Shown here in pieces: positions 1-64,000 of a stretch of DNA of 64,000 nucleotides. The notes under the pieces are model-generated. The model did no database searches. It saw only the letters and a program-made list of their open reading frames with translations, and was not told the DNA's origin. Position numbers and translations under genes: made by a program. Position 1 is the stretch's first letter. Each line of letters opens with the position of its first letter. The DNA is from a virus (lineage: Duplodnaviria; Caudoviricetes): the IMG/VR virus record IMGVR_UViG_3300009161_003648, positions 1 to 64,000 of that record; one strand, given 5' to 3'.

Positions 1-3000
1 ATTCCACTTATTCCAGAAATACCCGACAATCCACTTATTCCACTTATTCCAGAAATACCCGACAATCCACTTATTCCACTTATTCCAGAAATACCACTCA
101 ATCCTGAAATACCACTTAAACCTGAAATACCTGAAAGACCACTTTGACCTGATATGCCTGATATACCACTGATTCCACTCAACCCTGATATACCTGAAAG
201 ACCACTTATACCACTTTGACCTGATATGCCTGATATACCACTCAACCCTGATATACCTGAAGTACCAGATATACCACTTAAACCGCTTATACCACTTCTA
301 CCTGAAAGTCCACTTAAACCACTAACACCATCACAAACATATGAAGTACATGCAATTGTACCACTACCATTTAAAGCACCATTAGTAATTATGGTATATC
401 CATTAAATGAGTATAACCCAGCACCTACGCTTGTACCTGTAACTTGGAAGATTAAAAAATTAGTTGGACTAGTTGGATTAACCATTTGTATTTTACAACC
501 AGCGGCTATTCCTGTTAACCAAGTAGTTGCATTACCTGTTGTACCTGTTGTTATTCCAAGGTCAACATAAGATGTTGTACTTAACTGAATTATTGTTGGT
601 GGGTTAGTATCAAATCCATAAGCTCCAGCCCCACCACCACCTTGTTTGTAAATTAAAGAATTGCTACCACAAGTACCAAACAATCCTGATACACCACTAA
701 TACCACTTCTACCTGACAATCCACTTATACCAGACATTCCACTTATTCCACTTAAACCAGATGTACCTGAAATTCCGCTTAAACCTGAAATACCAGATGT
801 TCCTGACAATCCACTTATTCCACTAGTTCCTGAAATACCACTAATTCCACTTATGCCAATTATACCTGATAATCCGCTAATTCCTGAAGTACCTGATATG
901 CCGCTTAAACCTGAGATACCTGAAGTACCTGATATACCACTTGTACCACTAATACCGCTTAATCCACTAATTCCAGATATACCTGATGTACCTGATATAC
1001 CACTTATACCACTAATTCCTGATGTTCCTGAGATTCCACTAATACCTGATAAACCAGAAACACCTGATATTCCACTCAATCCGCTAATTCCTGATGTTCC
1101 GCTAATTCCACTTAAACCACTAATACCACTTAATCCACTAATTCCACTTATTCCTGATGTACCTGATATTCCGCTTAATCCTGAAATACCCGATAATCCT
1201 GAAATACCGCTTAAACCCGATATTCCTGATGTTCCAGATATACCACTAATCCCTGAAATTCCACTAATTCCACTTAATCCTGATGTACCACTTATACCTG
1301 ATATTCCACTCTGGCCCGATGTTCCCGATATTCCTGAGATTCCACTAGTACCACTAATACCCGATATACCACTAATACCCAGTATACCTGATATTCCACT
1401 TAAACCCGAAGTACCGCTAATTCCTGAGATACCGCTTTGACCTGAAATACCTGATATTCCACTTATTCCGCTTGTGCCAATCAATCCACTTATACCACTA
1501 ATACCTGAAGTACCACTAATTCCTGATATTCCACTTTGACCCGATGTTCCTGATATACCACTAATACCACTTAAACCCGATGTGCCTGATATTCCTGAAA
1601 TACCTGAAGTACCACTTTGACCTGATATTCCACTAATTCCACTTAATCCTGATGTACCACTTATTCCACTTATTCCACTTTGTCCCGATATTCCAGAAAT
1701 TCCTGAAGTTCCAGATATCCCACTTATTCCTGATATACCCAATAAACCAGAGACACCTGAAGTTCCTAATAATCCACTAATACCTGACGTACCTGAGATT
1801 CCTGATATTCCGCTAGTACCACTAATACCCGATATACCGCTGATTCCTTGTAAACCACTAATTCCTGACGTACCTGAGATACCCGAAATACCCGATATTC
1901 CTGAAGTACCAGATATTCCACTCAAACCCGATGTTCCTGAGATACCACTTAAACCCGAAGTACCTGAGATTCCTGAGATACCACTTTGACCTGATATACC
2001 ACTCAACCCTGATATACCTGAAGCACCTGAAATACCTGAAATTCCTGATATTCCACTAATTCCTGATTGACCGCTTATACCACTAATTCCACTTAATCCT
2101 GAAGTACCTGAGATTCCTGATATTCCACTTTGACCTGATATTCCCGATATTCCTGATGTACCACTTATCCCACTTATACCACTTTGACCTGATATACCAC
2201 TCAACCCTGATATACCTGAAGCACCTGAAATACCTGAAATACCACTTATTCCACTTAAACCAGATGTTCCTGATATCCCACTTATACCTGATGTTCCACT
2301 TATACCTGAGATACCGCTTTGACCAGAAGTACCACTTATTCCTGAGATACCGCTTTGACCTAAAATACCTGAAATTCCACTAATACCACTTGTTCCACTT
2401 AATCCGCTTATACCTGAAGTACCACTTATTCCTGAGATACCACTTTGACCCGATATACCCGATATTCCTGATATTCCTGACGTTCCGCTTATTCCACTTA
2501 TACCACTAGTTCCTAAAATACCGCTTATACCTGAAGTACCACTTATACCGCTGATTCCACTTTGACCCGAAATACCACTTAAACCTGATATTCCTGAGCC
2601 ACCAGTACCTGAGATACCACTAATACCAGATGTTCCTGATATCCCACTTATTCCACTTAAACCCGAAGTACCTGAAATTCCTGATATTCCCGATGTACCT
2701 GATATTCCACTAATACCCGACGTTCCTGATATTCCCGAGATACCTGAAGTACCCGAGATTCCACTTATTCCACTTATTCCACTGGTACCTAATAAACCCG
2801 AGATACCAGATGTACCTGAGATTCCAGAAATTCCTGAAGTTCCTGATATTCCGCTTATACCACTTAAACCACTAATTCCGCTTTGACCTGATATTCCTGA
2901 AATACCACTTGTACCACTGATTCCACTGATACCTGATATACCTGATGTACCACTTATACCACTGATTCCTGATGTACCTAATAACCCACTAATACCCGAT

Positions 3001-5873
3001 GTTCCTAATATACCTGAAATACCACTTAACCCACTTATACCCGAAGTACCCAATAAACCCGAAATACCAGATGTACCACTAATTCCACTAATACCACTTG
3101 TTCCACTTAATCCACTTATACCTGATGTTCCACTTATACCACTAATACCTGAGATACCTGATATTCCTGATGTACCACTTAAACCTGATATACCTGAAAT
3201 ACCCGATATTCCACTTTGTCCTGAGATTCCACTTATACCACTATTACCTAACAAACCCGATATACCTGATGTTCCCAAAATTCCACTTATACCCGAAATA
3301 CCACTTAATCCACTTATACCGCTAGTTCCTGAAATACCCGAGATACCTGATGTACCAGATATACCCGATATACCACTTTGACCTGATATACCACTTATTC
3401 CTGATGTACCTAATATACCACTGATTCCTGAAGTACCTGAAATACCTGAGATACCACTAGTACCTTCTATACCACTTATACCACTTATACCTGAAGTACC
3501 TGAGATTCCTGAAATTCCTGATGTACCACTTATTCCAGAGATACCTGAAGTACCTAAGATTCCTGAAATACCCGATGTACCTTGAATACCACTTATACCT
3601 GAAGTACCCTGTAAGCCTGAAATACCTGAAGTACCACTTATACCGCTAATTCCACTTTGACCTGACGTTCCTGAAATACCACTAATTCCGCTAATTCCAC
3701 TTAAACCACTAATTCCGCTTTGACCTGAGATTCCTGATATCCCACTGATACCAGAAGTTCCTAATAAACCACTTATTCCTGAAGTTCCACTGATACCTGA
3801 GATTCCTGAAGTACCTGATATACCTAAAATACCACTTAAACCACTTGTGCCACTTATACCTGAGATTCCTGATACTCCACTAGCACCGCTAATACCACTT
3901 ATACCTGAAGCCCCTGATAAACCACTAACTCCCGATATACCACTAACACCTGATTGTCCTGATAATCCACTAATTCCTGAAACACCACTCTGTCCGCTTA
4001 TACCACTAATACCTGATGTACCACTTATTCCTGATTGACCGCTTATTCCACTTACACCCGATATTCCACTCTGTCCGCTTATACCACTAATACCTGATGC
4101 ACCACTAATACCTGATGCACCCGATGTACCTACAGTACCACTTAATCCACTTAATCCACTTTGTCCTGAAATTCCTGATTGGCCACTTATTCCTGAAGTA
4201 CCTACAGTTCCTGATAAACCACTAACTCCCGAAGTACCACTTATTCCCGATATTCCACTCGTTCCAACAGTTCCTGATATGCCACTAATACCTGAAGTGC
4301 CTACTAACCCTGAAATTCCACTTGTACCAACTGTACCTGATAATCCACTAATACCACTTGTTCCCGAAGTACCCACTATTCCTGATATACCACTTGTACC
4401 GACTGTACCTGATAATCCACTAATACCTGAAGTGCCTACTAACCCTGAAATTCCACTTGTACCTACTAACCCTGAAATTCCACTTTGTCCTGAAATTCCG
4501 CTCACACCACTTATTCCCAATACACCTGATTGCCCTAATAATCCACTAATACCTGATGTACTATTACCACTTATACCACTAATTCCTGATGTACTATTAC
4601 CGCTAATACCCGATATACCTGATGTGCCTGCACCTGACAAACCACTAATACCACTTTGTCCATTACCATCCAAACCACTTATACCTGATATACCAACACC
4701 ACTTTGTCCTGATAAACCTGAAGTTCCACTTTGTCCTGATAAACCTGAAATTCCACTTGTTCCTTGTAATCCACTAATACCTGATATACCACTAATACCT
4801 GATTGACCAGATATACCCGATATACCCGATGTTCCTGATGTTCCACTTAAACCACTAATTCCGCTAGTACCGCTTATACCACTTATTCCTGAAATACCAG
4901 AGGTACCTAATAAACCACTAACTCCTGATGTTCCGCTAATTCCTGAGATTCCTGATGTACCAGATATACCTGACGTACCTAATAAACCACTTATACCACT
5001 TGTACCAGATATTCCACTAATTCCTGACGCACCACCCAACCCACTTAGACCCGAGATACCTGAAGTTCCCAATAATCCACTAAAACCGCTTAAACCTAAA
5101 ACACCACTTAATCCGCTAATACCACTTGCACCTGATAGACCACTTATTCCTGACGCCCCACTCAAACCACTAATTCCTGAAAAGCCACTTATACCACTAA
5201 ATCCTGAGATTCCACTAAGTCCACTTATACCAGAAGTCCCTGAAAGACCTGATATACCTGATAGACCATTTATACCGCTTGCCCCACTCAATCCTGAAAT
5301 TCCGCTTGCACCTGACAAACCACTGACACCTGAAAGTCCACTGATACCTGAGGTACCACTTAATCCACTTACACCGCTAAGTCCTGATATACCCGAAAGT
5401 CCACTAATTCCACTCGTACCTGATAAACCGCTAATACCTGATATTCCACTTAATCCTGATATTCCTGACAATCCACTAACGCCACTCAAACCACTTATTC
5501 CTGATGCCCCACTTAATCCACTTATACCACTAAAACCTGATATACCTGACAATCCACTTATTCCTAACGCACCACTCAATCCTGAAATACCACTTGTACC
5601 ACTTAGTCCCGAGATTCCTGACGCACCACTGATTCCTGATGTTCCACTTAAACCACTAATTCCTGATGTACTATTACCGCTAATACCTGATGTTCCACTT
5701 AGTCCGCTAATACCGCTAAAACCTGAGATTCCACTCAATCCTGATATACCTGATAATCCACTGATACCCGAGGTACCACTAAGTCCAGAAATACCTGAAA
5801 GTCCTGATATTCCACTCAAGCCGTTAATACCGCTAAAACCTGAGATTCCACTCAATCCTGTAATACCACTAAC
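1..5873 (-). repeat. 9-bp-period coding repeat (Gly-X-Ser triplets), interrupted by a non-repeat island at ~335-680
   Basis: + strand shows continuous ccactt/cctgat/cctgaa/attcc units with CC every 9 nt. An exact 36-bp tandem unit (ccacttattccacttattccagaaatacccgacaat) occurs at 1-93. Confidence 0.95.
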
Positions 5874-6365
5874 ATTAAATGTACCTCCGCTATTATTTGT
5901 AAATATTAACGTACTAGCAGCAGCGCTATATGTACCACCAGTTACAAATATATCTTTTGGTAAGTTTTGATATGTTGTTGCAGATATCGTATTTGCCGTT
6001 AATCCACTTAAGAAATTTGTCGACCCACTAACCGTACCACCACTTAACGGTAAATAGTTACCAGACGCTGTTGATGTTGAACCAGTTGTAAAACCTGTAA
6101 CCTGAAATGTACCACCTGTTGAGTTAACAAATGTTGCAGTACCTGTACTATTATTATATGTACCACCTGTTACATAAACATTTGACGATGAACCAGTTAT
6201 ACCTGATAAACTTATAGTAAAAGCTGAATATTGGTCAATTCTATTTTGTGTTAGGATAATATTGTTTGATGACAGGGTAAACCCAGTCACAAAAGTATCA
6301 TCAAGCAATAATGGCTCAATTATAAATGTTTCATTAATATCTCCAAAGTTATTTACACAGCTCAT
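1..6365 (-). CDS. Giant collagen-like (Gly-X-Ser)n fibre protein, 3'-partial (>2,120 aa; runs off left edge)
   Basis: ATG at 6365-6363 overlaps the TGA of the upstream gene (ATGA). Manual translation gives [18 protein letters not shown]...[28 protein letters not shown]..., then ([12 protein letters not shown])n from ~5870 to the edge. The frame is the same at both ends and at every spot check; the + strand Pro-rich ORFs in the track are all the antisense of this one frame. Not every codon was checked for stops. Confidence 0.92.
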
Positions 6366-7414
6366 ATTGTATTACCGATTAATTGAAATTTACCTGTTGC
6401 TAAATTTGATTTATAAACTCTTATACTAACAGTACTATTAGCACTTATTGCTATTGGCGATGTTAATGTCAATCCGTCAAACACCCCAACACCATTAACT
6501 GATATAACAATCCTGCTAATATCCTCAACATTTATTAGTTGGTTAAAACTAATAGCATATTGTGCATTAAATGAAAACCTAGGCTCAGACCTTGGTTTAA
6601 ATACAAACGTATACGTTGCAGTATTACCTCTTACAATAGGGTCAAATATAACATTATGAAATGTTTTATTTTCATCCAACTCAATTAGTGTATAAACTCT
6701 ATTAATTGTTGGAATAACCTCAAAATCATTTTCATCTAAAATATATCCAAGCAGTGTCATATCAAATAATTGAACATAAAACCTTCTATTTTCAAAATCG
6801 TCAATATTACTTTCATCACTAATACCTTCCAAATGAACAGGCATTGGGTGACCCTTAACGTTAATGTATGCTTGTCTTGACTGAAACGTTCTTTGAACTA
6901 AAGAATTTAATTTATTTAAATCTTTCATTCTATTTGTAAAAATCCTAACCTCATAACTAATATCAACCGATGTCGGTTGTGGTACTTTATATACATCAAC
7001 GCCCTTTCTAGCACCATCCCAAGTTGGAACCTTCATATATGTATAGGTTCTGTTGCCTGGGATATTGTAGTTACCTGCTTGATTTTGCCCTACTTGCGCA
7101 TCTGGTTTTCTAACGATTGTAATAAAGGGTAATTGAATATCTTTATATTTATCACTAAACTGCCAAGTTTTTGTAAACTCAGACCATCTTTGTATTGTTA
7201 AAAACAACACAGGTACCTTTTCACCATCAACAGTTATACTTAATTCATTTTTAACAAAATCAACAAATGTTTCATCCATATCTTCTTCAGAAACACCTCT
7301 AGGCAAAAATGTTCCATGGTCAGCAATATCATCAAGAATTTCTTGCCTTCTTTCTGGACCTATTTTACCTGGGTTAATGTTTATGTTATTTCTAAAGCCT
7401 TTTGGAACTGCCAT
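6362..7414 (-). CDS. Putative tail-completion/terminator protein (T4 gp15-like) with C-terminal beta-rich extension
   Basis: 350-aa ORF next to neck-like genes. The LPFITIVR ... [11 protein letters not shown] pattern resembles tail terminator proteins; family call from resemblance and context. Confidence 0.5.
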
Positions 7415-7435
7415 TTCTTAATATTTAATTTAATT

Positions 7436-7957
7436 TTATACACCCCTAAATTCAGAAGCGTCTACTGGCGCACAAACAACTGTTCTAAACGCCCCTTTCC
7501 ACCCCATTATTGTATGTGCGTTATCAAAATTCTTTTTTCCGTCATTTGAAACACTAAAATATCTTATATCTGTTTCAGTCACTGGGTATCCTATATAATC
7601 ACCGTAAGCTATATCAATTTTCTGTTCAGTAAGCTGAGCATCATAAATACCAAATGTCAATTGCCCATCTTGTAAATATCTAGCCGAACCATTTGAATTA
7701 TAACTTTTATTTTCTGGCTCTGCCATTATAGGTATTACCTTAAGCTCAATCGGTGGAAAAAATCTAATACCATCTTTAGTTGCCTCGGTATACAAATTAT
7801 CATATTGCGTCATATCTCTGTCAACTCTATAAAGGATAAGAGTAAAGTTACCATCACCCTCAATAGCCTCCCTACCCATACTAACTTCTAGTTCAAAATC
7901 TTCACCAGAAAAAAACTTGTTTATACGCGTAATTGGTGTTATTTTAGAGTTTGCCAT
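7436..7957 (-). CDS. Putative head-closure/neck protein (T4 gp14-like)
   Basis: 173 aa. Contains LYRVD...DNLYTEA...F.PPIEL and LTFGIY...GDYI patterns typical of gp14-like head-closure proteins; structural-gene context. Confidence 0.55.
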   Translation of the reverse strand: MANSKITPITRINKFFSGEDFELEVSMGREAIEGDGNFTLILYRVDRDMTQYDNLYTEATKDGIRFFPPIELKVIPIMAEPENKSYNSNGSARYLQDGQLTFGIYDAQLTEQKIDIAYGDYIGYPVTETDIRYFSVSNDGKKNFDNAHTIMGWKGAFRTVVCAPVDASEFRGV

Positions 7958-8066
7958 ATCTTTTATTCATAAATATTTAGATTAAGTTAAATATTCTTAA
8001 GTACTTGATTTTATTTGATATTTTATTATATTAGTAATATAATATTTATATTAAAACACAATCAAA

Positions 8067-9914
8067 TTGATTAATCTTGATGATATTAAAGGTCATTCAG
8101 CGCTTAGCCTACTGGAAGAATATTCTGGTATAAATCCGTATATTCGCAAAATGAAAAAAGAATATTTAAAAAACAAAAAGGTTAAATTAACGGAAACGCA
8201 AATAAAATATATTATTGATAACCACCAAAAAGAACCTATACCTATAAATAAAGTCGTAAATATTACACCTTTTTTAGGCGAAGAACTTCAAAAAAAAGAA
8301 GAATTATCATTTCTTCCAGAAAGAGTTTTGATTGAATACATTTTAGCAGAAAACGAAAAAACATTTCATGTATATGGTAAATTAAAAAGAAACCAAACAG
8401 AATCAAAAATGTATTGGTTACCAAAAACACAAGTTTTGGATGACCCATATTATGAAAAAATAGATATAGAAGTAAATTTTGATAAATACAATGATATCTT
8501 AAAGAAGAGTGGCAAACAATTATATCAGCATCAGGAAGAAGGTATCAAGTTCCTTTTATCTAGAAACGGAAGCATATTAGCTGACGATATGGGTCTTGGT
8601 AAATCAATACAGTCAATTATAGCAGCTCTAGAAAGCGGTGCTAAAAATATACTAATTGTCTGTCCTTCAGCGGTTAAGATAAACTGGAAACGTGAAATTA
8701 ATGTATTTTGTGATGATGTTGCAATTGTTGAAGGTAGGAAATGGCAAAAAGCAAAGTTTACCATAATAAACTACGACATTTTAAAGAATTTTCATACATT
8801 AGGTGACGGCAAGAAAAAAGAATCTACTGACCCTGTATTAGAATACAATAGACATATTGTTAATTCTAATTTTGATTTAGCAATTGTGGATGAAGCACAT
8901 TATTTAAAAAACAATAAAAGTATTCGTGGAGAAATTATGGTTGACTTAACGGTTAAGTATAATATTGACAAAGTTTGGTTGTTAACTGGAACACCAATCG
9001 CTAATAGACCCATGGACTTTTTTAACCTACTAAAGATAATAAAGTCACCAATAGCTGACAATTGGCAATATTTTGCTACTAGATATTGTGATGCAAGAAA
9101 AATGTTTAGAACATTAAAAAATGGTCGTAAAAAACAAATATGGTTAACGGATGGCGCCTCAAATCTAGACGAATTAGCAGCAAAAACAAAAAATTTAATT
9201 CTTAGAAGATTGAAAGAGAATGTGTTAGATATGCCAGACAAAATTATTACACCTATGTATCATCAATTATCAGATAAGGGATGGGACGAGTATGATAGAC
9301 TTTGGGAAGACTATTTGGAAAAAAGAAAAGCTGAAAAAAAGAAAGGTCCAGTACAAAAAGATTTAGTTGAATTAATTCTTTTAAGAAAATTTATTGCGAT
9401 GGAAGCAATTCCACAAACAATTGAAATGGTTGAAAATATATTGGAAACTGGTAAAAAAGTTATTATCTTTACTAGTTTTACAGATGAGTTAAATGAATTA
9501 GCGGAACATTTTGATAAATTATGTGTAACACATAATGGTCCTATGAATGATAAGGAAAAACAACGTTCAGTTGACAATTTCCAAAATAACGATAAAATTA
9601 AAGTATTTATAGGTAATATTAAATCAGCTGGTGTTGGTATTACATTAACAAAAGCAAATTTCGTTGTATTCAATTCATTTGATTGGGTCCCAGGCCAAAA
9701 CGAACAAGCTGAAGACAGAGCATATAGAATTGGGCAAAATAACAACGTAAATGTTTATTATCAAATGTTTGAAGATACAATATCAACAAGAATGTGGGAA
9801 ACACTTAGAACAAAAAAAGATATTATTTCCACAATCATAGGTGATAGCCAACTATCCGATGAAGAAATTATTGAAATAATGACAGATAAATTAATTGATG
9901 AAGACAATGGTTAG
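8067..9914 (+). CDS. SNF2-family (SF2) helicase/annealing ATPase
   Basis: Motifs LYQHQEEG, LADDMGLGKS (Walker A), IVDEAH, LLTGTP, GVGITL and QAEDRAYRIGQ. Confidence 0.95.
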   Translation: MINLDDIKGHSALSLLEEYSGINPYIRKMKKEYLKNKKVKLTETQIKYIIDNHQKEPIPINKVVNITPFLGEELQKKEELSFLPERVLIEYILAENEKTFHVYGKLKRNQTESKMYWLPKTQVLDDPYYEKIDIEVNFDKYNDILKKSGKQLYQHQEEGIKFLLSRNGSILADDMGLGKSIQSIIAALESGAKNILIVCPSAVKINWKREINVFCDDVAIVEGRKWQKAKFTIINYDILKNFHTLGDGKKKESTDPVLEYNRHIVNSNFDLAIVDEAHYLKNNKSIRGEIMVDLTVKYNIDKVWLLTGTPIANRPMDFFNLLKIIKSPIADNWQYFATRYCDARKMFRTLKNGRKKQIWLTDGASNLDELAAKTKNLILRRLKENVLDMPDKIITPMYHQLSDKGWDEYDRLWEDYLEKRKAEKKKGPVQKDLVELILLRKFIAMEAIPQTIEMVENILETGKKVIIFTSFTDELNELAEHFDKLCVTHNGPMNDKEKQRSVDNFQNNDKIKVFIGNIKSAGVGITLTKANFVVFNSFDWVPGQNEQAEDRAYRIGQNNNVNVYYQMFEDTISTRMWETLRTKKDIISTIIGDSQLSDEEIIEIMTDKLIDEDNG

Positions 9915-10161
9915 ATTATACACAGTTGAAAACTGCCCATATTGTGCAGAATTAAAAGAAATTTTTAAAAACGAAGGTGTTGAATTTGTTGAAGTTGATG
10001 TTAATAAACCAGAAAATGAACCTGAGTTTAATAAGCTATATGAAATAGCAAAATGTGACGATGTACCAATGGTTAAAGTTGGACCTCAAATCCTTATTCC
10101 ACATACTTCATTTAGAAGTATTAGAGAAGCTGCCGATTTAACTAAGAAGTTTTTAGTTTAA
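9895..10161 (+). CDS. Glutaredoxin (NrdH/Grx-like)
   Basis: CPYC active site and VP cis-Pro motif; 88 aa. Confidence 0.9.
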   Translation: MMKTMVRLYTVENCPYCAELKEIFKNEGVEFVEVDVNKPENEPEFNKLYEIAKCDDVPMVKVGPQILIPHTSFRSIREAADLTKKFLV

Positions 10162-10198
10162 TTCGTTATTTTCAAATATTTATAAGAAAATAACAAAT

Positions 10199-11347
10199 AT
10201 GGCAGTTAGCTCAGAAGACCGTGATAGATTATTCACACAATTTAGACATTCAGTTGGTGCACCTATTCGCCAGATAGAGATGACAGATGACCAACTGTGT
10301 ACCTTATTAGACATAGCAATAGAAGACTATGCTCAATATGTTCAAGAATGGCTTGTAGAACACCAATGGCTATCAATTCTTGGCAAAAATATCGATACAA
10401 TTGATATGGCATTTGCACTTAGTGTTAGGTCATTTGATTTTGTGACACAATACACATACGCTTATTCAAAACAAGTTGGCTTACAAATAGCTGGCCCATG
10501 GGAATTGAAAAAAGATTATGTTGAACTTGAAGAAGGTAGACAAGTATACCAAATCCCTGCAGGTAGAGAAATAAATGAAGTTCTTTGGTTGACACCAACA
10601 GCTATTAGTCAAGCATTATTGGCAAATTATGGTGGTATCGATTATGGGTTTGGCGGCGGATTTGCACAAATGGGCGGTGGTTACGGGACAGCTGGTACAG
10701 GTACTGGTGGTGGTAGAAGTGGATATTATATATCTCCAGCTTTTGATATCCTTTTAACAGCTTCAGATATGAATCTTAAAAATAGAATCGTCAGAAGTGA
10801 ATTAGTATATAAAATAACAGCAGGTCCAAATGGTACAAAACTATTACATCTCCTAAGTACCCCAGGCTCAAGACTATCATTTGGTCAAGGTATTGGTGGT
10901 GTTGGCAACTCAATTAACTTAGCTGGCTGTCAAGTATGGTATCACTATTATGATACAGATGGCTCAAACGTAGACGAATGTAGAAGAGATAATCCAGATA
11001 TCATTAAATTACCAAATGAAGTACCACTTTCAAAATTAGATTATTCAACATTTAACGAACCAACTAAAACTCTTATTAGACAATTATTTATTGCTGAAGC
11101 AAAGAGAGCGCTAGGTAGGGTTAGAGGTAAGTTTGGAGGTATTGTAGGTCCACCAGAGGCTGAAAGAACAATGGACTATGAAACCCTTATCAGCGAAGGT
11201 AACGACGAAAGAAAGGCTGTTTTAGAAAGATTGGACGCAAGACTTGACAGACTTTCATCCACAAAACAACTTGAAAGAGCTGCAAACGAGTCAGAATATT
11301 TAAATAAACAATTAAAATATAGACCGCTAGGTTTCTGGGTATATTAA
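10199..11347 (+). CDS. Neck/head-tail adaptor protein (T4 gp13-like)
   Basis: N-terminal VGAPIRQIEMTDDQL...AIEDY and C-terminal KRALGRVRGKF...G resemble gp13-type adaptors. Confidence 0.7.
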   Translation: MAVSSEDRDRLFTQFRHSVGAPIRQIEMTDDQLCTLLDIAIEDYAQYVQEWLVEHQWLSILGKNIDTIDMAFALSVRSFDFVTQYTYAYSKQVGLQIAGPWELKKDYVELEEGRQVYQIPAGREINEVLWLTPTAISQALLANYGGIDYGFGGGFAQMGGGYGTAGTGTGGGRSGYYISPAFDILLTASDMNLKNRIVRSELVYKITAGPNGTKLLHLLSTPGSRLSFGQGIGGVGNSINLAGCQVWYHYYDTDGSNVDECRRDNPDIIKLPNEVPLSKLDYSTFNEPTKTLIRQLFIAEAKRALGRVRGKFGGIVGPPEAERTMDYETLISEGNDERKAVLERLDARLDRLSSTKQLERAANESEYLNKQLKYRPLGFWVY

Positions 11348-11353
11348 AATATT

Positions 11354-11380
11354 AATGGGAGGCAAAACCTCCCATTTTTT
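11354..11380. terminator. Intrinsic terminator, probably bidirectional, between convergent neck and polB genes
   Basis: AATGGGAGG-caaaa-CCTCCCATT followed by a T run. Confidence 0.85.
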
Positions 11381-11381
11381 A

Positions 11382-14300
11382 TTAAAAGTTCCATTCATCA
11401 TCTTCCATTTCATTTGTTTCTGCTTTTAGACTATCCATTAACATTTTAATATAATCAACTTCAACAACTGGCTCAGCATTAGACGTAATACTCTTTGTCT
11501 CAATCTCAAAATGAATTTTTTCAAGCTCTGGAATAAATTCATCGGTAACATCAACATCTTCATTATCATCGTCATCTTCTTCCTCTTCATCATCTTCTTC
11601 TGTTTCTTTCCTTTGTTTAACAGGTTTTAAGTTTAGTTTTGCTTCTATTGAGGTTATATTTTCTTTTAATGAAAGGATATCATCATTTGATAATTGCTCA
11701 CCGCCCTCTTCTATTTTTATATCCTGCTCTGATTTATATTCTAACCATAATTCATATCTATCATCAGACTGTTTATTGGTATCTTTATACCAGTAACTTC
11801 TTTCAAGTGCTTCGTTCTCATATTTAAACATATCATTAACATGATATAATTGAACACCCCATTTCCTAGAAATAAAATAACCGTTCTCGTTAACTGTTGC
11901 AATTATCAAGATTTCTTTTGGTAGAATTAATTTTTCTGTTACATCATCTAACTCATCAATTTCCATTTGTTTAAATATACTATCTAATCTACCTAACTCA
12001 AATTTTATTCCGTTTTCTCGTTCAATAATCATTCGTTGACGATAATCATCCCTAATTGTATACCAAACATTATCATCCATGTTATTTGGTACCTTATTAA
12101 CAGAATCCCAGAACCTTATTTCCTTGTCTTCCATTGTCATAAGTTCTTCGTATGTATCTTGGTCTGTTGGTTTATTTGGCATACCCGATACGAGCACACA
12201 TTGTTCTTCAGTGAATACATTTTTATCTGTTAACTTTTCGAGTTTAGTTTTTTTATCTTTTTTAATAGTTAACAATATTTTTTCTCTGATATCAGAATGA
12301 AAACAAACTAATAGGGGTTTTACCTTTTTATTAAATGATTCCAAATATTTTGAAACGTTATACTCATCAGTTAATAGCCCCGATTCAATCAATTCAATTT
12401 GAGAATTTATTTCATTTATCTTATCTTCATCAGTTACATCAACCAATATCTTTTTTAATGTTTCAATCTCCTTAACCATTTCTAAATTCGAATCAACAAC
12501 TAACTGGTCAATTAACTGACAATTAATTTGTATTTCTGTTTCAAATTTAGGGTGATGACCATGAGTATTAAAATATGTTTCCAACTCTTTCTTGGTCATC
12601 TTAGCCCTATTCAATGTCTTTATATCACCTTGTGTTTTACCCTTACCTGTATTAACATAATATATCGTATCACCAAGATTAACATTTAAACCGTGTTTAA
12701 CAGCTAGCTCCATATGCGCTTGTTTAGGCATTGGATTACCAGCTTTGTTTTTCTTATTTGCTTTAGCTTTATATTCTGAAATAGAACATTTAACTTTTGA
12801 TTTAGATGCAATCTTAACTAACGGTATATTGTAGTTATAAATTTTATCTACATAGTCATGGTAATGGGTGATGAATTCTTTACCTCTGCCATCAAGTAAC
12901 ATTCTAATTGCTTTATCTAAAAAATCTTCGATATAAACAGGCATCTTTTTAGATTTAATAGAGTTACCTACAAATTTAATTTTACCGCCAATATCATTTG
13001 CATAATTCTTTCTAGAGAAGTTGATAGTTGAATTACAGATATCATCAATATCCAAACCCATTCTACCAATCATATAGTTTTCGTTAAACTCAGCCAACAC
13101 CGCCTCTAATCCAACCAATTCAACACCAGCATTTTTTTCTGTTTTCCAATGCGAACCTATAGCTAAATATTTAATATCGTTAATATTATCAGGGAACGCA
13201 AAGTTGAAACCGTCCGTATCACCAACAAGTGCTTTAAAACCGTACTTCTCACTAAAATGCTTTACCATTAATCTAAGATATTGACGTCCACGACAAGTAG
13301 TTTCTTCAGCACAATTAGATTCTCCCCAATTAAAAATATATGGTGCACCATACGCACCAAACCAAGAGTTTGCAAGTATCTTTAGTGGTAACTGCTTTTT
13401 ATCATAAAGATTAGCAAGTGTTTTATTTTTTTTCTTTTCTTCTTTTAATACTTTTAATTCTTCTTTACTAATAGTTGAATCTTTTTCAACAATTTCTTTT
13501 TCAAAATTTTTCGCCAAGTACTTATGTTCACCAGTTAAGAATTTAAACTTATCACGAGTATCAACAATATATGTTAATAACCCTTCCATAACACCACTAA
13601 TATCCAAATCTGGAAAAATACCATGAGTTATCTCTGTCTTAGGATAAAGAGCTGCATAATCAAGCTTAACAACATTCCTAGCGTAACCCACTTCAAGTAA
13701 CCTAGAAAGGCCACCCGTAAATTCTCTTTTTGGTTCTGTTTCTGGAATTGCTAATTCATTTTCATATGACCAAGCCGCCATGATTAATTTCCACTGACTA
13801 GCAGTACCCATAGTAGAACTTCTACTATATGTTGTAGGTAAAAGTTTAGAAATCAAAAACGCCGCCTGATTAAATATATTATCAATCTGCTCCGTTTCCC
13901 AAAGGTCATCCAATAGATATCTCTTAACAATATAGTCACCACCAACCTCTTCATACCCTTCTTTTAAAGGCATTCTATCGGATATCTTATAATAATCACC
14001 GTTAGTATCATTTAAGGCATATTTGCTTTCTTTATCAGACCATGTTGAATGTATTTTATCACCAGCAACATATACCCTGTTTGGTTTTGCAACGTCAGAA
14101 TATTTTGTAATGTACTTTAATCCCCAACTTTTAATGTCTGAGTTAATTGCTTGCGCTCTACGAACAGAATGAGCGATATCGATAATATTATAACCCCACA
14201 TGTAAGTTTGTTCAAAAGCTTCTTGTTCGTTACCAAGCTTAAGCATTGCTGGTTTTCTTTTTAATGGTGTTTCGCCATCTAGAGTTATAGCAATTGCATG

Positions 14301-15080
14301 TGTTGATATATTTAATCTATCACATCTATCAATAATAAATTTCCAATCAAAAGACTCTGAGTTATAACCGCTAATAATGTCGGGTTTAAGATGGTCGATA
14401 ATTTTAAAAAAAGTTTTTAAATTTTTTCTTTCTGAATCTCTTTTCTCCTGCGGTGTATCGCCAGTTGTTTCTAACACATATTCAAAACCTCTATTATCTT
14501 TCACACCTATTTGGAATATTGCGTTTTTAGACCCCAATAACCCCTCTGTCTCCAAGTCAAACTGAAAACGATGCAAGTCATTATAATCTTCCATACCCTT
14601 AAAGAGCCTGATACCTGACTGAATCATAAATTGTTCAACAGGCGAAAACATGAAAAATAGTTTTGAATATTTTTTATCAAAAACATCAATACCACCTTCT
14701 TTAAAAAATTGTATTAAATTATTATAAGAACCTTTACATTGAGCAATATATTTATATCCGTTTTCTAATCTTTGGGGTACATCACCATTATCGTGATGTG
14801 TTCTAAGAGCTTTTATTTTAATATTATGCTTTTCTCTAGCAGCAATAATTTTACTTCTCTTGCCCTCATACATTATTTCCGTAACATCATGCTTAAACCA
14901 TAAAAATGGTTGAAACTTATGTTTCTCTATTTTTTTACCTTCATCGGGGTCGTTTATAATAAGGTGTACAAATGGCTGATTGTAACTAGCTTCAATACTA
15001 ACAACGAATCTTTTAGGGTTACTACCATTCAAAAAACTTTCAATAACTTCAGGTTCTACCTTATTTTTATTCTCACTCAT
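11382..15080 (-). CDS. polB: DNA polymerase family B with 3'-5' exonuclease domain and long acidic C-terminal extension
   Basis: Exo motifs FDLETEG, GYNSESFD, YLLDD. Pol motifs KLDYAALYP, KILANSWFG, VGDTDG. Confidence 0.95.
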   Translation of the reverse strand: MSENKNKVEPEVIESFLNGSNPKRFVVSIEASYNQPFVHLIINDPDEGKKIEKHKFQPFLWFKHDVTEIMYEGKRSKIIAAREKHNIKIKALRTHHDNGDVPQRLENGYKYIAQCKGSYNNLIQFFKEGGIDVFDKKYSKLFFMFSPVEQFMIQSGIRLFKGMEDYNDLHRFQFDLETEGLLGSKNAIFQIGVKDNRGFEYVLETTGDTPQEKRDSERKNLKTFFKIIDHLKPDIISGYNSESFDWKFIIDRCDRLNISTHAIAITLDGETPLKRKPAMLKLGNEQEAFEQTYMWGYNIIDIAHSVRRAQAINSDIKSWGLKYITKYSDVAKPNRVYVAGDKIHSTWSDKESKYALNDTNGDYYKISDRMPLKEGYEEVGGDYIVKRYLLDDLWETEQIDNIFNQAAFLISKLLPTTYSRSSTMGTASQWKLIMAAWSYENELAIPETEPKREFTGGLSRLLEVGYARNVVKLDYAALYPKTEITHGIFPDLDISGVMEGLLTYIVDTRDKFKFLTGEHKYLAKNFEKEIVEKDSTISKEELKVLKEEKKKNKTLANLYDKKQLPLKILANSWFGAYGAPYIFNWGESNCAEETTCRGRQYLRLMVKHFSEKYGFKALVGDTDGFNFAFPDNINDIKYLAIGSHWKTEKNAGVELVGLEAVLAEFNENYMIGRMGLDIDDICNSTINFSRKNYANDIGGKIKFVGNSIKSKKMPVYIEDFLDKAIRMLLDGRGKEFITHYHDYVDKIYNYNIPLVKIASKSKVKCSISEYKAKANKKNKAGNPMPKQAHMELAVKHGLNVNLGDTIYYVNTGKGKTQGDIKTLNRAKMTKKELETYFNTHGHHPKFETEIQINCQLIDQLVVDSNLEMVKEIETLKKILVDVTDEDKINEINSQIELIESGLLTDEYNVSKYLESFNKKVKPLLVCFHSDIREKILLTIKKDKKTKLEKLTDKNVFTEEQCVLVSGMPNKPTDQDTYEELMTMEDKEIRFWDSVNKVPNNMDDNVWYTIRDDYRQRMIIERENGIKFELGRLDSIFKQMEIDELDDVTEKLILPKEILIIATVNENGYFISRKWGVQLYHVNDMFKYENEALERSYWYKDTNKQSDDRYELWLEYKSEQDIKIEEGGEQLSNDDILSLKENITSIEAKLNLKPVKQRKETEEDDEEEEDDDDNEDVDVTDEFIPELEKIHFEIETKSITSNAEPVVEVDYIKMLMDSLKAETNEMEDDEWNF

Positions 15081-15095
15081 TATAAAATATTTTTA

Positions 15096-15127
15096 CAAAT
15101 GTACAAAAGATTTTATTCCAAAACAAA
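15096..15127 (-). promoter_or_regulatory. Bacteroidota sigma70-type promoter (-33 TTTG / -7 TAnnTTTG) for polB
   Basis: Minus strand reads TTTG-N20-TACATTTG, 15 nt upstream of the ATG, matching the Bacteroidetes consensus TTTG-N19-21-TAnnTTTG. Confidence 0.75.
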
Positions 15128-15140
15128 TTATTTTGGTATA

Positions 15141-15169
15141 AAAAATTTGAGCCCTTATGTAGGGCTCAA
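15141..15169 (-). terminator. Intrinsic terminator downstream of the ArdC-like gene
   Basis: TTGAGCCCT-5 nt loop-AGGGCTCAA followed by ATTTTT on the minus strand. Confidence 0.8.
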
Positions 15170-15188
15170 CAAATATACGAAATATTTT

Positions 15189-16427
15189 TTAAAGATACAA
15201 ATCCAAGTCCTCATCAACTTGACTTGATGTACTATTTAATTTTGCGACCTTATCAATTTCATCAATAATAAATTTAGCCACATCAGAAATAACTTTTATA
15301 TTTGCTAAAATTTTTTCTTTATTGGCTTTCCATAATGCTAGATATGTTGTTTGATGGGTAACTGGTAACCCATAATGTTTCATTACGATATATGCAACAC
15401 TTTCAGCTTGCAGCTCTTTGATTGCGCTGTCATATTTAACTTCATCACCTTGATAATATATTGAGGACTTTTTCCAATGCATTAATTCATGCGCTAGTTC
15501 ATGAATAAGTGTTGATACTTCACCAGCCCCCTCAACTTCAGATGACATATTGATATGATTACCAGCGGAATATCCTTTCTCACCAGCTTTTGCATCACCC
15601 TTTGTTAATTTAACACCCATAGCATCAAGAATTTCTGATAAATACTTATATAATTCTTTTGTTCTTTCTGTTGGTTCACTATCTTGAAACCATTTTGGTG
15701 CTTCAGGAACATCACCTCTTTCGTCAATTGCTTCTGTATCAGAAATATCAAATACGTACACTGGCATAAATCTAACTGGCATGCCCTTTTTAACTTCGTT
15801 ATCTAATTGTGCGTCATTAACTTGAGTATCATCTTTTGCCGTTTTTGACATAACAGGTGCAAATATCATAATTCCTTTTGCCCCTTTTTTAACCCTTCTA
15901 AATTTCTTCTCCCATTGTCTAAAACCAGCAACTTTTTTTGCGTCTGGTTTTTGAATCCATATAAGTAATGTGTTATAAAAACTATGACCTCTAAACCCAG
16001 CAAAAAATGTAAGATACCTCTTAATTTCTGCTGACATTGCTTTTTCGTCGGTAGCATTTGCTAAATCTTGAACATACATATTAATTTTATCCATAAGATT
16101 TCCCTTACCTTTAAAATCTTCTGAATTGGAAATAAATTCTTCTAAATTTTCAAGCTTATCAATAAATTCACCTGACTTATTAATATCAGATAAAACTTTT
16201 TTAGCGTTTTCAAAATTATCCATATCTGTTACCCAAACTGGAGCTGGATAATTAGCGCTTGGCCCCCATTTAAAACCAGAAGCTTTAAGTGTTTCTTTAT
16301 TTCTAAATGTTTCTTGTGATGCTTTTTTAGCGTCAGCCTCATTTGACTGAACTACCAACATATTTTTTTCTTTATCGGCCTTAAGTATTAATGCTTCATC
16401 AAGCATTTGTTTAATTAAATCTTTCAT
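15189..16427 (-). CDS. ArdC-like ssDNA-binding domain + zincin (HExxH) metallopeptidase-like domain
   Basis: YSF.N-like HSFYNTLLIWIQ, VAGFRQWEK..RRVKKGAKGIMIFAP and VFDISDT (ArdC N-terminal pattern). Also LIHELAHELMH and ELQAESVAY (zincin). Confidence 0.85.
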   Translation of the reverse strand: MKDLIKQMLDEALILKADKEKNMLVVQSNEADAKKASQETFRNKETLKASGFKWGPSANYPAPVWVTDMDNFENAKKVLSDINKSGEFIDKLENLEEFISNSEDFKGKGNLMDKINMYVQDLANATDEKAMSAEIKRYLTFFAGFRGHSFYNTLLIWIQKPDAKKVAGFRQWEKKFRRVKKGAKGIMIFAPVMSKTAKDDTQVNDAQLDNEVKKGMPVRFMPVYVFDISDTEAIDERGDVPEAPKWFQDSEPTERTKELYKYLSEILDAMGVKLTKGDAKAGEKGYSAGNHINMSSEVEGAGEVSTLIHELAHELMHWKKSSIYYQGDEVKYDSAIKELQAESVAYIVMKHYGLPVTHQTTYLALWKANKEKILANIKVISDVAKFIIDEIDKVAKLNSTSSQVDEDLDLYL

Positions 16428-16430
16428 ACT

Positions 16431-16802
16431 TTATTTTTTTATACTTCCTTCTAGGACATTTATAAATAATTCATCTTTAATCGGAACGATTAATGTTCCA
16501 CTACCATCTAAAAATTCTATCGTAAAAGTACCAACATATCTTCCAGCTTTTTCAGTATCCCTTTCAGAAAACTGATAAACTAAATAATATTCTTCACCAA
16601 CACAATCAACGGGTATTACTAATTGAGTACCAGCGATTTTTCTACCGATTCTTTTAACACCTGTTGTTACATCAGACATGCTAAAATATATTATTGAATT
16701 TTGAATTTGTTCAAAAAATCTTCTGAAATCATTTCTACCATCTTGAATTAATTCAAGTTTTAGAATGGGTAATGTTGCGCCTTTGTTTATAAAAAATTCC
16801 AT
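16431..16802 (-). CDS. BppU N-terminal-like (Ig-fold) baseplate/structural protein
   Basis: IxKGATLPILKLEL ... YQF...DT..AGRYVGTFTIEF pattern typical of BppU_N-like domains. Confidence 0.6.
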   Translation of the reverse strand: MEFFINKGATLPILKLELIQDGRNDFRRFFEQIQNSIIYFSMSDVTTGVKRIGRKIAGTQLVIPVDCVGEEYYLVYQFSERDTEKAGRYVGTFTIEFLDGSGTLIVPIKDELFINVLEGSIKK

Positions 16803-16827
16803 TTTGTTATTATAAATATTTTAAATA

Positions 16828-19620
16828 TTATCCAAGTTTTTGCCAAGTTGCACCATCCCAACCCCACCATCCCTTAGATGTTATTGCACCGTCTGTGGAT
16901 GTAGCATATATTAACAACCCTTCAGCTTTTGAACTTATTGCATTTGCTTGTACGCCTGTCATTCTAGGTGGTAAAAACCCTTTAGATGTTGATGTCAAAT
17001 CTAATATCGCACTATCATTTGGTTGATTGGTTCCAATACTCACAGCACCAGTTGCTGTTGCTGCACTATTTGGATTAAGGCTTGAATTTGCGTTAACACC
17101 AAATATTACACCACCTATGTTTATACGATTTGTTGAGGCAGGAGGAAGTGTAAGATTATAACCAATAATGATATTACCACTACCAATTGAACCTAAATTA
17201 TAGTCTCTGTTATCACCAGCCCTATAACCAAGCAATATTGATGTCGATGCACTAACCGAATTAATACCTGCTTGATAACCAATAAATGTTGAACCACTAG
17301 CACTTGTTGCGCCTTTACCAGTGTCCTCACCAATAAACAGTGAGTAACTAGCGTTAGTTGCACCACTACCAGCATTTCTACCTATAAATTGAGAACTACT
17401 TGCACCCGAAGATGCTTGTCCAGCAGCAGTACCAGCAAAAAATGAATAATCTGCGCTTGTTGCGGCTCTACCTGCATTGCTACCAATAAATTGAGCATTA
17501 CTAGCCGATGTTGCTTGATAACCAGCTAATGAACCAATCATAATTGAACTACTTGAATTGGTTCCGCCTAACCCAGCAGCTCCACCAATAAATATTGAAT
17601 TATTTGCACTAGCAGCATTAGAACCCGCCCCATCACCCATAAAAATTGAACTACTTGCATTAGTGGATTGGTAACCAGCTTGGTTACCAAAAAAGAATGA
17701 ACCATTAGCATTTATAGCACCATATCCAGCCCTATCACCAATAAATGTTGAACCAGAGGCATTAGTTGCTGACGTACCAGCACTTAAACCAAAAACAAAC
17801 ATAGATGCGGATAAAGCTTTAGCGCCACTACCAAAAGCTATAGAACCAGTACCCGTTGCTAAAGGTCTAGTTTCAGGTGGTGTATTATTTTCATCGTACC
17901 AGTAAAGTGTTGTATCACCACTGGAAATAACGCCGATATCACCGATGTTTCTAAATGAAACATTTCCGTTAGATTCTCTTGTTAATAACTGAGTAGCTGT
18001 AGCACCACTAGAAATACCAGACAATGTAACATTACCACCAAAATATGTTGTACCTGTTTCAACCTTTAATGCGTAGCTAGTTAAGCCTGTTACGTTTGTA
18101 CCAGCAATTGGTGCACCTGCAATATAAACGTTTGTTAGGGCACTATATGTTTTACCTGTTAAAGCTGTAAACGTTGGTATTGCAAAACTACTAGCAACTG
18201 TTTCACTTGTAGCGGTAGGTGTTAGTGTTGAATCAGTATAACTAGTTGCTAATACCCTAGTAGCAATACCGTTAAGGCCCCAGTTGGTGGTGGTAATACC
18301 AGTATTATTTATAGATAGTGTTGAATTAAATGTTGCTGTGTGTGCCGAAACACCACCAGAAACACCAACAGTAGTAAATGATGCGTAGTTCGTTGGACCA
18401 TTACGCAATATTATTGATTTTGATTGCTCAAATGGTGTCGATAACCCAACTTGAAATATCAACCCACTATAAGGGGCAGATGGAGTTATTATATTTCCTC
18501 TACCACCGCCAAGCGTTATTTGTGATGCCCTAGTTATATCACTGTCATCAATTTGTAATATTCTAGTAGTAGTACCAGCGTCATATGTAAATGTTGGTGA
18601 ATGTGTTATAACGCCAGCGGAAGTAAAAAAGGGTATTGATTTATTAGTACCACTAAAATTAACTAACTCATTATTAGCATTGGTTGCAACTATTTTTGTT
18701 GTTGCCGATACAGCTGTTAATCCTTCTATTTTCACTGGATTAGTAGCTGCAGATACATGTAATTTACTTGTTGGGTTGGACACACCCATACCAACATTAC
18801 CACCACTCATTACAAGCGTATTTGGATTTGTTGAGGAACTAAAACTCAGTGTTTTACCACTCAAATCAACAATTCTATTAGTTTGTAAACTACCATTACC
18901 ATTATATATTGATGTAACACCTGTAATTGTTAAATTCTTTGATGGGTCTGTAAATGATAAGTTTATATCACCATTTACACTATTATATGTCGCAGCACTT
19001 GTGTATATATTTGTATATCCACTTGTAAAACCAGAAACCTGAAAAGTGTTACCACTATTTGTTGTAAACGTAACAATACCTGTTGTTGAACTATAAGTAC
19101 CACCAGTTACAGTCATATCACTAGCCAATATACTTAAACTTCTAGTTTGAGACCAACCATCATTTCTACTAATGGTCATATCAAAATTAGCTTGGTTAAA
19201 AGTAAAAGTATCTACATACTTGTCATTTGATGCTGTAAAAAAACCAGTAACATTAATTGTAGTATTATCGCTATTCTGAAGCGAAAGAACACCTAATGAA
19301 TTATCATATGTTGCAGCTGTAACGGAACCGCCACCACCACTGCCATCAGCCCCTGCTGGACCTGCTGGACCTGCTGGACCTGCTGGGCCATCCGCACCTG
19401 CTGGGCCTGATGGGCCAATAAAATTGTCTAGACTAACTGATAATATATCTCCGTTAATTCTATTTAAATTTAGTGTTGTTCCGTCTAAATTTACGTTATT
19501 TATATCTAAACCCTTTAGAAATATAAAATTATTATCAAGCTCAGCTTGACTTAAAACACTACCTTTTGTTTCGTCACCGTATGGACTTGTTTGAGTCCTT
19601 AATATTAGTTTATTTGACAT
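16828..19620 (-). CDS. Tail fibre/adhesin with short GPA collagen stretch and YadA-head-like 14-aa repeats
   Basis: N-terminal KGSVLSQAELDNNF fibre-attachment motif, GPAGPAGPAG stretch, repeated (S/F)xFIGxxAGxxA units, and C-terminal AILDLTSTSKGFLPPRMT. Confidence 0.8.
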   Translation of the reverse strand: MSNKLILRTQTSPYGDETKGSVLSQAELDNNFIFLKGLDINNVNLDGTTLNLNRINGDILSVSLDNFIGPSGPAGADGPAGPAGPAGPAGADGSGGGGSVTAATYDNSLGVLSLQNSDNTTINVTGFFTASNDKYVDTFTFNQANFDMTISRNDGWSQTRSLSILASDMTVTGGTYSSTTGIVTFTTNSGNTFQVSGFTSGYTNIYTSAATYNSVNGDINLSFTDPSKNLTITGVTSIYNGNGSLQTNRIVDLSGKTLSFSSSTNPNTLVMSGGNVGMGVSNPTSKLHVSAATNPVKIEGLTAVSATTKIVATNANNELVNFSGTNKSIPFFTSAGVITHSPTFTYDAGTTTRILQIDDSDITRASQITLGGGRGNIITPSAPYSGLIFQVGLSTPFEQSKSIILRNGPTNYASFTTVGVSGGVSAHTATFNSTLSINNTGITTTNWGLNGIATRVLATSYTDSTLTPTATSETVASSFAIPTFTALTGKTYSALTNVYIAGAPIAGTNVTGLTSYALKVETGTTYFGGNVTLSGISSGATATQLLTRESNGNVSFRNIGDIGVISSGDTTLYWYDENNTPPETRPLATGTGSIAFGSGAKALSASMFVFGLSAGTSATNASGSTFIGDRAGYGAINANGSFFFGNQAGYQSTNASSSIFMGDGAGSNAASANNSIFIGGAAGLGGTNSSSSIMIGSLAGYQATSASNAQFIGSNAGRAATSADYSFFAGTAAGQASSGASSSQFIGRNAGSGATNASYSLFIGEDTGKGATSASGSTFIGYQAGINSVSASTSILLGYRAGDNRDYNLGSIGSGNIIIGYNLTLPPASTNRINIGGVIFGVNANSSLNPNSAATATGAVSIGTNQPNDSAILDLTSTSKGFLPPRMTGVQANAISSKAEGLLIYATSTDGAITSKGWWGWDGATWQKLG

Positions 19621-19649
19621 ATTTGTTTTTTAGATACTATATTAATAAA

Positions 19650-19709
19650 AAATACCCAAATATAAATATTCACCAAAACCGTTTTGACAAATAAAATATT
19701 TGGGTATTT
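19650..19709. repeat. 14-bp perfect inverted repeat with 32-nt spacer (terminator or cruciform candidate)
   Basis: AAATACCCAAATAT (19650-19663) pairs with ATATTTGGGTATTT (19696-19709); inner CAAAAC-C-GTTTTG. Confidence 0.8.
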
Positions 19710-19725
19710 CTATTGTTGGTTAAAC

Positions 19726-22143
19726 TTATTGCTTTATAAATAGTATCGATTGACCATACGTTGTTGCAACATAACTACCAGAAGGTAAGTTTCTTACACC
19801 AACCCAATCACCATTAGCTGAATAACGTGACGTTTTAACAGTACTTCCTAATATATTTTTAATAACCATATTTCCAGATGTATTTGAATTTATATATATT
19901 GACCTTCTACTTGAATTATAATAAAAACTTGTAATAATAACTGAAGAACAAGACCTTTGTAAGCTATCATTTGGTGGAATACCAGTACAACCAAGAGGAC
20001 CGCTAGTGTATGTTCTAGATTGTAAGCCATTAATACACGTACTCCATGGGCTATATATAATAGTACATGGGGTTGAACAAGGTCTTTCAACACTATCAAT
20101 TGGTGGTGTTGAATTACATCCGCTAGGTGTTGATGTATATGGTCTAGTTTGAATGCCATTGGAACAAGCACCCCATTGACCATAAGTAAATGCACAAGGA
20201 ATAGGAACAACATTATATTGCGCGTAAAGACCAATAGACGGCTTATCAATTATTGGATTACCTTCAAAATCAACTGTAAAATTTGGTGTTGGTAAAGCAT
20301 TTAATACACCGTAACTTGTATCGATTAAATGTAAGTCCCAGTCTTCTGGATAAGTTGCGGTTGTGTCTCTAAATATTTTTGTTGTTATAACCCTTTCACC
20401 ACTTTGTAATGTACCTCCTAAAGTTGAGGTATATCTTACAGAACCCAAAGGACAATAAATATTATTACTTCTCTTAAACCTATTTCTATCATAAACGCCT
20501 TGAACCCCAGTTGTCCAATAAAAGATATTATTTCTCATATCAAACATTGTGTCTATATTTGAACCATAAAGCGTATTATCACTAGAATATTGTATTGTAA
20601 CTTTTTTACCTCCATAATTAGCAAATGAACTATTGCTCGGCGCTGTCCATGTTTGGTCTGACACAGGTAAATAATATTCAACGCTTGTTGTTGTTCTAGA
20701 TTGTGTACAAGGAACACTTAGAGTAAGTTGATTCCCAGATATATTTGTAACGGTAACTGTTTGATAATTTTTACCTAATAAAGAATCATTATTTATAAAT
20801 GCTACCGAACCAATTAAAATCCCAGAAGCATTACTTACGGTTATAATATTTGAACCTGCTGTTGTTGTAGTTGTTGGTCTTAATGGATAGTTTGGTGGGT
20901 TAAATGTACTATAAGGATTTCTACAAAACCACCACGGGTTTGGCGTACCAGGTGCAAACCCCTGACCATCACCATAAGTATCTTTACCAAAACCCCAACC
21001 TATGTGTCTATCTTTATTATTTGATATAACAACATTATTCCAAAATGCCATATGGTGATTATTACCAGCAAAAACATCACCAGCAGTCCCATGAAAATAA
21101 GCCATCTGTTCACAATTAATAATTTTATTAAAAGCAATTGTGTCGTATTGACTACCACCATTAGGGTCGTAAGAATCTAAATTGCCAAACTCCATCATAC
21201 CATTACAATCAACAACAGTATTATAGCAAATTTTAGAATTATATAATGCAAAAACATCAAATGCAACACCACCTAATCCAGTACATGAACCAATTCTACC
21301 TGATTTAGCCCAAGCACCACGAATATAGTTATGGCTTATTTCAACCCTAATACCAGTTAGCCCTTCAATAGCGCCAGCCATAATATCATTTATGCCTGCA
21401 GTATCTGAACTTGATTTAAAATTTGTAAAGGAACAATTAGTTATTTTTGAATCTACAGCAGCTAATCCTTGTATACCGTATATTGTATTATTAAATTTAC
21501 AATTTTTAATTACAAAACGAGTAACCATATATTTTCTTCTGGTTGTATCGCTATAACTATTTCTAGGTATAGATGATGTACCATTTGTCCATTCACCAAT
21601 TATCCAACCACCTGAGTAACCTGGGTTTGTTTTATCTGATTCAGGAACCCTAAAGTCATTACTTTGAATACCATCTATGACAATGTCGTGGACACCAGCA
21701 AATTCTATTATACCTCTACCTTCTCTTGTATATGGCCAACTTGATACTGGATAATAAGCTCTGGGGTGTAACCAATTAGGTAATGGTAACGATGGGTCAC
21801 CATAATTTGTAAAAACTATTGGATTATTAGGTGTACCACTTGGCGCTGTAAAGTAAGTACCGCCATCGTTCCAATAATACGCTGCGCAGTAATTATCATT
21901 TGGGTTACCATAAAAAACATCACCTCTTTTAAAACAAATCGTATCCCCAGCTCTAAAAGTTGAAGGTCCATTTGTCCCTGTTGACATGGAAGTTAATTTC
22001 CTCAAAGTAGCCCATGGCGTTGCTTGATTTTGAGCTTGTGTTGTAGTGTAATTGTCGCTACCTGTTGAACTAAAATAAAATTTTCTAGCGTAAGTTGTTG
22101 TTAATGTAATTAACAAAGTTAAAAGTAAAACTGTTTTTTTCAT
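19726..22143 (-). CDS. Secreted right-handed beta-helix (lyase/depolymerase-like) protein with TSP1-like repeats and T9SS type-A C-terminal sorting domain
   Basis: Signal peptide MKKTVLLLTLLITLTTTYA, then YFSSTGSD...PWATLRKL...AGDTICFKRGD beta-helix start. Two C-x-YxxWxxC-xNG-xQ-xR repeats. C-terminus VIKNILGSTVK...VRNLPSGSYV...ILFIKQ. Confidence 0.75.
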   Translation of the reverse strand: MKKTVLLLTLLITLTTTYARKFYFSSTGSDNYTTTQAQNQATPWATLRKLTSMSTGTNGPSTFRAGDTICFKRGDVFYGNPNDNYCAAYYWNDGGTYFTAPSGTPNNPIVFTNYGDPSLPLPNWLHPRAYYPVSSWPYTREGRGIIEFAGVHDIVIDGIQSNDFRVPESDKTNPGYSGGWIIGEWTNGTSSIPRNSYSDTTRRKYMVTRFVIKNCKFNNTIYGIQGLAAVDSKITNCSFTNFKSSSDTAGINDIMAGAIEGLTGIRVEISHNYIRGAWAKSGRIGSCTGLGGVAFDVFALYNSKICYNTVVDCNGMMEFGNLDSYDPNGGSQYDTIAFNKIINCEQMAYFHGTAGDVFAGNNHHMAFWNNVVISNNKDRHIGWGFGKDTYGDGQGFAPGTPNPWWFCRNPYSTFNPPNYPLRPTTTTTAGSNIITVSNASGILIGSVAFINNDSLLGKNYQTVTVTNISGNQLTLSVPCTQSRTTTSVEYYLPVSDQTWTAPSNSSFANYGGKKVTIQYSSDNTLYGSNIDTMFDMRNNIFYWTTGVQGVYDRNRFKRSNNIYCPLGSVRYTSTLGGTLQSGERVITTKIFRDTTATYPEDWDLHLIDTSYGVLNALPTPNFTVDFEGNPIIDKPSIGLYAQYNVVPIPCAFTYGQWGACSNGIQTRPYTSTPSGCNSTPPIDSVERPCSTPCTIIYSPWSTCINGLQSRTYTSGPLGCTGIPPNDSLQRSCSSVIITSFYYNSSRRSIYINSNTSGNMVIKNILGSTVKTSRYSANGDWVGVRNLPSGSYVATTYGQSILFIKQ

Positions 22144-22181
22144 TTTTTTTTATTTTTTTTATTATTTATTAAAATATATTA

Positions 22182-22466
22182 TTAAGCCGAAGGAATGGTA
22201 ACCCAAGAATAACCGTTCCATCTTTTTATTGTTGCCTTAACCCAAGAAGAACCATTCCATCTTTTAAATGCAATTAACTTAGAAACCCATGCTTTACCAT
22301 TAAAAATTTTAGTTTGATAAGGTGTTGCTGGAATAGATAAAAAATAATCCGTCATTGCTGAGGTTATACTTTGTTGTTTTTGACCAAAAAAAATTTTGTT
22401 TTCTAATGACTCTGGTGTCACTAGTGATGACCTAAGCGGGTATTTACCTTGTCCAGTGTTTGGCAT
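22182..22466 (-). CDS. Small hypothetical tail-associated protein
   Basis: 94 aa with repeated K(R)WNG.SW motif, located in the fibre block. Confidence 0.55.
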   Translation of the reverse strand: MPNTGQGKYPLRSSLVTPESLENKIFFGQKQQSITSAMTDYFLSIPATPYQTKIFNGKAWVSKLIAFKRWNGSSWVKATIKRWNGYSWVTIPSA

Positions 22467-22476
22467 ATTTTTGTTT

Positions 22477-23268
22477 TTATCCTTTTGTAAATATTATTTG
22501 TCCCGTGATTGCTGGTGCTGTGGTACCAACTGGCATAAAAATTAAAAACGGTACAGTATTGTCAAATAATCTTGGAAATCCAGATGTTATTGCATCAACT
22601 TGATTACCAAATCCAGCGCCTATATCTACACTAGCTAATATTCTATAACAAACTAAACTAAAATTTCCAGTAGTACCAATACTGCTAATTGAAAAATTTC
22701 TAACTTCTTTAGCGCCAGTATGACCACTAACAAATGCGATAGGGTAAATAGCCCCAATCAACGAAGTTGCACCAATACTTGTTGTACCCGTTGCTTGAAC
22801 GTTATTACTACTAGTATAACCAATACTTACCGTTGACCCAACAGAAGTTGTTGCTGACGTTACTTCAACACCAATCAAACAACCCTCACCATTTATTGAT
22901 TGGTTAATATCTCTAGCGGCAAACGCTACAGAATTTACTGTTTGTACTGTTGTCGTATTTGATAAAACACCAGAATTTTGCCATAATCTGTCGCATAATA
23001 ACAATGTACCCGCACTATTACTTAAAGCTGAAAATTTACTTAAATAAGTATTTTGTCCAGCTGTTGGATTAGTAAATGGTATTTGACCAGTATATGCTGT
23101 TAAAGCAGCACCAGCAATACCAATAGTTGTACCCGATGCCGAACCAGGTAGCCCACCCGCATATAATAAACTATATAATCTACCAGCTACAGTAGTAGTA
23201 CCTGCTTTGTAAAAATTTACAGGTATTGTTGCACCTGATATTATTCCGTCTAATGTTGTTATTGCCAT
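22477..23268 (-). CDS. Hypothetical structural protein, paralog A
   Basis: 263 aa. Shares LDG.ISG, LTAYTGQIPFTNPTAGQNTYL, L.LCDRLW and SGFPR.FDNTVPFL with the adjacent ORF. Confidence 0.75.
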   Translation of the reverse strand: MAITTLDGIISGATIPVNFYKAGTTTVAGRLYSLLYAGGLPGSASGTTIGIAGAALTAYTGQIPFTNPTAGQNTYLSKFSALSNSAGTLLLCDRLWQNSGVLSNTTTVQTVNSVAFAARDINQSINGEGCLIGVEVTSATTSVGSTVSIGYTSSNNVQATGTTSIGATSLIGAIYPIAFVSGHTGAKEVRNFSISSIGTTGNFSLVCYRILASVDIGAGFGNQVDAITSGFPRLFDNTVPFLIFMPVGTTAPAITGQIIFTKG

Positions 23269-23280
23269 ATTTTATTTTTT

Positions 23281-24090
23281 TTATCCTTGTGTATATATTA
23301 TTTGTGCTGATAAAGTTGGTACACCTGCTGAAACATCGTGCCACATTAATAAAAATGGAACGGTATTATCAAACATTCTTGGAAATCCAGATGTAAATGC
23401 GTCAACACTATTGGTTCTACCCATTCTATAATCCACCGATGACATTATCCTAAACGCAACTAATGAATAAGCCCCAGTATTACCTGTAGCACTATGTGTA
23501 ATAGTACCAATAGCCTTAACACCCGTATGACCCGATAATAACGGTACTATTCTAAACGTACCAGCCGATTGAGTGCTAGTCATAGTAACTGATGTTGAAC
23601 CTGTTGTATCTGTACTAGAGGTATATGTAATAGTTAAAGTGTTAGTTGCCGATAACGCCATAGTTGTTGAAATCTCAAACCCCAAGTAAATACCTTCACC
23701 ATTTGTTGATTGATTAACATCTCTAGGTGGAAATGTAACTGAATTTACTGTTTGTGCGCTTAATGTTGTAAGCGAAATGGAAGAATTATGCCACAATCTG
23801 TCACATAAAAAAAGAGTACCATTTAAACTTGTGGTTGTAGATTGTACATATGCGGAGAATCTACCTAAATAAGTATTTTGTCCAGCTGTCGGATTAGTAA
23901 ATGGTATTTGACCAGTATATGCTGTTAAAGCAGCACCAGAAATACCTTCAGTATTTGCAGTAGCCCCACTAGGAAAACCAGCGGCATAAATTAAAGAATT
24001 AAGTTGACCCTGAGTAGCATACCCTGTTTTAATTATTTGTATCGGTTGGGCCAACCCACTAATAACACCATCTAAACTATTGATTGCCAT
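23281..24090 (-). CDS. Hypothetical structural protein, paralog B
   Basis: 269 aa; tandem paralog of 22477-23268. Confidence 0.75.
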   Translation of the reverse strand: MAINSLDGVISGLAQPIQIIKTGYATQGQLNSLIYAAGFPSGATANTEGISGAALTAYTGQIPFTNPTAGQNTYLGRFSAYVQSTTTSLNGTLFLCDRLWHNSSISLTTLSAQTVNSVTFPPRDVNQSTNGEGIYLGFEISTTMALSATNTLTITYTSSTDTTGSTSVTMTSTQSAGTFRIVPLLSGHTGVKAIGTITHSATGNTGAYSLVAFRIMSSVDYRMGRTNSVDAFTSGFPRMFDNTVPFLLMWHDVSAGVPTLSAQIIYTQG

Positions 24091-24109
24091 TTTTTATTTT
24101 TTTTATTTT

Positions 24110-27100
24110 TTATACACTTAAATCAATCCAAATATCATTAAGTTGCGGCGCAACAGGTGCTGTTGCGGACGCTGTTATTGTTGATATTCCATTAGCAATA
24201 ACAACATCTTGTCTATATGTTATAACACCATTTGAATCTGAGACTAAAAATTTATTATCATAATTTGTATTTTGTTGTAATCCCTCAATTCTTATTGGAT
24301 TTGCTGTTGAATATACATGCAACGCATTTGTTATAGCTGAAGTAGCAACGTTAATACCAATTCTACCATTTGCTTGTGCTGTTGTAATTGGATTACCATC
24401 AATTGAACTATATGTACCAGTACCTAATAGGACACCACCAATATTTATACTATTTGTTGTACCACTAGGTAAAGAAATATTGGTACCAATAATAATATTA
24501 TTTGAACCAATTTTATTACCTGTAACACCTTTACCAGCTTGGTAACCAATTAATGTTGAACCAGTAGTAGTGGTATTAAAACCTGCTTGAGTACCTATAA
24601 ATACTGAATTATTAGAGTTTGATGACTGATAACCAGCTTGATACCCCATAAATGTTGAACCGCTAGAATTTTTTGTACTAAAACCTGCTTGATAACCCAA
24701 GAAATTTGAATTCGTTGTTCCTGATGATGTATAACCAGCTTGATAACCTAAAAAATTTGTATTAGTAGAACCTGATGATGTATAACCAGCTTGATTACCT
24801 ATAAAAATTGCATTAGCTGCATAATTAGAAGCATATCCAGCTTGATAACCTAACATTACAGTATCGGTAACACCTATTACTCCCGTACCAGCCGCGCGAC
24901 CAATAAAGGTCGAATTGGTAGCAGAATAAGCATCAGCACCACAATTCTGACCAATCATTACTGTATCATTTAAATTTTTGGTACGTTCACCAGCTGATTC
25001 ATTTATAAATGTAGAATATGAATTACCTGTAGATGAATCACCAGCCAAACGACCAACAAACACGCTACGTGAACTATTTACAACACTAATTGCCGATTCA
25101 AATCCTATCGCTGTATTTTGAAGATGTGTATAACCAGATGGATTACCCCATCCTAGTGAACCCAAAGCGTTCCAACCACTTCTATAACCAACATAAACGC
25201 CATAAGTATCATTTGTCATACCATAACCAGCTTCATGCCCAATAATTGTCGAATTAAAATTATTTTTTCCAAACTTACTAGCTTGATAACCAATTGCAAC
25301 TATTGATGAATTATTTCCATAAGAAGAAATAGTTGTAGCTGTTATACCTGTACTACCATAATTAGCTTGGTAACCAATTATGGTAGAACCTGACATATTA
25401 TTTAATGATTGGTAATTAGCCTCATAACCTATAACATTTGAATAAGTTGATGCGCCATTAAATTGGTAATTAGCTCGATAACCTATTGCATATGAATGCG
25501 AAGAGCCGCTTGACTGATAACCAGCTTGCTCACCAATAAAAATAACATTTGTTGATTGCGCCCCACTAATTGATGACTGATAACCAGCTTGGGTACCAAT
25601 AAAAATTGAATCTGTTGGTGTATGGTTATAACGACCAGCCTCAGACCCAATACCAATTGAAGCACCAAGCGTGTTACCATTACCACCAGCATTTGGCCCA
25701 ATATATACTGAAGATGATGCCCCATTTGTACTTGCGCCAGCACCAAGACCAATAAGAACAGAATTAGAAGAAGTGCCAGACATACGTTGAGCCGCTTGAT
25801 AACCAATAGCAACTGAACTATTTAAACTTGTACCAGTAGATGAAAATTGTCCTGCTGTTCGACCAATAATAACACTATTAGTGGCGGTACCACTAAAACT
25901 ATCTACCGCATCATAACCTAAAATTACTGAGTTACCAATAGTCGAACCAGTATTAACATTCTTAGCTGCGTTTGGACCAATAATAATACTATTACTAGCG
26001 GTACCACTAAAACCTTGTGCTGCGCCATTACCCATAACAACAGCAGATGAAATTGTCGAAGCAGTCCAAACAGCGTTACCTGCATTTTGACCAATAAAAA
26101 CACTACCACTAGCAGTACCAGCAAAATTTTGTGCTGCGCTAACACCCATAGCAACAGAATTAGTAAAACTTTTAGAATTATAACCAGCCAAACTGCCTAT
26201 CAATACAGAACTACTAACATTATTTGCTAAATAACCAGCCGAAGAACCAACAATAACAGCGCTATTAGAAGAACCACTAATTCTTCTACCTGCATTATTA
26301 CCAATAAAAACACTATTTGAAATAGTTGCAAGATTTGTTGTACCAGTAGTTGGGGTAAACGGTTGTGTTGCTGCAAGGCTACCAATCGCAATAACATTTG
26401 TAGCCTCATTTGCTGTTCCAGCACTTATAAGTGTTTGATACCCAACAGATATACTGTAAGTTAATCCAGTAGACCTAGAACCAGAATCGGTACCAATTAA
26501 AACACTACCGAATGAACCAATATTATTTAACCCAGCCCTATACCCTATATAATCGGAGTAATCATTTAAAGTTGCACCACTACCAGCTTGGTAGCCAATA
26601 AAATTAAAAAATTTGGTATCAGTAGCCCCACTACCAGCTTCATAACCAATTATATTACCATATTGTATATTACTAGACAATTTACCAGCTGAAGTACCAA
26701 TAAGTGTTGTACCTGTTATGGCGGACGCTTGATAACCAGCTTGGTTACCAATAAAATTTAAATCACTATTTACGGTTACATCTGAAAAAAGAACACCCAA
26801 ACCCGCATTGTAACCAATAAAATTCGAGAAAGTTATACCAGTTGATGATTCACCAGCACTAGTACCAATAAAAGTTGAATTGCTTGTATTACTTGCACTA
26901 TTACCAGCGTCAGAACCAATAAAATTTGAAGAGTCTACATTAGTAGTCACATTACCAGCACTAGTACCAATAAAATTTGAGTTTGGGGAACCACTTGCAA
27001 GATACCCAGCATTATTCCCGATAAAATTAGAACTATCAGAACCTCTTGCCCCCATACCAGCAGCGAGACCAATAAAATTAGTAACTACAGAGCCTGTGGT

Positions 27101-30100
27101 GCCACTACCAGCATTCGTACCAATAAAATTTGAATTTGTAACACCTGTTGCCTCATAACCAGCATTAGCACCAATAAAATTTGAATTACTAGCATTAGTT
27201 GCTCCTTGACCAGCATAGGAGCCCATAAAGTTTGAATCACTAACATTAGTTGCACCATTACCAGCATTTAAACCAATAAAATTTGAACTACTACTACCAC
27301 TTGCTTGATTACCAGCATTAGGTCCTAGGAAATTTGAATAGTAAGCATCATTTGCTGACGTACCAGCACCAGACCCAAAAAAGTTTGAATTGTAAGCATC
27401 AGTTGCGTTATTACCAGCATTTTGACCCAAGAAATTTGAATTACTAGCACCCGTTGAACTCTGACCTGCATAACCACCTATAAAATTAGAATATGTTGCA
27501 TTTGTTGAATACTTACCAGCATTATAGCCAATAAAATTTGAATAGCTTGAACTAGTTGCCTCACTACCAGCAAAACTACCAATAAAATTTGAACTGGATA
27601 CGTCTGGGCTGTTAATACCAGCATTATTACCAATAAAATTTGAATTGCTTGAACCAGTTGCTAAATAACCAGCACTATTACCAATAAAATTTGAACCTTC
27701 AGAATTTGACGCAGACTGACCAGCACTAGGACCAATAAAATTTGAAAAACGTGAATTATTTGTGCTACTACCAGCCAAATTACCAACAACAAACATAAGT
27801 TCATCTAAAGCTTGAGCGCCATCACCAATAGCTATTGAATTTGCTGATAATACAACTGGTGGTGTTGTTGGGTCTCCTGCTGGTTCAGCGTAATATTTTA
27901 AAGAAACTGTTGATGAGCCACCAGTTAAACCAGAAAGTGGATAAGCATGCAATACACCATCCAAACCAACACTCACAACATATGTATCAGCCGTTGTTGC
28001 TGTTAACCCTTGGAATCTAACTGGGTTTGTTGCTGCTGATATATGTAATGTATTTGTTGCTGCAGTTGTACCTAAACCAGTATTTCCAGATGCGTCAATG
28101 TACAACCTAATTGTACCAGCACCATTAGCAATAACGATACTATCTGTTAATCCGCTTGTAAGTTGTGGTATATTGTGTCCAATGACAAGGTTATTGCTTC
28201 CTGTTATAATACCTTTACCAGCATAATTACCGATATAAATATTATTATCACCACTTGTTTGTCCAGAACCAGCAATAAAACCAATTAGTATTGTATTGTT
28301 TAAAATAGAAGTACCAGTGTAAACGTTATTTAACAAACCAGTTGAAAAACCAACACTAGTATTACCAGTACCACTTGTATTATGATATAAAACGTAAGCA
28401 CCAACGCCAGTATTAGCACTAGAAGTTGTATTATTAAATAGCGCTAAAGGACCAAAACCTGTATTATAAGAGCCTGTTGTATTATTTCTCATAGAATTAG
28501 TACCAACAGCTGCATTTATTATACCTGTTGTATTTGCACCTAATGAAACAAAACCAATAGCTGTGTTTGACGTACCAGTAGTATTTGCATTTAAAGCACT
28601 CGCACCAACTGCTGTATTATTATTACCGTTAGTAAAAACACTCAAAGCACCATTACCAATAGCAATATTACTACTACCACCTGTAAACCTATTTAATGCT
28701 AGATAACCAATTGCAACACCTAAACTACCCGTTGTGTTTGCAGCCAGCGCACCCGAACCAATCGCCATGTTTCTAATACCAGTAGTGCTTAAAGATAAAG
28801 CACCAGCACCAATAGCTGTATTTTCAGTACCTGTTGTATTATTAGTTAATGCGCTTGTGCCAATTGCATTATTACTGTGCCCACTTGTATTTTTTGCTAA
28901 TGCTTGATAACCAATTGCTGTATTACTATAGCCGCTTGTAATCGCTGATAATGAACCAGCACCAATACCCGTATTACCACCGAAATTAAGTCCTGAGTTA
29001 ATTGTTGCGAAGTTACCAGCATTTGCACCTAAAAATAAGTTATTAGAACCATATGTATGTATAAATCTATTTGAATTTTGATTTATGACACCAGAACTTG
29101 CCGATGTTGTACTAGGTATATCAACAGTTGTTGCGGATAAACTACCATTAACTGTTAAGCCTGTTGTTGATTGTATTATTGCTGTAAAAGTACCACCTGT
29201 TGAAGTGTTTATTGTAAATGTATTTGATGTTGGTGAATATGAAAAATTAGATATACTTGTATCAGTATATCCACTTGTAAAACCCGACACATCAAATGTT
29301 CCACGACCACTCAACGCCAACCAATTAGTTGTATCAGCTGTTGGAGGTATTGGACTAGGTCCAGCATTAGTAGATATTACAAAATAATCTTTATTATTAC
29401 CGCTATAGGTAACAACCGTACTAGCAGTATATGCGGACACCGCTCTCCAATTACCAGCGTAATATAAACCAGTACGGCTATTGTTAACATTTGAATAGAA
29501 TGTAACAACACCATTGTTTTTATTATAGGTTCCACCAGTTACAGTCATATCCGTCGCTAATATACTTAGATTTACTGTTAATGGTGAGTTATTGTTTTGG
29601 TTAATAGTTAAATCATAATCACCCTGACTAAATGTAAACCCAGTAACATAAACGTCTTTCGGCAATCCATTATATTGTGTTGCTGATATTGTTGTTGCTG
29701 AAAAAGTATTGGCAGACAATCCGTTGGTAAATAAAGTAGCACCATTAACTGTACCACCAGTAAACATGTCTATTGGTAAATTAAGATATTCATTAGCATA
29801 TATTGTACCACCACTTATTGTATTAGCAGACAAACCATTTGTAAATGTTGTAAGTCCATTAACCGTACCACCTGTAAAATTATCTACTGGTAAATTAAGG
29901 TATTCGTTAGCATATATTGTACCACCACTTATTGTATTTGCCGATAAACCATTTGTAAATGTTGTAAATCCACTAACAGTACCACCTGTAAAGTTACCAA
30001 CAGGTAAATTAAGATACTCGTTAGCATATATCGTACCACCACTTATTGTATTTGCTGATAAACCACCAGTAAATATTGTTTCACCATTAACAGTACCACC

Positions 30101-30328
30101 AGTAAAGTTACTAACAGTTTTTAATACTAAGTCATTATCGGCGATACCGCTATAATACCAATATTCAACCACACCAGAACCAGAGAAAATACCAACGGTT
30201 AGACCCTTTGTTCTTTGTAATGGTAGTATATTAGTATTGGCATCCGTAATACCACTCCATGGACCGTAACGGCTGTCCAATAATTTTGGTGAGATACTAT
30301 TTATATTGTCACTAAGATTTATTGCCAT
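24110..30328 (-). CDS. Very large (2,072 aa) fibre/adhesin with 38-aa N-terminal repeats, a CBM-like insert and dozens of 14-aa beta-roll repeats
   Basis: TGGTVNG...GLSANTISGGTIYANEYLNLP x3-4; NTAIGxxAL and SNFIGxxAG repeats (42-bp DNA period); C-terminal DIWIDLS. Confidence 0.85.
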   Translation of the reverse strand: MAINLSDNINSISPKLLDSRYGPWSGITDANTNILPLQRTKGLTVGIFSGSGVVEYWYYSGIADNDLVLKTVSNFTGGTVNGETIFTGGLSANTISGGTIYANEYLNLPVGNFTGGTVSGFTTFTNGLSANTISGGTIYANEYLNLPVDNFTGGTVNGLTTFTNGLSANTISGGTIYANEYLNLPIDMFTGGTVNGATLFTNGLSANTFSATTISATQYNGLPKDVYVTGFTFSQGDYDLTINQNNNSPLTVNLSILATDMTVTGGTYNKNNGVVTFYSNVNNSRTGLYYAGNWRAVSAYTASTVVTYSGNNKDYFVISTNAGPSPIPPTADTTNWLALSGRGTFDVSGFTSGYTDTSISNFSYSPTSNTFTINTSTGGTFTAIIQSTTGLTVNGSLSATTVDIPSTTSASSGVINQNSNRFIHTYGSNNLFLGANAGNFATINSGLNFGGNTGIGAGSLSAITSGYSNTAIGYQALAKNTSGHSNNAIGTSALTNNTTGTENTAIGAGALSLSTTGIRNMAIGSGALAANTTGSLGVAIGYLALNRFTGGSSNIAIGNGALSVFTNGNNNTAVGASALNANTTGTSNTAIGFVSLGANTTGIINAAVGTNSMRNNTTGSYNTGFGPLALFNNTTSSANTGVGAYVLYHNTSGTGNTSVGFSTGLLNNVYTGTSILNNTILIGFIAGSGQTSGDNNIYIGNYAGKGIITGSNNLVIGHNIPQLTSGLTDSIVIANGAGTIRLYIDASGNTGLGTTAATNTLHISAATNPVRFQGLTATTADTYVVSVGLDGVLHAYPLSGLTGGSSTVSLKYYAEPAGDPTTPPVVLSANSIAIGDGAQALDELMFVVGNLAGSSTNNSRFSNFIGPSAGQSASNSEGSNFIGNSAGYLATGSSNSNFIGNNAGINSPDVSSSNFIGSFAGSEATSSSYSNFIGYNAGKYSTNATYSNFIGGYAGQSSTGASNSNFLGQNAGNNATDAYNSNFFGSGAGTSANDAYYSNFLGPNAGNQASGSSSSNFIGLNAGNGATNVSDSNFMGSYAGQGATNASNSNFIGANAGYEATGVTNSNFIGTNAGSGTTGSVVTNFIGLAAGMGARGSDSSNFIGNNAGYLASGSPNSNFIGTSAGNVTTNVDSSNFIGSDAGNSASNTSNSTFIGTSAGESSTGITFSNFIGYNAGLGVLFSDVTVNSDLNFIGNQAGYQASAITGTTLIGTSAGKLSSNIQYGNIIGYEAGSGATDTKFFNFIGYQAGSGATLNDYSDYIGYRAGLNNIGSFGSVLIGTDSGSRSTGLTYSISVGYQTLISAGTANEATNVIAIGSLAATQPFTPTTGTTNLATISNSVFIGNNAGRRISGSSNSAVIVGSSAGYLANNVSSSVLIGSLAGYNSKSFTNSVAMGVSAAQNFAGTASGSVFIGQNAGNAVWTASTISSAVVMGNGAAQGFSGTASNSIIIGPNAAKNVNTGSTIGNSVILGYDAVDSFSGTATNSVIIGRTAGQFSSTGTSLNSSVAIGYQAAQRMSGTSSNSVLIGLGAGASTNGASSSVYIGPNAGGNGNTLGASIGIGSEAGRYNHTPTDSIFIGTQAGYQSSISGAQSTNVIFIGEQAGYQSSGSSHSYAIGYRANYQFNGASTYSNVIGYEANYQSLNNMSGSTIIGYQANYGSTGITATTISSYGNNSSIVAIGYQASKFGKNNFNSTIIGHEAGYGMTNDTYGVYVGYRSGWNALGSLGWGNPSGYTHLQNTAIGFESAISVVNSSRSVFVGRLAGDSSTGNSYSTFINESAGERTKNLNDTVMIGQNCGADAYSATNSTFIGRAAGTGVIGVTDTVMLGYQAGYASNYAANAIFIGNQAGYTSSGSTNTNFLGYQAGYTSSGTTNSNFLGYQAGFSTKNSSGSTFMGYQAGYQSSNSNNSVFIGTQAGFNTTTTGSTLIGYQAGKGVTGNKIGSNNIIIGTNISLPSGTTNSINIGGVLLGTGTYSSIDGNPITTAQANGRIGINVATSAITNALHVYSTANPIRIEGLQQNTNYDNKFLVSDSNGVITYRQDVVIANGISTITASATAPVAPQLNDIWIDLSV

Positions 30329-30333
30329 ATTAT

Positions 30334-32130
30334 TTAATTATTTATATATTCTAATGTTTGTTGGTCAGTAGCATAAAGACTCCAATGCACTTTATAATTA
30401 ACCCCAGACCAATAAGATTCTGGACTTTTAACAGGCTGTATAACAGCATCTGAAATAAAACCATATACATTACCAATATTGCCGTTATCCAAGACATCAG
30501 TACCCTGCCATTTTGTTTTTGTTGTATACCCAGAATAATAGGCAACCCAAATAAATTCACCAGTGTTTGGTGTATTATAAGGTACCGATATCGTACCAGA
30601 CGCTGATAATAAAACTTTATTTGCCGTACCAGCGGATATGGTATCTGCAATACTCTGAGCTGTTGGTAATGTATCTGACTTACCCCAGAAATATGGGTAT
30701 ATACCAGTTATAGTAAATGTTGTTGAAGAAAAATTACTACTAGCCGCTTGTGGTGCGTTAACAGAACGCACAGCTGGTGTTCTTGTATCGACAACCCCCT
30801 TGTTATTATTTTTAGAAGACCCAGAAGCATAATTACCATCACCGTTATAAGTTGTTGTCGATGAATTACCCACTACAGGTGCTGGTATAGCATACGATTC
30901 GGAATATGACGGTGTCATTGTATATCTAAAATTAGGGTTATTAGGATTTGGATATGTAAACTGATTTGGGATATTTGGTTCTTGTGATACAGTAAATGTT
31001 GTATCGGTAAACAATGAAGAACCATTCCTTAACACCCTTAATTGTAAAAAAGCACCAGCATCATTTTTAATACCAAAAACACTAATATTCGGTGAATAAG
31101 TCAAACCAACCTCTAACGTTTGTGTTGATGGTCCCGTCATTGTAATTGTTGGGATTGTATATGTTGGATTAGCAACAGGGAATAAAATATCGTCAAACAA
31201 CTGAACCAATGTTCTACCAGTCAATGAAGAAACCACTGTACCAGCAGACAAACCACCAACAGTTGTGTTCATTGCTAATGTTCCATCTAAAGTAGTATTA
31301 TAAAGACTAAATAAACTATTACCATTTCTACCTAAACCAGTATTTGCTGATACTGTAATACCAACATTTGAAAGATTTGACCCATCACCATAATATGTTG
31401 ACGCACTAACAGTTCTTGCCGATATTGTATTTGCTGTTAATGAATTAATATTAACAGTAGTTGCTGAAATTAAATTAGAACTAATTGAACTTGCATTTAA
31501 AGTATTAAATGTTGCACCACTATTAACGATTAAATTACCATTAATAGTTAATCCAGTCATTGAATTTATAATCGATGTAAATGTTCGACCGCTAGAATCA
31601 TTAATCGTTAATGTGTTTGCTGAAGGTGTATAATTAAAATTAGTTATAACTGTATCCGTATAACCACTTGTAAAACCACTAACATTAAATGTACCACCGC
31701 TATTATCAATAAATGTTACAACACCAGTATTTTTATTGTATGTACCACCAGTTACCTTCATCTCTGTAGCTAATATTGCTAAAGATTGGGTTGTTGACCA
31801 ATTATCATTTCTACTAACTGTTAAATTATAATGAGCAACATTAAATGTAAGTCCTGTTACATAAATGTCATCAGATGGTTTAAAAAAACCAGTTACATTA
31901 AATGTGCCACCACTTACATTAACAAAAGTAATAATACCAGTAGTATTATTATATGTACCACCAGTTATTACGGTATTAACATTTAAACCGTTTGTAATAA
32001 AATTTGTTAAACCACTTAATGCTACTTTTTTTGTATCACCACCATTAACAATAGGCATAACATCATTATTAGTTAACGATGTGGCTAATGAAAATTGACT
32101 AATTTTTTTATTTTGACCTTGTACTGGCAT
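30334..32130 (-). CDS. Ser/Thr-rich fibre/structural protein
   Basis: N-terminal KKISQF...L...DVMPIV..G.TKK module, plus TGGTY...GGTFNVxGF modules shared with neighbouring fibres. Confidence 0.7.
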   Translation of the reverse strand: MPVQGQNKKISQFSLATSLTNNDVMPIVNGGDTKKVALSGLTNFITNGLNVNTVITGGTYNNTTGIITFVNVSGGTFNVTGFFKPSDDIYVTGLTFNVAHYNLTVSRNDNWSTTQSLAILATEMKVTGGTYNKNTGVVTFIDNSGGTFNVSGFTSGYTDTVITNFNYTPSANTLTINDSSGRTFTSIINSMTGLTINGNLIVNSGATFNTLNASSISSNLISATTVNINSLTANTISARTVSASTYYGDGSNLSNVGITVSANTGLGRNGNSLFSLYNTTLDGTLAMNTTVGGLSAGTVVSSLTGRTLVQLFDDILFPVANPTYTIPTITMTGPSTQTLEVGLTYSPNISVFGIKNDAGAFLQLRVLRNGSSLFTDTTFTVSQEPNIPNQFTYPNPNNPNFRYTMTPSYSESYAIPAPVVGNSSTTTYNGDGNYASGSSKNNNKGVVDTRTPAVRSVNAPQAASSNFSSTTFTITGIYPYFWGKSDTLPTAQSIADTISAGTANKVLLSASGTISVPYNTPNTGEFIWVAYYSGYTTKTKWQGTDVLDNGNIGNVYGFISDAVIQPVKSPESYWSGVNYKVHWSLYATDQQTLEYINN

Positions 32131-32141
32131 CTTTTTTTAAT

Positions 32142-33953
32142 TTATTCTTGTTCTATAGCGAAATAATTTTCTTGTAAAATCCAATAACCATTCTCTTGAA
32201 GAATCAAATTAGCATTTAGTGGATAATACCTAGGTACTTCGTTTATATAAATATTCTGTATATCATTAAAATATAAATCACAGATATTAAATTTAAATTG
32301 GGATATCGCACCAACAAAGGTTCCAGCAAAATTTTCTTGTATTGGTAAACCTAAGTCTTTTTCGTCCCTACCATCAAACGTTTGTGTTTCAATTAATCCC
32401 TGAGAACCCCCACCTAAACTAATGTTAAATGGCACACCAACTTGCTTTTCCATATGCTCTTCAAGTCTTCTTGCGATAAATTCGCTAAAATTATTAACAG
32501 TAAACTTAAGTCTACCGTTAATATAGAACATCAACTTACCAGTTCTTGGTTTTTTATATTTAAAATCACAAGCATCATAATATTCATCCATTGTATATCT
32601 TATGATAACACTTGTCCATTGATTATCTGGTACCATTCCGCTTGATGAATAACCTTCTTGAACGGTTATACCACTAACATAAGTTGTTCCAGAACATTGG
32701 CCAGTCACACTTAAAAGCCTGTAACCAATACTACCATCATCTTTAATTCTAAAACCTAAAGCGTTATCTAATATATCTAATTTATAATCTAAGTTATCAA
32801 ATTCTATTGATTCATTAAAACCAGAAAAACTACAAACAGTCTGATTACCAAAACCACTAGGGTTTCTAGCACCACAAGCATAACATCTTGTTGAGCCACT
32901 ACCAGCTCTACCATATACTAAAAATGGGTTTTCAGTATTAGATATTACAGTTTTTGGCGTTGTAACAACTAATGGAGCGCCAGAATAAGTACAAACTGTC
33001 TTATCACCAAAACCACTAGGATGCGCTGCACCACAGGAATGACATCTTCTTCTACCACTACCAGCCCTACCATATATTAAAAATGGGTTTGTTATATATT
33101 CAGTGTTAACTTGGTCAGGATATAGTGATATTATATCACCACTTGCACCAGTAATAAAAATATCGTTTTCTTTTGGTATTGTACACCAATCACTTAAGGT
33201 ATCAGTACAACCGACAGGAACCGTACAAGCGCTAGTACAACCAGTATCAGCACCTTCAAATAAATTCCAAAATTTATTTTCAGCTCTGGTACCCATATAA
33301 AAGAAAAATCCTTTATTGCTTGGGTATGTTTCGTTTAATATTGTACCTGTATATCCAGTACATTCATCTTCTTGTCTTTTTAACCAAAATTGCGCTACCC
33401 AAGCCTTATTAACTCTATTTGGTAAAACTTGGTAAGACGAACCATCGATTTTATAATAACCTTGATAAAAACCACCACATAATTGTGCATAATCACCACT
33501 AGCGTCGTTTAATATATCGATTGGGTATATATATTCATCAGTTGTTCCTGTGACTCTATTAAGATGTAATCTACTATCACCAGAAGGAATGATTAATGTT
33601 GTACCCGTTAATGCTGATAAAAGAGCTTGATTTGTTGGGTCTAATGGATTCTTATTAAAAGTAACTAAGCCATTGTCAATACCTGTAAGACCTATTGTAC
33701 TAAATGTATATCCAGTATTTGTTGCCCCTGTCCAATGATATAGGCTTGAAATCGTATTTGCTGATGTTGAACCTGAAGAATATATTGCAGGTTCATTAAA
33801 ATCAAACCAAACAACAGCACATTCACCAGTTATGGGAATAACAGGTATTAATGATTGATTATCATCGTCATTTGCTAGATAAAAATCCCAATAATCGCTA
33901 TTAGATAATCTTAAATCTAGCTTTTTATACTTATAGTTTTTTATATTTCCCAT
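32142..33953 (-). CDS. Structural protein with probable LamG/ConA-like beta-sandwich regions
   Basis: 603 aa. W....FWL and WTSVIIRY...LMFYINGRL are LamG-like; duplicated YGRAGSG..RCxxCG..PSGFG.xTVC motif. Confidence 0.5.
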   Translation of the reverse strand: MGNIKNYKYKKLDLRLSNSDYWDFYLANDDDNQSLIPVIPITGECAVVWFDFNEPAIYSSGSTSANTISSLYHWTGATNTGYTFSTIGLTGIDNGLVTFNKNPLDPTNQALLSALTGTTLIIPSGDSRLHLNRVTGTTDEYIYPIDILNDASGDYAQLCGGFYQGYYKIDGSSYQVLPNRVNKAWVAQFWLKRQEDECTGYTGTILNETYPSNKGFFFYMGTRAENKFWNLFEGADTGCTSACTVPVGCTDTLSDWCTIPKENDIFITGASGDIISLYPDQVNTEYITNPFLIYGRAGSGRRRCHSCGAAHPSGFGDKTVCTYSGAPLVVTTPKTVISNTENPFLVYGRAGSGSTRCYACGARNPSGFGNQTVCSFSGFNESIEFDNLDYKLDILDNALGFRIKDDGSIGYRLLSVTGQCSGTTYVSGITVQEGYSSSGMVPDNQWTSVIIRYTMDEYYDACDFKYKKPRTGKLMFYINGRLKFTVNNFSEFIARRLEEHMEKQVGVPFNISLGGGSQGLIETQTFDGRDEKDLGLPIQENFAGTFVGAISQFKFNICDLYFNDIQNIYINEVPRYYPLNANLILQENGYWILQENYFAIEQE

Positions 33954-34018
33954 TATAATATATAAATATCAATTTTTTATTTAGCCTTCAATTCTTTTAT
34001 TTATATTACCATTATATA

Positions 34019-35218
34019 TTAAAATGATTCTAAATTTATTCTTTTCCAACCATTTTCTGTTTTTAAATACAGATAATTCTCATCTCTTGTAAGGTTACCT
34101 AAACTACCTGATAAATCTTGTGATGATATTGGTGTAAAAATTGGGATAATTAAACCATTTGGTTTTAGATTTGTATTTGTTGTCCAATCACCGTTTTCAT
34201 CGGTCTCTAAAAATGCGTTTTGATTTTCAGATATTGCGTGTAAAACAATAATACCACCACCTATTGATGTTTGGTGATTACCATTATAATTTAATTCAAT
34301 ATTATTATCTTCAGCAACAACAGTTTGTGTGTTTAAACTTTCTCTGTTCACATTTATTGTAACATCACCATTTACCAATTCTTTTATTGCCTCAACCAAT
34401 AACGCTGTAACATCTTTATAATGAACACTCATGTATTTACCATCATAATGTGTTAATTCTGGAACAACCTCATTTACCTCCTGTGCAATAAAACCTATTT
34501 TTGTTGCGTCTCCACCACTATTTCTATCTTTCCAATTAAATGTTACACCTCTAAGATTTAAAACTTTAGTTAATGCATCATCAATATTATTGATATTTTC
34601 TTTTAGGTTGATATCCGATGCGTTATTTACCAAAAAACCGTTATTATCAATACCAACGTCACGTGTGCCTGGTCCTGCACCAAGATTTGTTATTATCATT
34701 CTTTCAGTTCTAGTAATACCAGAAACGTCAACCCAAATTGTTCTACCTGTATAATCTAATGTACCAGCACTTAAATAAGTTAAAAGCGATGTTGTTACGG
34801 TACCAGTAAAAACACCAGCTGACGGACTAACACAAATTTGTGGGGTGATATCAAAACTAACACCTGAGTAATTTAAATAATAACTGTTTCCATCGGTTGA
34901 CCCACTTGTATTACCTGTATATACTTGACCTGTATTTTGTGTTAAACCACTATTTGTACTTGTTATTGCCGATATACGCGAGTTAGCAATATTCATTTTT
35001 GTATTATACCAAGTAAAAACTGTAACGCCAGTATTACCTGAAAAAGTACTAAGAACACCAGATACTGTTGAAGTAACAGCTGTTGTTGTTAAATCTGGGC
35101 CTGTAGTTAAAGAGCTAAAAGTAACGCCAAACGCTGTTCCACCAGATAAAACACTAAATGTTTCAGGTTGTTGTTTTACTTGCCTTGTCGAAAAGTCTAA
35201 TTTTGTTCTAAATTCCAT
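34019..35218 (-). CDS. Tail fibre protein with peptidase S74 intramolecular chaperone domain
   Basis: SDINLKENI...ALTKVLNLRGVTFNWK...IGFIAQEV..VVPEL...V.Y....ALLVEAIKEL. Confidence 0.85.
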   Translation of the reverse strand: MEFRTKLDFSTRQVKQQPETFSVLSGGTAFGVTFSSLTTGPDLTTTAVTSTVSGVLSTFSGNTGVTVFTWYNTKMNIANSRISAITSTNSGLTQNTGQVYTGNTSGSTDGNSYYLNYSGVSFDITPQICVSPSAGVFTGTVTTSLLTYLSAGTLDYTGRTIWVDVSGITRTERMIITNLGAGPGTRDVGIDNNGFLVNNASDINLKENINNIDDALTKVLNLRGVTFNWKDRNSGGDATKIGFIAQEVNEVVPELTHYDGKYMSVHYKDVTALLVEAIKELVNGDVTINVNRESLNTQTVVAEDNNIELNYNGNHQTSIGGGIIVLHAISENQNAFLETDENGDWTTNTNLKPNGLIIPIFTPISSQDLSGSLGNLTRDENYLYLKTENGWKRINLESF

Positions 35219-35227
35219 TTTTATTGG

Positions 35228-35271
35228 TTTTATAATAAATATTCTACGTTTCTAATATATTTATTATAAAA
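35228..35271. promoter_or_regulatory. Back-to-back putative late promoters (15-bp inverted repeat ATATTTATTATAAAA)
   Basis: Identical 15-mer on opposite strands (35228-35242 and 35257-35271). The ATATTTAT core of each lies 16 nt upstream of one of the two divergent start codons. Confidence 0.7.
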
Positions 35272-35280
35272 GAATTATTT

Positions 35281-35757
35281 ATGCCTATTATTAAAAAACA
35301 TGAATTAGAAGAGCTTGTTGGTAGTGATGGTACTGTTATTGGGGGTGATAGAAATGTTACAAGTAATTCAGAAATTGAAACAGGGCCAGTACAAAAACCA
35401 TGGAATGACAATTCTGATTATGAAAAAGGTATGTCAACAACTACTGATAGAGCAACTAGATATAGACAAAATATTCCTTGGTTTGCAGTTTATAGCTATC
35501 GTAGCTCAAGTGGTCGTGGTTTACCAATAAATGAAACAAATAAAACCAAAAATATCAAAAAAAAGAGTGAAATTGAAAAAGATATCACAGAAGATTTAGT
35601 TAAAAAATCAAAAAGAGACCACGATATGATGGAAAAAAATTTTGATACTAAGGTTGAAAAAATGGTTGATACAATAGAAGATATTGATTTAAGTAAAGAA
35701 CAGCTTAATAAAATAAAAACTGCAATTATTAATAAATTAAAAGGAACTAATGCCTAA
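35281..35757 (+). CDS. Hypothetical protein
   Basis: 158-aa ORF downstream of an ATATTTAT motif; overlaps the next ORF. Confidence 0.7.
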   Translation: MPIIKKHELEELVGSDGTVIGGDRNVTSNSEIETGPVQKPWNDNSDYEKGMSTTTDRATRYRQNIPWFAVYSYRSSSGRGLPINETNKTKNIKKKSEIEKDITEDLVKKSKRDHDMMEKNFDTKVEKMVDTIEDIDLSKEQLNKIKTAIINKLKGTNA

Positions 35758-36202
35758 TTCTGAATTAAAAGATAAGATATATAACGTACCTGCCCAACAT
35801 CAAAATTTTTTGGGTCAGACAATATCATATTATAATCTTAAAATGACAAAAAGCAGATTAAGTAAAGCCAAAAAAGAAAAAGATTTAGCAGAATTTAATA
35901 GAAAAGGTGGTGAAAACGTATTACAATGGATTGAAAATACATTAAAAACTGACCGTGACGCTATTTATGGTAAGAAAAAAACTGGTATGAATGCTGGAAG
36001 AGAAAACGAGTTTATAAAAAACCACGAAAAAGATAAAAGCGCTAACCCAACAAGAGTAGGTGGAGTACCAAAAATAACAAAGGGTAGTGTATTTAGAAAA
36101 ATAATGACAAATAAAGAAGTTTATAATGAATCCATTAATAAAGAAATTAATGAAATTTTATATTTAATGGAATATATGAATAACAACAAAAAAAATATAT
36201 AA
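35750..36202 (+). CDS. Hypothetical basic protein
   Basis: 150-aa Lys-rich ORF with C-terminal ESINKEINEILYLMEY. Confidence 0.7.
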   Translation: MPNSELKDKIYNVPAQHQNFLGQTISYYNLKMTKSRLSKAKKEKDLAEFNRKGGENVLQWIENTLKTDRDAIYGKKKTGMNAGRENEFIKNHEKDKSANPTRVGGVPKITKGSVFRKIMTNKEVYNESINKEINEILYLMEYMNNNKKNI

Positions 36203-36205
36203 CTT

Positions 36206-36619
36206 ATGCCAAGTAATTACATCCCAAGACCCGTTCCAGGCCAAAACGTTGGAGGTCAATCCGATATGGAATACGCCGCAATTATTCAAAGAAATACTTT
36301 GATTCCTATTAACACATATAATAGTTACGCTTCTGCGAATCAATATGGTCTTACACATACTAGAGCTTTAACTGACACACAAACACCAAATGCTGGTAGA
36401 GGCACTGGTGTGTTTTTAGATATTGAAAACTACGGCGCTGGTTTAGAGTGGGACACATTAGGTAACCCACAACCAGGCAGCATCGTAGGTGCTGGCGCTG
36501 GTAGGTTACCGTCATTAACATACAATAACGCAACTTGGGGTATGGGGCCAGTCGGATTAGGTATGACAAATTATACACCACCAGACACAGCATTAAATGT
36601 TGGTCAAGTAACAATTTAA
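36206..36619 (+). CDS. Hypothetical protein
   Basis: 137-aa ORF in the same operon. Confidence 0.7.
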   Translation: MPSNYIPRPVPGQNVGGQSDMEYAAIIQRNTLIPINTYNSYASANQYGLTHTRALTDTQTPNAGRGTGVFLDIENYGAGLEWDTLGNPQPGSIVGAGAGRLPSLTYNNATWGMGPVGLGMTNYTPPDTALNVGQVTI

Positions 36620-36620
36620 T

Positions 36621-37049
36621 ATGAAACTTTACAATTTATTTGAAGAGATTATATTAGAAGAGAAAAGGTTATTAACTGAAAATGTTAGTGACCAAGAAAT
36701 AAATGATGCTATTAAGGGAAAATACAACATAAATATACTTTATGATGATTATCCAGATGCAGTGCCATCAGTTGCGCCTAGTAAAAGATATATACAAGTA
36801 TATAATTTTGCTGAAACAAAAGCTGGTAACAAAGCAATTAGAGCATTTCAAATTTTTGGTGGTTCAAAAACGACACCAAAACAAGGTGCGTGGAAAATAT
36901 TTAGAATAGATAGGATTCGTGGTTGGTTCCCAACAAATATGGCATTTTACAAACCAGTTTCCGATTTAGACCAAAACATTCCAACGTACAATAAAAATGG
37001 TGATAGAGCAATGTCACGTGTTATGAATAAAGTAGATTTTAATAAATAA
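36621..37049 (+). CDS. Stand-alone WYL-like domain protein
   Basis: KRYIQVY...KAGNKAIRAFQ..G.S...WKIFRIDRI matches the WYL R..EP...R.FR.DRI pattern. Confidence 0.6.
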   Translation: MKLYNLFEEIILEEKRLLTENVSDQEINDAIKGKYNINILYDDYPDAVPSVAPSKRYIQVYNFAETKAGNKAIRAFQIFGGSKTTPKQGAWKIFRIDRIRGWFPTNMAFYKPVSDLDQNIPTYNKNGDRAMSRVMNKVDFNK

Positions 37050-37054
37050 TTTTT

Positions 37055-37627
37055 ATGGATACACCACAACCAGTAGATTTAAATAAATTAAAAAACATTC
37101 TTGGAAATGCCAAGGCTGTAATGAATAAGGTTGAAAACAATAGTTTTAAAACGGGAAATATTGATGGAAGAGCATTAACAGAAGAAGGTGTTGCTGAATT
37201 ACAATCAGAAGGTGTTAGACCAGCATCTACATCACCAATGACGTATAATGAAGAAATGATTAGAAATTCTAAACTACCTGCAGCAATTAAAAAAGCAATG
37301 TTAGAAAATCCAATTCCACAATTATCTGGGCCAAGTCATACATTTAATATAAACGATGTATCTGATTTAATTGACGAAAAACCAATGTCATACCCTAAGA
37401 CACCTAAAACAAAAGCTGTCAACGAAACATATAGCAATAATAAATCAGATACAATTACCGTAAGCAAATCCGAATTAAAAGAAATGGTTAACGATTTAGT
37501 TAATGAAAAATTATTAGAATTTTTTGTTAAAAACCATAACAAATCAATTACCGAAGATACTGTAAAAAGAACAATCACAACTTTAATAAAAGAGGGTAAA
37601 ATACAACAAAAGAAAAGAACGTTATAA
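37055..37627 (+). CDS. Hypothetical protein
   Basis: 190-aa ORF ending just before a terminator. Confidence 0.7.
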   Translation: MDTPQPVDLNKLKNILGNAKAVMNKVENNSFKTGNIDGRALTEEGVAELQSEGVRPASTSPMTYNEEMIRNSKLPAAIKKAMLENPIPQLSGPSHTFNINDVSDLIDEKPMSYPKTPKTKAVNETYSNNKSDTITVSKSELKEMVNDLVNEKLLEFFVKNHNKSITEDTVKRTITTLIKEGKIQQKKRTL

Positions 37628-37648
37628 TACTAAAAAAAATATTTTATT

Positions 37649-37675
37649 AAAAGGGGATTAATTTCCCCTTTTTTT
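37649..37675 (+). terminator. Intrinsic terminator
   Basis: AAAAGGGGA-ttaatt-TCCCCTTTT followed by more T. Confidence 0.85.
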
Positions 37676-37733
37676 ATTGACTAATATTACATATTCATTA
37701 TAATTGACTCATAATTACATTTAAAAAATTAAT

Positions 37734-38999
37734 ATGAGTAAAATTAAAGTCTTGGTAGTACCATCTGACCGTACTGGTGTTGGATACTTTAGAAGCACAA
37801 AACCACACATTGCGTTAGAAGAAAAATACCCAAATGAATTTCACGTAGATATTGAATACGAACCAGAGTTGAACAACGACGAATGGTTAAAACAATACGA
37901 TATAATACATTATCATAGAACCTTAGGCGCTTACGAACAACAAGAAAGCTTGTTGAATAAATTAGATAATTTAGGTATCGTAACAATAATGGACTTAGAT
38001 GATTATTGGTCACCTGGTCAACATCATCCAGCTTTTTTATTAATTAAAAATAGTGGTTTAGATAAAATGATTCTAAATAATATTAGAATTGCTAAGAACG
38101 TAACAACAACAACAAGTATATTTGCTGAAGAAATTGGAAAACATAATAAAAACGTATTTGTTTTACCAAATGCTATTGACCCAAATGAAAAACAATATAC
38201 ACCAACACCAGAACCAAGTGAAAGATTAAGAATTGGATGGTTAGGTGGTTCATCACACTTAAAAGATTTAGAAATTTTAAAAGGTATTGTTGGTAGATTA
38301 CATAATGACGGACTATTAGAAAAAGTTCAATTTGTTTTGTGTGGTTATGATTTAAGAGGGACAATGACAATTATCGATGAAAAAACTGGACAACAAACAC
38401 AAAGACCAATCAAACCAACAGAAAGCGTTTGGTACCATTACGAAAGAATTTTCACAGAAGATTATACAACAATTAGTCCAGAATATAAAGAATTTTTATT
38501 AAAATTCAAAAATGAGGAATATCCCAATGTTGCAAATGAACCATATAGAAGAGTTTGGACAAAACCAATTAGTACATACGCTTCAAACTATAATTTATTT
38601 GATATATCATTAGCGCCAATTGAAGAAAATATCTTTAACAAGGTTAAGAGTCAACTTAAAGTTATTGAAGCTGGGTTTCATAAAAAAGCCCTAATTGCAC
38701 AAGATTTCGGACCATATCAGATAGATATTAAAAATGCGCACCAATTTGGTGGTAGCTGGGATACTAATGGTAATGGTATTTTAATTGATACAAATAAAAA
38801 CCATAAAGATTGGTATAAATTTATTAAAAAATTAATTGTTGAGCCAGAACTAGTTAAACAATTAAGTGAAAACTTACACAACACAGTTAAAAATTTATAT
38901 TCTGTACAAGCGGTTAGTGACAGCAGACGTGATTTATATAAAAAATTAAAATCACAAATGGATGAAAAACAATCAGCTAAAAAAATGGTTTTAAATTAG
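37734..38999 (+). CDS. Glycosyltransferase, GT-B fold (GT4-like)
   Basis: GVGYFR, MDLDD, VLPNAID, IGWLGGSSHLKDL and DISLAP...FN..KSQLK..EAG. Confidence 0.85.
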   Translation: MSKIKVLVVPSDRTGVGYFRSTKPHIALEEKYPNEFHVDIEYEPELNNDEWLKQYDIIHYHRTLGAYEQQESLLNKLDNLGIVTIMDLDDYWSPGQHHPAFLLIKNSGLDKMILNNIRIAKNVTTTTSIFAEEIGKHNKNVFVLPNAIDPNEKQYTPTPEPSERLRIGWLGGSSHLKDLEILKGIVGRLHNDGLLEKVQFVLCGYDLRGTMTIIDEKTGQQTQRPIKPTESVWYHYERIFTEDYTTISPEYKEFLLKFKNEEYPNVANEPYRRVWTKPISTYASNYNLFDISLAPIEENIFNKVKSQLKVIEAGFHKKALIAQDFGPYQIDIKNAHQFGGSWDTNGNGILIDTNKNHKDWYKFIKKLIVEPELVKQLSENLHNTVKNLYSVQAVSDSRRDLYKKLKSQMDEKQSAKKMVLN

Positions 39000-39019
39000 A
39001 CTTTTTCATTTGTTTTTGG

Positions 39020-39035
39020 TATATTTGTAAAAAAT
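39020..39035 (+). promoter_or_regulatory. Bacteroidota -7 element (TATATTTG) upstream of the nucleotide-metabolism genes
   Basis: TATATTTGTAAAAAAT-ATG shares its TTTGTAAAAA continuation with the polB promoter; the -33 position reads TTAG (imperfect). Confidence 0.6.
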
Positions 39036-39611
39036 ATGATTATGATTAAACAAGAACAAATTGTAAAAAACACTAAAAAGTATTTCCAAACGGCTCAAGA
39101 ACAAGGGTTTATGACTGAAGAGTTGATGTCTTTTTTAGGTGAAACTTTTATTAAAGCGCCTGCATCAACTATGGCCGATTTAAATAACGCATTTGAAGGT
39201 GGTTTAATTGACCATCTTTTGCGTGTAACAAAATATGCTGTTTCAATAAATGAAACTATCCTACCAGAAAATCTTAGATTACCAAAAAAAGATATTATTA
39301 AAGTTTGCTTTTTACACCAAATTGGTAAAGCGCATCTTTATGTCCCATGCACATCCGAATGGCATATTAAAAATCAAGGTAAATTATACGAATTTAATGA
39401 TGGGCTAACATCTATGCGTGTTGGTGAACGTTCAGCTCATTACGTATTAAGTAATGGTGTTACACTCACTGAAGAAGAATACCAAGCAATTATAAATTTT
39501 GATAAGGACGATAGTGATAAACAAGCAAAATATCACAATTCATTATTGGGTGACCTATTAAAAATGGCTAACCAATTAGCAATCATTGAAGAAAAAAATC
39601 AAAAAAACTAA
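39036..39611 (+). CDS. HD-domain-like protein (HD replaced by HQ)
   Basis: GGLIDHLLRV...FLHQIGK...GLL..LLKMAN follows the HD-superfamily layout. Confidence 0.65.
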   Translation: MIMIKQEQIVKNTKKYFQTAQEQGFMTEELMSFLGETFIKAPASTMADLNNAFEGGLIDHLLRVTKYAVSINETILPENLRLPKKDIIKVCFLHQIGKAHLYVPCTSEWHIKNQGKLYEFNDGLTSMRVGERSAHYVLSNGVTLTEEEYQAIINFDKDDSDKQAKYHNSLLGDLLKMANQLAIIEEKNQKN

Positions 39612-39612
39612 T

Positions 39613-40191
39613 ATGGATATAGCTGAAAAAATGAGACAAAGGATATTTGATATAATTGACCCAAATATCGATTATACACAAGAAGATTTTGAAAAAGAAT
39701 TTGGTAATATTGATTATAGCAAAAACAATAATTCAAATTTTAAATTGAATATTAATTTTGTAAATGAATCCACAAACCCAAATCCAGAATACGCAACCGA
39801 GGGTTCATCAGGATTTGATTTAAGGGCAAATTTACAAACCCCTATCGAAATACCTAGTGGCGATATTCAAACCATTCCAACAGGATTATATTTTGAAATT
39901 CCACAAGGTCTTGAAATTCAAGTTAGACCAAGAAGTGGTTTAGCCGCAAAAAATGGTGTAACTGTTTTAAACACACCAGGCACCGTTGATTCAGATTACC
40001 GTGGTGAAGTTAAAGTAATACTTATTAATCATGGTAATAGAATATTTACCGTTAATCATGGGGATAGAATTGCACAAGCAGTTATTGCGTCAGTAATGGG
40101 TAAAAACGTTATTGAATTAAACAAAACTTCAAAAATTTCAAACGATACTGTTAGAGCATCTAATGGTTTTGGTAGTACTGGGTTACAATAA
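39613..40191 (+). CDS. dut: Trimeric dUTPase with N-terminal extension (ATG at 39613 preferred over TTG 39586)
   Basis: All five motifs present: GSSGFDL, RPRSGL, GTVDSDYRGE, RIAQ, GFGSTG. Confidence 0.95.
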   Translation: MDIAEKMRQRIFDIIDPNIDYTQEDFEKEFGNIDYSKNNNSNFKLNINFVNESTNPNPEYATEGSSGFDLRANLQTPIEIPSGDIQTIPTGLYFEIPQGLEIQVRPRSGLAAKNGVTVLNTPGTVDSDYRGEVKVILINHGNRIFTVNHGDRIAQAVIASVMGKNVIELNKTSKISNDTVRASNGFGSTGLQ

Positions 40192-40201
40192 AATAAAAAA
40201 A

Positions 40202-41194
40202 ATGAAATTAGATTTTAACGATTTGTTAATCGTACCAAAAGAAATAACAAATATAAATAGTCGAACTGAAATCAATCCGTACATTTTTGCGATGCTACCA
40301 TTAATTACCGCACCTATGGACACTGTTGTATCCAAAGAAAATGCGGGTTTATATATTATTAATAATATAAATGTATGCCTACCTAGAAACGTAGACTGTG
40401 ATTTAGGGTTTAAAGCATATTCAATATCTCAGATGAATGATTTATTAAATTCTAATAGAGGTATTTTAGAAAATGGGTATTATTTAATTGATGTTGCTAA
40501 TGGGCATATGGATTCGGTAATAAACATCACAAAAAAAATTAAAAAACAATATCCAATTTTAAAATTAATGGTTGGCAATGTTGCTAATCCAGAAACATAT
40601 CGATTACTGTCTGAAGCTGGTGCAGATTACGTCAGAGTTGGCATTGGCAATGGTGGTGGTTGTTTAACAACACAAAATACAGGTGTTGGGTATCCAATGG
40701 CGTCATTGATTAAAGAATGTTATGATATATCTGCAACATTAAACAACCCCGCATATATAGTTGCTGATGGTGGAATGCAAACATACAGCGACATAATTAA
40801 AGCTCTTGCATTAGGTGCTGACTATGTTATGCTTGGTAGTGTTCTAAATAAATCACTTGAATCTGCTGGTGATAATTATCTTTGGAAAAAAATAAAGGTA
40901 TCACAAACAATGGCTGAAAAAGCGTATAAACTAGGTATACCTGTTTATAAAATGTTTAGAGGTATGAGCACCAAAGAAGTTCAAAAAAAATGGGGTGCTA
41001 AAGTCATTAAAACTTCTGAGGGTGTTGTAAGATATCGAAGAGTAGAATACACCTTATCTCAATGGTCCGAAAACTTTGAACATTACTTACGTTCAGCAAT
41101 GAGCTATACAGGTTCACACAAACTAAGCGAATTTATCGGTAAAGCAAACTTAATACAAATAACAAATAACTCATATAAAAGATTTAACAAATGA
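40202..41194 (+). CDS. guaC: IMPDH/GMP reductase family, probably GMP reductase (start ATG 40202)
   Basis: ITAPMD, IDVANGH, GNVA, GIGNGGGCLT, VADGG, ALALGAD.VMLG and FRGMS. No CBS domains; the short flap lacks the IMPDH Arg-Tyr dyad. Confidence 0.75.
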   Translation: MKLDFNDLLIVPKEITNINSRTEINPYIFAMLPLITAPMDTVVSKENAGLYIINNINVCLPRNVDCDLGFKAYSISQMNDLLNSNRGILENGYYLIDVANGHMDSVINITKKIKKQYPILKLMVGNVANPETYRLLSEAGADYVRVGIGNGGGCLTTQNTGVGYPMASLIKECYDISATLNNPAYIVADGGMQTYSDIIKALALGADYVMLGSVLNKSLESAGDNYLWKKIKVSQTMAEKAYKLGIPVYKMFRGMSTKEVQKKWGAKVIKTSEGVVRYRRVEYTLSQWSENFEHYLRSAMSYTGSHKLSEFIGKANLIQITNNSYKRFNK

Positions 41195-42654
41195 TAACAG
41201 TAGTATATTGTACTAGAAACTCAAACCCTAAACACACAGAACATATTATTAAAATGTCTGGTTTAGGTAAACACATTGAAGTGATTGAAATTATAAATAA
41301 TGGTGAATCACTAACAAAATGTTATAACCGTGGATTAAAAGCTGCGAAAAACGATATTGTTGTATTTATGCACGACGATGTAATAATTGAAACTTCTGCT
41401 TGGGGTAGTAAAGTTATCAAACATTTTGAAAGCAACCCAGAATTTGGAATACTTGGTGTTGCTGGAACAACAGATATGCCATTAAGTGGCAGATGGTGGG
41501 AAGACAGAACGAAAATGGTTGGTATTGTTAACCACGAAAACGAAGGGAAAAAATGGGAGTCAAAATACTCTAAGAATTGGGCCAATGATATTGTAGAAGT
41601 ACTTTCTGTTGATGGATTATTTTTTGCTGTTCATAAAAATAGAATTAAAAATAATTTTGATGAGAATGTGGAAGGGTTCCACTTTTATGAAATTGATTTT
41701 GTATTCTCTAACTACTTAGCTGGTGTTAAAGTTGGTGTTCTTTTTAATGTACGATTAACCCACAAGTCAATCGGTATGACAAATGAACAATGGGAAGAAA
41801 ATAGACTTAACTTTGTTAAAAAATTTAATGATGATTTACCAGAAAAATTTGTACCAGCAACTTATCAGCCAAAAGAATCGAATAATAAAAATACAAAGGT
41901 TGGCGTTAAAATTGTGATACAATCACATGGTGATGTTAAGGTTTTTGAAACACTATATAATAAAATTAAATCTTTTAATTATCCTAATTTAACGATTTTT
42001 TTAATTACAATCGAAAACTCATATGATAGATTTAAAGATTTAAATTATGAAGGTGTTAAAATTTATGAAGGGTTTTATGATAGCTTACCAAAAAATTTAT
42101 CAATATTAAAATTTGAAGATGATTTTGTAACTAGCGACGACGATTTGATTTTTTTTATGAATGATGGTGTTGACATTATAAATAATATATTCTTAAGCTT
42201 TGCAAAAATTTACGGAATAAATAAAAACACCTTTGGTTGTGGGTTTCCTTTATCTTACAATCAAAATAACACAGTTTTTTGTTCTAGCTTAGAAATATTT
42301 GTGAATAAAGAAGGTAAAGTTGCGATTAATATGAAAGATAGCAACACATATTACAATGTTTATTATGGTAATATATTAAATAGTTTTGGTAATCTTGCTG
42401 ATTGTTTTGTAACAACATACACCAACTTAAAATCTTTAGATTGGTTTAAATTAAATTATGACACACCACTGTACTTTAATGAATTTTCGCTTAGATTATC
42501 ACTGAAAAATAAATTGACTTATAACGATACCAATTCATTAACTGTTCAAAAATCTTTTTTGGGTGAATCACATATCCAACAAGATTTTCAAAATCTTATT
42601 AATTTTGTTAGTACGGATGATAAATTAAAAGCATTAGTTAAAAATATAGAATGA
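41191..42654 (+). CDS. GT2-like glycosyltransferase with a second degenerate GT-A domain
   Basis: YNRGLKAAKNDIVVFMHDDV and FHFYEIDF in the N-terminal half; IFFMNDGV in the C-terminal half. Confidence 0.8.
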   Translation: MITVVYCTRNSNPKHTEHIIKMSGLGKHIEVIEIINNGESLTKCYNRGLKAAKNDIVVFMHDDVIIETSAWGSKVIKHFESNPEFGILGVAGTTDMPLSGRWWEDRTKMVGIVNHENEGKKWESKYSKNWANDIVEVLSVDGLFFAVHKNRIKNNFDENVEGFHFYEIDFVFSNYLAGVKVGVLFNVRLTHKSIGMTNEQWEENRLNFVKKFNDDLPEKFVPATYQPKESNNKNTKVGVKIVIQSHGDVKVFETLYNKIKSFNYPNLTIFLITIENSYDRFKDLNYEGVKIYEGFYDSLPKNLSILKFEDDFVTSDDDLIFFMNDGVDIINNIFLSFAKIYGINKNTFGCGFPLSYNQNNTVFCSSLEIFVNKEGKVAINMKDSNTYYNVYYGNILNSFGNLADCFVTTYTNLKSLDWFKLNYDTPLYFNEFSLRLSLKNKLTYNDTNSLTVQKSFLGESHIQQDFQNLINFVSTDDKLKALVKNIE

Positions 42655-43433
42655 TAAAGATAGTTTCTGGTTATACAAATAAAGGTGGGTCGACAATTGC
42701 ATTTATTAACTTAACAAATGCTTTAAATAATGCTGGTTACGATTGTACACTTTATGGACCACACGAATGGCATTTAGACAAGTGTAAATCTGGTTTATTA
42801 AACCAGTTGTCTTTTGATAAAAATGATAGTGTTATATCACATTATTTAAATTTAGAACAAAGACCAGACGTAAAAAAAATTGTTTTATCGTGTCATGAAA
42901 AATGGTGGTTTAGCTTTAGTAAAACTAATAGATACTTTGATAGTGCAGTTTTTTTACATGAAGCGCACAGAAATTTTCATTCAGATTACTATGGTGATTA
43001 TGTTATAATACCAAATCTAAAAGAAAATTTAATACCAAAAGAAAAACCAGAATTAGATTTAGTTGCAGGTATAGTTGGCTCTATTGAAGATAGAAAACAA
43101 ACACATGTTTCTATACAAAGAGCGATGAAAGATAAATGTAAAAAAATATACCTATTTGGTTCAATAAACGAAGAAGATTATTTCAACAACTACGTTAAAC
43201 CATTATTAAATCCAAAAATAGAAATGCTTGGCCATACAACAAATAAACAAGAAATGTATGACATGATTGGTAGAGTATATCATTCATCAAAAGGGGAAGT
43301 TGCTTGCTTAGTTAAAGACGAGTGTTATCTAACAAATACAAAGTTTTTTGGTAATGAAGAAACTGAAAATGAAGTCTCAACATTAACCAATGAAGAAATA
43401 ATAACACTATGGAAAAAAACACTTGATTTATGA
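42651..43433 (+). CDS. Glycosyltransferase, GT-B-like
   Basis: KGGSTIAFINLTNAL, GIVGSI..RKQ and E..CLV..EC pattern. Confidence 0.7.
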   Translation: MIKIVSGYTNKGGSTIAFINLTNALNNAGYDCTLYGPHEWHLDKCKSGLLNQLSFDKNDSVISHYLNLEQRPDVKKIVLSCHEKWWFSFSKTNRYFDSAVFLHEAHRNFHSDYYGDYVIIPNLKENLIPKEKPELDLVAGIVGSIEDRKQTHVSIQRAMKDKCKKIYLFGSINEEDYFNNYVKPLLNPKIEMLGHTTNKQEMYDMIGRVYHSSKGEVACLVKDECYLTNTKFFGNEETENEVSTLTNEEIITLWKKTLDL

Positions 43434-43975
43434 GAAAAATTTTTATAGATGGCGGTGCAAGGATTGGAGAATCAATACAAGAACTATTGGATAAAAGAGA
43501 AGACTTACAAGGTTGTGACGTATATCTTTTTGAATGTAATTCTGACCATCATAAAACACTTAATGATATTAAAGAAAACAATAAAAATTATAATTTTATT
43601 GTTAGAGAAGAAGCCCTGTGGAATAAAAATGGTGAACAATCATTTTATATATCCGTTGACCAATGGGGTGATTTAGGTTGTACATTAGATTCTAGCAAAC
43701 GTGAAAAACTTGATTTACAAAACCCTAGAACTGTTAAGACTTTAAGATTATCAGACTTTTTAGATGAGTTTAATGATGATGACTATATTGTTTTAAAATT
43801 AGATATTGAAGGTGGTGAGTACAAAGTTATTACTGATTTAATAAATACCGATAAAATCAAAAAGATTGATGAATTATTTGTTGAATGGCATGACCATTTT
43901 TTTAATATGTCATCGCAACCATTAAAAAATGCTTTATCACAATATAATATAAAAGTTAACCATAATTGGATGTAA
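43430..43975 (+). CDS. FkbM-family methyltransferase
   Basis: FIDGGARIGES, LFE and LKLDIEGGEY. Confidence 0.85.
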   Translation: MRKIFIDGGARIGESIQELLDKREDLQGCDVYLFECNSDHHKTLNDIKENNKNYNFIVREEALWNKNGEQSFYISVDQWGDLGCTLDSSKREKLDLQNPRTVKTLRLSDFLDEFNDDDYIVLKLDIEGGEYKVITDLINTDKIKKIDELFVEWHDHFFNMSSQPLKNALSQYNIKVNHNWM

Positions 43976-43976
43976 T

Positions 43977-44699
43977 ATGAACATACACGCACACATACTT
44001 TCTTGGAATGAAGAAAAAATATTACCATATACGTTAGACCATTATTCTAATATCTGCAGTAAAATTTTTATACACGATAATATGTCAACCGATAGTTCTG
44101 ATGAGATATATAAAAAATATCCAAAGGTTACAGTATTAAAATGGGACAGTGGCAATGAAATCAATGAACTTAATTACACAAAAATAAAATCAGAGTCATA
44201 TAAACAATATAGCAGAGGCGAGGATGTTGATTGGGTTATTGTATGTGATTGTGATGAATTTTTATATCACGAAAATTTAATTGAAAAACTAAAAGAATAT
44301 AAATCTATTGGTGTTACTGTTCCAAGGATAGATGGACACGATATGGTTTCAGAAACTTTTCCCGACTACGATGGAATCCCATTAACAGAAAAAGTTAAAA
44401 TTGGTTCAGATACTTATGGCCCAATGTGTAAGAATATTATCTTTAGCCCTAAGTTAGATGTACAATACGGTATTGGTGGTCATAGCTTTGGCTCAAATGG
44501 TACAGTATACTCTGATTCTGCAGATTTAAAATTATTACACTATAAATTTTTGGGTAAAGATTACGTTAAACGAGCATATGTTGCTAGAGCTAAAAGATTA
44601 TCATCATTTAACAAACAACATAAATTTGGTGAACACTATTTTAATTTACCCTTTGAATATATGGATAACATGTTATCAGAAAAAAGACAAGTCATATGA
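43977..44699 (+). CDS. GT2-like glycosyltransferase
   Basis: WNEEKILPY.LDHY, HDNMSTD, WVIVCDCDEF and LLHYK. Confidence 0.85.
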   Translation: MNIHAHILSWNEEKILPYTLDHYSNICSKIFIHDNMSTDSSDEIYKKYPKVTVLKWDSGNEINELNYTKIKSESYKQYSRGEDVDWVIVCDCDEFLYHENLIEKLKEYKSIGVTVPRIDGHDMVSETFPDYDGIPLTEKVKIGSDTYGPMCKNIIFSPKLDVQYGIGGHSFGSNGTVYSDSADLKLLHYKFLGKDYVKRAYVARAKRLSSFNKQHKFGEHYFNLPFEYMDNMLSEKRQVI

Positions 44700-45520
44700 G
44701 AAAAATATTAGTTTCTGATTTTACAACTAAAGAAGCGCCTCATGGTGGTTCAGAATGGGTTAACGAAGTTTTAATTAAGAAATTTAATTTAGAATTTGAA
44801 TATTCGTCCCAGTTACAATCGTGGGATACGGAAAACTTTTATATAATTTCAAACATTTCATTGATGAACCCAACGTTAGTTAGAGAAATACCAAAGTTAA
44901 ATTATATAATTATTGAAAACGATTATAAAATATGCGAGAGTAGACACCCGTGGCGATATCCAAATTCAATAGTACCAAAAAACCAAAGAATAAACTACGA
45001 TATTTACAAAAATGCTAAAGCGGTATTTGTTCAAACGACAGACCATTTTAATGTATATAAAGCAAATGAGGTTGAGGGTAATTTTATAAATTTAAATTGC
45101 TCAATATGGTCTGACGAAGATTTAGAAATGTTAAATAATTTTTTAATGAACAAACCAACAAAAAATGGTAAGACCGCTGTTTATTATACTAACAACTGGA
45201 TAAAAAATAGTGAAGGTGCTATTAAATATTGTAACGACAATGGATTAACACCTGAACTTATTGAAAACAATCCAAATAGACAAGATTTTTTAGACAAATT
45301 ATCTAGTTGCTCACAATTAGTTTTTTTACCCATTGCTAGAGAAACTTTTTGTCGGTTAGTTGTTGAGGCTAAATGCATGGGGTTAGAAGTGATAACAACT
45401 AAAAATTATGGTGCGTCTTTAGAAACTTGGTTTGATATGAAAGGTGCTGACATGCTTAAATTTTTAAGGTTTAAAACTGATAAGAATATAACAACCATAG
45501 GTCAATATATAAATTTTTAA
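44696..45520 (+). CDS. Glycosyltransferase, GT-B-like
   Basis: HGGSEW and LVFLP..RETFCRLVVEAKCMGL (EX7E-like). Confidence 0.7.
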   Translation: MRKILVSDFTTKEAPHGGSEWVNEVLIKKFNLEFEYSSQLQSWDTENFYIISNISLMNPTLVREIPKLNYIIIENDYKICESRHPWRYPNSIVPKNQRINYDIYKNAKAVFVQTTDHFNVYKANEVEGNFINLNCSIWSDEDLEMLNNFLMNKPTKNGKTAVYYTNNWIKNSEGAIKYCNDNGLTPELIENNPNRQDFLDKLSSCSQLVFLPIARETFCRLVVEAKCMGLEVITTKNYGASLETWFDMKGADMLKFLRFKTDKNITTIGQYINF

Positions 45521-45522
45521 TT

Positions 45523-46437
45523 ATGTCGATTCAGAAATGGTTTAAAAATAAAATTACTGCACTATCAATAGCTTTTTCAAACGTTGAAAAAAATCTATTG
45601 AATCAAGATGGTAAAAATTTAGGTGAAGATATTAAACAAACCAGAAGGCATCTACAGGGTACGCTTGTTGATTCTTTATTACATGGCGAGGTTACCCAAG
45701 AGGTGAAAAATTTACGATGGAGGACATATAAAATTTTAAAAGAAACACAAGCAGCTGAAATTATTTTTGAAGGTGTTGACGAAAATGGAATGCCAATTTA
45801 TACTATCAGTAAAAAAAATACAAAAAAGGGTTTATCTAAAATTAAAATTGATAAATTTGACAATTATAAATTAGAATTAGTTGTTGACAATAGCGAAATA
45901 TCAAATAGTGTTACTGAGGCTATAAATGATTTATTAAAAGACGGTATAATTAATGGTGCTGAATATTTTGCGACTAGTAAAGGCGATAACCCAATTAAAA
46001 TTAAAAGGGCAACAATGCCAAAATTTTGTATTGAAAGATATACTAAAAAATTAAATATTAGAAAAATAAATAAAGACAAAAAACTATTAGAGTTTTATGT
46101 TAATAAATATTCAAATGAATATAATGTAAATGCCAATTTATTTTTAAATGAAATTAATAAACTTATTAAAAACGGTCCTCATAATATTAACTTTTTAGAA
46201 CTAGATGAGGTTAGCTTTATATCAAATAATACAATTGGAACCAGCGACTTTTTAAGTTATTCATATGGTAATATATCTTTTGATAAAGTTATTGAATTTA
46301 ATGGTTATTACGTTATAAAGTTTTTTGCTGAAGTAATTAATGATGGTGACGATATTCTTTCAGAATATATTGAACCTGAATTAGATGAAAAATATAAAAA
46401 TAAAGAATCTAAAATAAAAAGACCAAAAGATTATTAA
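45523..46437 (+). CDS. Hypothetical protein
   Basis: 304-aa ORF inside the cluster with no recognisable motif. Confidence 0.7.
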   Translation: MSIQKWFKNKITALSIAFSNVEKNLLNQDGKNLGEDIKQTRRHLQGTLVDSLLHGEVTQEVKNLRWRTYKILKETQAAEIIFEGVDENGMPIYTISKKNTKKGLSKIKIDKFDNYKLELVVDNSEISNSVTEAINDLLKDGIINGAEYFATSKGDNPIKIKRATMPKFCIERYTKKLNIRKINKDKKLLEFYVNKYSNEYNVNANLFLNEINKLIKNGPHNINFLELDEVSFISNNTIGTSDFLSYSYGNISFDKVIEFNGYYVIKFFAEVINDGDDILSEYIEPELDEKYKNKESKIKRPKDY

Positions 46438-46439
46438 AT

Positions 46440-47099
46440 ATGAACCTAATAATAAAATTTCCAACTAGAAATCGGGTAGAAAAATTTAAAAAAGTACTAG
46501 AAAGATATATAAAATTTTTAGATGACAAAACAACTAAAATTATCGTTAGTTGCGATATTGATGATACTTCAATGAATAACGATAACATTATTGAATATAT
46601 CCTGCAATACCCAAATGTTGAGATTTTTTATAGCGATAATAAATCAAAAATAGATGCAGTAAACGCCGATTTAAAAAATGTTGATTTTGATATTGTTTTA
46701 CTCGCATCTGACGATATGATACCTATTAAAAAAGGTTTTGACACAATAATAAAAAATAAAATGTCTGAGGTATATCCAGATACCGACGGAATCTTATGGT
46801 TTAATGACGGGTTTCAAGGTAATAAATTAAATACACTATCAATATTGGGAAAAAAATATTATGATAGGTTTGGTTATATATATTATCCCGAATATCTGTC
46901 AGCTTATTGTGATAATGAGTTTATGGAAATTGGTAATATGTTAAATAAACAAACATATTTTGACGAAATAATAATTCAGCATCAACACCCAGATTGGGGG
47001 TTTGGTGATACCGACTATATACATGTTTTAAATAGTATTAATGGTGGTCACGATAACACGTTGTATAACAACAGAAAAAAAAATAATTTTTATTTATGA
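46440..47099 (+). CDS. GT-A/GT2-like glycosyltransferase
   Basis: KFPTRNR, DIDD, KIDAVN, LLASDDMIP and YCDNEF. Confidence 0.8.
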   Translation: MNLIIKFPTRNRVEKFKKVLERYIKFLDDKTTKIIVSCDIDDTSMNNDNIIEYILQYPNVEIFYSDNKSKIDAVNADLKNVDFDIVLLASDDMIPIKKGFDTIIKNKMSEVYPDTDGILWFNDGFQGNKLNTLSILGKKYYDRFGYIYYPEYLSAYCDNEFMEIGNMLNKQTYFDEIIIQHQHPDWGFGDTDYIHVLNSINGGHDNTLYNNRKKNNFYL

Positions 47100-47920
47100 A
47101 AGTAGCATTTAATACAATGTTTAAAAATGAAGAAATTTTATTAAACGAAGTTTTAAAAATATGGAAAAATTACCCAATTGATTTATTCATATTTTATGAT
47201 GATAATTCAGTAGATTCATCTGTCGATGTAATTAAAAAAAATTTACCAAGCGATAAATTTATCATTATTAATGATAAATTAACTAGCTTTAATGAATCAT
47301 ATCAAAGACAAAGAATGATTGATGTTGCTAAAATGAATGACATTGATTTTGTTTTTTCGATTGATTGTGACGAACTGCTAACCAGCAATATCGTATCAGA
47401 TTTTAATAGTTTTATAAACATATATAATACCTATGATATGCGATTATTTTGGTACAATTCTGTTAACAATATAAATGAATACAGAACCGACCCATTATAT
47501 GCACATAATTATCGAACGTTTGTAATACCATTAAATTTTTGTGGTACATTAAATAAAAATGATTTTAAATATCACACACCAAGAACACCACAAATTAATT
47601 TACCAGCAACACAGACTGCTGACTATGGTGTGATACATTTACAGGCGATTAATAAGAGATATTATGCAATAAAACAGCTTTGGTATAAGCATCATGAATT
47701 TGTTAATTATGGTCATAGTGTTTCATTCATAAATGATAGATACGACCCAGTGGTAAATAATCTAACATTTAATGAAGTTAAAATACCAAATCATTTAATC
47801 GAAGGTATTGAATTCAATATAGATGTTTTTAACGCTCTAGAAAAATCTAAAGGGTATTTACAATTTATAAAGGAAAATTATAATGGGGAACTAATAACAT
47901 TTGGAAAAGAATATTTATAA
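47096..47920 (+). CDS. GT2-like glycosyltransferase
   Basis: MFKNEE, YDDNSVD, FSIDCDE and VIHLQ. Confidence 0.75.
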   Translation: MKVAFNTMFKNEEILLNEVLKIWKNYPIDLFIFYDDNSVDSSVDVIKKNLPSDKFIIINDKLTSFNESYQRQRMIDVAKMNDIDFVFSIDCDELLTSNIVSDFNSFINIYNTYDMRLFWYNSVNNINEYRTDPLYAHNYRTFVIPLNFCGTLNKNDFKYHTPRTPQINLPATQTADYGVIHLQAINKRYYAIKQLWYKHHEFVNYGHSVSFINDRYDPVVNNLTFNEVKIPNHLIEGIEFNIDVFNALEKSKGYLQFIKENYNGELITFGKEYL

Positions 47921-47921
47921 T

Positions 47922-48665
47922 ATGAATAACTATACAATTGGTATAACAACATTTTCAAACAGATATCATTACATTGTAAAACTATTATCACAAATAAGAA
48001 AATTTACAGACAAAAAAATTGTGTTGATAGTTAATGGTGAAAAAAATGGTGAGTTTGATGACGATTACAGAAATAACATTTTATTGTTATCCGCAAAATA
48101 TTCACATGTATACCCAATATTTTTTATTGAAACTAGAGGATTGTCAAAATTATGGAATACGGCACTAATAAATTCATACGATGATAATTTACTATTACTA
48201 AATGATGATTTAGAAATACATTCATCTGACATTTTTGATAAAGTAGATGCTCACATAAATACAAACAACTTTAATGGTATAACAAAAATAAATAATTCTT
48301 TTTCACATTTTATCGTAAATAAAACTGTGATTGACAGCATCGGATATTTTGATGAAAGGTTAATAGGTTTTGGTGAGGAAGATGGCGATATAACGTATCA
48401 ATTATTAAAAATAGGTTTAAACATTAATAATTTATTTATTAATGGTGTAATTAATATCGTTTCAAATGTAAGACATGAGCATATTAAATCTGGGATTGGC
48501 AAATATTCACATTTTAATAGGGAGTTTATTTATAATCAAAAATATGAAAAAAACCTAGCAGGTAATTTAAGGGGCATGTTTGACACACCTATGAATCAAA
48601 TTTTAAACAATATAAAGCAATACCCATACGAAAACTTCTTTAGGGAAAACAAAACAAAATTATGA
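47922..48665 (+). CDS. GT2-like glycosyltransferase (ATG 47922 preferred over TTG 47901)
   Basis: IGITTF, GLSKLWN, LLLNDD and GYFDERL.GFGEEDGD. Confidence 0.85.
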   Translation: MNNYTIGITTFSNRYHYIVKLLSQIRKFTDKKIVLIVNGEKNGEFDDDYRNNILLLSAKYSHVYPIFFIETRGLSKLWNTALINSYDDNLLLLNDDLEIHSSDIFDKVDAHINTNNFNGITKINNSFSHFIVNKTVIDSIGYFDERLIGFGEEDGDITYQLLKIGLNINNLFINGVINIVSNVRHEHIKSGIGKYSHFNREFIYNQKYEKNLAGNLRGMFDTPMNQILNNIKQYPYENFFRENKTKL

Positions 48666-49891
48666 TGAAAATAACTAATTTAGAAAAATCCCCACTATAC
48701 AGTAAATTATTTGAAAAAGATTTAAATAATAGGGAAATTAATTTATATAAGTTATCCAATGTTATACCATGCGGTGAATCTTTATTTTACCCTAACCCTT
48801 TATTTTTTTCAAAAAAAGAAAATGTACTTTATTCTCCAATAAATGAAACAACAATGTCCTTAAAGGATATCACACATAAAAAAGAGTATTTCCTGCCAGA
48901 TATTGAATATACAAAAACAGAAAAACACCCGCTATTTTTTTTCGTGTACAACACAGATAATTACTATCATTTTATTTATGATACACTACCATACTTAATA
49001 TCATTTTTTAAATTAAAAGAAACTATTCCAGACGTAAAACTTTTAATGAATTACCCCAACGAAACAAAAAAAGAATTTTATAAATTTATAATTGAGTTTT
49101 TAGATATATTAGGGATAAAAAATAACGATATCAAAATAATTAATGATAATACAGTATATGAAACATTATATATTTCTGATTCTTATACACACGGACACGA
49201 CTCTAATTTACCACCAAGGAATGAAATTTTTGATTTTTACAAAAGTATAGCCGATACCGTTAATATTGAAAGTGACAAAAAAGTTGACACTAAAAAAATA
49301 TACATATCTAGACGGTCTTGGAAACATGGTGATTTTTCAAATATTGGCACCAATTATACTACTAGAAGAAAAATGGTAAATGAAGATGACCTAGTTGAAT
49401 ATCTTGAAACGTTAGGGTATGTTGAAGTATTTGCTGAAACAATGTCAACTAAAGAAAAAATATTACTTTTCTCAAACGCAGATAAAATTGTTGGGGCGAT
49501 AGGTGGTGGGTTATGTAATGTTGTTTTTTCAAGTAAAAAATGCGATTTAATTTCAATAGTTTCACCATATTTTTTACACATTAACAATAGATTTAAATAT
49601 TCATTAAGTTGTGCAAACTTAAAACTTTTTGATATCGTTGAACACGTTGAAAAAACAGAATTTAAAAAATATATGCGTGTTAAATATAAAGACATCGTTG
49701 GTGAAATTATCAATGTATATGATAACGAGGTTGAAATTGCATACGCTAATAAAACAATATCTGGCTGGAACAATGAAATTAATTTTAATAAAATAAATGT
49801 AAATAAAAACGACTGTACTAAACTAGACGATGGACTAAACTCTTCGTTTGAAATAAATTTAAATGAATTTAAAAAAGAAACGTTATTATGA
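48662..49891 (+). CDS. GT61 (DUF563)-like glycosyltransferase
   Basis: NYYHFIYD.LP, KIYISRR, R.MVNE..L...L and EKILLFSNADKIVGAIGGGLCN. Confidence 0.8.
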   Translation: MMKITNLEKSPLYSKLFEKDLNNREINLYKLSNVIPCGESLFYPNPLFFSKKENVLYSPINETTMSLKDITHKKEYFLPDIEYTKTEKHPLFFFVYNTDNYYHFIYDTLPYLISFFKLKETIPDVKLLMNYPNETKKEFYKFIIEFLDILGIKNNDIKIINDNTVYETLYISDSYTHGHDSNLPPRNEIFDFYKSIADTVNIESDKKVDTKKIYISRRSWKHGDFSNIGTNYTTRRKMVNEDDLVEYLETLGYVEVFAETMSTKEKILLFSNADKIVGAIGGGLCNVVFSSKKCDLISIVSPYFLHINNRFKYSLSCANLKLFDIVEHVEKTEFKKYMRVKYKDIVGEIINVYDNEVEIAYANKTISGWNNEINFNKINVNKNDCTKLDDGLNSSFEINLNEFKKETLL

Positions 49892-50640
49892 TAAATTATA
49901 TTGTATATTCAAATACTGATTATTTAGACGTGCTTAAAATACAAACCGATTACATGCAGAATATCGGCAACCTATCACTTTTTATCAATAAAAACGATTT
50001 AGATTTATCGGAAATATATTCAAAATATGATAATGTTATTTTTTATGATGGTAATGACACATATGCTAAAAGATTAATGACGTGTTTAAACCAGATTGAT
50101 TTTGAATACTTTGTTTTAATACATGATATTGATATATTATTAAAAGTTAAAGATGAAACAATTATTAATTTTTTTGATTTTATTAAAAAAAATAATGTGG
50201 ATAGGATAGATTTAAAATACACTGAAAAAACAAATGATATTATTGAGTTTGATTTAAATGGTCTGTTTTTAGTACCACAAAAAAATGAAAATAATTTTAT
50301 ATATAATGTAAATCCGTCAATATGGAAAAAATCTGCGTTATTAGACATCGTAACATCGTTTCAACATAAAACATATAGAACAATTGAAGATATCGATGTT
50401 CAAATTTTTGCTAAAAAATTTAATGTCTATAAATTAAACAAAGAACCTAAAATATCTTGTGGTTACTTTAATTGTGTTGATGATTTTATATTTTTACACA
50501 TAAGCCATAGCGGTAAATTTTTAACCTTACCAAGTAATTTTGTCACTGAATATGGGCAATCCTATGGTGATATCGCTAACGAATACGTTAAAATTGTTGA
50601 AAAGTATAATCTAAAAAATAGTAACAAATGGAACAGATGA
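49888..50640 (+). CDS. Hypothetical, possible GT-A-like protein
   Basis: YAKRL..CL.QI..EY..LIHDID and YNVNPSIWKK resemble GT-A motifs; cluster context. Confidence 0.45.
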   Translation: MINYIVYSNTDYLDVLKIQTDYMQNIGNLSLFINKNDLDLSEIYSKYDNVIFYDGNDTYAKRLMTCLNQIDFEYFVLIHDIDILLKVKDETIINFFDFIKKNNVDRIDLKYTEKTNDIIEFDLNGLFLVPQKNENNFIYNVNPSIWKKSALLDIVTSFQHKTYRTIEDIDVQIFAKKFNVYKLNKEPKISCGYFNCVDDFIFLHISHSGKFLTLPSNFVTEYGQSYGDIANEYVKIVEKYNLKNSNKWNR

Positions 50641-51395
50641 ATAATGGTTACAAATTAGCGTTTATAATTGCGCATAAATATATCTCAGGATATCCGTCAT
50701 ATTTAAAATATTATATTGATAATATAAACAATTTTTATACTGATTCACTAATAATTGTTGTTGACAACAACTCATTAAAACTAAATGAAATCACTGAGCA
50801 ATTTTTAAATGAAAAAAATATTATTTTTTTAACCAATAACACAGATTGTAAATTCGAAATTGGTGCGTACAAAGTTGGTATTAACTATATGATTAATAAT
50901 AGCTTATTAAACAACTACGACTATTGCGTGTTCACACAAGATACATATGTATTAAAAAATAAATATGATTTTAATAATTTAAAAAAAGAAAATATCGAAG
51001 CGTCTTCGATTATTGGGTGGACGAATGACCTTGAAAAAATGGATGTCTGTATCCCAGTATTAAATAAGATTGGTTTACTTAACAGACTAAACGAAACCAA
51101 TCTTTGCTGGTGTAATAGTTTTATTGTGTCTAAAAATAAAGTTTTAGACCTTTATAATTTATTATATAATATTATTATTGTAAACAGACATCAAAGCGAA
51201 GGCTCAGAACGTTATTTAGGCCGAATATTATTTGAATTAAATAACCATAAAAATTATGCTATCGATGGTAACGACAACAATTACGTTATTGACGGTGTAA
51301 CACATAATTGTTTAAGTGTTAACGTATTTGATAACATCAATAAATTTTTCTGTAAAACTTGTCAACAGAAAAATGAAAGAACAATTGAGAATTAA
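50628..51395 (+). CDS. Hypothetical, possible glycosyltransferase
   Basis: IIVVDNNS, FEIGAY, FTQD and SERYLG. Confidence 0.45.
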   Translation: MEQMNNGYKLAFIIAHKYISGYPSYLKYYIDNINNFYTDSLIIVVDNNSLKLNEITEQFLNEKNIIFLTNNTDCKFEIGAYKVGINYMINNSLLNNYDYCVFTQDTYVLKNKYDFNNLKKENIEASSIIGWTNDLEKMDVCIPVLNKIGLLNRLNETNLCWCNSFIVSKNKVLDLYNLLYNIIIVNRHQSEGSERYLGRILFELNNHKNYAIDGNDNNYVIDGVTHNCLSVNVFDNINKFFCKTCQQKNERTIEN

Positions 51396-52219
51396 TGAAC
51401 AAAAAAGCCTGCGTATACTTTCATCAAGGATGGACTGACATAATATTATGTTTTTCATTAATAAATTATTATAAAAAAAAATATGATGAAATTTACGTTT
51501 TAATACGTTCTGACGCAAAAAACCTTGTTGATTTCTACATTAGAAACATGAAAAACGTAAAGATTATATACATGGATACAGACAATGGTAGATACTATGG
51601 AAACATAGAAACAAATTCAAAAAATGATACGGTGGAATATTTTGGTAGTTTAATTACCGTACCAGAAAATTTTGATATTATGTTTCATGCTGAACATGAT
51701 AAGTGGAGAAAAGATAACTATAAAAATTATTGGTACCAACCAGATTTTAATAAAAAAGCAGCAAGTCATTTTTCTGAAATGTTTTATATTTTTTATGATA
51801 TTGACTTTATCACCAGAGTTATTGATTTTTCTTTAGACAGAGACTTAGAGTTGGAAGATAAAACATATAAAGATTTTTCCGAAAAATATGGTACTGAATA
51901 TGTTATATATCATGACGACAATAATAACCATATACACGGCACACATCACGTCTCAACTGAAATACAGTTTGAAAACAAATTAGAAAATCATTCATATGTT
52001 AATTTAAATAAACTCTCAAGTGTTTTTTTTGACTATATTAAAGTAATACAAAATGCAAAAGAAATACATTTAGTGGACTCAATATGGGCGGCAATATGTT
52101 ATCAGCTAGACGCCAAATATGGATTATTTTCAAATAAAGTTATAAACGTTTATTGTAAAAGGGACCACCAAAATATGTTCCTACATCCAGTAAAACTAGA
52201 AAATTGGAAATTAATATAA
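51395..52219 (+). CDS. Hypothetical, possible glycosyltransferase
   Basis: HQGWTDII N-terminus and IIQNAKEIHLVDS pattern (GT-B/GT9-like); cluster context. Confidence 0.45.
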   Translation: MNKKACVYFHQGWTDIILCFSLINYYKKKYDEIYVLIRSDAKNLVDFYIRNMKNVKIIYMDTDNGRYYGNIETNSKNDTVEYFGSLITVPENFDIMFHAEHDKWRKDNYKNYWYQPDFNKKAASHFSEMFYIFYDIDFITRVIDFSLDRDLELEDKTYKDFSEKYGTEYVIYHDDNNNHIHGTHHVSTEIQFENKLENHSYVNLNKLSSVFFDYIKVIQNAKEIHLVDSIWAAICYQLDAKYGLFSNKVINVYCKRDHQNMFLHPVKLENWKLI

Positions 52220-52220
52220 T

Positions 52221-53690
52221 ATGAAAGTTGCACTTCTAATATCAGGATATTTAAGAAATTATGAACCAAACTTAAACTTTATACAAAAAAAAATCGTTGA
52301 TAAGTTTGATAACGTTGATGTGTATTTACACATAACAAAAAATGAAAATTCTGAAGATAAATACTTTAATTTAATCGATGAAGAAAAAGATTTCAAAAAA
52401 ATCACAAGTGCGTTATCACCAACTGTAACACTAATAGAGAATAATGTTAAATATAGCGACAATACTATTATAAATGGTATCGCAAACCAATGGAATAAAC
52501 TTTACAAGTTAAATAAATTAAAGCAAATTAACGAGAGCACATCAGGTGTAGAATACGATTTAGTTATACGCTATAGGCCAGACTTATCAATAAATAACTT
52601 AAATATTTTAGATTTTGATATTACTAAAAATACAATCTATATTCCAAAAGATAGTAAAATTGATAAACCAAAATTAAAATATTATAATGATGGATATCTA
52701 TGCGATGCATTAGCGTTTGGACCCTCTAAATTAATGGACTTGTATTTTAATATTTACACAAGAATAAACGAATTAATAGAAAAATATGGTTCAGCGTCAG
52801 AAACGCTATTGTATTATTATTTAAAAGATAATAATATTTCACATACATTAGTTGATATCGATTACAGCTTTATTTTATCAAAATGTAATGTTTTTGCAAT
52901 ATGCGGTGACTCTGGTTCGGGAAAAAGCACTTTAAGTAAAATACTTAAAGAATCTTTCTTTGATTCTTTTACCTTAGAATGCGATAGGTATCACAAATGG
53001 GAGAGACATAATGAAAATTGGGGCAAATTAACGCATCTAAATCCAGACGCAAACTATATCACAAAAATGAATGAAGATATTTTTAACTTAAAATTAGGTA
53101 AAGAAATATTTCAGGTTGACTATAATCACGAAAACGGAAAATTCACTGAAAAACAATTAATTAACCCGTCAAACAATTTAATTGTCTGCGGTCTACATAG
53201 TTTGTACGATAAAAACTCTTCTTCTGTTTATGATATAAAAATTTTTATGGATACCGATGAAACATTAAAGAAAAAATGGAAAATAAAAAGAGATGTCACA
53301 GAAAGGGGTCATTCGGTTGAAAAAATACTAGACAGTATTAAAAAAAGAGAAGACGATTTTAAAGAATATATATTACCACAAAAAAACAACGCAGATGTTA
53401 TTGTTAATTTTTTTAGTAACGATGACATAGATTTAAATGATTTAAACCATGTTGAAAATCTTAGCCTTAAACTATCAATACATAAAAAATTTGAGATTAA
53501 AAATATTTTAAGTACATTTACAAATCAGAATATTAACTATTCAGTGGATAATTCAGACGAAAACTTTATAAAAATAGAATTTTTAGAATATAAACCAATT
53601 AATTTATTTGGTGATGACACATCACTTAACACAAATACTTTTTATGATTATATAAAATATTTTATTTTTAATTTAATCTTTACAAATTAA
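52221..53690 (+). CDS. Fusion: GT-like N-terminal domain + phosphoribulokinase/uridine-kinase-like domain
   Basis: N-terminus KVALLISGYLR...DVYLH...YDLVIRYRPDL. C-terminus ICGDSGSGKST, DRYH, YNHENG, GLHSLY, WKIKRD..RGH and YILPQK..ADVI. Confidence 0.8.
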   Translation: MKVALLISGYLRNYEPNLNFIQKKIVDKFDNVDVYLHITKNENSEDKYFNLIDEEKDFKKITSALSPTVTLIENNVKYSDNTIINGIANQWNKLYKLNKLKQINESTSGVEYDLVIRYRPDLSINNLNILDFDITKNTIYIPKDSKIDKPKLKYYNDGYLCDALAFGPSKLMDLYFNIYTRINELIEKYGSASETLLYYYLKDNNISHTLVDIDYSFILSKCNVFAICGDSGSGKSTLSKILKESFFDSFTLECDRYHKWERHNENWGKLTHLNPDANYITKMNEDIFNLKLGKEIFQVDYNHENGKFTEKQLINPSNNLIVCGLHSLYDKNSSSVYDIKIFMDTDETLKKKWKIKRDVTERGHSVEKILDSIKKREDDFKEYILPQKNNADVIVNFFSNDDIDLNDLNHVENLSLKLSIHKKFEIKNILSTFTNQNINYSVDNSDENFIKIEFLEYKPINLFGDDTSLNTNTFYDYIKYFIFNLIFTN

Positions 53691-53720
53691 CTTTTTTTTA
53701 TTATTTTTTAAACAAAAACT

Positions 53721-54446
53721 ATGGATAAGCTATATCAAATTAGTAACGAAAACAAATTAAATATTATCGAACAAACAACATATGATAAATTTAATAATTT
53801 TATTTTTTCTGACGATTTAAAATTAACAGGTAAATTATTACACCGATTTGAACACTTTTTAAAAATTAAAGACCTACCTGGTGACATTGTTGAAATTGGT
53901 GTGTTTAAGGGCTCTGGTGTCTCTAGCTTCATGAAATTTATTGAAATCTATTGCCCCAACTCAAATAAAAAAGTTGTTGGTTTTGATATTTTTGACACTA
54001 TTGAAGCTAAAGAAATTTTAGAAAAAGATAGCGATATCGATAAAGACAATATGTTGGTTGTCTATGATAGGGTTAAATCAGATGATTTAACAATTGAATC
54101 CGTAACTAAAAGACTCGAACAAACTAAAATAGATTCAAATAAATACAAATTAATAAAAGGGGATGTACAACATAGCATTCCAAAATTTTTAGATGAAAAT
54201 TTAGGGTTTAGAATCTCATTATTATATATTGATGTAGATTTAGACAGACCAACGTATTATTCACTTAAATATTTGTGGGACCGAATCCTACCAGGTGGTG
54301 TAATTTTATTTGATGAGTACGAATATCATAAATTTAGCGAAAGCACTGGTGTTGAAAGATTCTTAAAAGAAGTTGGACTTGATTATGATATAAAATCAAC
54401 AAACTGGGTAGCACCAACAGCGTTTATGATTAAAAAAAGCTTTTAA
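53721..54446 (+). CDS. TylF/MycF-family O-methyltransferase
   Basis: PGDIVEIGVFKG, GFDIF, LLYIDVDL and GGVILFDEY. Confidence 0.9.
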   Translation: MDKLYQISNENKLNIIEQTTYDKFNNFIFSDDLKLTGKLLHRFEHFLKIKDLPGDIVEIGVFKGSGVSSFMKFIEIYCPNSNKKVVGFDIFDTIEAKEILEKDSDIDKDNMLVVYDRVKSDDLTIESVTKRLEQTKIDSNKYKLIKGDVQHSIPKFLDENLGFRISLLYIDVDLDRPTYYSLKYLWDRILPGGVILFDEYEYHKFSESTGVERFLKEVGLDYDIKSTNWVAPTAFMIKKSF

Positions 54447-54447
54447 C

Positions 54448-55128
54448 GTGGATGAGAAAGAAAAAAATATTAAAGAACTTATAGCCTTATCAACGCAGGT
54501 GTCAAAATATTGTGTCGGTATGGAGGGTAATATATCCTCAAAAAATAAAGATACGTTGTTAATAAAAGCTAGCGGGGCTAAGTTATCTAATTTAACCGAA
54601 AGCGATTTAGTTGAATTTGATTTTAATGGACACCAACTTTCAAATTTTTCAAAAAAAGGGAGTATGGAATTAAGTTTTCATACTTTTTTATTGTCATTCA
54701 AAGATGTAAATTATATTTCACATACGCACCCAACAAACACTTTAAAAATATTATGTAGTTCGTTAGACAAAAAATTTGCAGTAAAAAGATTATTCCCAGA
54801 CCAAGTTGTTTTTAATGGTGTGAAAGCATGTCTGGTACCATACGCAAAACCAGGTATTGAACTAACAAATTTAATAAAAAAACATGTGTCTGAATTTATT
54901 TCTGAAGAAAAGTACTTCCCAAAGTTGATTTTATTAAAAAATCATGGTATTATTGCATGTGGTAAGACAATTGACGAGTGTATCATAATAAGTGAAATTT
55001 GTGAAAAGTCTGCTGAAATATTTATCGGCGCTGTTAGCATTGATAATATAACATTTTTAACTGATGAATCGGTTAACGATTTATTAATTGATAAAAACGA
55101 AAAATATAGACAAGAATTATTAAAATGA
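54448..55128 (+). CDS. Class II aldolase/adducin-family protein
   Basis: EGNIS, LLIKASG, SMELSFH, SHTHP and LLKNHG. Confidence 0.9.
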   Translation: MDEKEKNIKELIALSTQVSKYCVGMEGNISSKNKDTLLIKASGAKLSNLTESDLVEFDFNGHQLSNFSKKGSMELSFHTFLLSFKDVNYISHTHPTNTLKILCSSLDKKFAVKRLFPDQVVFNGVKACLVPYAKPGIELTNLIKKHVSEFISEEKYFPKLILLKNHGIIACGKTIDECIIISEICEKSAEIFIGAVSIDNITFLTDESVNDLLIDKNEKYRQELLK

Positions 55129-55418
55129 AAGTTATTTACGTTGATATAGATGAGACTATATGTGAAACACCAGAACCAAGAAATTATTTTAATGCGAAAC
55201 CAATATACGAAAATATTTCTAAAATAAATAAATTATACGATGAAGGTAATACAATCGTATATTGGACGGCTAGAGGTAGCAGAACCCAAATAAATTGGTA
55301 TGAATTAACAAAAAAACAACTAATTGAATGGGGCGCAAAACATCATGAACTAAATGTTAGCAAACCGTATTATGATTTATTTATTGACGATAAAACAATT
55401 AGAATAGAAGAAATATGA
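55125..55418 (+). CDS. Small HAD-superfamily phosphatase (capsule-biosynthesis type)
   Basis: DIDETI, YWTARG and KP.YDLFIDDK. Confidence 0.85.
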   Translation: MKVIYVDIDETICETPEPRNYFNAKPIYENISKINKLYDEGNTIVYWTARGSRTQINWYELTKKQLIEWGAKHHELNVSKPYYDLFIDDKTIRIEEI

Positions 55419-55906
55419 TATTAATATCACACAGAGGTAACATAGTCGGACCAAATAAACAAAGGGAAAACATGCCATCTTATATAGATACAGCCATATC
55501 AGCAGGATATGAGGTAGAGGTGGATGTAAATTATATTAATGGCGTTTTTTATCTGGGCCATGACACACCAGATATCGAAATAAGCGAAGTTTGGATAAAA
55601 AAAAGAAAAAATAAAATATGGTTTCATTGTAAAAACATGCAAGCTGCTGCTAGATTTAAAGAGTTAGAAAATTTAACTGGTGAAAGTTATAAATTTTTTT
55701 GTCACACATCAGATACGTTTGTCTTAACCAGTACAAACCATATATGGGTTCACGACTTAAATTTAGATTTGAACGATAAATGCATAATTCCACTTTTAAG
55801 TGATAAAGATGTTACCAGTTATAATGGAAATATTGTACATGCTGTTTGTACAGATTACATTTCATTTGCCAAATTTAATTTAAAAGAAAAAGGCTTATAT
55901 AAATAA
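55415..55906 (+). CDS. GDPD-like (PLC-like phosphodiesterase) protein
   Basis: LISHRGN, EN, GYEVEVDV, LGHD and WFHCKN. Confidence 0.75.
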   Translation: MILISHRGNIVGPNKQRENMPSYIDTAISAGYEVEVDVNYINGVFYLGHDTPDIEISEVWIKKRKNKIWFHCKNMQAAARFKELENLTGESYKFFCHTSDTFVLTSTNHIWVHDLNLDLNDKCIIPLLSDKDVTSYNGNIVHAVCTDYISFAKFNLKEKGLYK

Positions 55907-55909
55907 AAT

Positions 55910-56800
55910 ATGAAAAACTCACTTATATGGACTAACCCATCTATCACTTGTTTAGGTGATAGACTAGTTGATACTATGATATTATCAACCTATGCTAAAA
56001 TAATTGATGCTGACCTATATTTTCCATGGAAAGACTGTCCATTTACAATAGGTGGCGGCAAAAACCCAACCTATTCTTATAAAGAAGATGAAAACAAAAC
56101 GTGGGATGCGGTTAGATTTGAAGATTATAAATTTGAAAATTATTCAAAATATTTTAACTTACCAAAAAATATTAAAATAAACGAAACAACAAATAATATA
56201 ACACATTATTTTAATGATGTTTTAGGTGGTTGTGTATCGCCACAACTTTTTTATAGAAAATATGTTTCTGATATATGTTCATTAGAAGAATTTAATAAAG
56301 TGTTTAAAGAAACAATGAATGAATTTAAACCAACAGAAAATTTATTAAAATTAGTTGGAAACAAACCAAAACCAAATGTTTCTGTTCATTTGAGAAGGAC
56401 AGATAAAATAAATGTTCGGGGCGATTATAGTAGCTTTATGACATATGAGGGATTAGACTATTTAAATGATATTACCAAAGAAGCTATAGGTAAATTAAAC
56501 GGTGATGATAAATTATTTTATTTTTCATCTGATGATAAAAATGAAAGAAATAAATACCATCTTTTATATTCAAATCATATCGAACACGAAACCAATTGTA
56601 CCGATATTGAAAAAACGTACATAGATTTATACATGTTGTCTATTAGTGAATATATAATATTATCACAAGTGCATTCAAATTTTTCTGTTTTTGCTTCATA
56701 TATAAATAATTCAAAATTAGTATATCTTTATGATAATTGCATGATTGTTACGCAAGAGTTTAATGGTAACGATAATTTTATATACTATAAAAATCTTTAA
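55910..56800 (+). CDS. Fucosyltransferase-like GT-B enzyme (GT11/GT23/POFUT-like)
   Basis: LGDRL, SVHLRRTDK, YFSSDD and DLYMLS...II...SNFS. Confidence 0.7.
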   Translation: MKNSLIWTNPSITCLGDRLVDTMILSTYAKIIDADLYFPWKDCPFTIGGGKNPTYSYKEDENKTWDAVRFEDYKFENYSKYFNLPKNIKINETTNNITHYFNDVLGGCVSPQLFYRKYVSDICSLEEFNKVFKETMNEFKPTENLLKLVGNKPKPNVSVHLRRTDKINVRGDYSSFMTYEGLDYLNDITKEAIGKLNGDDKLFYFSSDDKNERNKYHLLYSNHIEHETNCTDIEKTYIDLYMLSISEYIILSQVHSNFSVFASYINNSKLVYLYDNCMIVTQEFNGNDNFIYYKNL

Positions 56801-56812
56801 AAACACATACAC

Positions 56813-57415
56813 ATGACTTATACCAAACAAGATTTAATAAACTTTGAGGAAGACATTGCCGAATGTTTCAATAACGCATTAATTAAAGCACCTGTTCATT
56901 TATATTATGGTAATGAAAAACAAATGTTAGATATTTTTAAAAATATAAAAAATGAAGACTGGGTTTTTTGTACATGGCGCTCACATTATCAGTGTTTATT
57001 AAAAGGTGTACCACAAGAAATTATTAAACAGGATATATTAAATGGAAAATCAATAACACTTTGTTATCCTGAATATAATATATATTCATCAGCAATTGTT
57101 GGCGGAAATATCCCAATTGCAACTGGTGTTGCACTAGATATAAAAAGAAAAAATCAAGCAAATCACGTATGGTGTTTTGTTGGCGATATGGCTTCTGAAA
57201 CGGGTACATTTTTTGAAAATTGGAAATACAGTATAAATCATGATTTACCAATTACTTATGTGATAGAAAATAACTCTAAATCCGTATGTACAGATACACT
57301 AAAAACATGGAACACTAACGAATTATTTTTTAAGAATGAAACAAGAAAAATAATTTATTATGAATACGAAAATAAATACCCACATGCTGGTGCAGGTAAA
57401 AGAATACAATTTTAA
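56813..57415 (+). CDS. TPP-dependent enzyme, E1-alpha-like subunit
   Basis: PVHLY.G.E, WRSHY, SAIVGG and TPP-binding GDMAS...ENN. Confidence 0.85.
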   Translation: MTYTKQDLINFEEDIAECFNNALIKAPVHLYYGNEKQMLDIFKNIKNEDWVFCTWRSHYQCLLKGVPQEIIKQDILNGKSITLCYPEYNIYSSAIVGGNIPIATGVALDIKRKNQANHVWCFVGDMASETGTFFENWKYSINHDLPITYVIENNSKSVCTDTLKTWNTNELFFKNETRKIIYYEYENKYPHAGAGKRIQF

Positions 57416-57417
57416 AT

Positions 57418-57954
57418 ATGAAATATTTTGACGAATTAAAACGCTCAATGGACTGGTTAGGCGAAAAGCCAGACACTTTATTTTTAGGTCAAGCTGTTGA
57501 ATATGACGGAACTGCAATAACAAATACATTAAAAGGTGTTAATAGAAATAAATTACTTGAAATGCCAGTCAATGAAGAAATGCAAATGGGGATGACGCTT
57601 GGTTTAGCACTGAACGGCACAGTACCTATTTCTATCTTTCCAAGATGGAATTTTCTTTTGTTAGGTGCAAATCAATTAATTAACCATATTGACAAAATAA
57701 AAATAATGTCTAATGATGGCTACAAACCAAAGATAATTATTAGAACTGCTATTGGCTCACAAAGACCACTACATCCACAACATCAACACATTTCAGATTT
57801 TACCCCTTCATTTAAAGGCATGTGCGATTTTGTTGATATTATTAAACTAGACGAAGCAAACCAAATATTTGATGCGTTTAAATATGCATATGAAAGAACT
57901 GACAATAGACCTACGTTATTAGTTGAATGGGGTGATTATTATGGTGAAAAATAA
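57418..57954 (+). CDS. TPP-dependent enzyme, E1-beta-like subunit (pyrimidine-binding domain only)
   Basis: LGQ.V, EMPVNEEMQMG...GLAL.G, NQLINH and QH..DF; no C-terminal transketolase domain. Confidence 0.8.
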   Translation: MKYFDELKRSMDWLGEKPDTLFLGQAVEYDGTAITNTLKGVNRNKLLEMPVNEEMQMGMTLGLALNGTVPISIFPRWNFLLLGANQLINHIDKIKIMSNDGYKPKIIIRTAIGSQRPLHPQHQHISDFTPSFKGMCDFVDIIKLDEANQIFDAFKYAYERTDNRPTLLVEWGDYYGEK

Positions 57955-57959
57955 AAATT

Positions 57960-58946
57960 ATGTTAGGAATAAATTCTAAATATGAAAATGTTAATTTTTT
58001 AAAGTTAAAAAATAAAACAATACTAATAACAGGTGCATCTGGTTTGGTCGGTATTAATTTATTATCGTCACTAAAACCAATACAAAAAGAATATAATATT
58101 ACAATTTATATCTGGGCTAAAAATGAAAATAAAATTTTTGATTCATTATTTGAAGACTGTGTAAAAATTGTTAATGATATCACAGATTTCAATGCCTTTA
58201 CTAACCTTCCAAAATTTGACTATATTATTCATTCTTCAGGATATGGTCAACCCTTTAAATTTTTATCGGATAAATTAAAAACAATTCAAATTAATACCTC
58301 ATCAACAATAAAACTATTAGAATTATTGAAAGATGACGGTACTTTTTTGTTTATTAGCTCTAGCGAAGTTTATAATGGGTTATTTAAACACGAAATTAAC
58401 GAGAATGAAATTGGTATGACAAATACACAACATCCAAGAGCACCATATATTGAAGGTAAAAAATGCGGAGAGGTAATATGTGACGCATATCGTGAAATGG
58501 GTAAAAATATTAAAATTGCTAGATTAAGTATTGCTTATGGTCCAGGTACTAAAATTGGTGATACACGTGTTATTAATTCTTTAATAGATAAAGGGTTAAA
58601 TAACGACTCAATTGAATTAATGGATGATGGTAGCTCATTAAGAACATTTTGTTATATTTCCGATGTAATAGAAATGCTTTGGAATATAACATTAGATGGT
58701 AAAGACTTCATATATAATGTTGGTGGTATTGACACATTAAGTATTTTTGAGTTAGCGCATAAGATTGCAAAAATACTTGACAAAAGTGTTATTTTACCTA
58801 TATTAAACAAAGAATTAGTTGGTAGTCCAAAATTGGTAAATTTATCAATCCAAAAATACATAAATGAATTTGGTAAAGATAGTTTTACCCCAATTGATAT
58901 TGGTTTGGCTGAAACAATTAATTGGCAAAAAAAATTAAATAGATGA
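57960..58946 (+). CDS. NAD-dependent epimerase/dehydratase (extended SDR)
   Basis: ITGASGLVG, FISSSEVY, YxxxK (YIEGK), YGPG and RTFCYISD. Confidence 0.9.
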   Translation: MLGINSKYENVNFLKLKNKTILITGASGLVGINLLSSLKPIQKEYNITIYIWAKNENKIFDSLFEDCVKIVNDITDFNAFTNLPKFDYIIHSSGYGQPFKFLSDKLKTIQINTSSTIKLLELLKDDGTFLFISSSEVYNGLFKHEINENEIGMTNTQHPRAPYIEGKKCGEVICDAYREMGKNIKIARLSIAYGPGTKIGDTRVINSLIDKGLNNDSIELMDDGSSLRTFCYISDVIEMLWNITLDGKDFIYNVGGIDTLSIFELAHKIAKILDKSVILPILNKELVGSPKLVNLSIQKYINEFGKDSFTPIDIGLAETINWQKKLNR

Positions 58947-60103
58947 AAGAAGTTAAATTAATCAATGATACAATTAACAAAACAGACATAACCGAATTAA
59001 TTAAATGGTTAGAAACAAATCCAAGATTAACAAAAGGTGAATTAACAATTGAATTTGAAAAAAAATGGTCTAAATGGCTCGGTCGAAAATATTCTGTTTT
59101 TGTTAACTCTGGGTCATCGGCTAATTTGGCTATGGTATATGCGCTAATGCTATCAAACAGATTAAAAAACAATAAAATTGTTATCCCATCAGTTTCATGG
59201 ACAACAACAGTAACGCCAGCAATTCAATTAGGTTTAGAACCAATATTGTGCGAATGCGATGACGAAACATTAGGTGTTGATATTGAAAATTTTAAAAAAA
59301 TTATTACCGAACATAAACCAGCCGCATTAATGTTGGTACATGTTTTAGCATTTCCTTGTAAAATGGACGAAATAATACAATTGTGTAATGACAATGATAT
59401 TATTTTAATTGAAGACTCTTGCGAATCAATCGGTTCAACATTTAACGGTATTAAAACTGGTAATTTTGGATTAATGAGTACCTTTTCGTTTTATTATGGA
59501 CACCACATATCAACGATTGAAGGTGGTATGATATCAACTGACGATAAAGAAATATATAATTTATTATTAGCAATAAGGTCACATGGATGGGATAGAGACT
59601 TTGATAAAGAATCACAATCACTTATTAGGTCTGAAAATAATATTGATGACTTTAGGGGTCTTTTTACATTTTATTACCCAGCCTTTAATTTAAGGTCAAC
59701 CGACTTACAAGCGTTTATTGGGTTAAGACAAATTGAAAAAATTGATAGCTTTTCTGAAATAAGAAATAAAAATTTTAAACTTTATAACTCGTTAGTTATA
59801 AATGATTTTTGGAAAATTAAAGACAATGATAATTGTTTTTATTCTAACTTTGCATATCCTGTAATAACACCTAATATAATTGAATTATCCAAAGAACTTC
59901 AATCAAATAATATTGAATGCAGACCACTAGTTTGCGGCTCAATAGGATTACAACCGTTTTGGAAAAAACTTTATGGTGAAGTAAATTTTGAGTTTGCTAA
60001 CAAAGTTCATAATTATGGCCTATATTTACCAAATCATATCGAGGTGATTGAAGATGATATAAAAAATATAACAAATATTATAAATAAACATACTAAAATT
60101 TAA
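58943..60103 (+). CDS. colD: PLP/PMP-dependent DegT-family enzyme with His at the catalytic Lys position: ColD-like 3-dehydratase
   Basis: VNSGSSANL, IEDSCE, SFYYGHHISTIEGG (His six residues before EGG) and RSHGW; lacks the Cys-rich Fe-S motif of E1/RfbH. Confidence 0.75.
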   Translation: MKEVKLINDTINKTDITELIKWLETNPRLTKGELTIEFEKKWSKWLGRKYSVFVNSGSSANLAMVYALMLSNRLKNNKIVIPSVSWTTTVTPAIQLGLEPILCECDDETLGVDIENFKKIITEHKPAALMLVHVLAFPCKMDEIIQLCNDNDIILIEDSCESIGSTFNGIKTGNFGLMSTFSFYYGHHISTIEGGMISTDDKEIYNLLLAIRSHGWDRDFDKESQSLIRSENNIDDFRGLFTFYYPAFNLRSTDLQAFIGLRQIEKIDSFSEIRNKNFKLYNSLVINDFWKIKDNDNCFYSNFAYPVITPNIIELSKELQSNNIECRPLVCGSIGLQPFWKKLYGEVNFEFANKVHNYGLYLPNHIEVIEDDIKNITNIINKHTKI

Positions 60104-60106
60104 ATT

Positions 60107-60706
60107 ATGGAACATTGGTTAATTGATGAAGCAAATTATTTTAATACAATTAAAGACAATTGTAATATTATTTTTGACATTGGTGCGTCTTATTCACCAT
60201 ATGTTGAATACCCACAAGAAGTACACTATTTTGACCCACAACCATCAGTTATTGAAAACCTAAAACAATTACCGAATAATAATATTAAAAGTTTTTTTAA
60301 TGAGTTTGGTTTGAGCGATGAAGAAGCTATATTGCCATTTTATAGATACGGTGATTTTGTAACCGTTACGGAATATAAAATGGGTGATTTTAAATTAAAA
60401 GTTGGTAAAGACTATATGGTAGAAAATAATTTAACAAAAATTGATTTTTTAAAAATTGATGTTGAAGGTTTTGAATTAAAGGTTTTAAAAGGTTTTGGTG
60501 AATATCTTAATAATGTTAAATATATTCAATTTGAATACGGTACTGGCTTAAGAGATGCTGGTTCAAATTTATCAGAAGTTGTAACATATTTAAAATCTTT
60601 TGGTTTTGATAATTTTAGTATAATAAATTCAGGTGTTATTCTTACTGATTATACTGATAATTGGCAATTATGTAATATTGCGTGTATTAATAAAAAATTG
60701 GTTTAA
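60107..60706 (+). CDS. FkbM-family methyltransferase
   Basis: IFDIGA, IDFLKIDVEGFEL.VL.G and IQFEY. Confidence 0.85.
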   Translation: MEHWLIDEANYFNTIKDNCNIIFDIGASYSPYVEYPQEVHYFDPQPSVIENLKQLPNNNIKSFFNEFGLSDEEAILPFYRYGDFVTVTEYKMGDFKLKVGKDYMVENNLTKIDFLKIDVEGFELKVLKGFGEYLNNVKYIQFEYGTGLRDAGSNLSEVVTYLKSFGFDNFSIINSGVILTDYTDNWQLCNIACINKKLV

Positions 60707-60715
60707 AAATATATT

Positions 60716-61618
60716 ATGAATAAATTATTAGTAACAGGGGCAAATGGATTAGTCGGCTCTGCAATTAATGCCGATGTAAAGATTGGTAAAGAATACGATT
60801 TACGAGACGCTAATGCGACAAATAAATTGTTTTTAGAACATAAACCAACACATGTAATTCATTGTGCTGGTAAAGTTGGCGGTCTTGGCGGTAACATGAA
60901 TTTCAAGGGTGAATATTTCTATGACAATATTATGATTAATACAAATGTTATAGAGTCGGCAAGAAAAAACGGTGTTGAAAAATTAGTATCGTTTTTGTCG
61001 ACTTGTATTTTCCCAAATAATATTGAATACCCATTGACAGAATCGAAAATACATTTAGGTGAACCTAATTATACAAACTACCCATATGCTTATGCAAAAA
61101 GAATGGCCGACATTCAAATAAGAGCGTATCGTGAACAATACGGTATTAAATATACGTCTGTTATTCCAACCAATATTTATGGGCCAAATGATAAATTTTC
61201 ATTAGAGCAAGGTCACGTTGTTCCGATGTTAATACATAAACTTTATTTATCATTAATGAACAATACTGATTTTATTGTTTGGGGGTCTGGAAAACCATTA
61301 AGAGAATTTATTTATTCAAAAGATGTCGCTAAATTAGCTGAATGGGCAATTTATAATTATGATGAATCAGAACCAATAATTTTTAGTACATCAGAAGAAA
61401 TTAGTATTGTTGATTTGGTTGATTTATTAGTTAAAGAATTTAACTACAAGGGTAGGGTGATATTCGATTCAACCAAACCAGATGGACAATTAAGAAAACC
61501 ATCTGATAATAGCAAATTAAAAAAATATTTACCTAACTTTGAGTTCACGCCTATAGAAATTGGGATTAAAGAAACCGTTAACTGGTTTTTAGAAAATTAT
61601 GAAACAATAAGAAAATAA
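60716..61618 (+). CDS. fcl: GDP-L-fucose synthase / ColC-like epimerase-reductase
   Basis: VTGANGLVG, VIHCAGKVGG, FLSTCIFP, YAYAKR, PTNIYGP.D.F, WGSGKPLREF and KPDG..RK. Confidence 0.9.
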   Translation: MNKLLVTGANGLVGSAINADVKIGKEYDLRDANATNKLFLEHKPTHVIHCAGKVGGLGGNMNFKGEYFYDNIMINTNVIESARKNGVEKLVSFLSTCIFPNNIEYPLTESKIHLGEPNYTNYPYAYAKRMADIQIRAYREQYGIKYTSVIPTNIYGPNDKFSLEQGHVVPMLIHKLYLSLMNNTDFIVWGSGKPLREFIYSKDVAKLAEWAIYNYDESEPIIFSTSEEISIVDLVDLLVKEFNYKGRVIFDSTKPDGQLRKPSDNSKLKKYLPNFEFTPIEIGIKETVNWFLENYETIRK

Positions 61619-61670
61619 AATTAAATAATAAAAAAAATTTTATTAATTATAACAGGCAAAATTTTTAGAA

Positions 61671-63248
61671 ATGTACGATAATATACAATTAATAATACCA
61701 ATGTCTGGGGTTGGAAAAAGATTTATTGAATCTGGATATACAACACCAAAACCATTAATTGAAGTTGATAAAAAACCAATAATAGAACATGTTGTAAATT
61801 TGTTCCCAAATGTAAAAGATATTACATTTATATGTAATAAAAAACATTTAAATGAAACAAACATGCGTGAAATATTATTATCTATTGCACCGTCTTGTAA
61901 AATTATTGAAGTTCCAAATGAAAATAGACGCGGACCCGTAGATGCTGTTTGTCAAATAATCGATAATATTGACGAAAATAAAGAAACAATTATTAGTTAT
62001 TGTGATTATGGTACATATTGGAATTTTGATAAGTTTATTGAAACCGCTAGAAAAGGCGATTATCAAGGTTCAATATCTTGCTATAGGGGTTTTCATCCAC
62101 ATATGTTAGGTTCTGATAATTATGCTTTTTGTAAAGAAGAAAATAAAGAACTTATACAGATAAAAGAAAAAGAAGCATTTACCGATAACAAAATGAATGA
62201 ATTTGCTTCAAACGGTACGTATTATTTTAAAAGTGGTTCAATCGTAAAAAAATACTTTAAAGAATTAATTGATTTAGACATTAATTTAAACGGTGAATAT
62301 TATGTTAGTTTAGTTTATAATTTATTGGTAAAAGATAACTTAAAAGTTAATATTTTTGAAATTGAAAATATGTTACAATGGGGTACACCGTATGATTTAG
62401 AAGTTTATAAAGGTTGGTCAAATTATTTTAATAAGGTAAATAATAAAAATACAACTAAACATTCTTATGAATATGATGTAACAATGATTTTACCAATGGC
62501 TGGTAGAGGTAGTAGATTTACAACTGACGGATACGAATTACCAAAACCATTAATTAATATTGATGGAAAACCAATGGTGGTACAAGCAATCAATAATTTA
62601 CCTAAAACAAAAGACCATATTTTTATTTGTTTAGACGAACACATTAACGAACACGCAATAGATGAAATTTTAAAAAACGAATACCCAAAATCAAAAATTG
62701 TTTCTTTAGATAAAACAACTGAAGGACAAGCATGTACATGTGAAATTGGTATGTTAGAAACAAATATTGATTTAGAAAAACCAATTTTAATTTCAGCATG
62801 CGATAACGGTGTTTTATATAATGAAGATAAATTTAATGAACTATATTTAGACGAATCTATCGATGTTATTGTTTGGTCTTTTAGAAACAATCAGACTAGC
62901 AAAGTAAACCCAAATATGTACGCTTGGTTAGACGTTGATAAAAATGACTTTATTAAATATGTTTCATGTAAAAATTTTATATATGATGACCCATTAAAAA
63001 CACACGCAATTATTGGTACAATGTTTTTTAGAAAAGGTAAATATTTTATAGATAATTTAAAATTAAATTACGAAAAAAATATAAGGGTTAATAATGAATT
63101 TTATGTTGATGACGTATTAAATCGTTGTATTGAAAACAATTTAAAAGTTAAGGTTTTTGAGGTTGAAAACTATATTTGTTGGGGCACACCAGACGATTAT
63201 AAAACATACAATTATTGGAAAGATTATTTTAACAAAATTAAAAAATAA
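61671..63248 (+). CDS. Tandem-duplicated nucleotidyltransferase (two NTP_transferase domains)
   Basis: IIPMSGVGKRF..GY..PKPLI (domain 1) and ILPMAGRGSRF..GY..PKPLI (domain 2); each half ends near WGTP.DL/DY. Confidence 0.85.
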   Translation: MYDNIQLIIPMSGVGKRFIESGYTTPKPLIEVDKKPIIEHVVNLFPNVKDITFICNKKHLNETNMREILLSIAPSCKIIEVPNENRRGPVDAVCQIIDNIDENKETIISYCDYGTYWNFDKFIETARKGDYQGSISCYRGFHPHMLGSDNYAFCKEENKELIQIKEKEAFTDNKMNEFASNGTYYFKSGSIVKKYFKELIDLDINLNGEYYVSLVYNLLVKDNLKVNIFEIENMLQWGTPYDLEVYKGWSNYFNKVNNKNTTKHSYEYDVTMILPMAGRGSRFTTDGYELPKPLINIDGKPMVVQAINNLPKTKDHIFICLDEHINEHAIDEILKNEYPKSKIVSLDKTTEGQACTCEIGMLETNIDLEKPILISACDNGVLYNEDKFNELYLDESIDVIVWSFRNNQTSKVNPNMYAWLDVDKNDFIKYVSCKNFIYDDPLKTHAIIGTMFFRKGKYFIDNLKLNYEKNIRVNNEFYVDDVLNRCIENNLKVKVFEVENYICWGTPDDYKTYNYWKDYFNKIKK

Positions 63249-63254
63249 AAAAAA

Positions 63255-64000
63255 ATGGATAAAAAAATTGGATTAATTATTGGTGCCAACGGGCAAGATG
63301 CATCATACTTAGCTGAATTTTTGATTGAAAAAGATTATATTGTTCATGGAACAATAAGAAGAAATTCAGTACCTGAATCACAAACAACAAGAATTCAACA
63401 TTTACACAATACACAAGCTATATCATTACACTATATGGATTTAACAGACCCACTTAGTGTTGAGAAAATTATAAGTGATATTAAACCAGATGAAATATAT
63501 CATCTTGCGGCGCAAAGTCATGTACAAATAAGTTTTGAGTTACCAAAATACACTTTAGATGTTAATGCTGGTGGTACATTAGCAATACTTGAGGCTGTTA
63601 GAAAGTTTTCACCTAATTCAAAAGTTTATCACGCGGCAACCTCAGAAATGTTTGGTAATGCATGTGATACGGATGGGTATCAAAGAGAAACAACACCTAT
63701 GATGCCTGTATCACCATATGGTTGTAGTAAACTATATGCACATACTCTTTGTCATAATTATAGAAATGCTTACGATTTATTTATCTGTTCTGGAATTTTG
63801 TTCAATCACGAAAGCCCAAGAAGAGGTATTAATTTTGTCACAAATAAAGTAGTTTTAGAAGCGGTAAAAATAAAATTAGGGTTATCAAATGAATTAGTTT
63901 TAGGTAATTTAAGCTCAATGAGAGATTGGGGTCATGCTAAGGATTATATCAAAGGAATGTGGTTAATGTTACAACAAGAGACACCAGATGACTACGTATT
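63255..64000 (+). CDS. gmd: GDP-mannose 4,6-dehydratase, 3'-partial (missing from the ORF track)
   Basis: Manual translation MDKKIGLIIGANGQDASYLAEFL...HGTIRR, YHLAAQSHV..SF, TSEMFG, SPYGCSK and GILFNHESPRRG. Confidence 0.95.
   Translation, partial: MDKKIGLIIGANGQDASYLAEFLIEKDYIVHGTIRRNSVPESQTTRIQHLHNTQAISLHYMDLTDPLSVEKIISDIKPDEIYHLAAQSHVQISFELPKYTLDVNAGGTLAILEAVRKFSPNSKVYHAATSEMFGNACDTDGYQRETTPMMPVSPYGCSKLYAHTLCHNYRNAYDLFICSGILFNHESPRRGINFVTNKVVLEAVKIKLGLSNELVLGNLSSMRDWGHAKDYIKGMWLMLQQETPDDYV

Follow-up and report, generated by a model that had tools for sequence, protein, structure and literature searches.

A giant Gly-X-Ser gene at the contig end

The window analyzed here, a 64,000-nt stretch of viral metagenomic DNA, carries at its left end a minus-strand open reading frame at 3..6365. 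As the initial annotation had stated, it runs from ATG 6365 past the window edge (2,121 codons, aa 1-2121, no stops, open at the edge), and the predicted ORFs in this region are only Pro-rich antisense frames, namely short plus-strand ORFs at 226-570, 661-1440 and 4279-4806. The leftward extension that the annotation had called for was obtained from L085, a sibling metagenome contig from another sample. Positions 1051-2199 of L085 complete the reading frame with 382 further codons and a stop, giving a 2,503-aa composite with no stop interrupting its 7.5 kb; its final 382 residues come from L085 and not from the window. The overlap between L085 and window positions 1046..1 is gapless at 99.6% identity.

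The composite has five parts. An N-terminal globular domain (N-domain; aa 1-166, 5868..6365, minus strand) with two 'VTGGTY...TF.V.G' motifs is followed by COL1 (aa 167-1902, 660..5867, minus strand), 1,736 residues of Gly-X-Ser repeat with four small interruptions. A Cys-containing, 110-aa internal non-collagen (NC) domain (aa 1903-2012, 330..659, minus strand) separates COL1 from the 387-aa COL2, which starts in the window (aa 2013-2121, 3..329, minus strand) and reaches aa 2399 in L085. The 104-aa C-terminal knob (L085:1885-2196) comes directly after COL2. The fibre gene belongs to a minus-strand gene run headed by a 173-aa gene of unknown function (7436..7957, minus strand). Between them lies a 350-aa gene, also of unknown function (6362..7414, minus strand), whose stop overlaps the fibre start by 4 nt (ATGA).

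The 693 Gly-X-Y triplets of the composite are dominated by GIS (340), GTS (116), GLS (105) and GQS (33). Ser occupies Y in 91.6% of them, and X is Ile (51.4%), Leu (18.3%), Thr (18.2%) or Gln (4.8%) in most. There is no Pro in the triplets, and charged residues make up about 0.3%; the entire window part of the protein contains just 7 Pro, 3 Glu, 3 Lys, 3 Arg and 9 Asp. The earlier description of a practically Pro-free repeat with Ser almost fixed at Y is thus borne out. Its figure of about 1,730 consecutive residues was right as to length but not as to continuity, since COL1 is broken by two two-residue interruptions (TS 233-234 and IS 1259-1260) and two irregular stretches (559-568 and 581-604). 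Gly otherwise recurs at every third residue, in triplet runs of up to 218. We know of no studied collagen with such a Gly-(Ile/Leu/Thr)-Ser, Pro-free and charge-free composition.

Could such a sequence be a product of misassembly, or an expanded repeat that is dead and unexpressed? All five assemblies break within the gene, and the contig end coincides exactly with the gene's longest exact repeat (92 nt, including exact 36-nt tandem copies at 1..95, no strand assigned), so the copy number there may be off by a few triplets. However, contigs from three other samples align without gaps to as much as 5,460 nt of the ORF at 99.9% identity; when L085 is included, contigs from different samples and assemblers remain colinear, at 99.6-99.9% identity, and neither the 5.5-kb nor the 1-kb aligned stretch contains an indel. 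Of the gene's 7,482 31-mers, only 144 (2%) occur more than once, and the Ser codons of the repeat are drawn from both boxes (275 TCN versus 257 AGY). This combination of degenerate DNA and mixed Ser codons indicates selection at the protein level rather than DNA amplification and, with the gapless agreement of four independent assemblies, shows that the gene is not an artefact. Both termini are also conserved, and the homologues look functional. Logan contigs of run X1, a metatranscriptome, contain many exact matches to pieces of the ORF, which is a weak hint of expression. We regard an artefactual or dead repeat as very improbable and already largely refuted, and the gene as a confirmed, genuine phage ORF of the Pro-free Gly-X-Ser collagen type.

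A probable virion fibre with an exchanged shaft

The source genome belongs to a novel, uncultured jumbo phage from fresh water. Among its products are a family B DNA polymerase, an SNF2 helicase and a gp13-like neck protein, and near the fibre gene lie genes for an S74-chaperone fibre, for a tailspike-like protein of 2,072 aa, and for beta-propeller and Gly-rich-domain proteins. Records of a sister phage are IMG/VR viral contigs; CheckV put their completeness at 34% for 120 kb and 48% for 169 kb, suggesting a genome of roughly 350 kb.

At the syntenic locus, the sister phage has a 979-aa non-collagen fibre with no Gly-X-Y run. Its identity to our protein is 91% over aa 1-131, 82% over aa 103-165 and 51% over the C-terminal 72 aa. 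Neighbouring genes at the locus are 89-98% identical, and the fibre-module genes downstream are syntenic. The 350-aa gene is 97.7% identical in this phage, so it is not specific to the collagen shaft. The presence at the same locus of a non-collagen fibre that shares both termini argues that the protein is a virion fibre whose shaft has been swapped. The protein combines a conserved N-terminal module, an exchangeable distal part and a location in a fibre/baseplate gene block; most likely, it is a tail or side fibre. The N-domain (~166 aa) and the knob (~45-104 aa) would be the modules common to both fibres, and the shaft between them would have been replaced by Gly-X-Ser regions of 1,736 and 387 aa around the 110-aa globular domain.

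The N-domain, presumed to be a virion-attachment module, has 320 relatives in IMG/VR and no sequence match in Pfam or the PDB; collagen repeats were found in the same ORF at none of the 78 best loci. For the NC domain, no relatives were found besides its own copy in L085. Its AlphaFold2 single-sequence model had a pLDDT of 32 and its Atlas neighbours are unnamed viral clusters; the domain is probably beta-rich. The last ~45 aa of the knob were modelled at a pLDDT of ~90. Searches of Pfam and the PDB gave no sequence match for the knob. In fold comparisons the modelled segment came closest to small modules from trimeric phage fibres and tailspikes and to the trimerization domains of collagen XV/XVIII (Z 3.8-4.8, rmsd 1.6-2.3 Å over 39-43 residues, where Z below 5 can reflect a common arrangement). 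Neither terminal domain had a match in a 50,697-record phage collection, and no cultured phage is known to have either one.

Proposed fold and glycosylation of the shaft

We hold with moderate confidence that this is a jumbo-phage structural gene for a very long modular virion fibre, whose shaft has been swapped for collagen-type regions that would form a triple helix. Three chains would associate through the C-terminal knob, the NC domain or both, and the trimer would zip into a collagen-type helix about 0.6 µm long. Collagen rises 0.286 nm per residue. The earlier length estimate of ~0.5 µm follows directly (1,736 aa x 0.286 nm = about 0.50 µm), and COL2 (387 aa) adds about 0.11 µm if it is also triple-helical. 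Such a helix could give the phage a long, flexible tether and with it a larger capture radius.

The collagen-type reading is based on the 787-bit match to the Pfam Collagen family, the domain plan shared with complete Pro-free fibres of other phages, and the lack of a 2- or 6-triplet periodicity. The Pfam score (PF01391) is 786.8 bits against a cut-off of 27.2, far more than chance would give, and both this score and the long runs of Gly at every third residue place the protein in the family. At the sequence level, the stabilizing residues (Pro/Hyp, charge pairs or glycosylated Thr) are missing. Ser at Y is reportedly a poor triple-helix former in the host-guest peptides of Persikov et al. 2000. 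Published non-animal collagens depend on Pro at X and on charged or Thr/Gln residues (PMC3368898 Table 4; PMC8968730), with 22% Pro and 35% Asp/Glu at X in viral collagens (PMC3368898 Table 4). The near absence of Pro at X and of charged or Gln residues from our protein counts against a triple helix.

This composition, beyond that of all experimentally verified triple helices, is the reason to consider a shaft with another fold: a flexible mucin-like spacer, possibly heavily glycosylated, a polyproline-II bundle or a beta-solenoid. We think this improbable. Gly has been kept at every third residue, through the longest triplet runs, while the DNA drifted freely; that is the constraint expected of Gly buried in a triple helix, and a disordered spacer needs none. 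A beta-helix should show a period of 2 or 6 triplets (hexapeptide or 18-residue), but the triplet autocorrelation is negative at lag 2 and about 0 at lag 6, and neither Pfam Hexapep nor any other repeat family matched the protein at E<=1. Polyglycine-II bundles, for their part, need Gly above one residue in three.

Less confidently, we suggest that phage glycosyltransferases O-glycosylate the near-invariant Ser at Y. Sugars on Ser would solubilize a rod with 70% Ile/Leu at X and could stabilize the helix without proline or charge pairs. A candidate source is a 26-kb glycan island at 37734..64000 (plus strand), 31 kb from the fibre gene. It has at least eight glycosyltransferase-like genes (GT2 types, GT61 and phrog_7162), along with FkbM and TylF methyltransferases, a DegT aminotransferase, epimerase/dehydratases, a nucleotidyltransferase, a class II aldolase and TPP-enzyme halves; dUTPase, GMP reductase and uridine kinase genes are interspersed. 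At three of five unrelated Gly-X-Ser fibre loci, a glycosyltransferase gene directly follows the fibre gene or is no more than three genes away, versus none of three Gly-X-Gln controls, counts that are too small for significance. The evidence for Ser glycosylation is circumstantial; a Pro-free giant Gly-X-Ser fibre and phage-encoded glycosyltransferases do co-occur in one genome.

Alternatively, the triple helix may be unglycosylated, with the Ile/Leu at X serving to pack several trimers side by side into a thicker fibre or to adhere to hydrophobic host or particle surfaces, and the island serving other targets, for instance different virion proteins or the surface of the host. The 70% Ile/Leu at X, with polar X residues nearly always single and spaced ~3-3.5 triplets apart, would present a regular surface pattern, and beta-branched residues generally favour extended conformations. 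The right-hand 18 kb of the island is missing from the sister phage, which carries a different island at the same locus; since that phage lacks a collagen shaft, the island need not serve this fibre. A TibC/Aah-type (BAHT, TIGR04414) O-glycosyltransferase was sought and not found: ten unannotated proteins of the window had no NCBIfam match at E<=0.01, records of the sister phage and of relatives (G001, G003, G005-G007) had no TIGR04414 match, and the Pfam-annotated transferases in the window are of GT2 and GT61 types, with no GT9. However, an unglycosylated helix would lack any known stabilizing feature, as both Pro and charge pairs are missing. Fibres with the same knob use Thr/Asp rather than Ile/Leu, so hydrophobicity is not a requirement of the family, and glycosyltransferase genes adjoin several other Gly-X-Ser fibre genes. 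We consider the unglycosylated helix unlikely, though less so than a shaft of another fold. A glycosylated triple helix remains our preferred reading. Its strictest form, in which a Pro-free, charge-free helix of ~0.6 µm is soluble and stable only because phage glycosyltransferases modify nearly every Ser at Y, is a tentative proposal. If true, such a shaft would solve the collagen fold by a new chemical route and be a viral, Ser-based counterpart, made in a bacterium, of the glycosylated-Thr collagen of the vent worm.

To our knowledge, all collagen helices studied so far are held by proline/hydroxyproline, by charge pairs, or by glycosylated or hydrated Thr/Gln. If real, a naturally occurring helix of 2,100 residues made up of Gly, Ile/Leu/Thr and Ser would widen the known sequence limits of the collagen fold. 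It would also be a direct test case for whether Ser O-glycosylation can replace imino acids, and the sister phage, with its non-collagen fibre at the same locus, provides a natural point of comparison. A 0.6-µm fibre would also exceed 0.45 µm, the largest physical dimension quoted for jumbo phages (PMC12619734), and would alter how such phages find their hosts. As a material, too, a collagen that needs neither Pro nor a hydroxylase and that bacteria can produce has practical appeal.

Relation to known collagens and phage fibres

The likeness to EPclA-D, side-tail proteins of E. coli O157:H7 prophages, lies in a Gly-X-Y stalk between globular N- and C-terminal phage-fibre domains (PMC3368898). 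EPclA is trimeric and triple-helical and appears as a dumbbell in EM; the collagen domains of the EPcl proteins are short and unglycosylated, with a length of about 60 nm for the entire molecule, and X is 48% Pro, with abundant charged residues and GPK, GPQ and GPA as common triplets (PMC3368898). Our protein, in contrast, has 693 triplets with 0% Pro, about 0.3% charged residues and Ser at Y, and its terminal domains showed no sequence relation in the search of the 50,697-record phage collection.

Riftia cuticle collagen is stabilized by Thr(Gal). This collagen and BclA of the Bacillus anthracis/cereus exosporium resemble the proposed shaft in having an O-glycosylated hydroxy amino acid at Y, which in our protein is an inference; theirs is Thr, whereas ours is Ser, and the repeat of BclA, with Pro at X (GPT), is just tens of triplets long. 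The sugars of BclA are believed to help with hydration (PMC8968730). Mimivirus, with its collagen-like proteins (PMC8968730) and glycosylated fibrils, and mycobacteriophages, with their glycosylated virions, are viruses that modify virion surface proteins by means of sugar-nucleotide and glycosyltransferase genes that they encode themselves. In mimivirus, collagen carries its sugars on hydroxylysine and the host is a eukaryote. Capsid glycosylation of mycobacteriophages is mentioned in PMC11256854; these phages modify capsid and tail-tube proteins rather than collagen repeats.

The closest likenesses are among uncultured phages. The initial annotation held that prokaryotic and phage collagens are usually much shorter, but most of the best 150 of 51,344 phmmer matches are 1,000-4,756 aa long. 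About 28 of those 150 are Pro-poor with Ser at Y, and others are Pro-free Gly-X-Gln or Gly-X-Thr proteins. None of the 150 has more than 499 triplets, versus 693 here, and Pro-free Gly-X-Ser fibres of other phages reach at most 442-462 triplets in the sets examined; some share the knob. We found no published description of this class in the literature. L098 and L100 encode complete Pro-free Gly-Thr-Ser/Asp fibres of 1,546 and 1,805 aa with the same N-domain/COL/NC/COL/C-knob plan and a 61%-identical C-terminal knob. These two, P0012, P0047 and others combine giant Pro-free Gly-X-Ser/Thr shafts with phage fibre modules, often next to glycosyltransferase genes. Their X residues are mostly Thr, Ser, Tyr or Phe, often with Asp at Y, whereas X in our protein is 70% Ile/Leu and the shaft is virtually uncharged. 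The protein is thus not a one-off: its class recurs, and within that class it stands out as extreme and uncommonly hydrophobic.

The fibre gene and its completion

The window carries a real collagen-type fibre gene, very large and extreme in composition, that belongs to a novel freshwater jumbo phage. On the minus strand, window 3..6365 forms one uninterrupted reading frame: it begins at ATG 6365, spans 2,121 codons and is still open at the left edge. On the plus strand it is overlain by short, Pro-rich antisense ORFs, and the ORF track bore out the initial annotation's description of them as shadows of a hidden gene. Gly-X-Y run counts divide the minus-strand product into an N-terminal non-repeat domain (aa 1–166), a collagen region of 1,736 aa (COL1; aa 167–1902, window 5867..660) and a 110-aa non-collagen domain (NC domain; aa 1903–2012), after which triplets resume and run to the window edge. 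The giant Gly-X-Ser frame had thus been described accurately, except that its triplets are not strictly consecutive: COL1 has four small breaks.

Leftward extension and translation of the full frame, also proposed at that stage, succeeded. Scanning metagenome contigs with the NC domain found L085, a contig of 7,257 bp from another sample, which matches window 1046..1 at 99.6% identity without gaps and then continues the frame to a stop. The composite protein of 2,503 aa comprises the N-terminal domain, COL1, the NC domain, a second collagen region (COL2; 387 aa by run count on the composite, completed in L085) and a 104-aa C-terminal domain (C-knob) encoded in L085. The Pfam Collagen model scores 786.8 bits against the fibre protein. 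The 693 triplets of the composite include 340 GIS, 116 GTS, 105 GLS and 33 GQS. Ser occupies 91.6% of Y positions, and X is mostly Ile (51%), Leu (18%), Thr (18%) or Gln (5%). The triplets contain no Pro and about 0.3% charged residues. Near the gene start, a promoter and terminator scan found sites no commoner than in shuffled controls.

The gene is not an artefact. Contigs from three other freshwater samples, which encode the upstream 350-aa protein, are 99.9% identical to the window without gaps; all stop within the repeat, the longest extending to window position 906. Short contigs identical to pieces of the gene also occur in public freshwater runs from several studies. An exact-DNA scan of IMG/VR gave no match. 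The gene's DNA is degenerate: just 144 of its 7,482 31-mers occur more than once, and its longest exact repeat (92 nt) lies exactly at the end of the window's contig. Ser codons in COL1 are split almost equally between TCN (275) and AGY (257), and since these cannot be interconverted by single synonymous steps, Ser is kept by selection on the protein. Length variants of the repeat were considered and rejected: the apparent joins inside it have sides of 20–32 nt, often with foreign letters between them, and are interpreted as k-mer cross-talk between this gene and others that are collagen-like. Contigs from a metatranscriptome run match pieces of the gene as well, which is a weak hint of expression, as this coverage comes from contigs and is not proof of transcription.

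Fold and domains

Because the Gly period is strict while the DNA drifts, the repeat points to a structure in which every third residue is buried. A left-handed beta-helix (I-S-G-I-S-G hexapeptide, 18-residue pattern) was rejected, as the repeat shows neither a 2- nor a 6-triplet periodicity and Hexapep does not match. Autocorrelation of the X positions, negative at lag 2 and close to zero at lag 6, speaks against such a fold; at lag 3 it is 0.23–0.41. Polar X residues (Thr/Gln) are nearly always single and recur about every 3–3.5 triplets ('IIT IIT IIQ'), and in COL1 (window 660–5867) they form 148 singles versus 18 longer runs. As a collagen triple helix, COL1 would measure about 0.50 µm (1,736 × 0.286 nm), to which COL2 would add about 0.11 µm. 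For imino-acid-poor helices, 10/3 symmetry is expected (PMC13138384).

The last ~45 residues of the C-knob were modelled at pLDDT ~90 from a 52-sequence alignment. A Foldseek-seeded comparison and an unbiased search returned the same best matches (Z 3.8–4.8, rmsd 1.6–2.3 Å over 39–43 residues). These are small modules from trimeric phage fibres and tailspikes, namely the N-terminus of Mtd, the C-terminus of CBA120 TSP3 and Acinetobacter phage tailspikes; the trimerization domains of collagens XV and XVIII were matched too. The modelled likeness to trimeric modules is suggestive only. On this basis, the C-knob may trimerise the chains and nucleate the triple helix. A trimer prediction for three copies of aa 1861–2054 scored 0.00, which in a run without controls is evidence neither for nor against.

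The NC domain had no relatives in IMG/VR or in a 5.8-billion-protein search (206–2000 aa only), and metagenome contigs held its own copy only. Its Atlas neighbours are unnamed viral clusters, and its single-sequence AF2 model (pLDDT 32) was unusable. No meaningful PDB sequence match was obtained for the N-terminal domain, the NC domain, the C-knob, the upstream 350-aa protein, the 421-aa transferase or the GT61 protein.

Genome setting, shaft exchange and the glycan island

The window is phage DNA, with genes for a family B DNA polymerase that is distant kin of Salinibacter and Nostoc phage enzymes, a SNF2 helicase, a T4 gp13-like protein, an ArdC-like protein and several fibres or spikes. One of these, a 399-aa fibre protein (34019–35218, minus strand), carries a Peptidase_S74 intramolecular chaperone domain, and its extreme C-terminus weakly matches Pfam Collagen_trimer (E 0.03). 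A further very large structural protein of the same block has 2,072 aa (24110–30328, minus strand); it lacks a Pfam family, and its PHROG matches are tail spike and virion structural proteins. The neighbouring 805-aa protein (19726–22143, minus strand) has no Pfam or PHROG match. Reading it as a T9SS cargo or C-terminal-domain protein was rejected, since no NCBIfam model matched at E ≤ 0.01, T9SS sorting-domain models included.

The N-terminal domain of the fibre has 320 relatives in IMG/VR, and collagen repeats were present in that ORF at none of the 78 best loci. The closest relatives (L007–L010) belong to a sister phage whose neighbour genes are 89–98% identical to those of the window. At the same locus it has a 979-aa fibre without Gly-X-Y runs, which matches the fibre protein at 91% over aa 1–131, 82% over aa 103–165 and 51% over the last 72 aa. 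Since both fibre ends are conserved and the shaft differs, the shaft has been exchanged. Genes downstream of the fibre are syntenic in the sister phage. Immediately 3' of the fibre gene, L085 2201–7257 encodes two DUF5122 beta-propeller proteins, a 254-aa protein with a short Gly-X-Ser stretch and two Gly_rich_2 proteins; their syntenic sister counterparts have diverged (30–73%), and the products are possible distal components of the fibre or receptor-binding parts. Sister records of 120 and 169 kb have CheckV completeness of 34% and 48%, implying a genome near 350 kb. Neither the N-terminal nor the C-terminal domain is present in 50,697 deposited phage genomes.

A one-strand glycan island starts at 37.7 kb and continues past the right end of the window (37734..64000, plus strand). 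It includes at least eight glycosyltransferase-like genes (GT2 types, GT61, a phrog glycosyltransferase), FkbM and TylF methyltransferases, a DegT aminotransferase, epimerase/dehydratases, a nucleotidyltransferase, a class II aldolase and TPP-enzyme halves. The last are two small adjacent genes (56813–57954, plus strand) with E1_dh/TPP_enzyme_C and Transket_pyr matches, taken from Pfam results precomputed for record L004, and they may point to branched-chain sugar synthesis.

The left 9 kb of the island is shared with the sister phage. The right-hand ~18 kb (46440–64000, and in L004 to PhoH) holds GT2 types, GT61, a PRK/uridine kinase, TylF, the aldolase, the TPP-enzyme halves, DegT, epimerases and the nucleotidyltransferase. 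Nothing corresponding to it occurs in the sister phage, where the same flanks, themselves conserved, enclose a different ~11-kb set (GT2s, an epimerase, a UDP-GlcNAc 2-epimerase), likewise ending at PhoH. The right part of the island is a hypervariable glycan cassette occupying a fixed locus of the phage genome.

We also surveyed the neighbours of five unrelated Gly-X-Ser fibre genes versus three Gly-X-Gln controls. One Gly-X-Ser gene has two GT1/GT4 genes directly 3', inside a myovirus tail module; another has a GT2-methyltransferase-GT17 fusion two genes away, and a third has a methyltransferase and a GT9 fragment nearby. For the other two, the flanking DNA that was recovered contains no annotated glycosyltransferase, and one of these contigs ends three genes downstream. 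None of the three controls has a glycosyltransferase within 10 kb. These neighbours fit the idea of a glycosylated fibre weakly, because few loci were counted, the island lies 31 kb from the fibre gene, the sister phage without a collagen shaft shares the island's left part and has a different right-hand set of its own, and a search of ten unannotated window proteins and five related records detected no TibC/Aah-type enzyme.

Place among collagen-like proteins

A phmmer search with aa 605–1258 against 1.84 billion representatives gave 51,344 matches. Most of the best 150 are 1,000–4,756 aa long. In about 28 of these 150, Ser fills Y in 60% or more of the triplets and Pro is almost absent; X is usually Tyr, Phe, Ile or Thr, and each has 90–236 triplets. 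Others are Pro-free Gly-X-Gln or Gly-X-Thr proteins or animal-like. The maximum among the best 150 is 499 triplets per protein, versus 693 in the fibre protein.

C-knob kinship identified closer relatives, which carry a precomputed PF26696 match. P0002 is a Gly-X-Ser fragment with a knob 78% identical to that of the fibre, and P0003 is a complete mini-version of 192 aa. The complete genes on contigs L098/L099 (1,546 aa) and L100 (~1,803–1,805 aa) encode 358–442 Gly-Thr-Ser/Asp triplets and share the N-domain/COL/NC/COL/knob plan of the fibre protein, with a knob 61% identical. On L100, an IMG/VR contig, two giant Pro-free Gly-Thr-Ser collagen-like genes lie in tandem (4904–10315 and 10319–15268); the second encodes at least 1,650 aa and runs off the contig.

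Phage collagens of the Gly-X-Ser or Pro-free kind turned up nowhere in the searchable literature. For viral collagens, 22% Pro and 35% Asp/Glu at X have been published (PMC3368898, Table 4), and bacterial collagens prefer Pro at X and Thr at Y (PMC8968730). The fibre is best seen as a variant of collagen-like phage fibres, in an undescribed, recurrent Pro-free, Ser-rich class, where it stands out for being so large and for having hydrophobic, uncharged residues at X.
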